DNA of 41,623 nt from Bacillota bacterium. Lineage in GTDB: Bacteria > Bacillota > Clostridia > Christensenellales > CAG-138. Shown here in pieces: positions 1-41,623 of the stretch. Positions within the stretch are counted from its first letter, which is position 1; the number at the start of each line of letters is the position of its first letter. The position numbers were made by a program, and so were the translations under genes. The notes under the pieces are model-generated. The model ran no database searches. It saw only the letters and a list, made by a program, of their open reading frames with translations, and was not told the origin of the DNA. The DNA is taken from positions 1 to 41,623 of the forward strand of contig JAEWMV010000154.1 of assembly GCA_023393045.1 (NCBI GenBank). The letters are read 5' to 3'.

Positions 1-424
1 GCACGGAGGCCGAACAGAAGGAGCGCATTTTCGATATCGCCATCCAGTTCGCGCGCGGTCTGCACTATGCGCATGAGGCAGGGCTTATCCATCAGGACGT
101 GAAGCCGGACAACTTACTGCTGACCAAAGCAGTTCGTCATTCTGCACTTGGTCGTTGGCAAACGGCGGACAGGGTCAGGCATATAGAATCCATTGGAGGT
201 ACAGTTTTCCCGGCTTCACAGACTGGAATGAGGATGCAAGGCCATACCTTGAGATGTTCCTCGCATTGCACCCGGACTGGAGGGACGTCGAGTTTAACGC
301 ACTGATAACCGAACTGCAAAATCGTGGCTTCGGATATATCCGTCCCGAGGGCGTACGAAACAAGCTGATGGAAATGCAACCAAAGAAAAAGAGCCGCAGC
401 GGTTTATTCGGCAAAAGGATCTGA
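1..424 (+). pseudogene. Remnant of a third Ser/Thr kinase paralog. Kinase subdomain VIb is joined out of frame to the C-terminal tail module. The 5' end is off-window.
   Basis: Frame 3 reads ...[36 protein letters not shown], matching both full kinases. It then runs into unrelated sequence and stops at 305. Frame 2 (open 77-424) ends ...[74 protein letters not shown], colinear with the last 73 aa of ORF 439-3519. The DFG motif, TPR region and propeller region are absent. Confidence 0.6.
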
Positions 425-438
425 GGGGAGGAACGTTT
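206..438 (+). repeat. Copy 1 of the duplicated tail-plus-junction segment (tail coding region, stop, RBS of the next kinase gene)
   Basis: Aligns by eye along its whole length with 3301-3533. Both begin tttcccggcttcacagactgg and end ttattcggcaaaaggatctgaggggag, followed by the next gene's ATG. Confidence 0.8.
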
Positions 439-3400
439 ATGACAAGCGAGGATAAAACTGTGTTCGATCCCGGTGTTGCCGTGTCCGATGGCAGCACAAC
501 CCTGCTTGACGCCGTCCTTTCCGATGCAGTAGCGCAAGGCGAGATTCCAGTCCCGACCGGCAATGCCGCCATTGTCAAGGGAGCGGCAATACTCGACACC
601 TACACCGTGGAAACCGACGCGATTGAGGGCGGTATGGGAAGCGTCTGGCGAGTCCATCACAAGGGCTGGAACGTAGACCTTGCCATGAAGCGCCCGCAGC
701 CTCAGTGCTTCTCCACCGATAAGAGCAAGGCAGATTTCATCCATGAGTGCGAGGCTTGGATAAACCTCGGCCTGCACCCGAATATCGTCTCCTGCTACTA
801 TGTCCGCGAGATCAGCGGCACTCCGACGATTTTCTCCGAATGGATGGACGGCGGAAGCCTTGGCGACGCGATAAAGAGTGGTGTTATTTATGAGAGCAAA
901 GAATCGGTGAGTACAGAGCGTATGCTCGATATAGCGATACAGTTTGCACGTGGCCTTCATTATGCGCATGAGGCTGGTCTCATTCATCAGGATGTTAAGC
1001 CGGATAATCTGCTGCTGACAAAAAACGGCGAAGCAAAAGTTGCGGACTTCGGCCTGGCAAAAGCGCGCGCTATTCTGACCGTCTTGGAGAACGACTCTGC
1101 AGCAGAGACTTCCAACAGCGGAAAAACTATCGTCTCACCTTCCGGCGGATATACCCCCGCTTACTGCTCTATAGAGCAGATGGACGGCAAGGAACTCACA
1201 CGAAGAACAGATATTTATTCATGGGCGGTCAGCGTTATGGAGCATTGTATCGGTTCCAGGCCGTGGGCTAATGGCGTTGTTGCAGGGTTGGGCTGCCGCG
1301 GTTACTTCGAAGATACGCGTATACCCATGCCGGAGGAGTTGCGAAAGTTGTTGGAGCGGTGTATGAGCGCCGAGCCTGACGACCGCCCGCACGACTTTGC
1401 GGATATTGAGGCAAAACTGCAAGAGATCTATCAGCTCGAAACCGGGAACTCATATCCGCGCCCCGAACCGAAGGCGGCGGCAGATACGGCGGAATCATTG
1501 AATAATATGGCGTTGTCCTATATGGATCTGGGACGCCCCGAAGAAGCGACTCGGCTTTGGGAGCAGGCGTTCACAGTCGACCCAGGCCACGTTGAAGCGA
1601 TATACAATCACACGCTTTATTCATGGCGCGCCGGGAAAATAATCGATGTTGAAGCGTTGAAAAGGATGCGCATCGCGCAAAGCGGTAATGCTTGTCAATA
1701 CGCGCAAGCGTTGCTGCACCTTGAACGCGGCGCCGGAGACGAGGCTATCGAGGCTTTGTCCGGGAGCAACAGAGATGCCGAAGTCACCGCTGTTGTTGAA
1801 GAAGCGCGTAAGGTCGGGCAGCCCGCCCTGCTTCAGACCCTTACCGGAAGCACATTGGCTCCGTTCAAGTATGACTATCCAACCGATAAAGGCGCACATA
1901 CGGTAAGCTTCAGCGATGACGGAACATATCTGTATGCAAGGGATCGTGCGAAGACAAAGGAGGACAGGTTCACATATCATAACGGGCATGTAAACCTGTG
2001 GAAGCGTACAAATGAAGGCTTTGTGCAGATACGTACGTCCGATCTGGAGCTCGGGCAGGTCAAGTGGAATATGCACATCTCTCTGAGAACAAAACTGAAT
2101 AAGCTGAAATATGGCATATCGGTCGCAAGCCCCGTTGTGAGAAACGGAGCATGGTATGTTCAGGATGAAATTGGACGCGTCCGTTATTCGCACGTATGGA
2201 GAGTTCCCGAAGACCGTGAATACCTCAGTATTGATACGTCGGCGTCGTTGAATAGACTCGCGTGCGGATGCGATATGAACACTGTTGATGTTTACACCCC
2301 GCCGCGGTTTGAGTACAAAGCCGCGTGGATGCTGTGCAAAGTGCGAGCACAAAACGAAGCGGTTGAAAGCGACGAGCTCTTCCGTGAATTGGCAGAGGAA
2401 GCCGCCCTCGCACTTGATAAGCGTGAAATCCAGACAGCCGCAGAATGCATCGCCGCCCTGCGTCCTTTACTTAATGCCGAGAATCAACATGAATACAGGC
2501 TTCTTAATGCCAGACTCGGAAAATACTGCGTGCCCAGCTCCCTGTTGACAATCTATCCGGATCCTCTTTGGGAGGCTCCGCCTCAGTCGCGATATGGGTT
2601 TTGCTCGGACGATCGGTTTGGCATCAACAGTTTTGATTGCTTTATGGATCGAGACAGCAACAAAATGCTGTGGAGCGATCCTCAGCGCTCCAAGATCCCG
2701 GAAGCGGTGCTCTCTCCAGATCAAAAAACCGTTGCATACAAAGCTGTGCAGGGCGGTAAATCCGCTGTTCAGCTCCGCAGTATCCTGACCAAAGATGTGA
2801 TATTCACTTATAAGCCAAATGAAAATGTTGGCTCTCTGCAGTTTCTTCCTGACGGGAGCGCAATCCTCGTAGCGCTTTGCGAGTCCATCAGCGCAGTCCT
2901 GATTGATTCTCGAAACGGAAAAGCGCTGCGGCATTACAAGGGAAGAAAGCCGCACATAACAGTTGATGTTTTCGTGCAAGTGAGTCCGAACGGAACGAGG
3001 TTTGCTTACGGCAGGATTGGAGATTCAAAGAGCGGCATGGGGGTTACTCATGAACCGCTGAGGTTTGCACGCATCAACGGAGATAAAGTGCTCGATACGA
3101 CAGAAACGTTGTCAACGTATTACGATTACATACGTGACGCACGGTTCTCACCGTATGATAGATGGTTTATGACTAAGCATTTTGACGGCTCTGTTCGCGT
3201 TTGGGATATTGAAAGGGGCGGAAATGACGTACAACGGTTTGACACAGAAGAAGACCTCATCACACTGATTAGCCGCGGGCATCTGGACTGGTGCTACGAG
3301 TTTCCCGGCTTCACAGACTGGGACGAGAACGCGAGGCCATATCTTGAGATATTCCTCGCGCTGCACCCGGACTGGAACGACGTCAACTTTGGTGAACTGA

Positions 3401-3519
3401 TAAACGAGCTTCAAAATCGTGGCCTTGGCTTTATTCGACCCGAGGGCGTGCGGTCGAAGCTGATGGAGATGCAGCCCAAGAAGAAAGGCCGCAGCGGCTT
3501 ATTCGGCAAAAGGATCTGA
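439..3519 (+). CDS. Hanks-type Ser/Thr protein kinase (non-RD, HQD) with a TPR-like linker, a WD40-like beta-propeller region and a 73-aa C-terminal tail. Cytosolic.
   Basis: GGGGAGG lies 8 nt upstream of the ATG. Kinase motifs: [19 protein letters not shown] (985-1008), VADFGLAKA, DIYSWAVSV. TPR-like: SLNNMALSYMDLGRPEEATRLWEQAF. WD40-like strands: HTVSFSDDGTYLYA, LSPDQKTVAYK, LQFLPDGSAILVA, VSPNGTRFAYG, FDGSVRVWDI. No long hydrophobic segment and no PASTA-like repeats. Confidence 0.85.
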   Translation: MTSEDKTVFDPGVAVSDGSTTLLDAVLSDAVAQGEIPVPTGNAAIVKGAAILDTYTVETDAIEGGMGSVWRVHHKGWNVDLAMKRPQPQCFSTDKSKADFIHECEAWINLGLHPNIVSCYYVREISGTPTIFSEWMDGGSLGDAIKSGVIYESKESVSTERMLDIAIQFARGLHYAHEAGLIHQDVKPDNLLLTKNGEAKVADFGLAKARAILTVLENDSAAETSNSGKTIVSPSGGYTPAYCSIEQMDGKELTRRTDIYSWAVSVMEHCIGSRPWANGVVAGLGCRGYFEDTRIPMPEELRKLLERCMSAEPDDRPHDFADIEAKLQEIYQLETGNSYPRPEPKAAADTAESLNNMALSYMDLGRPEEATRLWEQAFTVDPGHVEAIYNHTLYSWRAGKIIDVEALKRMRIAQSGNACQYAQALLHLERGAGDEAIEALSGSNRDAEVTAVVEEARKVGQPALLQTLTGSTLAPFKYDYPTDKGAHTVSFSDDGTYLYARDRAKTKEDRFTYHNGHVNLWKRTNEGFVQIRTSDLELGQVKWNMHISLRTKLNKLKYGISVASPVVRNGAWYVQDEIGRVRYSHVWRVPEDREYLSIDTSASLNRLACGCDMNTVDVYTPPRFEYKAAWMLCKVRAQNEAVESDELFRELAEEAALALDKREIQTAAECIAALRPLLNAENQHEYRLLNARLGKYCVPSSLLTIYPDPLWEAPPQSRYGFCSDDRFGINSFDCFMDRDSNKMLWSDPQRSKIPEAVLSPDQKTVAYKAVQGGKSAVQLRSILTKDVIFTYKPNENVGSLQFLPDGSAILVALCESISAVLIDSRNGKALRHYKGRKPHITVDVFVQVSPNGTRFAYGRIGDSKSGMGVTHEPLRFARINGDKVLDTTETLSTYYDYIRDARFSPYDRWFMTKHFDGSVRVWDIERGGNDVQRFDTEEDLITLISRGHLDWCYEFPGFTDWDENARPYLEIFLALHPDWNDVNFGELINELQNRGLGFIRPEGVRSKLMEMQPKKKGRSGLFGKRI

Positions 3520-3533
3520 GGGGAGAATTGAGC
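3301..3533 (+). repeat. Copy 2 of the duplicated tail-plus-junction segment
   Basis: See 206-438. Same order of tail codons, TGA, GGGGAG RBS and next ATG. Confidence 0.8.
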
Positions 3534-6500
3534 ATGGCAAACGAGGACAAGACAGCATTCGACCCCGGCGCAACTGTGCCGGAGAGTATCTCTACCGTGC
3601 CTGACGGCGGCACGACGCTGCTTGATGGTGGCGCGCCGATCAGCGGCAGCATTGCGCCCGCCTCTCGCGTAATACGAAAGGGCGATACGCTGCTCGATAT
3701 CTACCGTGTGGAGATCGATGCTATCGAGAGCGGCGGCATGGGGCAGGTATGGCGCGTCCATCACACGGGCTGGGATGTCGATCTTGCCATGAAGCGGCCG
3801 CGCGCCGAGCATTTCGCCAGCGAAGCGGACAAGGAAGTGTTCACACGAGAGTGCGACGCGTGGATCAATCTTGGTCTGCACCCCAATATCGTATCCTGTT
3901 ATTATGTGCGCCGCATAGACGACATTCCTACCATATTCTCTGAGTGGATGGATGGCGGCAGCTTGGCGGACGCTATCAACGGCGGCGGTCTCTACCGTGC
4001 AAACGACGACACAGCCAGGCAGGAGCGCATCCTGGATATCGCCATCCAGTTTGCGCGCGGGCTGCATTACGCGCATGAAATGGGGCTTATCCATCAGGAT
4101 GTGAAGCCGGATAACGTGCTGCTCACGAATGGCGGCGAGGCCAAGGTAGCAGACTTCGGTATTTCAAAGGCGCGCGCCGTGCTGACCGTGTTGGACGGGA
4201 AGGAGACGGCCGCAGCCGGACGCACAATACTGTCCCCGTCAGGTGGTTTTACCCCCGCCTATTGCTCCATAGAGCAGATGGACGGCAAGGAACTGACGCG
4301 AAGAACGGATATCTACTCATGGGCGGTCTCGGTCATGGAAATGTACACGGGTTCGCGCTTATGGGCGAACGGCGTAGTGGCGGGTCTTAGCTGCCGCGTG
4401 TATTTTGAACAGACGCGCATACCGATGCCGGAGGCTCTCAAAGAGCTGCTGGCCCAGTGTATGGATGCCGAGCCAGGAAACCGTCCCCATGATTTTGCGG
4501 AGGTCGAAGCAAGACTGCATGAGATATATAAGGCCGAAACGGGCACGGACTACCCCCGCCCCGCGCCTAAAGCAGCCGTTGATACGGCGGATTCGCTGAA
4601 CAATCGGGCGTTGAGTATGCTGGACTTGGGGAAACTCGATGAAGCAGAAGCTATTTTGGGCGATGCGCTGGCTAAAGACGCCACCGCGCCCGATGTGGTG
4701 TTCAATCATGCGCAGCTTGCTTGGCTTCGCGGGCGAACGGATGATTCCGCCGCTTTACGCGCGCTGAACAGTATTGCGATAGAACGGGAAAGGAACGCTT
4801 GCTTAGCGCGTCTTCGGACGGTTATTGGCCCGACGGATGCCCGTGAGTCTGATCGGAGTATAGATAGAGATAAAATAGCCAGAGTCATATACGATCAAAA
4901 GAACGAAAGGCTGCTGTACTGTGCTTCCCGGGCAGCGGTCAACAACAAACACAGGTATGCGCTGAATGTACTTGGCGGAGGTAGCGACCGGCGCTTCGAG
5001 CTGTACGATCAGCACGAACCACATAGATTGACATTGAGCGTGGACCACAAATGGGTATGCCTGCCCTATGACGACAGAATTGCTTTGTGTGATGTGGAAA
5101 ATGGGGAGTATCGTGAAATAGCCCGTGTGAGAACGGCGTCTGCCATTGCCGCTCTTAACGGTGATGGTGTGTACCTTGGCAAAGAGGACGGCGTATACCA
5201 TTATGAGATCTCCACCGCTCGAACCAGCCTCATCAGCTATTCCCCCACAGTTTGTCGTAACATCACGCAGAGCGGCGATGGAAAACTTTTGGCATGGCGC
5301 ATAGAGCAGAATAAACAGTGGTCTGTGCGCGTGTTCGATATGGATTCGCGTACTTTCCTGTTCTCGCGGGAAAGGACGGGCGAACCGTATGATATTGAGT
5401 TCAGTGATGATAATGATTACTTATTCGTTGGGGACAACGACGGCTTCTTTTCCGTATACAGCATACCAACCGGCGATACCTTGCTCCATATGAACAGCGG
5501 GCAGCGGTTTATCAGTATATGTGCAGTGCCGGGTGGGCGCTATGTGCTCACCGGTCACAGCGGCGGGTTTCGTCTGTGGGATATCGAGCATCGTATCTGC
5601 CGCCGCACCTATACCATAAACTGGGACAAAACTGTCTATCCCTACCCGACAAGAGGCGAGGACGGCGTTTTGCGTATTGGCACTGTCACAAGAGACGGCG
5701 TTTATTCTGAGTATGACCTACCCGATCAGGAAGTTCGTCCCGTATGGGAAATATGCGTCGTTACCAGCGCTGTGGTACAGCTTTCCCGCGACGAACTGTT
5801 CCGCAACGCCATATCCGATGCGGAAGCGGCTTTTGGTAAAGGAGAGTACATAGCCGCGCTCAGCGGGCTTAAAGAGGCGCGGGCCATTTCGGGATATGCC
5901 ACGGATGAGCGCTGCCTTTCACTGTACGAAAAGATTGCGCCTCACTTCCGGCTTTGCGGCCAGCCGCAGCTTGTGTCGCTGCGCCGCCTCCCAAGGGCTG
6001 ATGAAGTCAGCCTGTCCCATAATGGAAGCTATATCATGGATGAGGAAACGCATGAGGTCTATGAAAGGCTTAGCGGAGAATGCTTGCTTGCCAAGGATAA
6101 AATGCTCAATTATAAGCATACCGCTCTCATTTATGGCGACAGGCTCGCTTGTATCTACAAGACCGGCGAAAAGGAAGAACTCACAGCGGATATATTCCAG
6201 CTTCCCGGCGGTGAACGGGTATTCACAGGATGCCTTTGTACAGGCTCCGGCGCGAACGACATTACCCCATCCATACTCGCTTGGCCGGATTGCGAGTTGT
6301 TCACAGTACGTTTTCCGGGGTTCAGTTTTACCCGCAACGTCACCGTTGACAGCGTGTCATGCACACCCATGCGTCCTTTCATAGTGCAGTGGGAGTTCAA
6401 AAGTGAGGCCGACCAACTGACAGGGAGCGGTCTCATAGCTGGCATGCACGACATACGGCATATCTCAAACGGGAAAAGAACGGTCAAGTACACACCTGTA

Positions 6501-6953
6501 CCGGGCATGGATAAGAAGGTGTCAAAGCTTGCCAGATATCAAGTGACCGCCGATATGAAGACCGGGCTGGTTGGCGCGATCAAGGAACACCACTCCTTTT
6601 ACAGCATCAAGCCCGAGCTTCAGAAAGAACTGGATTCGTATGACGGCTGTCTGTTCCTATACTCGGCAAAGACGGGCAAGTTTATCAAGATGGTAAAGTT
6701 ATCCGCCGCCAATATCCATGTCCATCACGGTGGGTATTTCACCTGCGAGGGCGACGATGGCGTACTTTTATACCGTATTGCCGACTTTCTCGACACCGAC
6801 GAACCGAAGCCCGTGTTCATTCCGGTTCGGAATAGAATGTCCACTGTCAGTTTCAGCGCGGATATGCTGTACATGGCGATCGCCGTACCGCGTAACGCAC
6901 CCGCAGATGCAGGAGATACAGAAGTATTCTTGCTCGACTGGGAGCTGCAATAG
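3534..6953 (+). CDS. Paralogous non-RD Ser/Thr protein kinase with TPR-like and WD40-like regions. Lacks the C-terminal tail module.
   Basis: I prefer ATG 3534 (MANEDKTAF, parallel to MTSEDKTVF of the first kinase) over TTG 3528. Kinase motifs: [19 protein letters not shown] (4092-4115), VADFGISKA, DIYSWAVSV. WD40-like strands: LTLSVDHKWVCLPYDD, WSVRVFDMDS, IEFSDDNDYLFVGDNDGFFSVYSI, GHSGGFRLWDIEH. Ends ...FLLDWELQ*. Confidence 0.85.
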   Translation: MANEDKTAFDPGATVPESISTVPDGGTTLLDGGAPISGSIAPASRVIRKGDTLLDIYRVEIDAIESGGMGQVWRVHHTGWDVDLAMKRPRAEHFASEADKEVFTRECDAWINLGLHPNIVSCYYVRRIDDIPTIFSEWMDGGSLADAINGGGLYRANDDTARQERILDIAIQFARGLHYAHEMGLIHQDVKPDNVLLTNGGEAKVADFGISKARAVLTVLDGKETAAAGRTILSPSGGFTPAYCSIEQMDGKELTRRTDIYSWAVSVMEMYTGSRLWANGVVAGLSCRVYFEQTRIPMPEALKELLAQCMDAEPGNRPHDFAEVEARLHEIYKAETGTDYPRPAPKAAVDTADSLNNRALSMLDLGKLDEAEAILGDALAKDATAPDVVFNHAQLAWLRGRTDDSAALRALNSIAIERERNACLARLRTVIGPTDARESDRSIDRDKIARVIYDQKNERLLYCASRAAVNNKHRYALNVLGGGSDRRFELYDQHEPHRLTLSVDHKWVCLPYDDRIALCDVENGEYREIARVRTASAIAALNGDGVYLGKEDGVYHYEISTARTSLISYSPTVCRNITQSGDGKLLAWRIEQNKQWSVRVFDMDSRTFLFSRERTGEPYDIEFSDDNDYLFVGDNDGFFSVYSIPTGDTLLHMNSGQRFISICAVPGGRYVLTGHSGGFRLWDIEHRICRRTYTINWDKTVYPYPTRGEDGVLRIGTVTRDGVYSEYDLPDQEVRPVWEICVVTSAVVQLSRDELFRNAISDAEAAFGKGEYIAALSGLKEARAISGYATDERCLSLYEKIAPHFRLCGQPQLVSLRRLPRADEVSLSHNGSYIMDEETHEVYERLSGECLLAKDKMLNYKHTALIYGDRLACIYKTGEKEELTADIFQLPGGERVFTGCLCTGSGANDITPSILAWPDCELFTVRFPGFSFTRNVTVDSVSCTPMRPFIVQWEFKSEADQLTGSGLIAGMHDIRHISNGKRTVKYTPVPGMDKKVSKLARYQVTADMKTGLVGAIKEHHSFYSIKPELQKELDSYDGCLFLYSAKTGKFIKMVKLSAANIHVHHGGYFTCEGDDGVLLYRIADFLDTDEPKPVFIPVRNRMSTVSFSADMLYMAIAVPRNAPADAGDTEVFLLDWELQ

Positions 6954-6991
6954 TTCTCCGCGTTAAGCCATATTGTTAAGGAGGCAAAAAG

Positions 6992-9900
6992 ATGGACCTT
7001 TCCACATCCATGAAATTCGTAATGATGCGCGCGCAGTCAGAGGCCGCCGCAGCAAAGAAAAGTGAGGTCTCGCCGGAGCTGCTGTTTCTCGGTATATTGA
7101 AGCTTGCCGAAAAACGGGCCGAGGAGTTTGCGCCCACCTCGCGCCATAAGGCCGAGACCAACGCAGACATTGACGCAGTGAGGCAACAGTTTGCGCAGAA
7201 AAGCATCGATTCATCGCGTACACGAGGGTTGCTTCGCGCTGTCATTGCGGGTGGAGCCCACTTGGGCGGCGAGAAAGAACTGACGGAATGTCTGGTGCGG
7301 TCCGCGGATTTGGCGGGTAAGCGTGGCGAATCCGATCTCTGGGCACAGGATGTTCTCGCGGCGATTCTTGCCTGTCCCTCCGATGCGATATTGCAGGTTT
7401 GCCCGCTGAAAAAACAGGGCGCAGACAAGGCGGAAGACGCAAAGGACGAGCCGACGGGCGAAGCGAATGGGGCCGGAGAAAAGACCGACGAGATGAGCCG
7501 GGATTTCCTTCCCGCGCTGACAAGCCGTATCCGGCATATGCGCGCCAAACTGCTTTCCACCGTCCATGGTCAGGATCATGTGGTGCATGCCTTCACAGAG
7601 GGCATGTTTGCCGCAGAGGTCTTGGCCGCATCCGACGAGAAGCGCAAGCGGCCGCGCGCCATATTCGTGTTTGCGGGGCCTCCGGGCGTAGGCAAAACCT
7701 TCCTCGCCGAGCAGGCGGCGGAAGCGCTCGATATCCCCTTCAAGCGCTTCGATATGTCGAGTTTTTCTGACCATCAGTCCTACATGAGCCTCATTGGCTT
7801 TGAAAAGAGCTATCAGGGCGCAAAGCCGGGCACACTGACCGGCTTTGTCAAGAAGCAGCCCCACAGCATTTTGCTCTTTGACGAGATCGAGAAGGCGCAT
7901 TTGAACACGATACATTTATTTTTGCAGATCCTCGACGCGGGCAGGCTTGCCGACCGCTTTATGGATGAGGACATCTCTTTTAAGGACACCATCATCATAT
8001 TTACCAGCAATGCGGGGCGCTCGCTTTATGAGGGCGACGCCAGGCAGAACGCTGCGGGCGTACCGCGCAAGACGTTGATCAATGCGCTTGAGACTGAAAA
8101 GAACCCCCAGACCGGCCAGCCTTTCTTCCCCGCCGCCATCACCAGCCGTATGGCCACAGGATGGCCGCTGCTGTTCAACCATCTGCAGGCGCATCATCTT
8201 GATAAAATAAGCGGCGGTGAGCTTTCCCGCTTCTGTCAGCTTTTCGAGAAACAATACGGCATCGAGGCGGGCTTTGATGAGCTCGTTCCCACGGCACTGC
8301 TGTTTCAAGAGGGCGGCGCCGCAGATGCGCGCACGCTGCGCGCTCAAACCGAGCTGTTCTTCAAAAATGAGGTATTCAAGGTGTGCCGGCTCTGGGGGGA
8401 GGACAGGTTCTCCACCGCTCTTTCCGGCATAGAAAAGCTGCGTTTCACCGTAGAAACGGCCAAGCTCGCACAGGATGTACGCCCACTGTTCTTTTCGGAT
8501 GAGAAACCGGAGCTGCTTCTTTACGGCAGCCCGACATTTGCCGCGCGCTGCCGTGAAGAGCTGCCGGGGTATCTTATCTATGATACCCAGAGCGTAGAGG
8601 AAGCACTGACCATCGCCGGGGAAAAGGACGTCCGCGTCGTGTTGCTGGACGTCGCGGAGCGGAGCGTGCAGGACGCTGATGCGGGCTTTGTCACAATGGA
8701 GACTGTTTACGAAGGAGCACAGGAGCTTGTCATGTCAGCCGGAGCCTTCGACTTTGCACCCATGGCCGCGGGGGCGATCCACGATGGCAGCAGATTGTTC
8801 CGCTCGCTCAGGGAACGTCTGCCGGAGCTGCCTGTATATCTCTTGGAAACCGAGGAGTTCTCCATCGACGCCGAGCTGCTCATGAGTTTCGTCCGCGCGG
8901 GCGCGCGCGGCAAGCTGAAGGAGCCTGACGAGGATTTCTCCGTATTCGAGGATCAGCTTACCGCCATCTGCCGGGAGCTTTATATGCAGGGCGTCGCGGC
9001 TAAGATGGCCTCGGAGCGAAAGGTGCTGTACTTCGAGACCGCCCCCAAGCTCAGCCGGGACGGCAAGGAGATCATTGTGCGCCTGCGCGATTTCTCCCTG
9101 AAACGCGCCACCGAAGCCGACGACTCAAGCAGCGTGCTCGACGATGTGGAAAAGCCCAATATCCACTTTACGGATGTGATCGGCGCGGCGGACGCGAAGG
9201 AAGAATTAAAGTTTTTCATCGACTACCTGAAAAATCCAAAGAAGTTTTCCGCGCAGGGCCTAAAACCGCCTAAGGGCGTGCTTCTCTATGGTCCGCCGGG
9301 TACAGGAAAGACTATGCTTGCCAAAGCGATGGCCGGCGAAAGCGATGTTGCCTTCATCCCCGCCGTCGCAAGTGCGTTTGTCACCAAATGGCAGGGCAGC
9401 GGCCCAGAGGCTGTGCGGGAACTGTTCAAAAGGGCTCGCCGCTACGCTCCGGCCATCCTGTTCATCGACGAAATAGACGCAGTAGGCAGAAAGCGCGGTC
9501 AATCGAACACCTCTCATGGAGAGGAAATGGCATTGAACGCCCTTTTGACAGAGATGGATGGCTTCTCGGTCGACCCAAAGCGCCCTGTATTCGTGCTTGC
9601 CGCCACCAACTTCGATGTTGAAGAGGGTCAGGGCGGCATGGGCGTCATTGACCCGGCGCTTGCGCGGCGTTTTGACCGAAAGATACTGGTCGATTTGCCC
9701 AACGCCGACGAGCGGGAGCAGTTTGTGCGGCTGTATCTGAAAAAGAACAAGACGCATACCGTGACCGAGGAAATGATAAAACGACTTGCCTCACGCGCAA
9801 TTGGCATGAGCCCGGCGAACCTCGCCTCCGTGTTCGAACTCGCCAACCGAATGGCGGTCAAAGCCCAGAAACCTTTGGACGATGCGATACTGGACGAGGC

Positions 9901-10468
9901 CTACGAGCTCACTAAGCATGGCGCGAAAAAGGAATGGGGCTACGAATATCTTGAGCGCGTTGCCAGGCACGAAAGCGGACACGCTTTCCTCTGCTACCTC
10001 GGCGGCAATACGCCATCCTATCTCACCATTGTGGCGCGTGGCGGTCATGGCGGCTATATGGAGCACTCCGCAAAGGATATGGGGCCTCTATCCACCAAGG
10101 AAGAGCTGTTGAACCGTATCCGCACGAGTCTTGGGGGACGCGCGGCTGAACTCGCCTACTACGGCGAGAAGGACGGCGTATCCACCGGCGCGTCCGGAGA
10201 TCTTGAACAAGCCACCCGTGTGGCGCAGGCTATGATCTGTAATTACGGCATGGACGAGGATTTTGGCCTCGGCGTCATGGGGCAACAGGAGGCCGCAAAC
10301 AGCCCGGAGGTCAAAAAGCGTATCAACGAGATACTCGGCGAAGAGATGCGCAACACTGTGGAACTCATTAAGACCAACAAACATCGCATCGATCGCATGG
10401 TGGACGCGCTCATGAAGAAGAACAAGCTCTCCGGCGAGGAAATGGAGGAGCTGCTAAGGGATGATTAA
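6992..10468 (+). CDS. Single-chain fusion of a Clp_N double repeat, a ClpA/B-D2-like AAA+ module, a receiver-like middle segment and an FtsH-like AAA+ module with an M41 zinc metalloprotease. No transmembrane anchor.
   Basis: AAGGAGG RBS.
- N-terminus: two Clp_N-like repeats (VSPELLFLGILKLAE; LWAQDVLAAILACP).
- D2-like module: HGQDHVVHAF, Walker A GPPGVGKT (7676-7699), DMSSFSDHQSYMSLIGFEKSYQG, Walker B ILLFDEIEKAH, LQILDAGRL, IIIFTSN.
- FtsH-like module: Walker A GPPGTGKT (9290-9313), pore loop KWQG, ILFIDEIDAVGRKRG, ATNF...IDPALARRFDR.
- Protease: HEXXH = HESGH (9968-9982), GGRAAELAYYG, GASGDLEQATRVAQ.
- No hydrophobic N-terminal helices. Confidence 0.85.
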   Translation: MDLSTSMKFVMMRAQSEAAAAKKSEVSPELLFLGILKLAEKRAEEFAPTSRHKAETNADIDAVRQQFAQKSIDSSRTRGLLRAVIAGGAHLGGEKELTECLVRSADLAGKRGESDLWAQDVLAAILACPSDAILQVCPLKKQGADKAEDAKDEPTGEANGAGEKTDEMSRDFLPALTSRIRHMRAKLLSTVHGQDHVVHAFTEGMFAAEVLAASDEKRKRPRAIFVFAGPPGVGKTFLAEQAAEALDIPFKRFDMSSFSDHQSYMSLIGFEKSYQGAKPGTLTGFVKKQPHSILLFDEIEKAHLNTIHLFLQILDAGRLADRFMDEDISFKDTIIIFTSNAGRSLYEGDARQNAAGVPRKTLINALETEKNPQTGQPFFPAAITSRMATGWPLLFNHLQAHHLDKISGGELSRFCQLFEKQYGIEAGFDELVPTALLFQEGGAADARTLRAQTELFFKNEVFKVCRLWGEDRFSTALSGIEKLRFTVETAKLAQDVRPLFFSDEKPELLLYGSPTFAARCREELPGYLIYDTQSVEEALTIAGEKDVRVVLLDVAERSVQDADAGFVTMETVYEGAQELVMSAGAFDFAPMAAGAIHDGSRLFRSLRERLPELPVYLLETEEFSIDAELLMSFVRAGARGKLKEPDEDFSVFEDQLTAICRELYMQGVAAKMASERKVLYFETAPKLSRDGKEIIVRLRDFSLKRATEADDSSSVLDDVEKPNIHFTDVIGAADAKEELKFFIDYLKNPKKFSAQGLKPPKGVLLYGPPGTGKTMLAKAMAGESDVAFIPAVASAFVTKWQGSGPEAVRELFKRARRYAPAILFIDEIDAVGRKRGQSNTSHGEEMALNALLTEMDGFSVDPKRPVFVLAATNFDVEEGQGGMGVIDPALARRFDRKILVDLPNADEREQFVRLYLKKNKTHTVTEEMIKRLASRAIGMSPANLASVFELANRMAVKAQKPLDDAILDEAYELTKHGAKKEWGYEYLERVARHESGHAFLCYLGGNTPSYLTIVARGGHGGYMEHSAKDMGPLSTKEELLNRIRTSLGGRAAELAYYGEKDGVSTGASGDLEQATRVAQAMICNYGMDEDFGLGVMGQQEAANSPEVKKRINEILGEEMRNTVELIKTNKHRIDRMVDALMKKNKLSGEEMEELLRDD

Positions 10469-10544
10469 GCTGCAACTTTAGCGGTAAGCGCGGCTGCGGA
10501 GATGTAGTACCATCCATGTATAGAGTACATAAGGAGGAACGAGT

Positions 10545-11510
10545 ATGAAACGGATATCAGCGGTATTACTCATCATCACGCTTATCGCTGCACTGACCGC
10601 CTGCACCAAGGCGCCAGCCGCAGGCAAAGAAGGATCGCCTTATCAAAATGTGCCGGCTTTATCGGCGGGCGACGATTTCAAGCTGGGGGATGAGACCTAT
10701 GCTCTTGAAAAATGGGTAACCTTGCCGGAGTATGACACGGATACCAAGATCGGCTATGGCCTTTGCTTCGTGCAAAAGGAGGGGATTGCGCCCATCGCTA
10801 TATCCGGCAGCAATTACACGAGCCTCATTGACATGAAGCTGGACATGGACGACGGCACTCTTGCCACCAGCAATATCAGCTTTATCGCTGTGGACGATGC
10901 GCCGGGCTATGCCGCCCGAGTGACATTTGAATTCGCCCTGCCCAAAGCTGCGGCTTTGCCTGAGAGCGGAACGATCTTCCACACGGGAGCGGACAAGGAG
11001 GAAAGAATAGATCTCTCCGCATTGGAGACCCCGGCGGGAGCGCCGTCGGCACCGCAGGAACAGTCTCAGCCCGCGGTAATGCCCGCTGACGATTATGAGG
11101 CCAAGAAACTGGCCGGCGAATGGTTGCTCACCGCCATCACCTTCCGTACCCCGGAGACGGATAACGGCATATTCAGCATGGATGCCACCATGGAAATATC
11201 CGAGGGCTTTGAATATGGACGAAACCTATCACTTCGAAACGATATGACTTTGATTGGTCTCATCGACCTGTCCGCGCTGATCGACGCTGTGAACGAGCTG
11301 CCCTTCAGCGTCACCGACCTCGATTTTAAGGACTACTCCGGCTGGGAGTATACAAACGGAGTCGTAACGCTCACTAAAAGCGGCCCCGAGCTCGCGGCGA
11401 GCTATGATGAAGCAAGCGAAGAATTGCGCCTTACCTGGAGCGGAACGGTACAGATCGATCCGGCCGGCGAGGTGTTGATGGATATAACAATGGTCTTCAA
11501 GGCCAAATAA
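10545..11510 (+). CDS. Lipoprotein of unknown function
   Basis: AAGGAGG RBS. Signal peptide with lipobox MKRISAVLLIITLIAALTAC. I recognise no catalytic motif. Confidence 0.7.
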   Translation: MKRISAVLLIITLIAALTACTKAPAAGKEGSPYQNVPALSAGDDFKLGDETYALEKWVTLPEYDTDTKIGYGLCFVQKEGIAPIAISGSNYTSLIDMKLDMDDGTLATSNISFIAVDDAPGYAARVTFEFALPKAAALPESGTIFHTGADKEERIDLSALETPAGAPSAPQEQSQPAVMPADDYEAKKLAGEWLLTAITFRTPETDNGIFSMDATMEISEGFEYGRNLSLRNDMTLIGLIDLSALIDAVNELPFSVTDLDFKDYSGWEYTNGVVTLTKSGPELAASYDEASEELRLTWSGTVQIDPAGEVLMDITMVFKAK

Positions 11511-11528
11511 TTTATGGAGGGAAACAAA

Positions 11529-13409
11529 ATGAAACGGATACTTGCAGCATTGCTGATCGTCGCGCTGGTCGCTTCGTTGGCTGCTTGCGCGGCAAAGCCC
11601 ACTGCGCCGCCGGAGTCCGAACCTACGCCCGAGTCAATCGTCGAGTTCAACGACCCCCTGCTGGAGGAGCTTGTTCGCAAGGCTATGAACAAGCCGGACG
11701 GCGATATCACACTTGCCGAGGCGGAGGCGGTCACGGAGCTGGAGCTCGGCATCGACTGGCAGCAGGAACCGGCTCCGAACTCGCAGATCAAGGACATTTC
11801 CGGCTTGGAGAATTTCAAAAACCTCGAAAACCTTAATCTGAATTTCCACGCAATAGAGGACATATCGCCGCTCTCCGGGCTTACTAAGCTCCGCTCCCTG
11901 TCGCTGGGCGGAAATCCGGTAGCCGATATAGCGCCGCTTTCGAACCTCACCGGGCTTGGTTCTCTGACGCTGTTCAACTGTCAGGCGAAGGACTATACCC
12001 CGCTTTCAAAGCTGAGCGGCCTGGGTATGCTGCTGCTGGAGTATTCAACGATAAGCGATGTGAGTATGCTCTCCGGGCTTACGGAGCTTTGGTGGCTTAG
12101 CCTTGCAACCACGCAGGTAAGCGACGTCTCCCCCCTGTCGACACTCGTTAATCTCAGGCAGTTGCAGTTAGCGGGATGCCCTATCACCGATTACTCGCCT
12201 CTGGCCGAGATATACCCGAATCTTGAAGAAAAAGACTTCGAGATACCTTCCAAGCTGATGGACATATTCAGCGCCGAGTTCAATCCTTATGGCATGGACA
12301 GTCCGGCGACCGTGTTTGAGGCGTCCTTCAACAAGAGTCCGGACAACGCTCAGTTCGTGCTCTCCATGACAGGCAGCGGGAATATGTACGCCTGCGTAGC
12401 CTATCAGGCGGACGCTGCGGGGCTCTCCGAGGAGGAGAAGCAAGAGCGCATCAATGAATACCTTGAGGGCGGCTTCTGCCAGATCCGCGGCACAGACGGC
12501 CGCGTCGTGGATATCAAACGGGCTATACCCGAGGATGACCGCTACGAGTATGTGGAGGCGGACGGTCAGCACGGGCAGAACGGAGCGGGCTGCGTTATCG
12601 ACGTTACATATTTCATAGACGATGCCAACATCGAGAGGTACACTCAACTCGTGCGGGACAATTACAGCGTGGACGCGCTTGCGCCCATTGCAGATTTCTT
12701 TGATACGAATACCGATTTTGCTGAGTGTGGCATAACTGTAAACGTCTATAAGGATGAAGCCCATGCCTATGTCGTTTATCGTCTACCCGACGTAAACGCT
12801 GTGATGCAGGAAATGCAGGGAGGCGGCGATGCTCCGTGGTGGGAGTGGAACGGTATGACGCAGACAGCCATGATGTATGACGGCGTGGACAGCAAGCTGA
12901 CCTTCGACACCGAGGGCGGAGCCATAACCGTCGATCAGCTTCACGCAGAGCTCAGCGCACAGCCCGCCGCCGAGGGCTCGCTTAGCGCTATGGGTTTCGG
13001 CTTTGATGATGCGGGCGTATGCGGCGTATACGAGGATCGCATGCCGCACTATAAGTCCGTCGCAATAGCAAGACCGGAATGGGGCGAACACCCCGACGGC
13101 TGGAACATCGAGTTCATGGACACCGATATTAAGGGTTACAGCCTGCGTATCGAGTATCACGCCGAAGACGGCAGGTATCATATATCGCTGGATAAAGACG
13201 GCGAGAGCTGCTCCTATGACTACTATCGCGAAAAGGATCAATACGGCTGGGAACACCCCGACATTGAGACCGTGCACAGGATGTTCGGGGACGCCTTTGA
13301 TTCTGAGGGCAAAGAGCTGTATTACCCCGCGCTTGCGCACTTTGAGCAGTTTGTACAGGAGCACTTCGGCATGAGCGTTGACGAGCTGTACGCGGCTCCG
13401 AAGCAATAA
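11529..13409 (+). CDS. Leucine-rich-repeat (internalin-like) lipoprotein with an unknown C-terminal domain
   Basis: I prefer ATG 11529 (GGAGGG 7 nt upstream) over 11514. Lipobox MKRILAALLIVALVASLAAC. About 22-aa LRR units run across ~11790-12215 (LENLNLNFHAIEDISPLSGLTKLRSLSLGGNPVADIAPLSNLTGLGSLTL...VSDVSPLSTLVNLRQLQLAGCPITDYSPL). Confidence 0.75.
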   Translation: MKRILAALLIVALVASLAACAAKPTAPPESEPTPESIVEFNDPLLEELVRKAMNKPDGDITLAEAEAVTELELGIDWQQEPAPNSQIKDISGLENFKNLENLNLNFHAIEDISPLSGLTKLRSLSLGGNPVADIAPLSNLTGLGSLTLFNCQAKDYTPLSKLSGLGMLLLEYSTISDVSMLSGLTELWWLSLATTQVSDVSPLSTLVNLRQLQLAGCPITDYSPLAEIYPNLEEKDFEIPSKLMDIFSAEFNPYGMDSPATVFEASFNKSPDNAQFVLSMTGSGNMYACVAYQADAAGLSEEEKQERINEYLEGGFCQIRGTDGRVVDIKRAIPEDDRYEYVEADGQHGQNGAGCVIDVTYFIDDANIERYTQLVRDNYSVDALAPIADFFDTNTDFAECGITVNVYKDEAHAYVVYRLPDVNAVMQEMQGGGDAPWWEWNGMTQTAMMYDGVDSKLTFDTEGGAITVDQLHAELSAQPAAEGSLSAMGFGFDDAGVCGVYEDRMPHYKSVAIARPEWGEHPDGWNIEFMDTDIKGYSLRIEYHAEDGRYHISLDKDGESCSYDYYREKDQYGWEHPDIETVHRMFGDAFDSEGKELYYPALAHFEQFVQEHFGMSVDELYAAPKQ

Positions 13410-13435
13410 GCACCAAGCACTGCAACTTTCTCCGG

Positions 13436-13502
13436 AAACGCTCGCTTCATCGCGTGTTACGCTGTGAATATAAAGCAACCACGTTGTGTTGCGAGCGTTT
13501 TT
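13436..13502 (+). terminator. Possible terminator or structured element: 10-bp stem enclosing a 45-nt loop with sub-hairpins, then a T-run
   Basis: aaacgctcgc (13436-13445) pairs with gcgagcgttt (13491-13500), followed by tt. The loop contains gcgt-gtt-acgc and caac-cac-gttg mini-stems. The loop is atypically long for a terminator. Confidence 0.3.
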
Positions 13503-13515
13503 GGAGGTGCTTTGG

Positions 13516-14397
13516 ATGATATACATTACTGGCGACACCCACGCGGATTTTTCAAGGCTGTATCGGGTTCCATTCTCTCACGTCGAGGAGTGGGAGCAAG
13601 GTACAGATCCGCATTATGTGATTATTTGCGGCGATTTTGGCGGTGTGTGGAACGAAAGCATGCAGCAGGCCGCAGAACTCGACAAGCTGAACGACAGGCC
13701 GTTTACCATATTGTTTTTAGATGGCAATCATGAGAACTATGATCTGCTTGCCACCTATCCTGTGGAGAACTGGCACGGCGGCAAGGTACAGGCAATACGT
13801 AAGAACGTGCTGCATCTCATGCGGGGACAGATATACGAGATCGAAGGGCAGACGTTCTTCATCATGGGCGGCGCGGCCTGCCATGACACTTATAACGGCG
13901 TGCTGGATATGGACGATCCTGAATTCACGCAAAAGTACCAACGCCTCAAAAACGCGCGCAAGTTCTTTCGTATCAATCATCTAAGCTGGTGGGAGCAGGA
14001 ACTTCCCACCGAGAGCGAGATCAGCGCGGCATATGAAACGCTCTGCGCATACGGAAAAAAGGTGGATTATGTGCTCAGCCACTGCGCGCCAAGTAAAATG
14101 CAAAGGCGAATCCAAGCCAGGATCGGCGACAGTACCCATCCAAAGAACGCGCTGACAGAGTTCCTGCAATGGGTGTACAACGAGTGTGAATTCAAGCACT
14201 GGTACTGCGGGCATTATCATCAACCAAGGGATATAACGCGCTGCTTTCATGTGGTATATGAGAACATTGTACGGTTGGATGGTGATATGCAAGCTTCCGA
14301 CGATGAAGTTGAGTCAAGAAATGAGGACTTTCTTGATAGGATAAGGGCGTTACTCTCACAGAACAGTAAAACCACTGGTGGTAACTGCCGATTATAG
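13516..14397 (+). CDS. Calcineurin-like metallophosphoesterase (possible protein phosphatase)
   Basis: I prefer ATG 13516 (GGAGG at 13503-13507) over GTG 13486. Metallophosphatase motifs appear in order: ITGDTHAD, ICGDFGG, LDGNHENY, GGAACHD, SHCAP, GHYH. Confidence 0.8.
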   Translation: MIYITGDTHADFSRLYRVPFSHVEEWEQGTDPHYVIICGDFGGVWNESMQQAAELDKLNDRPFTILFLDGNHENYDLLATYPVENWHGGKVQAIRKNVLHLMRGQIYEIEGQTFFIMGGAACHDTYNGVLDMDDPEFTQKYQRLKNARKFFRINHLSWWEQELPTESEISAAYETLCAYGKKVDYVLSHCAPSKMQRRIQARIGDSTHPKNALTEFLQWVYNECEFKHWYCGHYHQPRDITRCFHVVYENIVRLDGDMQASDDEVESRNEDFLDRIRALLSQNSKTTGGNCRL

Positions 14398-14429
14398 TCG
14401 ACAATCTGAAGCAGACAAGGAGGATGACC

Positions 14430-15380
14430 ATGAAAGACAAACTGAATAATGGCATCCTTTATGTCGGCCAAACCTCTGATACTACAGCTGCTGACAGGAA
14501 CGCTTCCGGTGAGGATCCTAACCGGAAGCGATATATCCAGTTACGGCGAATCGAATCAGAGCCACCGTTTGATGTATTTAAGGTTAGGGATACCTTGAGC
14601 GGAAGTTATGCCACCATGATGTGTCTGGACGGCAAAAGCAAACACGATAATGACGCAAAGATGCGCTTGCATAAGCGAGGCATCAACAGCGTTTATGCAG
14701 CTAATAGTGATAAGATATCGCAAAACATCGTCCAATGGAATACTCCAACACGCCATGGTCATGATGCTCTATTCCTTTTGACCGAGCAACCGTATGGTCG
14801 AAGTCTGTCAAAATGGCATAAACTGCATCCGATTTCGGACGAGGCCACGGCGTTGCTTCTCATTGGTCAACTGTTGAATGCTCTTGACGCAGTACACTCC
14901 GTTGGAATGCTAATTACTGAGAAGAATCCATCAGAAACAGAACAGCGTACATCGCTGGTGCATCGTTCGGTAGGGCCAGACAGCATTCGAATCGTTGAGT
15001 GCGACGACAAGCTTACTTTACTATTAGATAACTTCGAGAATGCAATTCCGGTTCAGACACCTGCTGACAATCAGTTTTGTGGAACTGCCGCATTTTCACC
15101 ACGGCAGCAGCTTCTCGATGCTCGACATCCTCACCCTGCATGGGATGTATGGGCGGCCGCTGCATGCCTATACTATCTCCTCACGGGCAAATTTCCGCGA
15201 GAGTTTTCGGAAAACCGATGGAAATGCTTGGCGGAGAACAAACCTATTCCTTTGCTTGAACGACGCTCTGACATATCGCCAAGACTTGCAGCAGTGATCG
15301 ATCTCGCGCTGGATGACACGAATGGTTTGCATTATCAAACAGCCGACGCTCTTCGAAAAGCACTGCATTCAGTAATGTGA
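14430..15380 (+). CDS. Protein-kinase-fold protein with degenerate catalytic motifs (predicted pseudokinase)
   Basis: AAGGAGG abuts ATG 14424, so ATG 14430 is the better-spaced start. Kinase-like C-lobe: LVHRSVGPDSIRI (14961-) in place of HRDxKPxN, LLDNFENA in place of DFG, FCGTAAFSPRQ, DVWAAAACLYYLLTGKFP. There is no glycine-rich loop (ESEPPFDVF) and no beta3 lysine (YATMMCL). Confidence 0.7.
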   Translation: MKDKLNNGILYVGQTSDTTAADRNASGEDPNRKRYIQLRRIESEPPFDVFKVRDTLSGSYATMMCLDGKSKHDNDAKMRLHKRGINSVYAANSDKISQNIVQWNTPTRHGHDALFLLTEQPYGRSLSKWHKLHPISDEATALLLIGQLLNALDAVHSVGMLITEKNPSETEQRTSLVHRSVGPDSIRIVECDDKLTLLLDNFENAIPVQTPADNQFCGTAAFSPRQQLLDARHPHPAWDVWAAAACLYYLLTGKFPREFSENRWKCLAENKPIPLLERRSDISPRLAAVIDLALDDTNGLHYQTADALRKALHSVM

Positions 15381-15410
15381 ATCGCGACAAACTAATATCA
15401 ATCTTTGGTT

Positions 15411-15451
15411 GGTGTAGCAGTAAATCAGACTGCTGCACCTTCGTTGTTTTT
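15411..15451 (+). terminator. Rho-independent terminator after the pseudokinase gene
   Basis: ggtgtagcag / ctgctgcacc forms a stem (one mismatch) with a 9-nt loop, followed by ttcgttgttttt. Confidence 0.7.
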
Positions 15452-15873
15452 ACCATGGCTCAAAAGTGTAATTAGTGTCAACTGCACAACGACAATAAAC
15501 GCGCAAAAGAGCAAAACCGGCCAAGGTGAGCGCTCAACGAAAGACGAATCTCCGCCCACAGACGCGCTGACGAAAAATAGACAAAAAGAAGCTTAAGCCT
15601 CTTTCGGAGATTCATGGTCAGAACGACCAAGCGCACGGCAGAGCCCTCTCTTTCCTCCGATGGTCAGCGGCTATCCATCTGGCCGGCAACCAGATCCATG
15701 AGCACATAAATACGGATGGCATCCGTATGCGCGATGATCCATCGGGGGGACAATGATACTTCCGTAAACCGCGGCCCGGCCACAGTGAAGGCGGGGGGAT
15801 GAGATTTCCATGGACCTGCCAGCCACAGGCGGAGGGCAGCTGCATTTCTAATTCTCTTGAGTAATCTATTCTG

Positions 15874-15913
15874 TTGCTTTCCAGTGCCGTTTGGTGTGTA
15901 ATATATATACACA
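15874..15913 (+). promoter_or_regulatory. Putative xis/int promoter overlapping a palindrome (possible operator)
   Basis: TTGCTT (15874-15879), 17-nt spacer, TGTAAT (15897-15902). Overlaps the palindrome tgtgta-atatata-tacaca (15895-15913), 34 nt upstream of the xis ATG. Confidence 0.35.
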
Positions 15914-15946
15914 GTCCTGCGGATTACTGGAGTTAGGAGGTGCAAA

Positions 15947-16141
15947 ATGGGTAATCCACAGGATAATAAAGTCGCTAAAAGAGTCTATTCGGTAGAGGAA
16001 ATCGCTGAGATTCTGTGTATCAGCCGATCTGCCGCATATGACTTGGTCAAGAAGGGTGAATTCAAGACAGTGCGGATCGGCGCAACAATTCGCATATCAA
16101 AGCCATCCTTCGACGCATGGTTGGACAGCCGAGAAATCTAA
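15947..16141 (+). CDS. Excisionase-family helix-turn-helix DNA-binding protein
   Basis: AGGAGG RBS. 64 aa. VYSVEEIAEILCISRSAAYDLVKKGEFKTVRIGATIRISKPSFDAWL is a typical excisionase/MerR-like HTH. Lies directly upstream of the integrase. Confidence 0.75.
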   Translation: MGNPQDNKVAKRVYSVEEIAEILCISRSAAYDLVKKGEFKTVRIGATIRISKPSFDAWLDSREI

Positions 16142-16161
16142 TCATGTAAAGGAGTTATGAA

Positions 16162-17553
16162 ATGGCGACAATCGTAAAACGGGGTAAGAAGTATTCCGTT
16201 GTCTATTACTACACAGATGAAAACGGTGAACAACAGCAGAAATGGGAACCACCGGTTAGTTCGAAAAAGGAAGCTTTGAAAAGAAAAAACGAGATTGAAC
16301 ATGAAATGGATACCGGCGTGTTCATTCCGCCGGCTCGTGTCAAGGTAGGAGAGTTCATGTGCGACTTTGTGGAGATGTATGGTACAAAGCGATGGGGGTT
16401 ATCAGTATACTCGTCCAACACATCGCTAATCCAGAACTACATAAACCCACTGTTGTCAGATCACTTGGTGCAGGATGTTAATGCAAGGACGGTTGACTGG
16501 TTCATACATCAACTGCAAAAAACCAAACCCGTCAGTACGCCTTACCGGCATGCAAAAACGGAGTTCATCACACCTTGCACGATTGAGAAAATAGCCAAGC
16601 TCATGCGCACGGCCTTTAAGCAGGCTGTGCGATGGGGTATGATCGGCAAGAATCCGTTTGAAGGAGCTGTTCTGCCAAAAGCGGAAAAGAGAAAACGCGC
16701 GATCTGGGACGCTGTTACGATACGAAAGGCGTTGGATGAATGCGAGGACGGAAAGCTGTATGTCGCACTGAACCTGGCATTTGCATGTTCGTTGAGACTT
16801 GGAGAGATCACGGGATTGACATGGGATTGTCTCAGCATTACAGATAGCGCCATCGCAAATGACGACGCATACCTGTCAGTAGAAAAAGAGTTGGCTCGCG
16901 TTGATCAAAAAGCGATAGACGCTGTCGGAAAGGGCGATATACTCTATGTCTTTCCTCGCCTCATGGGAGGCAAGTCAAGCACCAGACTCGTACTAAAGAA
17001 GCCTAAAACGGAATCGAGCGTTAGGAGAGTTTGGATACCCAAGACACTCGCGTTGATTCTGAGAGAATGGCAAGCGAAGCAAACTGCGCTTAAAGAGTTT
17101 ATGGGAGAGGACTACATTGACTACAACCTGGTGCTTGCCCAGGAAACCGGGCGTCCGTGCGAGGATAGGATTATCGGCAACGCATTTGATAGGTTGAAAA
17201 AGAAAGCGGAACTCCCCAATGTGGTTTTCCATTCGCTGCGGCATTCCAGCACAACGTATAAGCTGAAACTCAACCACGGCGATGTTAAGGCAACGCAAGG
17301 CGATACAGGACATGCACAGCCGGATATGGTAACTGAGGTATATGCGCACATTCTCGATGAAGATCGAAAGATCAACGCACAGAAGTTTGAAATGGCTTTC
17401 TATGCTAACCCTGATATGAGAAAAGCAGAGGCTTCCATCCAAAACGCTTCGCCGCAGCCGCCCGCCTTGGATCTTGGCTTGCTGGTGCAGCAGCTAAAGG
17501 AGCAGCCTGAGCTGGCCACCACGCTCGCAGCGCTCTTGAAGGGAATCGCATAA
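16162..17553 (+). CDS. int: Tyrosine-type site-specific integrase
   Basis: N-terminal SAM-like/arm-binding region (MATIVKRGKKYSVVYYY). Catalytic region with LRLGEITGLTW (Arg), HSLRHSSTT (H-x-x-R) and GHAQPDMVTEVYAHI (His...Tyr). Lies beside a tRNA gene. Confidence 0.9.
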   Translation: MATIVKRGKKYSVVYYYTDENGEQQQKWEPPVSSKKEALKRKNEIEHEMDTGVFIPPARVKVGEFMCDFVEMYGTKRWGLSVYSSNTSLIQNYINPLLSDHLVQDVNARTVDWFIHQLQKTKPVSTPYRHAKTEFITPCTIEKIAKLMRTAFKQAVRWGMIGKNPFEGAVLPKAEKRKRAIWDAVTIRKALDECEDGKLYVALNLAFACSLRLGEITGLTWDCLSITDSAIANDDAYLSVEKELARVDQKAIDAVGKGDILYVFPRLMGGKSSTRLVLKKPKTESSVRRVWIPKTLALILREWQAKQTALKEFMGEDYIDYNLVLAQETGRPCEDRIIGNAFDRLKKKAELPNVVFHSLRHSSTTYKLKLNHGDVKATQGDTGHAQPDMVTEVYAHILDEDRKINAQKFEMAFYANPDMRKAEASIQNASPQPPALDLGLLVQQLKEQPELATTLAALLKGIA

Positions 17554-17584
17554 AAGGAATCGAACGTATTGCCAGTGAAACGCG

Positions 17585-17615
17585 TATTAGCAAAGGCGGC
17601 AGTTTTATTAGCAAA
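17585..17615 (+). repeat. Two direct TATTAGCAAA repeats with starts 21 nt apart (candidate integrase arm-type sites)
   Basis: tattagcaaa at 17585-17594 and again at 17606-17615, between the int stop and the tRNA. Confidence 0.4.
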
Positions 17616-17702
17616 CATCACAAAAAACGTTCTAATCCCCAGCGGGTAAAATGGAAGTGGTATGAATCGCGCTCTTAGTTGATATGGTATTCTCCTTTGC
17701 CA

Positions 17703-17747
17703 GCGTGAAAAAGGAAAACGCCGTAATCCCTTGAAATCACGGCGTTT
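17703..17747 (-). terminator. Rho-independent terminator immediately after tRNA-Arg
   Basis: Minus strand: AAACGCCGT-(14 nt)-ACGGCGTTT, then TCCTTTTTC. Stem arms lie at 17716-17724 and 17739-17747. Confidence 0.65.
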
Positions 17748-17748
17748 A

Positions 17749-17825
17749 TGGCACCCCCGAGCAGGCTCGAACTGCTGGCGTTCCGCTTAGGAGGCGGACC
17801 CTCTATCCATCTGAGGTACGGGGGC
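17749..17825 (-). tRNA. tRNA-Arg (anticodon CCU), 77 nt with encoded CCA
   Basis: Minus strand reads GCCCCCG-TA-CCTC-AGATGGATA-GAGG-G-TCCGC-CTCCTAA-GCGGA-ACGCC-AGCAG-TTCGAGC-CTGCT-CGGGGGT-G-CCA. This folds by hand into a full cloverleaf with a TTCGA T-loop. Confidence 0.9.
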
Positions 17826-17868
17826 TCGTATTCAGTTTTTCCCGCAGGGGCGGCCGGTCATCCGGTTA

Positions 17869-17907
17869 TTAGGAGGCGGACGCTCTATCCTGCTGAGCTA
17901 CGGAGAG
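17869..17907 (-). pseudogene. 5' half of a second, distinct tRNA-Arg(CCU) gene, truncated right after the anticodon loop
   Basis: Minus strand reads CTCTCCG-TA-GCTC-AGCAGGATA-GAGC-G-TCCGC-CTCCTAA, then unrelated TAACCGGATGACCGG.... The D-stem differs from the intact copy by a compensatory pair (GCTC/GAGC versus CCTC/GAGG). No 3' anticodon stem, T-arm or acceptor 3' strand follows. Confidence 0.7.
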
Positions 17908-17951
17908 ATTCTCGCTTGCCGCGAGGCAAAGCCTGCCTGACGGCAAGCTAT

Positions 17952-17980
17952 ATTATAGGCGAGGCGCCGCTTCGTGTCAA
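17952..17980 (-). promoter_or_regulatory. Consensus sigma-A-type promoter driving the truncated tRNA and the downstream intact tRNA
   Basis: Minus strand: TTGACA (17980-17975), 17-nt spacer, TATAAT (17957-17952). Lies about 45 nt upstream of the tRNA 5' half. Confidence 0.7.
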
Positions 17981-18034
17981 CCGAAGCATCGGCAATTCCC
18001 GGGCGTTATGCCATGCGGGCATGGTGGAAAAAGA

Positions 18035-18064
18035 TTGTCTTTGTTTCAACGCATGGATTATAAT
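18035..18064 (+). promoter_or_regulatory. Putative promoter of the MFS transporter gene
   Basis: TTGTCT (18035-18040), 18-nt spacer, TATAAT (18059-18064). Confidence 0.4.
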
Positions 18065-18127
18065 GAGCGTGTCATCGGACTCTTTTGGAATCATATCGAA
18101 TTTATACACAAAGAAGGGGGCACGCGC

Positions 18128-19441
18128 ATGGAGCAGCTTGCGAACAAGCCTGCAAAGAAATTCACCAAAGTTGAAAAATCATGGATTATGTACGACTGGG
18201 CGAATTCCATCTACGCCACCAACATCATGGCGGCAATTTTTCCCATCTACTTCGCGCTGGTGGCGAGCGAAACGGGCAACAAGGTATACGGCTTTGCCGT
18301 GTCCATCGCAAACCTCGTCGTCGCGCTGATAGCGCCCGTATTGGGTGCGGTGGGCGACTTCACCGGCATGAAGAAGAGGCTGTTTTCGGTTTTTCTCATC
18401 ATCGGCCTCGCGTTCACGGCGTCCATGGCGATCTTCGATTCCTGGCAATGGATGCTCGTGGGGCTTGTCATCTCGCGCATCGGCTTCTCCGGCACCTGCC
18501 TGTTTTATGACTCCTTCCTCACGGACGTCACCACGCCGGAGCGCATGGACAAAGTTTCCGCCTGGGGATACGCCGCGGGGTACATCGGCGGGAGCACCAT
18601 TCCCTTTATCATCTCCATCGCAGTGATGCTGCTCTTGAATCAATCCATCCTTTCCTATAAAATCGCCATCCTCATCGTGGTGGTGTGGTGGACGGTATTC
18701 AGCATCCCCTTCCTCAAAAACGTCAAACAGGTGCACAGCGTGGAGGAACCGCCCGCAAAGCTCGCAAAAGCCGCTTTCGCCAACGCATGGCGGACCCTGA
18801 AGGACATTTTGCGCGACAAGAAGATACTCATCTTCATCATCGCCTACTTCTTTTATATCGACGGCGTGGATACCATCATCAGCATGGCCACAAACTATGG
18901 AACGACGCTGGAGCTTGGCACCATCGGCATGATACTGGCGCTATTGGTGACGCAGATTGTGGCGGTGCCCTTCTCCATCCTCTTTGGCAACCTCGCCAAG
19001 AAGGTGGGCGCCATCCGCATGATCAGCATCGCGGTGGGCGTATACTTTGTGATTACGATCATCGGCTTCTTCATGGGCTTCAACATCGAGCAGGCGCAGT
19101 TGAACGGCGGGGATGTGGAGGCCGCAAAGCAGCTTTCCACCATACTCTTCTGGGTGCTCGCCGGGCTTGTGGGCACGGTGCAGGGCGGCATACAGGCGCT
19201 CTCGCGCTCGTACTTCGGCCAGCTGATTCCGCCGGAGCGCTCCAATGAGTATTACGGCTTCCTCGATATCTTCGGCAAGTTCTCCTGCGTCATCGGCCCG
19301 GCGCTCTATTCGCTGGTCTACACGCTCACCGACCGCTCGTCCCTGGGGATACTGAGCATCATCATCCTCTTCCTCGCGGGCGGCGTCACGCTTATAGTAG
19401 GCAGGAAATTCTTCAAGCGCGCGCCGGGCGAGGAGGCGTAA
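18128..19441 (+). CDS. MFS transporter (UMF1/Atg22-like family)
   Basis: I prefer ATG 18128 (AAGGGGG upstream). The upstream ORF extension overlaps the promoter/tRNA region. EKSWIMYDWANSIYATNIMAAIFPIYF is a typical N-terminus for this family. Multiple hydrophobic helices run throughout. Confidence 0.8.
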   Translation: MEQLANKPAKKFTKVEKSWIMYDWANSIYATNIMAAIFPIYFALVASETGNKVYGFAVSIANLVVALIAPVLGAVGDFTGMKKRLFSVFLIIGLAFTASMAIFDSWQWMLVGLVISRIGFSGTCLFYDSFLTDVTTPERMDKVSAWGYAAGYIGGSTIPFIISIAVMLLLNQSILSYKIAILIVVVWWTVFSIPFLKNVKQVHSVEEPPAKLAKAAFANAWRTLKDILRDKKILIFIIAYFFYIDGVDTIISMATNYGTTLELGTIGMILALLVTQIVAVPFSILFGNLAKKVGAIRMISIAVGVYFVITIIGFFMGFNIEQAQLNGGDVEAAKQLSTILFWVLAGLVGTVQGGIQALSRSYFGQLIPPERSNEYYGFLDIFGKFSCVIGPALYSLVYTLTDRSSLGILSIIILFLAGGVTLIVGRKFFKRAPGEEA

Positions 19442-19448
19442 GCCGGCT

Positions 19449-20165
19449 ATGGAGGAGGGCGGCCACAGCGGCCACAGGCAAAGGCTTCGCGAAGCCTATC
19501 AAAACGGCGGAGCCGCCGCGCTGCACGAGCATCAGTTGCTCGAGCTGCTTTTGACCTATGCCATACCGCGGCGGGACGTCAACCCCCTCGCGCATAAGCT
19601 CATCGCCCGCTACGGCTCGCTGGAGCGCGTGCTCGCAGCACCTGTGGAGGAATTGACGCGGGTGGAGGGCGTGGGCGAAAACGCCGCCACGCTCTTGTCC
19701 CTGACAGGCGCGCTGCGGTCTTTGCCTTCGGCGCGCGCGGATAAGCACACGGCTATAAAAACGCCGGAAGAGGCTGCGAACTATTGTGAAAGCTTATTTG
19801 CCGGGCGGGACAAATACGAGGCGACCTACTGCGTAAGCCTCGACAAAAAGCGGCGCGTGCTCCATTGCGACCTCGTGAGCGCGGGCACGCTCGCTGAAAA
19901 CGTGATCTACCCCCGGCTGGTGGTGGAATTTGCCCTGCGGCATGGGGCGGACAGCGTGATATTGACGCACAACCACCCCTCGGGCGACCCCGCGCCCTCG
20001 CAAAGCGACATCGCTTCCACAAAGGCCGTGTGCGAGGCGCTCGCCGCCATCGGCATCACGCTCAACGATCACATCATCGTCGGCACGGAGGGATGTTTCA
20101 GCATGGTAAGGTACATGCCGCTCCCCAAGGGAGCGCGTATCCCCGCCGCCGAAAAGGAGGAATAG
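19449..20165 (+). CDS. radC: RadC-like JAB-domain protein
   Basis: GHRQRLRE...LLELLLTY...A..L...YGSLERVLAAPVEEL..VEGVGENAA (HhH region), plus the JAMM motif LTHNHPSGDPAPSQSD. Confidence 0.85.
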   Translation: MEEGGHSGHRQRLREAYQNGGAAALHEHQLLELLLTYAIPRRDVNPLAHKLIARYGSLERVLAAPVEELTRVEGVGENAATLLSLTGALRSLPSARADKHTAIKTPEEAANYCESLFAGRDKYEATYCVSLDKKRRVLHCDLVSAGTLAENVIYPRLVVEFALRHGADSVILTHNHPSGDPAPSQSDIASTKAVCEALAAIGITLNDHIIVGTEGCFSMVRYMPLPKGARIPAAEKEE

Positions 20166-21851
20166 ATGGCCTCACATGACGAATATGCCCGCTGGCTGGG
20201 CCGGGCGGAGCTTGAAGGCGCGCTTCGCGGCGAGCTTGTTTCCATAGAAAAAGCGCCCGGGGAAATTGAGGAGCGCTTTTATACCGAGCTTGCCTTCGGC
20301 ACGGCAGGGCTGCGCGGCATACTGGGCGCGGGCACCAACCGCATGAACCTGCCCGTGGTGCGGCGCGCGACGGCGGGGCTCGCCGCCTACATCAAAACCT
20401 TTGCGGACGGGCCGAACCGCGGCGTCGCCATCGCCTGCGACTCACGCGAAAAATCCGCTGAATTCGCGCTTGAAACGGCAACAACCCTCGCCGCCTTCGG
20501 CGTGAGGGCGCACCTTTTCCCTAGCCTTCGCCCCGTGCCGCTTTTGTCCTTCGCCATACGCCACCTGGATTGCATCGCGGGCGTGGTGATTACCGCAAGC
20601 CACAATCCCCCCGCCTACAACGGCTATAAGGTCTATTGGGAGCACGGCGGGCAGGTCGGCCCCGAGCAGGCGGACGCCATTTACGCGCGCATGCGCGATT
20701 TTGATTATTTCGATATTCCCACGATGCCGGAGGCCGAAGCGCGTCAAGCGGGGCTGCTTTTGACCATCGGGGAGGAGACGGACGAGGCGTACTACACCGC
20801 CACGGCGTCTTTGCTGCAATGGCCCGCGCTGATGAAGGAAAAGGGCAAGGCGCTTAAGCTTGTCTACACGCCGCTGCACGGCAGCGGCCTCGTGCCCGTG
20901 ACGACGCTGCTGCGCCGTACAGGCGTGACGGACGTGTCCGTCGTAGCGGAGCAGGCGGCGCCCGATTCGCGCTTCCCCACCGTCAAGGCTCCCAACCCCG
21001 AGGACCCGGCGGCGTTCACGCTCGCCATCGCCCTTGCAAACGAAGTAGGCGCGAGTGCCATTATCGCCACCGACCCGGATTCCGACCGCATGGGCCTTGC
21101 GCTGCGCGGCCCTTCCGGCGAATTTGCCGCGCTTACGGGCAATAAAATCGGCTGCCTTCTGCTGCATTACCTGCTTTCCTCCATGCAGAAAAAGGGGACG
21201 CTGCCTGCGGACGGCTTCGCCGTAAAATCGTTCGTGAGCACGCGCATGGCCCAGGCGATTTGCGAAAAATTCAATGTCGCCTGCCTCGACGTGCCCACGG
21301 GCTTCCGCTTCGTATCGGAAAAGATAGACGAAAGCGCGCGCACGGGCAAGGGCACGTTCCTCTTCGGCTTTGAGGAGAGCTACGGCTTCCTCGCGGGCGG
21401 CTTTTCGCGCGATAAGGACGCGGTGTGCGCCGCCATGCTCGCCGCGGAAGCGTGCGTGTATTACAAGGAGCAGGGCAAAACCCTTTTTGACGTATTGGCG
21501 GACATGGCCGAACTCTACGGCCATTTCGACGAGCGCGTAAAATCCTATTCCCTCGAGGGGAAAGAGGGGCTTATGCGCATTGCCGCCGCGATGGAAGCGC
21601 TGCGCCAAGCGCCGCCCGCGTCCTTTGCGGGCATACCCGTAACAAAAGCCGAAGATATGCTCTCCACCGGTCAAAACGTGCTGCGCTATTTTTTAAAGAA
21701 CGGCGCGTGGATCTGCGTGCGCCCGAGCGGCACGGAACCCAAGCTCAAGCTCTACGTCGGCGCGAACGACGCAAGCGAAACAGGGCTTGAAAAACTGCTT
21801 TCTTCTCTCACCGCGCACGCGGATGAATTGCTCACGCGCCTTTTGGCGTAA
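20166..21851 (+). CDS. Phospho-sugar mutase (phosphoglucomutase/phosphomannomutase family)
   Basis: AAGGAGG RBS. Active-site loop ITASHNPPAYNGYKVY. Metal loop TDPDSDRMG. GFEESYGF sugar-binding motif. Confidence 0.9.
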   Translation: MASHDEYARWLGRAELEGALRGELVSIEKAPGEIEERFYTELAFGTAGLRGILGAGTNRMNLPVVRRATAGLAAYIKTFADGPNRGVAIACDSREKSAEFALETATTLAAFGVRAHLFPSLRPVPLLSFAIRHLDCIAGVVITASHNPPAYNGYKVYWEHGGQVGPEQADAIYARMRDFDYFDIPTMPEAEARQAGLLLTIGEETDEAYYTATASLLQWPALMKEKGKALKLVYTPLHGSGLVPVTTLLRRTGVTDVSVVAEQAAPDSRFPTVKAPNPEDPAAFTLAIALANEVGASAIIATDPDSDRMGLALRGPSGEFAALTGNKIGCLLLHYLLSSMQKKGTLPADGFAVKSFVSTRMAQAICEKFNVACLDVPTGFRFVSEKIDESARTGKGTFLFGFEESYGFLAGGFSRDKDAVCAAMLAAEACVYYKEQGKTLFDVLADMAELYGHFDERVKSYSLEGKEGLMRIAAAMEALRQAPPASFAGIPVTKAEDMLSTGQNVLRYFLKNGAWICVRPSGTEPKLKLYVGANDASETGLEKLLSSLTAHADELLTRLLA

Positions 21852-21860
21852 ACTCAATGC

Positions 21861-23276
21861 ATGGAACAAAAACAGCAGGCGCAGTTTTCGCGCATGACAG
21901 GCGCGCCGATACCGCGGCTCATCACCGCGCTCGCGGTTCCCGCCGTCGTGAGCATGCTCGTCACTGCGCTCTACAGCACGGCGGACACGTTTTTCATTGC
22001 AAGGCTCGGCACGAGCGCGACGGGGGCCGTGGGCATCGTGTTCCCCGTCATGTCCGTCATACAGGCCGTGGGCTACACGGTGGGGCAGGGTGTGGCGAGC
22101 GTCATTTCGATGCGGCTGGGCGAAAAGCGGCAGGAGGAGGCGAACGCGGCGGCCTCGGGCGCACTGCTGCTCGCGCTGCTCTTTGGCGCGCTCGTGGCGG
22201 TATGCGGCCTCGTTTGGCTCGATCCGCTCATGGAGCTTTTGGGCGCGACGCCCACCATGCTGCCTTATGCGCGCGATTACGCGCGCTACATTCTCCTTGC
22301 CGCCCCTGCGATGACGACGGCCTTCGTGCTCAACAACACTTTGCGCGCGGAGGGCAGGACGCGCCTTGCCATGCTCGGCATCACGCTCGGCGGCGTCATC
22401 AACGTATGCCTCGACCCGCTTTTTATCTTCGTGTTCGGCTGGGGGACGGCGGGGGATGCCATCGCCACCGCCATCGGTCAGGCTGTGAGCTGCGCGGTGC
22501 TCCTTTGGGTTTATCTGCGCAAGAAAACCATCGTGCGGCCCTCAATCAAAGCCCTGCCCCGCGCGCCGCGCCTCTACGGGGACATATTGCGCATGGGCGC
22601 GCCCGCCTTCCTTCGGCAGGGGCTTGCGAGCGCCGCGACCGTAGCCCTCAACCTCGCCGCGCGCGGCTATGGGGACGCCGCCGTCGCCGCCATAAGCATC
22701 GTGACGAAGCTCTTCATGTTCATCTTCAGCGTGTCGCTGGGCATCGGCCAGGGGTACCAGCCCGTATGCGGGTATAACTACGGTGCAAAGCTCTATACGC
22801 GCGTGCGGCAGGGCTACCGCTTCACGCTCCTGGTCGGCGTCGGGGTGATGAGCGCGCTTGCGGCCGCGGCCTTCATCTTTGCGCCGCAGCTCATGATGCT
22901 CTTTATTAAGGACGACCCCGCGCTCATCGAAATCGGCTCCTTCACGCTGCGCGCGCAGTGCCTAGCCATGCCCGTCGTGCCCGTGGCCGTGGTCCTCAAC
23001 ATGACCTTCCAGTCCGTGGGGCGCGCGGGGGAAGCGTCCTTCCTCTCCGCATGCAGGCAGGGCATATGCTTCCTCCCGCTGATATTAATACTGCCAAGGG
23101 TCGCGGGGCTTTGGGGCGTGGAGACCGCGCAGGCCTTTTCGGACGTGCTCACCTTTTTCATCGCGCTGCCCATGACGATATTGTTCTTTAGAAAACTCCC
23201 CAAGCGGGACGCGCCCGACGGACGGGAGGTGGACGAGCGGGAAATCGCGCGCAACGCCGCGCAGGGCGGCCTGTAA
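21861..23276 (+). CDS. MATE family efflux transporter
   Basis: N-terminus PIPRLITALAVPAVVSMLVTALYSTADTFFIARLG. About 12 hydrophobic segments. The overlapping ORF 21857-22777 in another frame is Arg/His-rich junk. Confidence 0.85.
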   Translation: MEQKQQAQFSRMTGAPIPRLITALAVPAVVSMLVTALYSTADTFFIARLGTSATGAVGIVFPVMSVIQAVGYTVGQGVASVISMRLGEKRQEEANAAASGALLLALLFGALVAVCGLVWLDPLMELLGATPTMLPYARDYARYILLAAPAMTTAFVLNNTLRAEGRTRLAMLGITLGGVINVCLDPLFIFVFGWGTAGDAIATAIGQAVSCAVLLWVYLRKKTIVRPSIKALPRAPRLYGDILRMGAPAFLRQGLASAATVALNLAARGYGDAAVAAISIVTKLFMFIFSVSLGIGQGYQPVCGYNYGAKLYTRVRQGYRFTLLVGVGVMSALAAAAFIFAPQLMMLFIKDDPALIEIGSFTLRAQCLAMPVVPVAVVLNMTFQSVGRAGEASFLSACRQGICFLPLILILPRVAGLWGVETAQAFSDVLTFFIALPMTILFFRKLPKRDAPDGREVDEREIARNAAQGGL

Positions 23277-23281
23277 AACCC

Positions 23282-23310
23282 TTGCGCTTTGTTTTATAAT
23301 CGGATATAAT
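23282..23310 (+). promoter_or_regulatory. Promoter of the small basic ORF
   Basis: TTGCGC (23282-23287), 17-nt spacer, TATAAT (23305-23310). Confidence 0.55.
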
Positions 23311-23336
23311 CCCCACGCAGAGAGGAGGGATGAAGG

Positions 23337-23531
23337 ATGAAATTCATTCCGAGGCAGAAGCTTTCAAAGAAAGCAAAACGCGCGCTCGACGAAGCGCAGC
23401 GCGCCACATGGCAGGTGAACCCCGTGACAAGGCAGACGCAGAATAAAAAAGCATACGCGCGCAAAAAGTCCGACAGGTGCGAGGAATTCGACCCGGCGGG
23501 CTTTTTCTTTTATAAAGGGAACGTGGTATAA
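23337..23531 (+). CDS. Small basic hypothetical protein (64 aa)
   Basis: GGAGGG lies 7 nt upstream. Has its own near-consensus promoter. Lys/Arg-rich (KLSKKAKRALDEAQRATWQVNPVTRQTQNKKAYARKKS). No function recognised. Confidence 0.5.
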   Translation: MKFIPRQKLSKKAKRALDEAQRATWQVNPVTRQTQNKKAYARKKSDRCEEFDPAGFFFYKGNVV

Positions 23532-23559
23532 TAATGGAAAGAAACAGGAGGTTATAACG

Positions 23560-24066
23560 ATGAACGTTGCCGATGCCATCAAGGCGAGAAGAAGCATACG
23601 CAAATATAAGGGCGATCCCGTGCCCGAGGCGGACATTCAGAAAATACTCGAGGCCGCCATGCACGCGCCCAGCGCACACAACACGCGGCCGTGGGAATTC
23701 GTTGTGGTCACCAACGAGGAAATGCGCAGGAAGTTCGCGCACCTGCACCCGTATGCAAAGCACGCGGCGCAAAGTCCGGTTCTGATCGTCGTATGCGCGC
23801 TGCCCGAAACGCAGCAGCGCTTCGGCGCGGGCTTTTTTCCGCAGGACTGCGCCGCCGCGACCCAGAACATCCTCCTTATGGCAGAGGAGTTGGGCTACGG
23901 CGCATGTTGGTGCGGCGTGTACCCGCACGAGCGGCTCATGAACCCCATCCGCGAGGCGCTCGGCGTCACGAGCACGCCGTTTTGCCTCATCACGCTGGGC
24001 GTTGCGGACGAAGCGCCCGCCGCGCGCGGCCGCTTTGAGGAGCAAAAGGTGAAATACATCAAATAA
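23560..24066 (+). CDS. Nitroreductase family protein
   Basis: AGGAGG RBS. RRSIRKYKGDPVPEADIQKILEAAMHAPSAHNTRPWEFVVV is the classic nitroreductase N-terminal signature. Confidence 0.85.
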   Translation: MNVADAIKARRSIRKYKGDPVPEADIQKILEAAMHAPSAHNTRPWEFVVVTNEEMRRKFAHLHPYAKHAAQSPVLIVVCALPETQQRFGAGFFPQDCAAATQNILLMAEELGYGACWCGVYPHERLMNPIREALGVTSTPFCLITLGVADEAPAARGRFEEQKVKYIK

Positions 24067-24186
24067 CCGCAGAAATATCGCAAATTAATCACGCCCCGCC
24101 ACTTCCGCTTGCCCGCGCAATATGGTATACTACACCAAATAAAATTATTTGAACCAAACAAATTTTTAGGGAAGGGCGGGCGAAGT

Positions 24187-25884
24187 ATGAGGCAGCAGGA
24201 GCTTATCCGTGCGGCGTACGACGGCGGGGCGACCTACGTCATCAAAAACGCCAACGTGGTAAACGTCTTCACCAACGAAATTGTCCGCGCCGACGTCGCG
24301 CTCTATCACGACGTGATCATCGGCGTGGGCAGCTATTCGGCCGAGGTTGAGTACGACGCAAAAGGCGCGTACCTCGCGCCCGGCTTCATCGACGCGCACG
24401 TCCACATAGAAAGCTCCATGGTGATCCCCTCGAGCTTTATGAAGGTGATTATGCCCTTTGGCACCACCACCATCATCGCCGACCCGCACGAAATCGCAAA
24501 CGTATCGGGCGTGGCGGGCTTTCGCGCGATGTACAAGCTCACGGACGACCTTCCCCTTCGCGTATTGTTCATGATGCCCTCCTGCGTGCCTGCGACGCCC
24601 TTTGAGCACAGCGGCGCAAAGCTTGTGGCGGAGGACATGGAGCAGTTTTTGCACAAGAGCCGCATGCTGGGGCTTGGCGAGGTGATGGATTATGTGAGCA
24701 TCGTCGAAGCCAGACAGGAAATGCTCGACAAGCTGCGCCTCTTTGACGGCAAGCCGATTGACGGTCATGCGCCTCTATTATCCGGCAGGGCGCTCAACGC
24801 CTACCGCGTGGCGGGCCCCTCGACCGATCACGAATGTTCCAACTACGACGAAATTATGGAAAAGCTGCGCACGGGCATGCGCGTGATGATACGCATCGGC
24901 TCCGCCGCAAACGGCATGGAGGAAATACTCTCCCGCATCGCAAAGGAAAAGCTGCCCACCGAAAACCTTCTTTTCTGCACGGACGACAAGCACATCGAGG
25001 ACATCCGCCGCGAAGGGCACATCAATTACAACGCGCGCCTCGCCGTAAAATGCGGCATAGCGCCGGTGGAGGCCGTGAAGATGGCCACCCTCAACACCGC
25101 GCGCGCCTACAACCTGCGGGGCATCGGCGCGATTGCGCCGGGCTACAGGGCCGACATGGTTCTATTTGAAGATTTGAAGGACTTTAAAGTAAAGGAAGTA
25201 TTTACGCGCCTGGGTAAGCCTTTCGAGCCGGACGCGCCCCTGCCCGCGCCCATATTGCCGGGCCAGGTGTTCGACAGCGTGCATATCGCCCCCGTAAAAG
25301 CGGAAAACCTGAAACTGTATTGTAATGAAGACGCGCCCGTCATCAGCATGGTGGAGCGCCAGCTGATGACCAAGCTCGTCTATAAAAAAATCCAGAGGGA
25401 CGCGGAGGGTTGCTTCATCCCCGGCAACGGCCTCAACAAGCTTGCCGTCATAGAGCGCCACCACGCCACGGGCAGTATGGCGGTGGGCATATTGGAGGGG
25501 CTTTGCGTCAAAAACGGGGCCATCGCCTCCACCGTCGCGCACGACAGCCACAACCTCGTCGTCGCGGGCGACAACGACCGGGACATGCTCGCGGCCATCG
25601 ATTCCCTTCGCGAATGCGGCGGGGGATACTGTGTGGTGAGCAGGGGCGTGGTGCTCTCGCGCCTGCCGCTGCCCATCGCGGGCCTGATGACGGACGCGCC
25701 GGTTGAAAGCGTGCTGGAAATCCAGCAGGCGCTGCTCGAGGCCGCGCGCTCCCTCGGCGCAAACTGCGAGGGGGACCCGCTCATCGCCCTTTCCTTCCTT
25801 GCGCTGCCCGTCATCCCCGAGGCGCGCCTCACGGACGAAGGCTTGTTCGACGTCGTCAACATGCGCTTCGTCCCCTATGTTTGA
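24187..25884 (+). CDS. ade: Adenine deaminase
   Basis: I prefer ATG 24187 over the ORF-track start 24109. APGFIDAHVHIESSM metal-binding motif. EVMDY, DGH and the overall ~565-aa length are typical of Ade. Confidence 0.85.
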   Translation: MRQQELIRAAYDGGATYVIKNANVVNVFTNEIVRADVALYHDVIIGVGSYSAEVEYDAKGAYLAPGFIDAHVHIESSMVIPSSFMKVIMPFGTTTIIADPHEIANVSGVAGFRAMYKLTDDLPLRVLFMMPSCVPATPFEHSGAKLVAEDMEQFLHKSRMLGLGEVMDYVSIVEARQEMLDKLRLFDGKPIDGHAPLLSGRALNAYRVAGPSTDHECSNYDEIMEKLRTGMRVMIRIGSAANGMEEILSRIAKEKLPTENLLFCTDDKHIEDIRREGHINYNARLAVKCGIAPVEAVKMATLNTARAYNLRGIGAIAPGYRADMVLFEDLKDFKVKEVFTRLGKPFEPDAPLPAPILPGQVFDSVHIAPVKAENLKLYCNEDAPVISMVERQLMTKLVYKKIQRDAEGCFIPGNGLNKLAVIERHHATGSMAVGILEGLCVKNGAIASTVAHDSHNLVVAGDNDRDMLAAIDSLRECGGGYCVVSRGVVLSRLPLPIAGLMTDAPVESVLEIQQALLEAARSLGANCEGDPLIALSFLALPVIPEARLTDEGLFDVVNMRFVPYV

Positions 25885-25965
25885 TTGCATCGCCCATTGG
25901 GCGGTAACCGTTTGATAGATTCCCGCGCCACAGTACGGCGCAAGCGCATATAAAGGAGGAAGCCT

Positions 25966-28251
25966 ATGGCTGTTGGTGTCAGTGAAAAGCGCGTGGACGC
26001 GTTTGACAAGGTGACGGGCCGCGCGAAATATACGGACGACCTTGCGGACAAATCCGCGCTGATCGTAAAAGTTTTCCGCTCGGAGATCGCGCACGGCTTC
26101 GTGAAGCGCATCGATGTGAGCGAGGCGATGAAAGTTCCCGGCGTGGTGAAAATCGTCACCTGCTTCGACGTGCCGGAGCGCCCCTTCCCCACGGCGGGGC
26201 ATCCGTGGAGCATTGACCTCGGGCATCAGGACATTGCGGACAGGTTTTTATTGAACCGCCACGTCCGCTATTACTGGGACGACGTGGCCGCGGTCGTCGC
26301 GCAAAATGAAGTCGCCGCCGCGCAGGCGGTGCGGGCCATCAAGGCTGAATATGAAGAGCTGCCCTTCGTGCTCGACCCCATAGAGGCCATTAAGGACGGC
26401 GCACCGCAACTGCACGACAGGTTTGAGCACAACATACTCGGCCGCACCTCCTATGAGGACGGCAATTATGAGGAGGCCGTCAAGGAGCCGGGCCTCATCG
26501 TGGTGGACAAATGGTATGAAACGCCCACCGTGCAGCACTGCCACATCGAAAACCACATCTGCTACGCATGGGAGGAAGCGGGAAAAATCAACGTCGTCTC
26601 CTCCACGCAGATTCCGCACATCGTGCGCCGCGTGGTGGGGCAGGCGCTTGGCATCGAGTGGGGCAAGGTGCGCATCGTCAAGCCCTACATCGGCGGCGGT
26701 TTCGGCAACAAGCAGGACGCGCTCTACGAGCCGCTTTGCGCCTATCTTTCCACGCAGGTGGGCGGCAGGCTCGTCAAGTACGACATGAGCCGCGAGGAAA
26801 CCTTTGCCTGCACGCGCGTGCGCCACGCCATACGCTACCACCTCATCTCCCACGTGCGGCCGGACGGCACGTTCGTGGCGGGCAAGCTGGAGGCGTACTC
26901 CAACCAGGGCGCGTACGCAAGCCACGGCCACGGCATCGCCGCCAAGGGCGCGGGTGCCTACCGCCAGCTTTACCGCTGGAGAAACGCCTGCAAGGGCGAC
27001 GCGTACACGGTCTATACCAACACCGCCGCCTCGGGCGCAATGCGCGGCTACGGCATCCCGCAAATCACCTTTGCGCTCGAGAGCCATGTGGACGACATCG
27101 CAAAGGCCCTGAACATGAATCCCGTGGCGCTTCGCAAGCTGAACATGATGGAGGTGGGCTACGTCGACCCCTTCTCCAAGAACGAAAATTATTTTGACAG
27201 CTTCAACCAGTGCATGGAAAAGGGCATGGCCTATATCGACTACAAGCGAAAGCTCAAGGAATACGCCGGGCAGACCGGCCCCGTGCGCCGCGGCGTGGGC
27301 ATGGCGCTGTTCTGGTACAACACGGGCGTATGGCCAATTTCGCTTGAAAGCTCCTCCTGCCGCATGGTGTTGAATCAGGACGGCTCCATACAGCTCCAGC
27401 TCGCGGAGACGGAAATCGGCCAGGGGGCGGACACTGTCTTCGCGCAGATGGCGAGCGAAACGCTCTCCATTCCTTTTGAAAACGTGCATGTCATAAGCGC
27501 GCAGGATACGGACATCACGCCCTTTGGCACGGGCGCGTACGCCTCGCGCCAGACGTATGTGGCGGGCTTTTCCATCAAGCAGACGGCGCTGATGCTGCGC
27601 GATCGCATCCTCGACTACGCGCACCACATCACGCGCATGCCCGCAAGCTCCCTCGACCTTGTGGACGGCGAAATCGTCAACACGGCGGGCGGGCGTAAGC
27701 TGCTTTCCCTCAAGGATCTTGCCATGGAGGCGCTCTACTCCCTCGAGCGCAGCGAGCATATGAGCGCGGAGAGCACCTACCAGATCAAATCCAACGCCTA
27801 TTCCTTTGGCTGCAGCTTTGCGGAGGTAGAGGTAGATATCCCGCTTTGCAAGGTGAACCTTTTGAACCTCGTCAACGTGCACGACTGCGGCAGGCTCATC
27901 AATCCCCAGCTCGCCGAGGCGCAGGTGCACGGCGGCATGAGCATGTCCATCGGCTTCGGCCTCTCTGAGCAGCTCCTCTACGACCCCAAAACGGGCAAGC
28001 CGCTAAACGACAACCTCCTAGACTACAAGCTCTCCACCACCATGGACCATCCGCACCTCGAGGCGCAGTTCGTGGAGAATTACGAGCCTACGAGCGCGTA
28101 CGGCACCAAGGCGCTGGGCGAACCGCCCACCACCAGCCCTGCCGCGGCCATACGAAACGCCGTTTTACATGCGACGGGTGTTGCCATAGACGCGGCGCCG
28201 CTCAATCCCCACAGGCTCTTCGCGCGTTTTCGCGAAGAAGGCCTCGTTTAA
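25966..28251 (+). CDS. xdhA: Xanthine dehydrogenase family, molybdopterin-binding large subunit
   Basis: AAGGAGG RBS. N-terminus KRVDAFDKVTGRAKYTDD. GGGFGNK motif. QGADTVFAQMASE. GEPPTTSPAAAIRNA C-terminal motif. Size and order (761/293/161 aa) mirror XdhABC. Confidence 0.8.
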   Translation: MAVGVSEKRVDAFDKVTGRAKYTDDLADKSALIVKVFRSEIAHGFVKRIDVSEAMKVPGVVKIVTCFDVPERPFPTAGHPWSIDLGHQDIADRFLLNRHVRYYWDDVAAVVAQNEVAAAQAVRAIKAEYEELPFVLDPIEAIKDGAPQLHDRFEHNILGRTSYEDGNYEEAVKEPGLIVVDKWYETPTVQHCHIENHICYAWEEAGKINVVSSTQIPHIVRRVVGQALGIEWGKVRIVKPYIGGGFGNKQDALYEPLCAYLSTQVGGRLVKYDMSREETFACTRVRHAIRYHLISHVRPDGTFVAGKLEAYSNQGAYASHGHGIAAKGAGAYRQLYRWRNACKGDAYTVYTNTAASGAMRGYGIPQITFALESHVDDIAKALNMNPVALRKLNMMEVGYVDPFSKNENYFDSFNQCMEKGMAYIDYKRKLKEYAGQTGPVRRGVGMALFWYNTGVWPISLESSSCRMVLNQDGSIQLQLAETEIGQGADTVFAQMASETLSIPFENVHVISAQDTDITPFGTGAYASRQTYVAGFSIKQTALMLRDRILDYAHHITRMPASSLDLVDGEIVNTAGGRKLLSLKDLAMEALYSLERSEHMSAESTYQIKSNAYSFGCSFAEVEVDIPLCKVNLLNLVNVHDCGRLINPQLAEAQVHGGMSMSIGFGLSEQLLYDPKTGKPLNDNLLDYKLSTTMDHPHLEAQFVENYEPTSAYGTKALGEPPTTSPAAAIRNAVLHATGVAIDAAPLNPHRLFARFREEGLV

Positions 28252-28263
28252 GGAGGTATTGCC

Positions 28264-29145
28264 ATGTACGATATGAAGGCTTTATATGAGGCGACGAGCG
28301 TTGGGCACGCCGTTGCCCTGCTTCTGGAACACCCGGAGGCAAAGATCATCGCGGGCGGAAGCGACGTGCTCGTGCAGATGCGTGAGGGGCGGCTTGCGGG
28401 CCGCGAGCTCGTGAGCATTTATAAGCTCGACGAGCTGCGCGGCGTTACGCTTGAGGCGGACGGCGCCATGCGCATACGCCCGGTGACGAGCTTTTCCCAC
28501 ATTGCAAAAGACCCCGTGGTCAACGCGCATGTGAAGGTGCTCGCCGAGGCCGTGGACAAGGTGGGCGGGCCGCAGGTACGTAACATCGGCACCATAGGCG
28601 GCAACATCTCAAACGGCGTGACGAGCGCGGACTCCGCCTCGACCCTTGTCGCCTACGATGCCATCGTGGAGGTCACGGGGCCGGAGGGTATCCGCCTCAT
28701 CCCCATCGGCGAATGGTACACAGGCCCCGGAAAGGTCGCCCTCAGGCCCGCGGAGCTTTGCACGGCCATCCTCATCAAAAAGGAAAGCTACGAGGGCTAC
28801 TTCGGCCACTACATCAAATACGCCATGCGAAACGCCATGGACATCGCCACGCTCGGCTGCTCCGTGAACGTGAAGCTTTCTCCCGATAAAAAGAGCATTG
28901 CGGACGCGCGCATCGCCTACGGCGTGGCGGGCCCCGTGCCCATGCGCGCGAAGAGCGCGGAAGCGGCGGCAAAGGGCAAGCCCGTATCGAACGAAACGGT
29001 GGAGGCTTTCGCCAAAGCCGCGCTCAACGACGTGAACCCAAGGACGAGTTGGCGCGCGACGAAGGAATTTCGTTTGCACCTCGTGGAGGAGCTTGCGCGG
29101 CGCGCCTTTATTGAATCCATCCGACTTGCGGGAGGTGAGCTCTGA
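28264..29145 (+). CDS. xdhB: Xanthine dehydrogenase family, FAD-binding subunit
   Basis: IIAGGSDVLVQM and NIGTIGGNISNG are FAD-binding (CO-dehydrogenase flavoprotein-type) motifs. Confidence 0.8.
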   Translation: MYDMKALYEATSVGHAVALLLEHPEAKIIAGGSDVLVQMREGRLAGRELVSIYKLDELRGVTLEADGAMRIRPVTSFSHIAKDPVVNAHVKVLAEAVDKVGGPQVRNIGTIGGNISNGVTSADSASTLVAYDAIVEVTGPEGIRLIPIGEWYTGPGKVALRPAELCTAILIKKESYEGYFGHYIKYAMRNAMDIATLGCSVNVKLSPDKKSIADARIAYGVAGPVPMRAKSAEAAAKGKPVSNETVEAFAKAALNDVNPRTSWRATKEFRLHLVEELARRAFIESIRLAGGEL

Positions 29146-29630
29146 TGCCGCAGATGCAGCTTGTGAAATGCACCATCAACGGGCAGGAGACCGAAACCAT
29201 GGTGGACGTGCGCGCGTCCCTCACGGACATGCTGCGCAACGATTACCGCCTGACCTCCGTTAAAAAAGGCTGCGAGGTGGGCGAGTGCGGCGCGTGCAAC
29301 GTAATCATCGACGGGGAATGTTTCAACTCCTGCATCTACCTCGCCGTGTGGGCCGAGGGCAAGCATATCACCACGCTCGAGGGCCTCATGGGACCCAACG
29401 GCGAGCTGACGGACATCCAGCAGGCCTTCATCGACGAGGCGGCGGTACAGTGCGGCTTTTGTACGCCGGGCTTCATCATGACCGCGTGGGAAATACTTGA
29501 GAGCGGACGAGAATACACGCGCGAAGAGCTCAAAAAGCTCCTCGCGGGACACCTGTGCCGCTGCACGGGGTATGAAAACATCATTAACGCGGTGGAAAAA
29601 ACCATGAAAAGGCGCCTTGCCAAGGCATAA
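29145..29630 (+). CDS. xdhC: Xanthine dehydrogenase family, [2Fe-2S]-binding subunit
   Basis: ATGA start/stop overlap with the preceding gene. Cysteine clusters CEVGECGACNV and CGFCTPG...CRCTGY. Confidence 0.85.
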   Translation: MPQMQLVKCTINGQETETMVDVRASLTDMLRNDYRLTSVKKGCEVGECGACNVIIDGECFNSCIYLAVWAEGKHITTLEGLMGPNGELTDIQQAFIDEAAVQCGFCTPGFIMTAWEILESGREYTREELKKLLAGHLCRCTGYENIINAVEKTMKRRLAKA

Positions 29631-29647
29631 AGGCAAAGGGACGGGAT

Positions 29648-30898
29648 ATGGAGCAGCTTCTTCCCCCGCGCGGCGCGCCGCGCTTCGATATGGCCCGCCG
29701 GGTGGAGAGGACGGCGTGGTACCTGCGCCCCGTCATCTGGCTTTTGACCTTCCCCCAGGTTCTTTTGCACAACACAAAAATCCAGAAAGAGGGCATGGCG
29801 GGCATAAAGCCCGCGTACCTTCTCTTGTGCAACCACAACGCGTTCTATGATTTTTCGGTGGCGGCGGTCGCTACCTTCCCGCACAGGGTCAACTATGTGG
29901 TCGCCATAGACGGCTTCATCGGGCGCGAGTGGCTCATGCGCAAGGTGGGCTGCATCTGCAAGCGTAAATTCACGAGCGACCTCGTGCTGGTACGCCAACT
30001 GAAGCGCGTCGTGGACAACGGGGGCATCGCCTGCGTTTACCCCGAGGCGCGCTACTCCCTCTGCGGCACCAACGCCGTGCTGCCCGATTCACTGGGCAAG
30101 CTCGTCAAGCTGCTGGGCGTCCCCGTGGTCACGCTCATCACGCGCGGGCACCACGTCAATTCCCCGTTCTGGAACCTCAAAAAACGCGGCAACCGCACGG
30201 AGGCAAAGCTCTCCCTCACGCTCACAAAAGACGAAATCGCGGCGCTCTCCACCGAGGCCATCAACGCCATGATCAACGACGCTTTTGTTTACGACGACTT
30301 TGCCTGGCAAAAGGAAAGCCATGTGCGCGTGCGCATGAAGGGCCGCGCCGAGGGCTTGCACAAGGTATTATACCAATGCCCCGCCTGCAAAACCGAATAC
30401 CGCATGGGCAGCGCGGAGAATGAAATCTTCTGCACGCACTGCCTCAAGCGCTGGAGCATGGACGAGTACGGCGCGCTCCACGCAACGGAGGGCAAAACCG
30501 AATTTTCCCACATACCGGATTGGTACGAGTGGGAGCGCGCGAACGTCGCCGCCGAAATCGCCGCGGGCGTATACCGCTTTGAGAGCGCGGCGCATGTGGA
30601 TTCCCTGCCAAACAGCAAGCGCTTCATCCACCTCGGCGCGGGTAAGCTCACGCACGACATCACAGGCTTTACCCTTGCAGGCGAATACGAGGGCGAGGCG
30701 TACGCGCATCATTGGGATGCCGCGGCGCTCTATTCCTGCCACATCGAATATGAATATCTGGGCAAATACGGGGACTGCGTGGACCTCAACACGCTTGCGG
30801 ACACGCTCTATATCTACCCCGAGGGAGAGGATTTTTCCGTCACCAAGCTCGCGCTCGCCACGGAGGAATTGTACCGCCGCCACAACCCCAAGGCGTAA
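29648..30898 (+). CDS. Lysophospholipid/glycerol-3-phosphate acyltransferase-like protein (PlsC family) with a C-terminal extension
   Basis: HX4D motif NHNAFYD. VYPEARYS block. CxxC...CxxC (CPACKTEY...CTHCLKRW) zinc-ribbon-like element. Confidence 0.65.
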   Translation: MEQLLPPRGAPRFDMARRVERTAWYLRPVIWLLTFPQVLLHNTKIQKEGMAGIKPAYLLLCNHNAFYDFSVAAVATFPHRVNYVVAIDGFIGREWLMRKVGCICKRKFTSDLVLVRQLKRVVDNGGIACVYPEARYSLCGTNAVLPDSLGKLVKLLGVPVVTLITRGHHVNSPFWNLKKRGNRTEAKLSLTLTKDEIAALSTEAINAMINDAFVYDDFAWQKESHVRVRMKGRAEGLHKVLYQCPACKTEYRMGSAENEIFCTHCLKRWSMDEYGALHATEGKTEFSHIPDWYEWERANVAAEIAAGVYRFESAAHVDSLPNSKRFIHLGAGKLTHDITGFTLAGEYEGEAYAHHWDAAALYSCHIEYEYLGKYGDCVDLNTLADTLYIYPEGEDFSVTKLALATEELYRRHNPKA

Positions 30899-30987
30899 AC
30901 AAACTTTAACGAATTCTCAAGGCGGTGTCATATGCCGCCCGCATGCGCTATAATATTCAACAGAATTCCCGAAAAAAGGAGCTTCAT

Positions 30988-32832
30988 ATGTGCGGAATCG
31001 TCGGCTACATAGGCGACAAGCAGGCTGCCCCCCTTTTGTTAAAGGGGCTTGAAAAGCTCGAATACCGCGGCTATGACTCGGCGGGCCTCGCCGTGGTGGA
31101 CGAAGCGGCGGGCGAAATCGACGTGAAAAAGGCGCGGGGCCGCCTCATCGCGCTGGAGGAAATGACGCAATACGGCGCAATCATACCCGGCACGCTGGGC
31201 ATCGGCCACACGCGCTGGGCCACCCACGGGGAACCCAACGACGTCAACTCCCACCCGCACCTCTCGCTTTCCGGCCGCGTGGCGCTCGTACACAACGGCA
31301 TCATTGAAAATTACGCGGAGCTTCGCGCCTACCTCGTTGAAAAGGGCTATGCCTTCGTTTCCGATACGGACACCGAGGTCGTGGTGCAGCTCATCGACCA
31401 TTATTATCAGGACGACCCCGTGGCCGCTGTGCGGCGCGCCGCGGAGCAGCTGCGCGGCTCTTTCGCGCTTGGCATCGTATTCCGTGACCAGCCGGAGCTT
31501 TTCGTCGCCCTCAGGAAGGATAGCCCGCTCATCGTGGGGCTGGGCGAAAGGGAAAACTTCATCGCCTCGGACGTGCCGGCGCTGCTCGCGCACACGCGGC
31601 GCGTCATACGCCTGGGCGAGCGGGAAATGGCCGTGCTCGCCCGCGATTCGGTCACGATCTACGACCATTTCGGCGTGCTGCTCGCGCCTGAGGTGCTCGA
31701 GATCACATGGGATGCGGCGAGCGCCGAAAAGGGCGGATACGAGCATTTCATGTTGAAGGAAATCATGGAGCAGCCGGAGGCCGTGCGCCGCACCGTCGCC
31801 CCCCGCGTCAGGGAGGACGCAAGCATCGACCTCGGCCTAACCCATCTTACGGACGAGGCGCTGCGCAATATATCGCGCATATGGATTGTGGCGTGCGGTT
31901 CCTCCTACCATGTGGGCATGGTGGCGCGCTACGGTATTGAGCGCATGGCGCGCGTGCCCGTGAGTGTGGCGCTTGCCTCGGAATTTCGCTATGACGACCC
32001 CATGATCGGCGCGGATACGCTGGTGATCATCATCAGCCAGAGCGGGGAGACCATCGACACGCTCTTTGCCCTGCGCGAAGCCAAGGAGCGCGGCGCAAAG
32101 GTTTTATCCATCGTCAACGTCGTGGGCTCGAGCATTGCGGTGGAAAGCACAGACGTGCTCTATACCTGGGCGGGGCCGGAAATCGCCGTGGCCACCACAA
32201 AGGCGTACAGCACGCAGCTTGCCCTGATGCAGCTTTTCACCATACGCCTCGCGCAGGTGCGCGGCCATATCAGCGCGGACGCGGCAAGGGCGGAAGTGCA
32301 GCTTCTGCTCGCCATGCCGGATAAAATTGCGGCGCTCCTCTCGGATACGTCGCAGATGCAATACCTCGCCTCGCTCTATTTCAACCAGCGGGATATCTTC
32401 TTCATGGGGCGCAACCTCGACTACGCGCTCGCGCTCGAAGGCTCCCTCAAATTGAAGGAGATTTCCTACATCCACTCCGAGGCGTACGCCGCGGGGGAAT
32501 TGAAGCACGGCACCATCTCCCTCATCGAGCGGGGCACGCTCGTCATCGCCCTGTGCACGGGGGCCGCGCTGCATGAAAAGATGGTGAGCAACATCCGCGA
32601 GGTCAAGGCGCGCGGGGCGACGGTCATCGCCCTCACCGCAAAGCCCATCCCCATCGACCCGGGCACCTCCGGCAACCCCGACCACATCATAGAACTGCCC
32701 GATTGCGGGGAGCTTTGCGCGCCCTCGCTTTCCATCATACCGCTGCAGCTTTTCGCCTACTATATGGCCCTTTTAAAGGGCTGCGACATCGACAAGCCGA
32801 GGAATCTCGCCAAGAGCGTGACGGTGGAATAA
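30988..32832 (+). CDS. glmS: Glutamine--fructose-6-phosphate aminotransferase (isomerizing)
   Basis: I prefer ATG 30988, giving MCGIVGYIG (N-terminal catalytic Cys). AAGGAG RBS. Two SIS domains. C-terminus KPRNLAKSVTVE. Confidence 0.95.
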   Translation: MCGIVGYIGDKQAAPLLLKGLEKLEYRGYDSAGLAVVDEAAGEIDVKKARGRLIALEEMTQYGAIIPGTLGIGHTRWATHGEPNDVNSHPHLSLSGRVALVHNGIIENYAELRAYLVEKGYAFVSDTDTEVVVQLIDHYYQDDPVAAVRRAAEQLRGSFALGIVFRDQPELFVALRKDSPLIVGLGERENFIASDVPALLAHTRRVIRLGEREMAVLARDSVTIYDHFGVLLAPEVLEITWDAASAEKGGYEHFMLKEIMEQPEAVRRTVAPRVREDASIDLGLTHLTDEALRNISRIWIVACGSSYHVGMVARYGIERMARVPVSVALASEFRYDDPMIGADTLVIIISQSGETIDTLFALREAKERGAKVLSIVNVVGSSIAVESTDVLYTWAGPEIAVATTKAYSTQLALMQLFTIRLAQVRGHISADAARAEVQLLLAMPDKIAALLSDTSQMQYLASLYFNQRDIFFMGRNLDYALALEGSLKLKEISYIHSEAYAAGELKHGTISLIERGTLVIALCTGAALHEKMVSNIREVKARGATVIALTAKPIPIDPGTSGNPDHIIELPDCGELCAPSLSIIPLQLFAYYMALLKGCDIDKPRNLAKSVTVE

Positions 32833-32850
32833 CCGCCTCCGGCGGCTATT

Positions 32851-32875
32851 CCAGCTAATAACGAACAGTGAATAG
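32851..32875 (+). repeat. Stop-rich repeat, copy A
   Basis: ccagctaataacgaacagtgaatag. Identical to 37772-37796 except for one base (g/t). Confidence 0.75.
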
Positions 32876-32887
32876 GTACCAAAAGAA

Positions 32888-32910
32888 GGGATTCCGCTTT
32901 GCGGAATCCC
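32888..32910. terminator. Bidirectional terminator hairpin between glmS and the convergent lipoprotein gene
   Basis: gggattccgc-ttt-gcggaatccc, a perfect 10-bp stem. On the minus strand it is followed by TTCTTTTGG. On the plus strand it is followed by a weaker CACTTGTTGT. Confidence 0.6.
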
Positions 32911-32920
32911 CACTTGTTGT

Positions 32921-32953
32921 AGTTATTCGTTATTCACCGTTAGTTATTCACTG
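32921..32953 (-). repeat. Stop-rich repeat, copy C (inverted orientation)
   Basis: Its reverse complement, cagtgaataactaacggtgaataacgaataact, matches 37779-37807 at 25 of 29 hand-aligned positions. Confidence 0.65.
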
Positions 32954-32981
32954 ATAATTGACAATATAATTGTCAATTATC
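32953..32981. repeat. Perfect palindrome: 13-bp arms with a 3-nt spacer
   Basis: GATAATTGACAAT-ATA-ATTGTCAATTATC. The right arm contains the stop codon (32977-32979) of the minus-strand lipoprotein gene. Confidence 0.8.
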
Positions 32982-33972
32982 CCGCGTAGGGCAATTGCGA
33001 GAACAAATCGTATTCGTTTACGCCGTTTATGGTATAGAACCAATCGTCTGCCGCGAAGTCGACGTAAACGGTGCCGAGCGTACCGTCCTCGGTGACGAAA
33101 TGGACGTAGGTCTTGCCATCCGTATCCACGGGCACAAGCTTCGTGCCCACAGGGAGGGTGGTTTCACCTGTCTGCCCGTCAAGCGTAACGGGGAATTCGG
33201 CGCTTGTCACCATGCAGCCGTACTCCCAGAAACCGTCGGCCGAAAAATCCACGACGCGGTTGACCCACACGCTGTCGGACACGCGCTCGAGGGCAAAGGC
33301 CGTTTCGCTCATTTTATACTGCGTGGCGCACCACCAAGAACCCAGTATATCCACTGTGTCGCCCACGGTGATGACATCGCCTTCTATTTTTTCCACCATG
33401 CCGGAAATCGTGGGCAGCGTATATTCGGGCTGCTCGTCATACGGGTAGGACGCTTCGGCGGCGTAGATATCATTGTAGGTATCGTTCCCGTCGTAGCGGA
33501 ACACCCACGTGGCGTAATCGCTGGACATCACGTCGCCGCTGATGAACAGCTCCACAAGTCCGTCCTTGTCGATATCGTAGGCCAGCGCCACTTCGGGCGG
33601 CGCGTAGGGCAGCTGCAGCGTGGCGTAAGCTTCACCTCCCCCGTCGGAGGCAATTTTCATGGTGATATATTCCCCGTATCCATCCTCGCTCTCGGTCAGC
33701 TCGAAGGAGACATGCTCCAGCTTGCCGTCGCCGTTGAGGTCCATGTCAAGCGTACCCGATTCGGCAAAATCGACGGGGGCCGCGTCCGGCGTGCTCCCAT
33801 CGGGCGTGACGGTCGGACTCGGGAGCGCGGTTTGGGTCTCCTCCGGGCTCTGCGCGGGCGTGTTTTCCCCCGGCGTACCGGTGGCGCTGCCGTCAAGATC
33901 TTCTAAGTATTCGCACGCGCAAAGGGAAAGCGCCAGCGCGGCGCAAAGCAATATAGCAAACAGTTTTTTCAT
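32977..33972 (-). CDS. Lipoprotein with DxDxDG-type (FG-GAP/calcium-binding-like) motifs
   Basis: MKKLFAILLCAALALSLCAC lipobox. Pro/Thr-rich linker. DLNGDGKLE and DIDKDGLVE motifs. Confidence 0.75.
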   Translation of the reverse strand: MKKLFAILLCAALALSLCACEYLEDLDGSATGTPGENTPAQSPEETQTALPSPTVTPDGSTPDAAPVDFAESGTLDMDLNGDGKLEHVSFELTESEDGYGEYITMKIASDGGGEAYATLQLPYAPPEVALAYDIDKDGLVELFISGDVMSSDYATWVFRYDGNDTYNDIYAAEASYPYDEQPEYTLPTISGMVEKIEGDVITVGDTVDILGSWWCATQYKMSETAFALERVSDSVWVNRVVDFSADGFWEYGCMVTSAEFPVTLDGQTGETTLPVGTKLVPVDTDGKTYVHFVTEDGTLGTVYVDFAADDWFYTINGVNEYDLFSQLPYAG

Positions 33973-34023
33973 AATATTAGATGCCCTCTCTATGTCGGCC
34001 GGAAAACCGGCGCATCGTCCTTA

Positions 34024-34061
34024 CATAATAAAACGCCGCATCCCCAAAAAGGGTTGCGGCG
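34024..34061 (-). terminator. Rho-independent terminator after the comB-like gene
   Basis: Minus strand: CGCCGCAACCC-TTTTT-GGGGATGCGGCG, followed by TTTTATT. Confidence 0.7.
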
Positions 34062-34072
34062 GCGCGGCCGCG

Positions 34073-34786
34073 CTAGCTGATGACGCCCGCGTCGTAGGCC
34101 GGCACAACATCCGTGATGTCCTGACGGAAGCAGTACTTCACGTCCTCCTCAAAGCCCAGCTTCACAAGGCGCGCGTAATGCTCCGTCACGGAAAGGTCGG
34201 CGCGGCCCTCGCGCCAGTCCGCGTAGAGCATGCAGCAGACCATGGTGAAATCCGTCGCCTCCATGGGCTTGCCGGAAAGCCCGTTCATCGCCTCGGCGAT
34301 GGCGCCCGCGGCACAAAGGTCGTCCGCGGAAATGCGGCCGTTCGTGCCCGCGCAGACGATGAGCACGTCGTCGCCCAACTCAAGCGCGCGCCTCGCGACC
34401 GCGGTGCGGTTGATGAGCCCGCCGATGAGCACGGTTTTGGCGCTGCTCACGCCGTTGATGGCCACGGTGCCGTTGGTGGTGCTTAAGATCACCTGTTTGC
34501 CGCCGACCGCTTCACGGCTGAATTCCGCGGGGGAATTGCCCAGCGCGAAGTCGGGCAGGCGGACCCCGCCGCGCTCTCCCGCGAGAACGCAGTCCCTCAC
34601 GCCCAGGCGCATCGCCAGCGCCGCCGCCTCGCCGGGGTCGGCCGCGGGCACGATGCGCTGCGCGCCGTTCATGATCGCGGTGATGATGCTCGAGGATGCC
34701 CGAAGCACGTCCACGACGATGACGGTATAGTTTGAAAGATGGCTCGCAAGTATCCTGCTGTAAAGCGGTATCGTATCGATTTTCAC
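34073..34786 (-). CDS. comB: 2-phosphosulfolactate phosphatase (ComB) family protein
   Basis: N-terminus ...YTVIVVDVLRASSSIITAIMNGAQRIVP is typical of the ComB family. Length is about 237 aa. Confidence 0.75.
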   Translation of the reverse strand: MKIDTIPLYSRILASHLSNYTVIVVDVLRASSSIITAIMNGAQRIVPAADPGEAAALAMRLGVRDCVLAGERGGVRLPDFALGNSPAEFSREAVGGKQVILSTTNGTVAINGVSSAKTVLIGGLINRTAVARRALELGDDVLIVCAGTNGRISADDLCAAGAIAEAMNGLSGKPMEATDFTMVCCMLYADWREGRADLSVTEHYARLVKLGFEEDVKYCFRQDITDVVPAYDAGVIS

Positions 34787-34852
34787 ATGAAGCTCCTTCC
34801 GGACGGCGCGTTTTCGCCGCCCCCTACAGATGTTATTTTAGCAAATCGCAGG

Positions 34853-35365
34853 CTAATTTGCAAACATGGCGCGGGTGAAGAGCAGCGCCAGCGCCGCGCC
34901 CAGAAGCGAGCAAATCAGCGCGACGGGAATGGTCGCGCGCGTTTTTTTCACGCCCACGGAGCCGAAATAGAGCGCCACGGTGTAAAAGATGGTCTCGGTG
35001 GAGCCAAGCATGATGCTCGCGGCGATTCCGAGGAAGCTGTCCGCGCCGTAAGAATCAAACACGTCCTTTAAAAGGGACATTGCGGCGTTGCCCGAAAACG
35101 GACGCAGCACCATCATGGGCGCAAGCTCCGGCGGCATGCCCACGGTCTCGAGCGCGGGGGAGATGAAGCCGATGAACGCGTCGAGCGCGCCCGAGGCGCG
35201 CAGCACGCGAAGGGCGATGAGCATGGCCGCGATGCAGGGCAGTATGCGCGCGAGCAAAGGCAGCCCTTCCCGCGCGCCCTGCACGAAAGCGTCGTATACA
35301 TCGATGCGGCGGATGAGCGCAAAGAGGAGGAGCACTGCGATGAGCGCGGGCATGAGCCAGTTCAT
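34853..35365 (-). CDS. spmB: Spore maturation protein B (nucleoside-recognition/Gate-domain membrane protein)
   Basis: MNWLMPALIAVLLLFALIRRIDVYDAFVQGAREGL resembles the SpmB N-terminus. Overlaps the spmA stop by 4 nt. Confidence 0.8.
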   Translation of the reverse strand: MNWLMPALIAVLLLFALIRRIDVYDAFVQGAREGLPLLARILPCIAAMLIALRVLRASGALDAFIGFISPALETVGMPPELAPMMVLRPFSGNAAMSLLKDVFDSYGADSFLGIAASIMLGSTETIFYTVALYFGSVGVKKTRATIPVALICSLLGAALALLFTRAMFAN

Positions 35366-35952
35366 TTCCCGCGTCCTTTATTATATGGAAAGAGTTTGCA
35401 GGAGAGCTTCATCAGCGCGGCCGCCAGGGCAAAGCAGATCACGGAGGAGACGAATGTGGGCAGCACGATGGAGTAAATATCCGCAGACCCCGCCGCCGCG
35501 CGAAGCGCGAGCACGCCCGCGGGTATGATTTCAATGGCGGTGGAGTTGAGCGCGAGGAACATGCACATGCCGTCCGTCGCGACATCGCTCTTGCCGGAGG
35601 CTTCGCTCATCTCGCGCATGGCCTCAAGGCCAAAGGGCGTCGCCGCGCTGCCCGCGCCAAAAAAATTTGCGGCGAGGTTGAGCGTGATGGGCGCGATGGC
35701 GTTTTCTGAATTCGGGAAAAGATAGGAAAGGGGCTTCTGCGCCCTTTTGGCGAGCTTTTCAATGAGCCCCGCGGCTTTGGCGACGTTCATGAGCCCCATC
35801 CAGAGGAGGTACGCGCCCGCGAGCGTGACGCAGAGCGTCACCGCCTCGCCCGCGCCCTCCGTCATGGCTGTGGCGACTGCGTCGGCGCGGCCCGCGGCGA
35901 TGCCCCATACGAGGCCCACGATCATCATGCCTGCCCAGATATAGTTCATCAT
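35362..35952 (-). CDS. spmA: Spore maturation protein A
   Basis: MMNYIWAGMMIVGLVWGIAAG...LWMGLMNVAKAAGLIEKLAKR resembles SpmA. Paired with spmB. Confidence 0.8.
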   Translation of the reverse strand: MMNYIWAGMMIVGLVWGIAAGRADAVATAMTEGAGEAVTLCVTLAGAYLLWMGLMNVAKAAGLIEKLAKRAQKPLSYLFPNSENAIAPITLNLAANFFGAGSAATPFGLEAMREMSEASGKSDVATDGMCMFLALNSTAIEIIPAGVLALRAAAGSADIYSIVLPTFVSSVICFALAAALMKLSCKLFPYNKGRGK

Positions 35953-36064
35953 GGGGTAAATGTATGCGAAAACGCGCCCGAACTTGCCTCGCCTCCGGCG
36001 CGCCGGCGCGACAATTTACAAATTAAAACTTGGGTATAACCACTTTTAAGGGATGCGCTGCCCG

Positions 36065-36093
36065 TTGACAATCCCAATAATATTAAGGATAAT
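36065..36093 (+). promoter_or_regulatory. Promoter of glnS
   Basis: TTGACA (36065-36070), 17-nt spacer, GATAAT (36088-36093). Confidence 0.6.
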
Positions 36094-36127
36094 AGTGTGG
36101 AATTCCACTTGAAAGGACGTGAAGGCA

Positions 36128-37771
<1,644 letters not shown>

Positions 37772-37786
<15 letters not shown>

Positions 37787-37807
37787 CAGTGAATAGTGAA
37801 TAACTAG
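37772..37807 (+). repeat. Stop-rich repeat, copy B. Overlaps the glnS stop and fills most of the glnS-gltX spacer.
   Basis: ccagctaataactaacagtgaatagtgaataactag. Carries stop codons in all three forward frames (TAA, TAA, TAG). Confidence 0.75.
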
Positions 37808-37827
37808 TTTATTGTGGGGTGAAAGCC

Positions 37828-39279
37828 ATGACCATCAGAACCAGATTCGCGCCAAGCCCTACGGGGTACATGCACCTTGGCGGCATGCGCACGGCGCTCT
37901 ATACCTACCTGTTCACGCGTCAAAACAAGGGCGTGTTTATCCTTCGCATCGAGGATACCGACCAGAACCGCTATGTGGAGGGGGCGACGGACGTCATCTA
38001 CCGCACGCTCAAGGGCATCGGCCTTGACTGGGACGAGGGTCCCGACGTGGGCGGCGCTTACGGCCCCTATGTGCAAAGCGAAAGGAAGGACATGTACCTG
38101 CCCTACGCCAAGGCGCTTGTGGAAAAAGGCGGCGCATATTACTGCTTTTGCACCAACGAGGAGCTGGACGCGCGGCGCGAAGAAGCCGCGGCGAAGGGCG
38201 AAACCTATAAATACGACAAGCACTGCCTGCACCTTTCCAAAGAGGAGATTCAGGCGAAGCTCGACGCGGGCACGCCCTATGTGATCCGCCAGAACGTGCC
38301 GCTTGCGGGCGAGGCGTCCTTTGACGACCTCATCTACGGGCACATCAAGGTGGACTGCGCCGATCTGGACGATCAGGTGCTCATCAAGGCGGACGGCATG
38401 CCCACCTATAATTTTGCAAACGTGGTGGACGACCACACCATGGCCATCACCCACGTGATGCGGGGCAACGAGTACCTCGCCTCCACGCCGAAGTACAACC
38501 TCCTCTACGAGGCGTTCGGCTGGGATAAGCCCGTGTACATCCATCTGACCAATATCATGCGGGACGCGACGCACAAGCTCTCTAAGCGCACAGGGGACGC
38601 CTATTACGAGGACTACATCGCCAAGGGGTACCTCAAGGAGGCGATCCTCAACTATGTGGCGCTGCTGGGCTGGAATCCGGGGGACGAGCGGGAGTTCTTC
38701 ACGCTCCCCGAGCTCGTCGATGCGTTCTCCATAGAGGGCTTGAGCAAGTCCCCGGCGATATTCGACGTCGCCAAGCTCACCTGGATGAACGCGGAGTATA
38801 TCCGGCGACTCACGCCGGAGGAGTATAGCGCGCACGCGCTTGCGTGGTATGAGAAGGCGGGCGTCGCGCACATGGATAAGGACGTGCTCTGCCGCATACT
38901 GCAGCCGCGCACGGAGGTGTTTTGTGCGCTGCCGGAGACGGTGGACTTCCTCGTAAAGCTCGACGAAGACTATGACATTGAGTTTTTCACCAACAAGAAG
39001 TCCAAGACGGATGTTGAGGTGTCTCTCGCCGTGCTGGGTGATGTGATCCCCGCGCTCAGCGCACTCCCCGCATGGACGGAGGAGGCGCTGCACGGCACGC
39101 TCATCGGCATGGCGGAAAAGAAGGGAATGAAGAACGGCACGCTGCTCTGGCCGGTGCGCATCGCGCTCTCGGGCAGGCAGGTCACGCCGGGCGGCGCAAT
39201 CGAAATCGCGTACCTCTTAGGCCGTGAGGAAGCGCTTCGAAGGCTGGCGCTCGGGCGAAGTAAGCTCAGCAAAAACTAA
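37828..39279 (+). CDS. gltX: Glutamate--tRNA ligase
   Basis: I prefer ATG 37828 (MTIRTRFAPSPTGYMHLGGMRTALY). KLSKR motif. WPVRIALSG near the C-terminus. Confidence 0.9.
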   Translation: MTIRTRFAPSPTGYMHLGGMRTALYTYLFTRQNKGVFILRIEDTDQNRYVEGATDVIYRTLKGIGLDWDEGPDVGGAYGPYVQSERKDMYLPYAKALVEKGGAYYCFCTNEELDARREEAAAKGETYKYDKHCLHLSKEEIQAKLDAGTPYVIRQNVPLAGEASFDDLIYGHIKVDCADLDDQVLIKADGMPTYNFANVVDDHTMAITHVMRGNEYLASTPKYNLLYEAFGWDKPVYIHLTNIMRDATHKLSKRTGDAYYEDYIAKGYLKEAILNYVALLGWNPGDEREFFTLPELVDAFSIEGLSKSPAIFDVAKLTWMNAEYIRRLTPEEYSAHALAWYEKAGVAHMDKDVLCRILQPRTEVFCALPETVDFLVKLDEDYDIEFFTNKKSKTDVEVSLAVLGDVIPALSALPAWTEEALHGTLIGMAEKKGMKNGTLLWPVRIALSGRQVTPGGAIEIAYLLGREEALRRLALGRSKLSKN

Positions 39280-39315
39280 AAACGGCGCGAAACTGGCCGG
39301 GACGGGAGGCAGATC

Positions 39316-40080
39316 ATGACAGAAAAGCAGCTTCTCGATATGTGGCGCTTCGAGGAGGAATTCCCCTTCGGGGGATGGGATTTTTCGCATCTGGACGGCC
39401 GGTGGGAGGAGGAGACCCTCCCCTGGGATTATGACGCAATCGTGCGGCGGCACCTTCGGCCGGAGCATGTGATACTGGACATGGACACGGGCGGCGGCGA
39501 GTATCTTCTCTCGCTCCGGCACCCGTATGAGCAGACGGCGGCGACGGAATCCTACCCGCCCAATTTCGAGCTGTGCCAAAATGAGCTGGAGCCGCTTGGC
39601 GTCACCATCGCCCGCTGCGACCCCGAACGCGAGCGGTTGCCTTTTGAAAACAATTCCTTTGATCTCGTGATGAACCGCCACGGCGCGTACCGCGCCGTGG
39701 AGATCATGCGGGTTTTGAAGTCCGGCGGCGTTTTCATCACGGAGCAGGTGGGCGGGCGCAACAACATGCTGCTCTCCACGCGGCTGCTGCCGGATTACGC
39801 GCCGCTCTACCCCGCGCACGACCTCGCGCACGAGCGCGCGCGCTTTGAGGCGGCGGGCTTTGAATTGCTTGAAACCAAGGAATATTTTCCAAACGTGCGC
39901 TTTTTCGACATCGGCGCGCTCGTTTACTTCGCGCGCATCATCCAATGGGAATTCCCCGGCTTTGGCGTGGATGCCTGCCGCGCGGAACTGCTTTCTCTGC
40001 AGCGCGAGATCCAGGAGCGCGGCGAGGTGAAAAGCCTCGAGCACCGCTTCCTCATCGTCGCCCGCAAACCGAAAAAATGA
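39316..40080 (+). CDS. Class I SAM-dependent methyltransferase
   Basis: Motif I ILDMDTGGGEYL. FDLVMNRHGA. VLKSGGVFITEQ. Confidence 0.75.
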   Translation: MTEKQLLDMWRFEEEFPFGGWDFSHLDGRWEEETLPWDYDAIVRRHLRPEHVILDMDTGGGEYLLSLRHPYEQTAATESYPPNFELCQNELEPLGVTIARCDPERERLPFENNSFDLVMNRHGAYRAVEIMRVLKSGGVFITEQVGGRNNMLLSTRLLPDYAPLYPAHDLAHERARFEAAGFELLETKEYFPNVRFFDIGALVYFARIIQWEFPGFGVDACRAELLSLQREIQERGEVKSLEHRFLIVARKPKK

Positions 40081-40092
40081 GGCAAGCCGGAC

Positions 40093-40122
40093 TTGCATTG
40101 AAATTGCGCAATGTGTTATAAT
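40093..40122 (+). promoter_or_regulatory. Promoter of the rpsF-ssb-rpsR operon
   Basis: TTGCAT (40093-40098), 18-nt spacer ending in TGT (extended -10), TATAAT (40117-40122). Confidence 0.6.
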
Positions 40123-40142
40123 ATAGCGCTAACGTACTTCTT

Positions 40143-40163
40143 GCGCCGCCCAGGAAGCGGCGC
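40143..40163 (+). promoter_or_regulatory. 5'-UTR hairpin, a possible rpsF (S6:S18) autoregulatory leader
   Basis: gcgccgc-ccaggaa-gcggcgc forms a 7-bp GC stem between the promoter and the RBS AAGGAGG (40175-40181). Confidence 0.3.
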
Positions 40164-40189
40164 CATCAGACCATAAGGAGGTGAAATGC

Positions 40190-40477
40190 GTGAACAAATA
40201 CGAAGCTATGTATGTGATCGCGCCCGAACTCGAAGAGGAAGCCGTCAAGGCTCTGATCGAGAAGTTTTCGGGCATTATTACCGCCAACGGCGGTGAGATC
40301 GGCAGCGTGGACGAATGGGGCAAGCGCCGTCTTGCGTACCCCATCGACTACAAGACCGAAGGTTACTATGTGCTGCTTACGTTCGCGGGTGCGCCCGAGC
40401 TCCCCAAGGAGCTGGAGCGTAACTTCAACAACGATGAGAATCTCATCCGTTATCTCGTCGTGCGCAAGGAAGCGTAA
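40190..40477 (+). CDS. rpsF: 30S ribosomal protein S6
   Basis: GTG 40190 lies 8 nt after AAGGAGG and gives MNKYEAMYVIAPELEEE.... GKRRLAYPI motif. Confidence 0.9.
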   Translation: MNKYEAMYVIAPELEEEAVKALIEKFSGIITANGGEIGSVDEWGKRRLAYPIDYKTEGYYVLLTFAGAPELPKELERNFNNDENLIRYLVVRKEA

Positions 40478-40507
40478 GCGCTCGTTCAAGGAAAGGTTGG
40501 TAATGGG

Positions 40508-40933
40508 ATGAACAAGGTGTTTTTAATCGGCAACCTGACCAAGGACCCCGATGTCCGCACGACCGCGGGCGGCACGAGCGTGTGCACGTTCCGCATCGCG
40601 GTGACGCGCCGTTTTCAGAATCAGCAGGGCGAGCGCGTGTCGGACTTTTTCGATGTTGTGGCTTGGCGTCAGCTCGCGGACCTCTGCGGGCGTTATCTCG
40701 CCAAGGGCCGCAAGGTCGCGGTCGTGGGCGAGCTGCAAACGCGTTCCTACGAGGCCAAGGACGGCACCAAGCGCTACGTTACCGAGATTGTCGCGGACGA
40801 GATCGAATTCCTCTCGCCGCGTGAGGGCAGGGAAAGCACGGGCCAGGGCGGCGATTACGCGCGTCCGGAACCCGCGCAGCAGAATGCCCCGGAAGGATTC
40901 ATCGACATCGAGGACGACCAGCTCCCCTTCTGA
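40508..40933 (+). CDS. ssb: Single-stranded DNA-binding protein
   Basis: MNKVFLIGNLTKDPDVRTT...FRIAV (OB fold). Acidic tail ending DDQLPF. Confidence 0.9.
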   Translation: MNKVFLIGNLTKDPDVRTTAGGTSVCTFRIAVTRRFQNQQGERVSDFFDVVAWRQLADLCGRYLAKGRKVAVVGELQTRSYEAKDGTKRYVTEIVADEIEFLSPREGRESTGQGGDYARPEPAQQNAPEGFIDIEDDQLPF

Positions 40934-40972
40934 GCGTCGTTCCGGTGAACTTATGAAAGGAGATTTCTCATC

Positions 40973-41215
40973 ATGGAAGAGCGTAAGATGAGACCCCGTC
41001 CGCGCAAGGGCAGGCGCAAAGTCTGCGGTTTCTGCGTTGACAAGGTTGAGCATATCGATTATAAGGACGTGCCGAGGCTGAGGAAATTCACCACTGAGAG
41101 CGGCAAAATCATGCCGCGCAGGATGAGCGGCGTTTGCGCCAAGCATCAGCGCGAGCTCGCCATCGCCATCAAGCGCGCGCGTCAGGTCGCCCTGATGCCC
41201 TACGTTTCGGACTAA
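40973..41215 (+). CDS. rpsR: 30S ribosomal protein S18
   Basis: [56 protein letters not shown]. Confidence 0.9.
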
Positions 41216-41245
41216 GGCGAACAAACCACCCCGAAGAACGTTAGT

Positions 41246-41272
41246 CGGAGCCGCAGTACGGCTCCGTTTTTT
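41246..41272 (+). terminator. Rho-independent terminator of the rpsF operon
   Basis: cggagccg-cagta-cggctccg, followed by tttttt. Confidence 0.8.
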
Positions 41273-41294
41273 ATTCCATAGGGGGAATAGAAAA

Positions 41295-41318
41295 GGGACG
41301 GCCACGGCCGTCCCTTTT
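41295..41318. terminator. Second, bidirectional hairpin terminator
   Basis: gggacggc-cacg-gccgtccc, flanked by aaaa upstream and tttt downstream. Serves the convergent minus-strand gene. Confidence 0.6.
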
Positions 41319-41337
41319 GATGCATGAGTGATTGGGC

Positions 41338-41623
41338 TTATTTCTCCTTTTTGCGGGCGACAAACGCGACGCCAAGCGAGGAGAGCACTGCGAGAGCTCC
41401 CGCGATGCCGCTCCAGTCGAACGCACCGGTCTGGGGCGCGCCGAGCGGGATTTCCACCTCCTGGTTGAAGCTCGCCTGGACAGAGAGCGTGTAGACCGGG
41501 ATTTCCTCGATGAAGGGATCTCCCTCTTCGGGGGTCACAACCCTATAAATGAAGGATTCGGTCGCGCTGCCCCAGTCGAGGGCGCCGGGCGTCCAGCCGA
41601 GGAATTCATAGCCGGCAAGGTAC
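41338..41623 (-). CDS. C-terminal part of a cell-wall-anchored surface protein (sortase-type sorting signal). The 5' end is off-window.
   Basis: The frame stays open to the window edge (...YLAGYEFLGWTPGALDWGSATESFIYRVVTPEEG...). It ends LGAPQTG, then the hydrophobic AFDWSGIAGALAVLSSLGVAFVA, then the basic tail RKKEK. Confidence 0.7.
   Translation of the reverse strand, partial: YLAGYEFLGWTPGALDWGSATESFIYRVVTPEEGDPFIEEIPVYTLSVQASFNQEVEIPLGAPQTGAFDWSGIAGALAVLSSLGVAFVARKKEK

Follow-up and report, generated by a model that had tools for sequence, protein, structure and literature searches.

A candidate kinase-gated AAA+ protease system on an integrative island of a Christensenellales bacterium

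Genetic organisation of the locus

The window, i.e., the whole stretch of DNA that was analysed (41,623 nt), comes from a Bacillota bacterium (Clostridia; Christensenellales; CAG-138; assembly GCA_023393045.1, contig JAEWMV010000154.1, positions 1-41,623, forward strand). It opens with a block of genes on one strand: the fragment of a kinase gene (K0), two giant kinases (K1 and K2), a soluble protease (PROT), two lipoproteins (U, or ORF4, and the LRR lipoprotein ORF5), a metallophosphoesterase and a degenerate kinase (K3; Table 1). The gaps are short (14 nt between K1 and K2, 38 nt between K2 and PROT, 76 nt between PROT and ORF4, and 18 nt between ORF4 and ORF5), and each of K1, K2, PROT, ORF4 and ORF5 is preceded by a GGAGG-like RBS. 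Once the ORF coordinates were rechecked, this five-ORF layout was found to be as originally described. The original prediction had also ended the co-directional block at ORF5; the common direction stands but the end does not, as the metallophosphoesterase and the degenerate kinase extend the block to 15380. It is closed by a strong terminator-like hairpin, and we found no comparable terminator on the + strand between 439 and 15380. Further downstream lies a boundary module (excisionase-like HTH, tyrosine integrase and tRNA-Arg), beyond which there are housekeeping genes and the GC content, lower in the island, rises. The entire block is cargo of an integrative integrase/tRNA-Arg island.

Table 1. 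Features identified in the window, with their positions and the evidence for them.
Feature	Positions	Strand	Description	Evidence
K0	1..430	+	Decayed, internally deleted giant kinase copy, cut by the window edge	Translations, blastn
K1	439..3519	+	Hanks-type Ser/Thr kinase, 1026 aa	Pkinase E 3.5e-31; TPR_2; ANAPC4_WD40 27.9 bits
K2	3534..6953	+	Giant kinase, 1139 aa, paralogue of K1	Pkinase E 2e-31; Beta-prop_THOC3 E 3e-9
PROT	6992..10468	+	Soluble single chain, 1158 aa: Clp_N / ClpB-D2-like AAA+ / receiver-like / FtsH-type AAA+ / M41	
PROT N-domain (aa 1-140)	6992..7411	+	Divergent Clp_N double repeat	AF2 and Foldseek, profile matches
PROT first AAA+ module (aa ~178-440)	7523..8311	+	Clp/Hsp100 D2 type	AAA_2 E 2e-33
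PROT receiver-like domain (aa ~480-675)	8429..9016	+	Putative CheY fold	Weak profile matches, AF2 secondary structure
PROT C-terminal part (aa ~718-1158)	9143..10468	+	FtsH-type AAA+ module and M41	TIGR01241 FtsH_fam E 4e-104; Foldseek
U (ORF4)	10545..11510	+	Lipoprotein, 321 aa	Lipobox LTAC
ORF5	11529..13409	+	LRR lipoprotein, 626 aa	LRR_4 E 5e-19; lipobox LAAC
Metallophosphoesterase	13516..14397	+	Calcineurin-like fold	Metallophos E 1e-8; phrog_1649 E 5e-42
K3	14424..15380	+	Degenerate kinase, 318 aa	Pkinase 29.5 bits, below cutoff
Hairpin	15411..15439	+	Strong, intrinsic-terminator-like; closes the block	11-bp stem and T run
Island boundary module	15947..17825		HTH, integrase and tRNA gene	
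Excisionase-like HTH	15947-16141	+		
Tyrosine integrase	16162-17553	+		
tRNA-Arg(CCT)	17749-17825	-		

Since the window is truncated at K0, the complete module has to be deduced from a related locus (L001), whose protease is 92% identical. By this comparison, the block would be the 3' two-thirds of a larger conserved cluster, with an FHA-kinase and a PP2C phosphatase beyond the window edge; the window itself, which begins within K0, has no gene for either. Towards the other end of the block, ORF4 and ORF5 open with lipoprotein signal peptides (MKRISAVLLIITLIAALTAC and MKRILAALLIVALVASLAAC), so their products are extracytoplasmic, secreted proteins. ORF4 has no match in Pfam, PADLOC, PDB or PHROG, and ORF5 has an internalin-like LRR followed by a domain of ~380 aa without assigned function. 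The ORF5 family is found 3' of PROT in six other fetched loci, two of which are redundant copies.

A soluble protease with two AAA+ modules

In addition to AAA_2, PROT matches the profiles AAA (E 4e-49) and Peptidase_M41 (E 2e-28, HESGH motif). The latter match, at 100 bits, is well above the cutoff of 29.9, and none of 46 homologues departs from HE[SA]GH and GASGD, which places the protein in peptidase family M41. The Walker A and B motifs of both AAA+ modules are likewise invariant in these homologues and the pore-loop aromatics are conserved. The best Foldseek matches of the AF2 model are FtsH proteins, with a TMt of ~0.72 between the C-terminal part and FtsH cytosolic regions. These C-terminal 440 residues thus share with FtsH the AAA+ and M41 fold, the catalytic residues and the pore-loop aromatic, but PROT has no TM anchor or periplasmic domain and adds a Clp_N domain, a Clp-D2-type AAA+ ring and a receiver-like domain. 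It is not an FtsH orthologue (TIGR01241: 349.5 bits for a cutoff of 600, over aa 718-1150 only, and no TM segment), nor a Class I Clp/Hsp100 ATPase, as it has a D2-type module only (149 vs 993 bits for ClpA, 121 vs 1232 for ClpB). This first module aligns with positions 446-622 of ClpA and 554-748 of ClpB.

The Clp_N match of the N-terminal domain is marginal in Pfam (E 0.038), the ClpC NTD profile matches with an E of 0.0026, and precomputed PF02861 matches occur in 13 of 120 PROT homologues. The AF2 model of aa 1-140 has a pLDDT of 97.1, and the 50 Foldseek PDB matches listed for it are all ClpC/ClpB/ClpA/ClpC1/ClpD/ClpC2-type domains (the ClpC2 ones being the homologous C-terminal domain, not the N-domain), with a TM of 0.6-0.7 for most of them over 134-152 columns. 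Judged by its predicted structure, the domain is a Clp/Hsp100 N-domain made of two four-helix repeats. A homologous Clp_N-like domain is present in a membrane protein of related clusters (hhalign 96.8%). Pfam, AF2 and Foldseek together support what had been proposed for this gene, namely a Clp_N double repeat, two AAA+ modules and an intact M41 protease in one protein, with M41 strong by Pfam and Clp_N marginal by Pfam but backed by structure.

Between the two AAA+ modules, the receiver-like segment has profile matches to response-regulator receivers only, and these are weak (E 0.007-1.3). Its AF2 model has a (beta-alpha)5 pattern with a disordered insert at 561-594. Residue D553, aligned with D54 of ArcA in a profile match, is present in 41 of the 46 homologues, T/S620 in 43 and K641 in 36; in place of the acidic pair there is [YF]-G-[ST]-P. 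The cluster has no histidine kinase. Given these residues, the segment is best called a putative pseudo-receiver.

Kinases with conserved catalytic domains and variable sensors

K1 and K2 are Hanks-type Ser/Thr kinases that score above the Pkinase gathering threshold and carry ADFG. The catalytic loop is H[QR]D in every family member where the region is present, and K1 and K2 have HQD, which classes them as non-RD kinases. In K1, the kinase domain follows an N-terminal tail with three TxxD motifs and is itself followed by a TPR linker and, at the C-terminus, a beta-propeller-like sensor region. The kinase domains of K1 and K2 are 72% identical, whereas their C-terminal sensors are unrelated except for the TPR linker of ~70 aa. 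Across the family, kinase domains have a median identity x coverage of 63%, and the value for C-terminal regions is below 10% in 73% of pairs. There are one to five giant kinase paralogues per locus. The TPR and beta-propeller/WD40-type matches that follow Pkinase in K1 and K2 are of modest strength and no TM segment was found in either protein, in line with the cytosolic kinases with TPR/WD40-like tails that had been described.

The N-terminal tails of the kinases contain 103 TxxD motifs in 2530 residues, compared with 29 +/- 5 in shuffles, these counts being drawn from related sequences that are not phylogenetically independent. In the C-terminal regions, there are 0.33 motifs per 100 aa. 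TxxD is the classical FHA ligand motif.

The decayed third kinase that had been proposed ahead of the ORFs is real: nt 19-127 of K0 are 84% identical to the catalytic-loop region of K2 (4021-4129) and nt 206-430 are 83% identical to the 3' end of K1 (3301-3525; both by blastn), with the catalytic loop in frame 3 and the K1-like C-terminal tail in frame 2. K3 groups with the FHA-kinase family of the cluster. It has no FHA domain, HRS replaces HRD and DFG is missing, so it is likely a pseudokinase.

Association between kinases and protease

Of 44 non-redundant loci, 26 encode a giant kinase on the strand of the PROT homologue and at most two genes away from it. These loci usually have an FHA-kinase and a PP2C phosphatase as well: among all 44, the FHA-kinase, which carries zinc ribbons, is present in 18 and a PP2C gene lies beside the kinases in 17, including L001. 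The loci with both kinase and protease range from Clostridia to Victivallales/Victivallaceae (L050, L025), and independent metagenome contigs (L001, L003, L053, L054) have the same gene order, as judged by Pfam labels. Around 40% of the protease homologues lie away from any giant kinase, which indicates that the protease can function in other contexts.

The two components are also found in a single chain. A search with the protease-specific middle region yielded 238 representative proteins among 1.84 billion. Among its best 150 matches, 20 are longer than 1400 aa, and 14 of these 20 have a kinase of the same family fused N-terminally to AAA_2-receiver-AAA-M41, with intact catalytic loop and DFG in 8 of the 14. 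Two fusions were confirmed as single ORFs on contigs. These relatives are stand-alone single genes of the order kinase-sensor-AAA-AAA-M41, and their kinase-sensor stands where Clp_N otherwise stands, which suggests that Clp_N is likely to dock the kinases rather than to read marks on substrates. The conserved neighbourhood, kept across orders and phyla, and the recurrent single-chain fusions make a functional coupling between the kinases ("writer") and the protease ("executioner") well supported at the level of sequence. The fusions go beyond the conserved synteny to which the original prediction had looked as evidence for this coupling.

The genes might instead be independent cargo, brought together by chance on a mobile island, and the downstream lipoproteins do look foreign to cytosolic signalling. 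We regard this as highly improbable: the order is kept in the 26 of 44 loci, which belong to different orders and phyla, kinase and protease have repeatedly been joined into one polypeptide, and the block has short intergenic gaps with no terminator until 15411.

Comparison with known systems

No named system fits the locus, in agreement with the original prediction. The resemblance to the TerY-P/Ter network lies in a Hanks-type kinase and, in the related loci that encode one, a PP2C phosphatase, which would together act as a phospho-switch, and in the zinc ribbons of the FHA-kinase. The differences are an FHA domain instead of vWA, the giant size of the sensor kinases with their TPR/beta-propeller tails, and a conserved AAA+/M41 protease partner that, as far as we could find, does not belong to the described triad. 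TerY-P-like modules have been reported as anti-phage systems (PMC10542128). The original prediction had set the locus apart from TerY-P by its lack of a vWA gene, and indeed there is no vWA or TerY gene among the ORFs of the window or in kinase-type loci. This separation holds less well for the protease family, since more distant homologues (L036, L038, L039), the only ones with vWA genes beside them, adjoin YbjN, two vWA proteins, a PP2C-like protein and a kinase, and closer homologues lie within TerD/PRTase_2/ATPgrasp_Ter clusters (L017, L022, L027, L055).

Phosphorylation-directed proteolysis in bacteria is well established mainly for phospho-arginine, made by the guanidino-type kinase McsB and leading to ClpCP. 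As in McsB-ClpC-ClpP of Bacillus and mycobacteria, kinase activity would here be linked to an AAA+ unfoldase that has a Clp_N domain and delivers to a protease. Unlike in that system, the kinases are Hanks-type, unfoldase and protease form one chain in which an M41 metalloprotease replaces ClpP, and the only Clp module is of the D2 type. No fetched locus has an McsB-like gene, and the kinases of the window and of related loci are all of the Pkinase fold. The ClpC N-domain is the site of action of adaptors and phospho-ligands; its pArg pockets contain the glutamates E32 and E106, of which E106 forms the pArg1 site, the most relevant for ClpC activation (PMC12583610). In the PROT family, position 29 (equivalent to E32) is E in 35 of 46 sequences and position 120 (equivalent to E106) is D in 22 and M in 14, i.e., one of the two determinants appears to be kept.

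These residues bear on the mechanism first put forward for the locus, in which the kinases mark substrates and Clp_N and/or the receiver-like domain reads the mark, followed by unfolding and degradation. It is in keeping with the genuine Clp_N fold, the frequent conservation of the E32 equivalent, the phosphate-pocket residues retained in the receiver-like domain (D553, T620, K641) and the disordered kinase tails, whose phosphorylatable TxxD arrays would make good degrons. Yet the kinases are expected to produce pSer/pThr and are not McsB-type arginine kinases, the E106 equivalent is unconserved, complete systems encode a dedicated phospho-Thr reader (FHA), and the replacement of Clp_N by the kinase-sensor in the fusions points to partner docking rather than to an indispensable reading of marks. 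We hold this mechanism to be decidedly unlikely, and a putative pArg-style Clp_N reader, by analogy with ClpC, is only weakly favoured.

The kinase domains match the PADLOC models of PD-T4-6, Stk2 and MADS mad6 (E 1e-30 to 1e-62), and the fused relatives, as stand-alone single genes, resemble single-gene kinase defences. These matches are confined to the kinase domain and none of the three systems has an AAA+ protease. The candidates PD-T4-6, mad6/MADS, Stk2, IetAS and PDC-M37 were all rejected, with kinase- or AAA+-domain matches only and no partner genes (equivalog scores: 105 for a cutoff of 460 in MADS6, 132 for 510 in IteA). The MoxR-vWA ternary conflict systems (Kaur et al. 2020, PMC7159879) combine MoxR and vWA with a protein in which an inactive FtsH-type AAA+ module precedes a second one, and rare variants carry ClpN repeats. 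These predicted conflict systems also associate FtsH-type AAA+ modules with repeat-domain (beta-propeller) components, but here both AAA+ modules are predicted to be active and the partners are kinases. There is neither MoxR nor vWA at the locus, and the first module, which belongs to the Clp-D2 type, has both Walker motifs (A and B) intact.

Plasmid heat-resistance loci, which place FtsH and a ClpK/ClpG-type AAA+ protein side by side on mobile DNA, are an unfused analogue of PROT. They differ by their small heat-shock protein context and by having no kinases and no fusion; their proteins have generic similarity to PROT (35-38% over the AAA+/M41 parts), and their FtsH is presumably of the ordinary membrane-anchored type. 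This pairing is compatible with a non-immune stress or quality-control protease under kinase control, which would sense envelope, metal or other physiological stress and adjust the proteome, as are the close protease homologues within TerD/PRTase_2/ATPgrasp_Ter/HAD clusters, the lipoprotein genes of varying family found 3' of the protease in at least 10 loci, and the flanks of the related loci, which are mostly housekeeping genes with no recognisable defence islands. A protease of this kind can be likened to mobile protein-quality-control islands. We nevertheless consider it unlikely, as hypervariable sensors, paralogue expansion and pseudogenisation (K0, K3) fit conflict systems better, and patchy cross-phylum distribution and carriage on an island are likewise more typical of the latter. 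The ter operons have a phage-inhibition phenotype. Ter and TerY-P modules are themselves tied to phage defence (TerY-P: PMC10542128). No relative was found when viral contigs were scanned with a limited set of patterns, and phage or plasmid records yielded no full-length one.

A model of kinase-gated proteolysis

We lean slightly towards the locus being a kinase-gated AAA+ protease system. K1 and K2, giant non-RD Ser/Thr kinases with conserved heads and hypervariable TPR/beta-propeller tails, would be cytosolic sensors that, on sensing, phosphorylate the TxxD arrays of their own N-terminal tails. In complete loci, the FHA-kinase would dock on the phosphorylated motifs and the PP2C phosphatase would reset them. 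The kinases would physically bind the soluble Clp_N/AAA+/receiver-like/AAA+/M41 protein, probably at the Clp_N domain because the fused relatives hold the kinase-sensor at exactly that position, and this association would activate a processive double-ring unfoldase-protease that degrades target proteins. The model builds on the observed architecture, intact catalytic motifs, cross-phylum synteny, fusions, TxxD enrichment and sensor hypervariability, together with the island location and the occurrence of protease relatives in TerD and TerY-P-like clusters; from these we infer which way signalling runs, that Clp_N mediates docking, what is degraded and what biological role the system has. For this role, we would opt for a response to stress or conflict (defence against phages or mobile elements) with ties to the Ter/TerY-P network; defence is plausible but unproven.

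A bolder reading, which we put forward tentatively and find on balance doubtful, is that of a new class of innate-immune sensor-effectors, made either of separate genes docked via Clp_N or of one chain of 1,500-2,100 aa. The kinase, of the non-RD Ser/Thr type as in the pattern-recognition receptor kinases of plants and animals, would be switched by a hypervariable repeat sensor and would license the double-ring unfoldase-protease via phospho-Thr (TxxD/FHA) signalling, and this prokaryotic form of phospho-threonine-controlled degradation would result in abortive infection or in the destruction of invader proteins.

We rate the locus as an undescribed signal-controlled protein-destruction system, a variant of phosphorylation-coupled proteolysis. 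In this family, eukaryote-like sensor kinases are tied, together with a reader (FHA) and an eraser (PP2C), to a dedicated soluble single-chain double-AAA+ metalloprotease, whose architecture, a Clp_N domain and a Clp-D2 ring on an FtsH ring with a pseudo-receiver in between, is mechanistically interesting for the AAA+ field. To our knowledge, the outputs of Ser/Thr kinase defence genes (Stk2, PD-T4-6, TerY-P) are poorly understood. If the kinase-gated model is correct, a signalling or defence module built on kinases would gain a concrete effector, the fusions would be a minimal single-protein version that is directly testable, and part of the Ter/TerY-P network of gut Clostridia and PVC bacteria, long enigmatic, would be given a function. 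The model leaves unexplained the recurrent secreted lipoproteins 3' of PROT. The metallophosphoesterase family also recurs in the cluster (11 loci, plus L053 and L054) and is possibly its second phosphatase.

Genetic organisation of the block and its island

The block consists of co-directional genes preceded by a decayed kinase copy, with the ORFs, gaps and ribosome-binding sites that the original prediction had described (Table). It encodes two giant kinases (K1 and K2), a fusion protease (PROT), two further proteins (ORF4 and ORF5) and, at its end, a degenerate kinase (K3). The decayed copy (K0, nt 1-430, upstream of K1) has an internal deletion and a frameshift: window nt 19-127 match the catalytic-loop region of K2 at 84% identity, and nt 206-430 match the 3' end of K1 and the intergenic region at 83%. 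The limits of the block had to be redrawn. The five ORFs up to position 13409 stand, but the same-strand block runs on through the metallophosphoesterase gene and K3 to a terminator.

Table. Features of the block and of the right end of the island.
Feature	Position	Strand	Evidence or context
K1	439-3519	+	ORF call, GGAGG-type ribosome-binding site
K2	3534-6953	+	14-nt gap after K1, GGAGG-type ribosome-binding site
PROT, 1158 aa	6992-10468	+	38-nt gap after K2, GGAGG-type ribosome-binding site
ORF4	10545-11510	+	76-nt gap after PROT, GGAGG-type ribosome-binding site
ORF5	11529-13409	+	18-nt gap after ORF4, GGAGG-type ribosome-binding site
Metallophosphoesterase	13516-14397	+	same strand as block, 3' of ORF5
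K3, degenerate kinase	14424-15380	+	same strand, after metallophosphoesterase
Sole strong + strand terminator	15411-15439	+	3' of K3
pemK RNA motif, Rfam RF02913	15750-15813	+	69 bits vs gathering score 34.8
Excisionase-like HTH gene	15947-16141	+	phrog_66
Tyrosine integrase	16162-17553	+	phrog_1
tRNA-Arg(CCT)	17749-17825	-	strand opposite to integrase

The excisionase-like HTH gene, the tyrosine integrase gene and tRNA-Arg(CCT) mark the right end of an island, and the GC content steps from ~0.47-0.57 (window 1-18000) to ~0.60 right of the tRNA gene, where housekeeping genes start. The block is therefore carried by an integrative island. The window does not cover the left part of this island, including its left end and any att repeat. 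The pemK RNA motif sits within a 500-nt non-coding stretch between the block terminator and the excisionase gene, and here it precedes xis/int, not a pemK toxin gene. Right of the island, positions 24109-29630 encode adenine deaminase and xanthine dehydrogenase subunits (molybdopterin-binding, FAD-binding), an ordinary purine-catabolism cluster of the core genome; a 161-aa ORF follows these genes.

Kinases and protease are neighbours across lineages

More than 100 full-length homologues share 63-92% identity with PROT; their annotation goes no further than AAA ATPase or FtsH. The comparison drew on 47 genomic loci together with 8 metagenomic contigs, of which two are redundant copies; their ORFs were called and clustered, and the counts refer to the 44 loci that are non-redundant and encode the protease in full length. 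In 26 of the 44, the protease has a K1/K2-family giant kinase on the same strand at a distance of at most two genes; an FHA-(Zn-ribbon)-kinase is present in 18 of the 44 and a PP2C phosphatase in 17. The usual order is an HTH protein, the FHA-kinase, PP2C, one to three giant kinases, the protease and a variable tail, which may include lipoproteins, HEAT-repeat proteins, a tandem (pseudo)kinase, a DUF2225-like protein or a metallophosphoesterase. This kinase-protease order is kept in many lineages of Clostridia and in Victivallales/Victivallaceae (L050, L025). Since Hanks kinases amount to a handful of genes per genome and the order recurs across lineages, the adjacency cannot be due to chance.

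In the closest locus (L001, protease 92% identical), the giant kinases are preceded by genes for a Clp_N-like membrane protein, an FHA-kinase and PP2C, which by analogy would show what the window edge cut off here. Several kinase-type clusters encode a protein of ~490 aa whose N-domain is homologous to the Clp_N-like domain of PROT (hhalign 96.8%) and precedes ~8 TM helices predicted by eye (L012:18049-19527, L005, L015, L023, L024, L047 and the first gene of L001). This protein may be a membrane-anchored partner with the same docking domain.

Kinase and protease occur as single-chain fusions

The middle region of the protease, which is specific to the family, was used for a HMMER search of 1.84 billion representative proteins and retrieved just 238 relatives. 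Twenty of the best 150 exceed 1400 aa, and in 14 of these 20 an N-terminal kinase of the giant-kinase family is fused to AAA_2-receiver-AAA-M41, several also having the characteristic TPR linker. The catalytic loop and DFG are intact in 8 of the 14 fusions. For two fusions, the contigs confirm a single ORF with unrelated genes on either side; these two are stand-alone units. The kinase-sensor occupies in the fusions the place held by Clp_N in the unfused protease. Together with the neighbourhood counts, the fusions, which are stronger evidence than synteny, bear out the kinase-protease coupling of the original prediction.

The protease has two motors, a Clp-type N-domain and a receiver-like domain

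The reading of PROT as a Clp_N domain, two AAA+ modules and an intact M41 protease was upheld. The domains assigned are AAA_2, which is of the Clp D2 type, a classical AAA, and Peptidase_M41, whose motif reads HESGH. Across 46 homologues, the Walker A/B motifs of both modules, HE[SA]GH and GASGD are invariant, and both pore-loop aromatics are conserved; by these motifs, PROT looks like a competent processive unfoldase-protease. For Clp_N, the Pfam match is marginal (E 0.038). The full-length model gave FtsH matches only in Foldseek and was uninformative on the N-domain, which was thus modelled separately: the AF2 model of residues 1-140 (pLDDT 97) matches over its full length solely Clp/Hsp100-type N-domains (50 matches listed), and these are also the only matches of the N-domain family profile in the PDB. 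The C-terminal half superposes on the cytosolic regions of FtsH (Foldseek); PROT has no membrane anchor and scores under the FtsH equivalog cutoff.

Residues ~480-675 form a receiver-like domain with a (beta-alpha)5 pattern, whose weak profile matches are response-regulator receivers only. It retains the phosphate-pocket Asp, Thr and Lys and misses the acidic pair. A T-x-x-E/D site occurs in its disordered insert in two subclades (TVYE, TRDE); it is not universal, so we rejected it as a general feature and kept it as a lead.

Conserved kinase heads, divergent sensors and TxxD arrays

K1 and K2 are Hanks-type kinases (Pkinase E ~1e-31) carrying [11 protein letters not shown] and DFG motifs, and are active-looking, non-RD kinases by these signatures. 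C-terminal to the kinase domain, both have a TPR linker and beta-propeller/WD40-type repeats of modest significance (the WD40 matches are stronger in homologues), and neither has a TM segment. Giant kinases have kinase domains in common that are well kept, with a median identity x coverage of 63%. In 73% of pairs their C-terminal sensors are essentially unrelated, and this holds even for paralogues of one locus, a pattern typical of diversifying sensors.

The N-terminal tails of the giant kinases are disordered and carry arrays of TxxD, also TxxE (window 439-600 and 3534-3700; loci L005-L050). The 2530 tail residues contain 103 TxxD motifs, against 29 +/- 5 in shuffles (a 3.5-fold excess) and 0.33 per 100 aa in the C-terminal regions of the same proteins. 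Each giant kinase has between 0 and 8 motifs, with three each in K1 and K2; most arrays start right at the N-terminus with dkT[VI][FL]D, which is conserved. The motif pT-x-x-D is the classical FHA ligand (Rad53 FHA1), and the TxxD-bearing kinases share their cluster with FHA-kinase and PP2C genes.

K3 falls in the FHA-kinase family of the related clusters as a truncated paralogue that lacks the FHA domain, the catalytic Asp (HRS replaces HRD) and DFG; K3 probably represents a pseudokinase or else a copy in decay. It lies at the 3' end of the block, whereas the FHA-kinase is usually 5'.

Relation to known systems

When the block proteins and the conserved neighbours were all scanned with PADLOC and NCBIfam, the only matches were to kinase and AAA domains, far under equivalog cutoffs, and therefore no named system applies. 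Protein searches of phage and plasmid records found no full-length relative, a pattern-limited scan of viral contigs found no relative, and literature searches on FtsH/Clp_N/kinase/FHA and anti-phage FtsH-like kinase combinations turned up no account of the cluster. The best plasmid matches point to the FtsH plus ClpK/ClpG heat-resistance locus, which we judged a generic analogue. In its Paracoccus yeei version (L052, plasmid NZ_CP020447.2), FtsH directly adjoins a ClpK/ClpG-type AAA+ gene among sHsp, YfdX, sigma factor and ClpP genes, i.e., a two-motor arrangement that is unfused and mobile. The MoxR-vWA-FtsH ternary system (Kaur et al., PMC7159879) was rejected because it requires MoxR and vWA.

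The precedent originally invoked for phosphorylation-directed proteolysis was McsB-ClpC, where phospho-arginine marks are read by the ClpC N-domain. The analogy breaks down over the type of kinase, and of the two pArg glutamates a single one is conserved here. Reading in the pArg style is unlikely; the coupling of kinase and protease stands.

Among known networks, Ter/TerY-P comes nearest. Homologues of the protease with 63-66% identity lie within clusters of TerD, PRTase_2/TRSP, ATPgrasp_Ter, C-C lyase and HAD genes, and homologues of 39-45% lie beside YbjN, two vWA proteins, a PP2C-like protein, a kinase, and LRR and Sel1 proteins. Anti-phage activity has been reported for TerY-P-like modules (PMC10542128). 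In contrast with TerY-P, the window-type cluster has FHA and giant sensor kinases in place of vWA, with the AAA+ protease as the constant partner. It is best seen as a new Ter/TerY-P-related variant with this replacement of vWA, and our verdict is phosphorylation-coupled proteolysis in a new variant form. The loci with the 63-66% homologues (L017, L022, L027, L055) lack kinase neighbours and also include PELOTA_1; in L055, the protease further adjoins genes for Endonuclease_NS_2 and an RHS-repeat toxin. Four PVC loci (L030-L033; Lentisphaeria, Opitutaceae, Kiritimatiellota), with a homologue at 50-52% identity and no kinase neighbours, are a fourth context type of the family. An Hsp70-like protein of 863-868 aa is encoded in L031 and L033, and one family of large proteins without annotation is common to L031-L033.

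Proposed mechanism and role

The N-domain of Clp ATPases is an adaptor-docking site (PMC12583610). Because of the TxxD arrays, the divergence of the sensors, the position of Clp_N relative to the fusions and the shared N-domain, we favour a four-element model. The kinases would act as sensing and regulatory subunits, docked on the protease or fused to it; FHA would read and PP2C reset the phosphorylation; and the protease would be the output.

Carriage on an island, patchy cross-phylum spread, turnover of paralogues (K0 decayed, K3 degenerate) and hypervariable sensors point to a conflict system. Against it stand the flanks of the related loci (within +/-10 kb mostly the cluster itself, the other neighbours being housekeeping genes), the lack of phage-borne copies in the searches made and the unexplained downstream lipoprotein.

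Secreted lipoproteins and the metallophosphoesterase

ORF4 (the U lipoprotein) and ORF5 have N-terminal lipoprotein signal peptides and are therefore both extracytoplasmic; ORF5 also has internalin-like LRRs. The recurrent lipoprotein directly 3' of the protease is left unaccounted for by a cytosolic kinase/protease model. A lipoprotein gene lies 3' of the protease gene in the window (10545-13409) and in L001, L005, L006, L013, L018, L026, L029 and L035, directly adjacent in most loci and within three genes in L026; these lipoproteins differ between loci and belong to unrelated families (U, LRR and two others). PDB sequence searches with the U lipoprotein and the metallophosphoesterase gave nothing useful. 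The metallophosphoesterase matches phrog_1649, a family of phage proteins (E 5e-42), and is a repeated member of related clusters, at least 13 in all; it carries the signature GDxH / GD / GNHE, which it shares with PPP-type protein phosphatases.

Follow-up and report, generated by a model that had tools for sequence, protein, structure and literature searches.

The gene described here encodes a hybrid Clp–FtsH protease, a single chain in which an unfolding motor of Clp type is followed by a switch-like domain and then by a motor and protease of FtsH type. It is an open reading frame of 1158 aa with an ATG start (6992..10468, +) in the window, by which we mean the whole 41,623-nucleotide stretch of DNA that was analysed. 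An earlier note, made from the letters alone, had described a membrane-less FtsH fused to Clp-like and receiver-like parts. That observation is confirmed, and its domain assignments are supported by sequence profiles and predicted structures; every motif that it quoted was found in the protein. It had also called the architecture unfamiliar, and full-text literature searches returned no description of it. Although right on the protein, the note missed two Ser/Thr kinase genes directly upstream and a conserved kinase link, which is shown here by gene linkage and by fusions. This adjacency and fusion suggest control by phosphorylation; if that reading is true, bacteria use phosphorylation-controlled protein destruction.

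Domains of the hybrid protease

A Clp_N double repeat had been proposed for the N-terminus. Searched as a single sequence, the domain gave Clp_N matches that covered half a repeat and fell short of the threshold (E = 0.036 and 0.019). The family profile of the N-domain matched ClpC N-domains in the PDB at E = 5e-12, together with about 45 more Clp N-domains, and Pfam recognises Clp_N in 8 of the 28 members searched, at best with E 3e-8. The AlphaFold model (pLDDT 88, 8 helices) retrieved a ClpC, ClpB or ClpA N-domain as every top Foldseek match in the PDB (TM to target 0.6-0.7), in agreement with the proposal. The linker that follows differs in length and sequence between homologs and is modelled at pLDDT <50 over residues 144-160.

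The next module belongs to the Clp/Hsp100 D2 type, with Pfam AAA_2 on aa 221-352 (E 2.3e-33). The NCBIfam ClpA, ClpB and ClpV (ClpV1) models and the PDB entries for ClpE, ClpA, ClpC, ClpB, Hsp104 and Skd3 all align by the D2 part only. Clp_N and AAA_2 together account for the N-terminal 470 aa. Walker A (GPPGVGKT, 229-236) and Walker B (294-299, within LLFDEIEKAH, 294-303) are present as the note had stated, along with a pore loop S-Y274-Q-G, sensor-1 N340, R386 and a sensor-2-like D-A-R447.

The C-terminal part carries Pfam AAA on aa 763-901 (E 3.7e-49) and Peptidase_M41 on aa 988-1154 (E 1.8e-28), and the AAA domain of Thermus thermophilus FtsH aligns with it in one stretch at 182 bits. Its ATPase has Walker A GPPGTGKT at 767-774, Walker B at 823-829, FIDEIDAVGRKRG at 824-836, the KWQG pore loop noted earlier at 799-802 (K-W800-Q-G), and a second region of homology reading D-P-A-L-A-R892-R893-F. 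The M41 domain has HESGH at 993-997, E1053, and GASGDL at 1066-1071 with D1070. In 84 distant representatives, drawn from clusters below 50% identity, the Walker motifs and sensor-1, R386, R447, R892/R893, HEXXH, E1053 and D1070 are 92-100% conserved. The zinc-site residues HEXXH, E1053 and D1070 reach 94-95%, the rest being gaps, and the pore-loop aromatics 89% and 76%. Judged by sequence, the catalytic residues of both motors and of the protease are intact.

The absence of a hydrophobic anchor claimed in the note agrees with a Kyte-Doolittle scan, in which no transmembrane segment was found. The top 19-residue window scores 1.78 (aa 121-139, VLAAILACPSDAILQVCPL); it includes Pro, Ser and Asp and forms two short helices inside the globular N-domain (pLDDT >90), and all other windows score 1.31 or less. 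The NCBIfam FtsH_fam match (TIGR01241; 349.5 bits, cutoff 600) covers profile positions 153 to 597 of 598, and thus the transmembrane and periplasmic part is absent. We therefore predict a soluble protein.

Between the motors lies a domain with no Pfam match, whose receiver-like nature had been the weakest call of the note. The AlphaFold model of aa 465-720 (pLDDT 85.8) shows a (βα)5 fold, and its top Foldseek matches are nearly all response-regulator receivers, among them NtrX, NtrC1, LuxO and RssB (E 2e-5 to 1e-3, TM to target 0.7-0.8); the call holds. A disordered insertion follows β3 at 554-588, about 35 aa in the model where about 45 had been estimated. The claimed residues D553 (β3), T620 (β4) and K641 (β5) are present in this sequence and the acidic pair is absent, but the family keeps the Asp only. 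Among the 84 distant relatives, D553 is D in 80% and E in 8%, whereas T620 is kept in 23% and K641 in 18%, so that the Asp at the phospho-acceptor position is the sole conserved polar residue of the domain. Because the acidic pair, Thr and Lys are not conserved in the family, phosphorylation of the Asp in the classical manner is unlikely, and a conserved Ser/Thr acceptor did not emerge either. We regard the domain as a pseudo-receiver. It stands directly N-terminal to the FtsH-type ring, as in the REC-AAA+ matches NtrX, NtrC1 and LuxO, through a connector modelled as a helix (186-211) and strands 213-223 and 229-241 (model numbering; protein = +464).

Gene neighbourhood, kinase linkage and family spread

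Kinase 1 carries HQDVKPDN and DFG motifs, with TPR and β-propeller matches in Pfam as well. Kinase 2 ends 38 nt 5' of the hybrid protease gene on the same strand. The two kinases are 61% identical over the first ~420 aa only, and their tails are unalignable. A terminator-like hairpin closes the same-strand block 439-15380 (Table 1). GC content is 0.47-0.57 before about 19 kb and about 0.6 after it, with housekeeping genes beyond; the integrase and tRNA-Arg lie at the border of this island of lower GC, on which the complete module resides.

Table 1. Features of the window around the hybrid protease gene.
Feature	Position	Strand	Basis or detail
Ser/Thr kinase 1, 1026 aa: kinase, TPR, β-propeller-like tail	439..3519	+	Pkinase 3.5e-31
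Ser/Thr kinase 2, 1141 aa	3528..6953	+	Pfam Pkinase 2e-31, β-propeller matches
Ribosome-binding site GGAGG	6980..6984	+	7 nt 5' of hybrid protease ATG; read from sequence
Clp_N-like double-repeat N-domain, 8 helices	6992..7411	+	aa 1-140
Variable, charged, disordered linker	7412..7492	+	aa 141-167
Clp/Hsp100 D2-type AAA+ module	7493..8401	+	aa 168-470
Pseudo-receiver, CheY-like (βα)5 domain	8402..8941	+	aa 471-650
Connector to second ATPase: long helix and β-hairpin	8942..9142	+	aa 651-717
FtsH-type classical-clade AAA module	9143..9886	+	aa 718-965
M41 zinc metalloprotease domain and stop codon	9887..10468	+	aa 966-1158
Two lipoprotein genes: 321 aa; 631 aa with leucine-rich repeats	10545..13409	+	Lipobox signal peptides; LRR_4 5e-19
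Calcineurin-like phosphoesterase (303 aa) and kinase-like protein (318 aa)	13486..15380	+	Pfam
Terminator-like hairpin, strongest on plus strand	15411..15439	+	11-bp stem, 6 GC pairs, T-rich tail
Tyrosine integrase	16162-17553	+	Pfam Phage_integrase
tRNA-Arg(CCT)	17749-17825	-	ARAGORN

The kinase–protease gene order recurs in independent contigs. Across 41 species-level loci with at least 3 kb of upstream sequence, a homologous kinase lies within 4.5 kb of the protease gene in 27, PP2C occurs in 20 and an FHA-kinase in 19, and the neighbouring large Ser/Thr kinases, which an FHA-kinase and a PP2C phosphatase usually accompany, carry variable TPR/β-propeller tails. By tblastn, 8 of the 41 scored loci have the phosphoesterase no more than 10 kb from the gene, LRR homologs are found just 3' of the gene in six other loci, and homologs of the phosphoesterase or kinase-like protein were further seen in four loci. 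Elsewhere the gene follows a Ter (TerD/PRTase) cluster or adjoins vWA genes. The alternative neighbours comprise Ter clusters, vWA/YbjN genes, a kinase-nuclease, Endonuclease_NS_2 and an RHS toxin. Homology detected no kinase, PP2C or Ter marker in 11 of the 41 loci, among them loci with vWA genes or divergent kinases. In the window the gene has no recognised defence system as its neighbour, and the PADLOC matches there (IetA, DolB, PDC-M37B, PD-T4-6) are at the level of domains only.

At least 11 distant relatives bear the kinase in the same polypeptide. These proteins of 1554-2126 aa run from an N-terminal Pkinase, with or without β-propeller, through AAA_2, the middle domain and AAA to M41. 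All of them lack the Clp_N-like domain, so the kinase takes its position.

The hybrid protease itself occurs in 47 species-level genomes, patchily across Clostridia and PVC phyla, and no family member was found in sequenced plasmids and phages.

Proposed function and alternative explanations

We propose, at a probability of roughly 0.55, that the hybrid is a cytosolic self-compartmentalising AAA+ metalloprotease with two ATPase tiers, acting as the degradative output of the surrounding Ser/Thr-kinase/phosphatase module. The M41 domains and AAA modules would form a ring, which by analogy with FtsH is presumably hexameric. The Clp_N-like domain on its flexible linker may dock the neighbouring large kinases or their phosphorylated proteins; the D2-type ring would then hold the substrate by its Tyr pore loop and begin unfolding, and the FtsH-type ring would thread the chain into the zinc-protease chamber. 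The pseudo-receiver before the FtsH-type ATPase could be an on/off switch, as receivers are in NtrC-type AAA+ proteins, set by the kinases and reset by PP2C or the calcineurin-like phosphatase, while the variable tails of the paralogous kinases would sense the trigger. With two heterologous rings about 250 aa apart, stacking may be non-coaxial. Biologically, the protein most likely serves in conflict or under stress, perhaps against phages; the integrase/tRNA-Arg island of lower GC, kinase paralogs with divergent tails, the alternative neighbours and the patchy spread make the context conflict-like.

A different use of the same module is conceivable but rather unlikely: the kinases would tag host or invader proteins with phospho-Ser/Thr, and the Clp_N-like domain would recognise and deliver them, in parallel with McsB, YwlE and the ClpC N-domain. 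The best N-domain profile alignments are indeed with ClpC N-domains, including the phospho-arginine-bound entry 5hbn; E29, which is invariant, falls on the Glu of 'GTEH' in ClpC; R13, K37, R78 and R82 do not vary among 65 homologs, which points to a candidate ligand site; and a kinase, a phosphatase and an FHA reader of phospho-Thr are all encoded in the operon. However, the family can do without a tag reader, since the kinase-fused relatives lack Clp_N; conservation of the second Clp_N repeat motif is poor; and binding of pSer/pThr is not known to us for any Clp_N domain. Coupling would then run via substrates rather than the protease, leaving the pseudo-receiver a structural part.

ClpG/ClpK and FtsH paralogs ride on heat-resistance islands, and the hybrid could likewise act as a mobile and soluble disaggregase-protease against protein aggregates and damaged proteins, its kinases incidental or transcription regulators only. 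The gene is part of a genomic island, the two motors and the protease are all intact, and the D2 module is related to the ClpB, ClpG and ClpK disaggregases and to the single-D2 disaggregase Skd3. This is nevertheless improbable, given the signalling neighbours in 27 of 41 loci, the covalent kinase fusions, the regulatory receiver-fold domain embedded in the protein, and a window with no small heat-shock or other proteostasis genes nearby.

Very improbable, in our judgement, is a remodeller that unfolds or disassembles large kinase/β-propeller complexes and so resets the pathway, with proteolysis secondary or limited to autoprocessing. AAA+ proteins in conflict systems have often been proposed as assembly/disassembly chaperones (Kaur et al., 2020, PMC7159879), and kinase fusion implies intimate kinase–protease contact; yet the zinc site is conserved even in distant members, which argues that proteolysis is under selection.

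Finally, a Clp-like gene joined to an FtsH-like gene by chimeric assembly or a hidden frameshift, for which no supporting point was found, is rejected with near certainty, as the single-ORF layout recurs in more than 120 independent clusters (63-92% identity, all ~1150 aa) that align over their full length, the junction region being highly conserved, in the 47 genomes including the isolates Lachnospiraceae NE2001 and Syntrophaceticus schinkii Sp3, and as the junction domain folds confidently in AlphaFold.

Comparison with known systems

The membrane AAA+ zinc protease FtsH (MEROPS M41; TIGR01241) matches the C-terminal 440 aa over its whole cytosolic part (237 bits to PDB 2dhr/4eiw), and the two share the classical-clade AAA with a second region of homology, HEXXH, and the Glu and Asp that follow it. 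FtsH has the pore loop M-F-V-G and the Arg-finger motif R-P-G-R-F, whereas the hybrid has K-[YW]-Q-G and A-R-R-F, an insertion (NFDVEEGQGGMGVID) and 717 aa of extra preceding domains; it lacks the transmembrane helices and periplasmic domain and scores below the family cutoff. With the class-1 Clp/Hsp100 proteins ClpC/ClpA/ClpB it shares the Clp_N double repeat and a D2-type AAA+ with a Tyr pore loop, but it has neither D1 module nor Clp middle domain, the ClpP-docking IG[FL] loop after sensor-1 is absent from its sequence, and its protease is a metalloprotease fused in cis. Skd3 (human CLPB) likewise places an N-terminal protein-interaction domain before a single ClpB-D2-like ATPase (E ~1e-19), although with ankyrin repeats instead of Clp_N and with no second ATPase or protease.

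In NtrC1, NtrX, LuxO and the ClpXP adaptor RssB, it is through the receiver that ring assembly or the delivery of substrate is controlled. The hybrid resembles them in its receiver fold and long linker helix directly N-terminal to an AAA+ ring. It differs in its reduced receiver residues and 35-aa insertion, in having no histidine kinase nearby, and in an AAA+ that is a classical-clade unfoldase and not a σ54 activator. In Gram-positive bacteria, McsB is an arginine kinase, YwlE a phosphatase, and the ClpC N-domain reads the tag. This McsB-YwlE-ClpCP pathway of phospho-arginine degradation reportedly (Trentini et al., 2016) combines a kinase, a phosphatase and a Clp_N-bearing unfoldase-protease, the same logic as here, but the kinases of the hybrid are Hanks-type Ser/Thr kinases.

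MoxR-vWA ternary conflict systems include an FtsH component with two FtsH-type AAA domains, the first inactive, linked to MoxR, vWA and ubiquitin-like ligases (Kaur et al., 2020, PMC7159879). Both are non-housekeeping FtsH-type AAA+ proteins in predicted conflict systems, with vWA near divergent hybrids; in contrast, the first ATPase of the hybrid is D2-type and has intact catalytic residues, and its partners are Ser/Thr kinases, FHA and PP2C. The window has no TerY or TerD, whereas the TerY-P triad and Ter stress-response clusters (Anantharaman et al., 2012), so far as the summary in PMC10542128 presents them, share the kinase, PP2C and vWA themes, and a Ter cluster (TerD/PRTase/PELOTA/HAD biosynthetic) directly adjoins the hybrid protease gene in 5 loci.

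Domain architecture of a soluble double-ATPase protease

The protease gene is a single uninterrupted ORF of 1158 aa in the window sequence, with GGAGG 7 nt 5' of its ATG and 38 nt separating it from the preceding gene. An earlier note, made from the sequence alone, had described the product as a membrane-less fusion of Clp, receiver and FtsH parts, and every motif it quoted was found in its place. Among 5.8 billion proteins searched, those of more than 120 clusters aligned end to end with the protease at 63-92% identity (nearly all of 1130-1215 aa, with one truncated entry of 992 aa); isolate genomes, such as that of Lachnospiraceae NE2001, are among their sources. A scan of one genome per species returned 47 loci. 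The family occurs in Clostridia (Christensenellales, Lachnospiraceae, Oscillospiraceae, Peptococcaceae, Syntrophomonas and the isolate Syntrophaceticus schinkii Sp3) and, at 50-57% identity, in PVC bacteria (Victivallales, Lentisphaeria, Opitutaceae and Kiritimatiellota). The family-specific middle domain alone retrieved 170 representatives of 50%-identity clusters. Sequenced plasmids and phages yielded no member of the family; the matches there were at the level of Clp D2 and covered at most 42% of the query. Public annotation of the family reads only "AAA family ATPase" or "ATP-dependent metalloprotease FtsH".

The highest Kyte-Doolittle window (19 residues) scores 1.78 at aa 121-139 and the runner-up 1.31. 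This peak is not a TM helix, for Pro, Ser and Asp occur in it and it spans two short helices of the Clp_N-like N-domain, a helical domain modelled with confidence. Neither the hydropathy scan nor the model of the N-domain reveals a credible membrane segment in the ORF. The two N-terminal TM helices that flank the periplasmic domain of FtsH are missing, and the NCBIfam FtsH model (TIGR01241) aligns from its position 153 on, past the TM and periplasmic part. The protease is therefore a soluble protein, as had been claimed.

Family profiles and structure prediction were required for the N-domain and the middle region, single-sequence searches being insufficient. For aa 1-140, single-sequence Pfam returned only half a Clp_N repeat (E=0.02-0.04, sub-threshold), and phmmer against the PDB found nothing but noise. 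A profile of 28 family N-domains matched the S. aureus ClpC N-domain at E=5e-12 together with about 45 other Clp N-domains. The AlphaFold model of the N-domain (pLDDT 88) has eight helices, and its top 50 Foldseek matches are essentially all N-domains of ClpC, ClpB or ClpA. Profile and fold thus identify the Clp_N double repeat of class-1 Clp/Hsp100 proteins. It is tethered by a disordered linker (aa 141-167) whose length varies among homologues. In about 10 loci the tblastn matches begin at aa ~140-183, which would suggest that the N-domain is absent. We doubt this, since the ORFs called in five of them (L043, L044, L045, L047 and L054) run to ~1150-1200 aa; other distant relatives have N-termini that look Clp_N-like, and the domain has probably diverged in these loci rather than been lost.

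The next module is a Clp D2-type ATPase. Pfam AAA_2 covers aa 221-352 (2.3e-33), and the NCBIfam ClpA, ClpB and ClpV1 models, as well as PDB chains of ClpE, ClpA, ClpC, ClpB, Hsp104 and Skd3, match the protease via their D2 part only. The conserved residues Y274, R386 and R447 agree with the pore-loop Tyr, Arg finger and sensor-2 Arg of a class-1 D2; the last two roles are ones that we take from resemblance to the ClpB motifs FxPxxxxR and xAR, on a motif basis only.

The middle domain gave nothing in a single-sequence Pfam search of aa 318-720, Response_reg included. The model of aa 465-720 (pLDDT 85.8) has a (βα)5 core of CheY-like fold with a low-confidence insertion of ~35 aa after β3, followed C-terminally by a 26-residue helix and a long β-hairpin. 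Its top 50 Foldseek matches are almost all response-regulator receiver domains (TM to target 0.7-0.8), including those of the REC-AAA+ proteins NtrX, NtrC1 and LuxO and of the ClpXP adaptor RssB. Only part of the receiver catalytic set is kept. Among 84 distant full-length representatives, position D553 (the β3 Asp) is D in 80% and E in 8%, T620 is kept in 23% and K641 in 18%; in the β1 loop G, A or S precedes a variable residue, and the acidic pair is missing. We therefore regard this domain as a pseudo-receiver. Profile, model and Foldseek results bear out the domain map of the earlier note, including the receiver call that it had rated its weakest. The fold holds, and so do the β3, β4 and β5 residues within this ORF, but family-wide retention of the Thr and Lys does not, and we dismiss T620 and K641 as functional β4 and β5 residues. 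A GAFDFAPMAAG segment that ends the otherwise variable, low-confidence insertion and adjoins the conserved D553 is strongly conserved in close homologues; its conservation does not exceed 70% in distant representatives.

The whole cytosolic part of FtsH is matched by the last 440 aa of the protease. Pfam AAA covers aa 763-901 (3.7e-49) and Peptidase_M41 aa 988-1154 (1.8e-28), and the FtsH assignment of both stands. TIGR01241 scores 349.5 bits, below its cutoff of 600 for FtsH equivalogs; T. thermophilus FtsH scores 237 bits against the C-terminal part, and the AAA part alone 182 bits against the isolated FtsH AAA domain (1ixz). The classical-clade Walker A and B motifs (GPPGTGKT, DEID) and the second-region-of-homology arginines R892 and R893 are conserved at 95% or more, and the M41 zinc protease has its HEXXH (HESGH) with the downstream acidic residues E1053 and D1070.

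The protease thus combines a flexibly tethered Clp-type recognition domain, two intact and evolutionarily different ATPases of translocating type, a receiver fold immediately before the second of them, and an intact M41 domain. Among the 84 distant representatives, conservation is 92-100% for Walker A and B of both ATPases, sensor-1 Asn, R386 and R447 in the D2-type module, R892/R893 in the FtsH-type module, HEXXH, E1053 and D1070; the pore-loop aromatics are conserved at 89% and 76%. Such conservation indicates that both motors and the protease are under selection, and the protein is very likely an active two-motor protease.

Kinase linkage and genomic setting

The two ORFs directly 5' of the protease gene, on the same strand, encode Hanks-type Ser/Thr kinases, a context that the earlier note had overlooked. 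Both end in TPR and β-propeller-like tails. They are 61% identical over the kinase and TPR part (~420 aa) and unalignable over the ~600-aa tails, the pattern expected if the tails were diversifying sensor domains. Between one and five paralogs of this kind are present per locus in other genomes. At its very beginning, the window carries the remnant of a third kinase gene: one frame encodes a catalytic-loop fragment (…HQDVKPDN…) 78% identical to kinase 2, and the fragment that comes next, in another frame, corresponds to the outermost C-terminal end of kinase 1 (79%). The remnant seems to have arisen when tandem kinase paralogs recombined or suffered an internal deletion.

Elsewhere the gene order is an HTH or unknown protein of ~500 aa, an FHA-kinase, a PP2C, one to three large kinases and the protease, with further kinases, an LRR protein or the phosphoesterase 3' of it. 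We scored 41 species-level loci with at least 3 kb of upstream sequence each. A homologous kinase lies within 4.5 kb in 27 of them, a PP2C in 20 (kinase and PP2C together in 20) and an FHA-kinase in 19; kinase adjacency by chance would be about 1%, on the rough assumption of a handful of Hanks kinases per Clostridial genome. The association extends to single polypeptides. Of 150 listed representatives, 21 reach 1400 aa or more, and in at least 11 of these a protein kinase, in some with a β-propeller as well, stands N-terminal to AAA_2, middle domain, AAA and M41 in one chain. The Clp_N-like domain, present in 30 of 84 representatives of at least 1000 aa, is absent from the kinase-fused relatives, so that the kinase occupies its position. 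The protease has a conserved genetic and covalent linkage to Ser/Thr kinases, accompanied by an FHA protein and phosphatases. To judge from sequence, the fusions are the strongest evidence that kinase and protease may act together physically, and the two are probably coupled in function.

In the window, the protease gene is followed by genes for two lipoproteins, one with LRRs, a calcineurin-like phosphoesterase and a small kinase-like protein. LRR homologues lie directly 3' of the protease in six more loci (L007, L008, L019, L024, L035 and L041); an exported LRR protein is an odd member of an otherwise cytosolic signalling operon. Of the 41 scored loci, 8 have the phosphoesterase at a distance of up to 10 kb, and homologues of it are also present in L003, L007, L008 and L014. 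The adjoining 318-aa protein falls just under the Pfam Pkinase cutoff and is 30-38% identical to the kinase part of FHA-kinases from other loci. No PP2C, FHA-kinase, TerD or TerY is visible in the window; PP2C and FHA-kinase may lie upstream of position 1, or may be replaced by the phosphoesterase and the 318-aa protein.

GC content is 0.47-0.57 over positions 1-19000, a region that holds the whole same-strand block, and ~0.6 beyond 19 kb. Beyond the integrase and tRNA-Arg come genes for an MFS transporter, RadC, phosphoglucomutase, a MatE transporter, adenine deaminase, xanthine dehydrogenase subunits and GlmS. The lower GC, the integrase and tRNA-Arg edge and the housekeeping genes after it place the kinase-protease module on an integrative island here, with a boundary known from one side, its other end being outside the window. 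The adenine deaminase and xanthine-dehydrogenase-type genes are ordinary purine catabolism, unrelated to the protease.

Coordinates of features in the window and, where an L-number is given, in loci of other genomes that carry protease homologues
Feature	Position	Remark
Kinase gene remnant	6-421	
Kinase 1	439-3519 (+)	1026 aa
Kinase 2	3528-6953 (+)	1141 aa
Protease	6992-10468 (+)	
GAFDFAPMAAG segment	8735-8773	aa 582-594
Two lipoproteins, second with LRRs	10545-13409	translations, Pfam, homologues
Calcineurin-like phosphoesterase and 318-aa kinase-like protein	13486-15380	
Terminator-like hairpin	15411-15439	after same-strand block
Tyrosine integrase	16162-17553	adjoins tRNA-Arg(CCT), at low-GC block boundary
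tRNA-Arg(CCT)	17749-17825	low-GC block boundary
Adenine deaminase and xanthine-dehydrogenase-type genes	24109-29630	molybdopterin-binding and FAD-binding subunits; outside island
Ter-type cluster with Endonuclease_NS_2 and RHS/YD-shell genes, L005	757-9972 and 16278-21947	
Ter-type cluster, L010	200-7371	
Ter-type clusters, L023, L028, L033		
Kinase with nuclease-like part, L044	2411-6919	1503 aa

A Ter cluster lies directly 5' of the protease in five loci (see table), with several TerD genes, PRTase_2/TRSP, StiP/PELOTA and HAD, and also ATP-grasp and C-C lyase. In L005 the protease gene stands between an Endonuclease_NS_2 gene and that of a 1889-aa RHS/YD-shell protein. Divergent members adjoin vWA genes (MIDAS motifs), a YbjN protein, a calcineurin-like phosphatase and, in L044, a protein kinase with a C-terminal Card1-type endonuclease-like region, a weak match below threshold (E=0.0034, 17.4 bits against a cutoff of 26.4). 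L044 and L045 also encode membrane proteins with a TrkA-N-like Rossmann part and an HxRWNAYMRSEG motif.

Proposed mechanism and its alternatives

The finding is real, and our results support the earlier interpretation and take it further. The protein is an AAA+ protease whose heterotypic architecture is undescribed and whose partnership with kinases is conserved, and its mechanism is what we infer. At its boldest, the interpretation would be an unrecognised class of AAA+ protease, a soluble heterotypic double ring (HCLR-clade D2 and classical-clade FtsH AAA) with a pseudo-receiver switch. It would be the executioner of a eukaryote-like Ser/Thr-kinase pathway, immune or signalling, in which arrays of kinases detect an invader or stress by their diversifying TPR/β-propeller tails and phosphorylation licenses processive destruction of specific proteins. 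We give this full reading a probability of roughly 0.3.

The M41 and AAA modules would form an FtsH-like hexamer with the D2-type ring above it, and the variable tails of the paralogous kinases would sense the trigger. The Clp_N-like domain could dock the kinases or their phosphorylated targets, by likeness to the ClpC N-domain, which docks McsB, MecA and phospho-arginine substrates. The pseudo-receiver might gate the FtsH-type ring, either its assembly or its coupling, with the kinase/PP2C pair in control; NtrC-type REC-AAA+ proteins are the model for this tentative role as a switch. Island site, diversifying tails, patchy cross-phylum spread and Ter/vWA/nuclease/RHS neighbourhoods point to a conflict or stress system, of which a defence role is a conceivable form, somewhat short of an even chance.

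Coupling might instead run through phospho-tagged substrates that the Clp_N-like domain reads. The resemblance of the N-domain to that of ClpC and its invariant charged residues R13, E29, K37, R78 and R82 fit this alternative, but it is weakened by the kinase-fused relatives, which have no Clp_N. The signalling neighbourhood and the fusions speak against a mobile-island protease of general stress response or disaggregation, and the conserved zinc site against a remodeller in which proteolysis is secondary. An assembly artefact or frameshift is refuted by the more than 120 end-to-end clusters and the 47 species-level loci.

Energy-dependent proteolysis in bacteria is taught as five machines: ClpXP/ClpAP/ClpCP, HslUV, Lon, FtsH and the proteasome. 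The proposed double-ring protease would be a sixth layout, an FtsH derivative that is soluble and has captured both a recognition domain and a D2 motor of Clp type as well as a switch of receiver fold. Its hosts are PVC bacteria and many Clostridia, gut and anaerobic ones. The pairing of the protease with Hanks kinases, FHA proteins and PP2C, and the kinase fusions, make Ser/Thr-phosphorylation control of regulated proteolysis, long suspected, directly testable. If the full reading is true, phosphorylation-directed bacterial proteolysis would also arise from Hanks kinases instead of arginine kinases and, if the system is defensive, its kinase-sensor/protease-effector logic would be new to bacterial immunity. 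A natural heterotypic ring stack, HCLR clade on classical clade, would also be an unusual test case for inter-ring coupling in AAA+ mechanics.

Comparison with known systems

Known PADLOC systems (Ietas, Dodola, PDC-M37, PD-T4-6 and MADS) are ruled out by single-module matches and missing partner genes. IetA matches aa 710-973 only, DolB and PDC-M37B aa 163-346 only, and PD-T4-6 and mad6 only kinase domains; similarity to TRIP13 is also at module level, and there are no IetS or DolA-type partners among the window neighbours. In the full-text literature searched, including Kaur et al. 2020 and 2021 and the CoCoNuT preprint, this architecture is undescribed, in line with the earlier note; a 2012 Ter-system paper may mention the protein. 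The protein of the "FtsH ternary systems" is another one: it has two FtsH-type AAA domains, of which the first is dead, and MoxR-vWA partners (Kaur et al. 2020, PMC7159879). As for Ter/TerY-P systems, in which TerD, TerY (vWA), kinase and PP2C genes adjoin, Ter clusters occur at five loci and vWA genes beside divergent members, and the window has kinases and a calcineurin-like phosphoesterase.

Compared with Clp proteins, the protease is Clp-like but has a single Clp-type ATPase, with no D1 before its D2, and has no ClpP loop. No IG[FL] tripeptide, the ClpP-docking loop of ClpA, ClpC, ClpX and ClpE only, occurs between sensor-1 (aa 340) and R386, and the sole IGF (268-270) is part of the pore-loop motif. 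Compared with FtsH, the protease is FtsH-derived, yet it departs from it in two defining features, the membrane anchor and the curated score. It further differs from the canonical FtsH motifs in its K-[YW]-Q-G pore loop and its A-R-R-F Arg-finger motif, of Vps4/katanin type, and carries the insertion NFDVEEGQGGMGVID.
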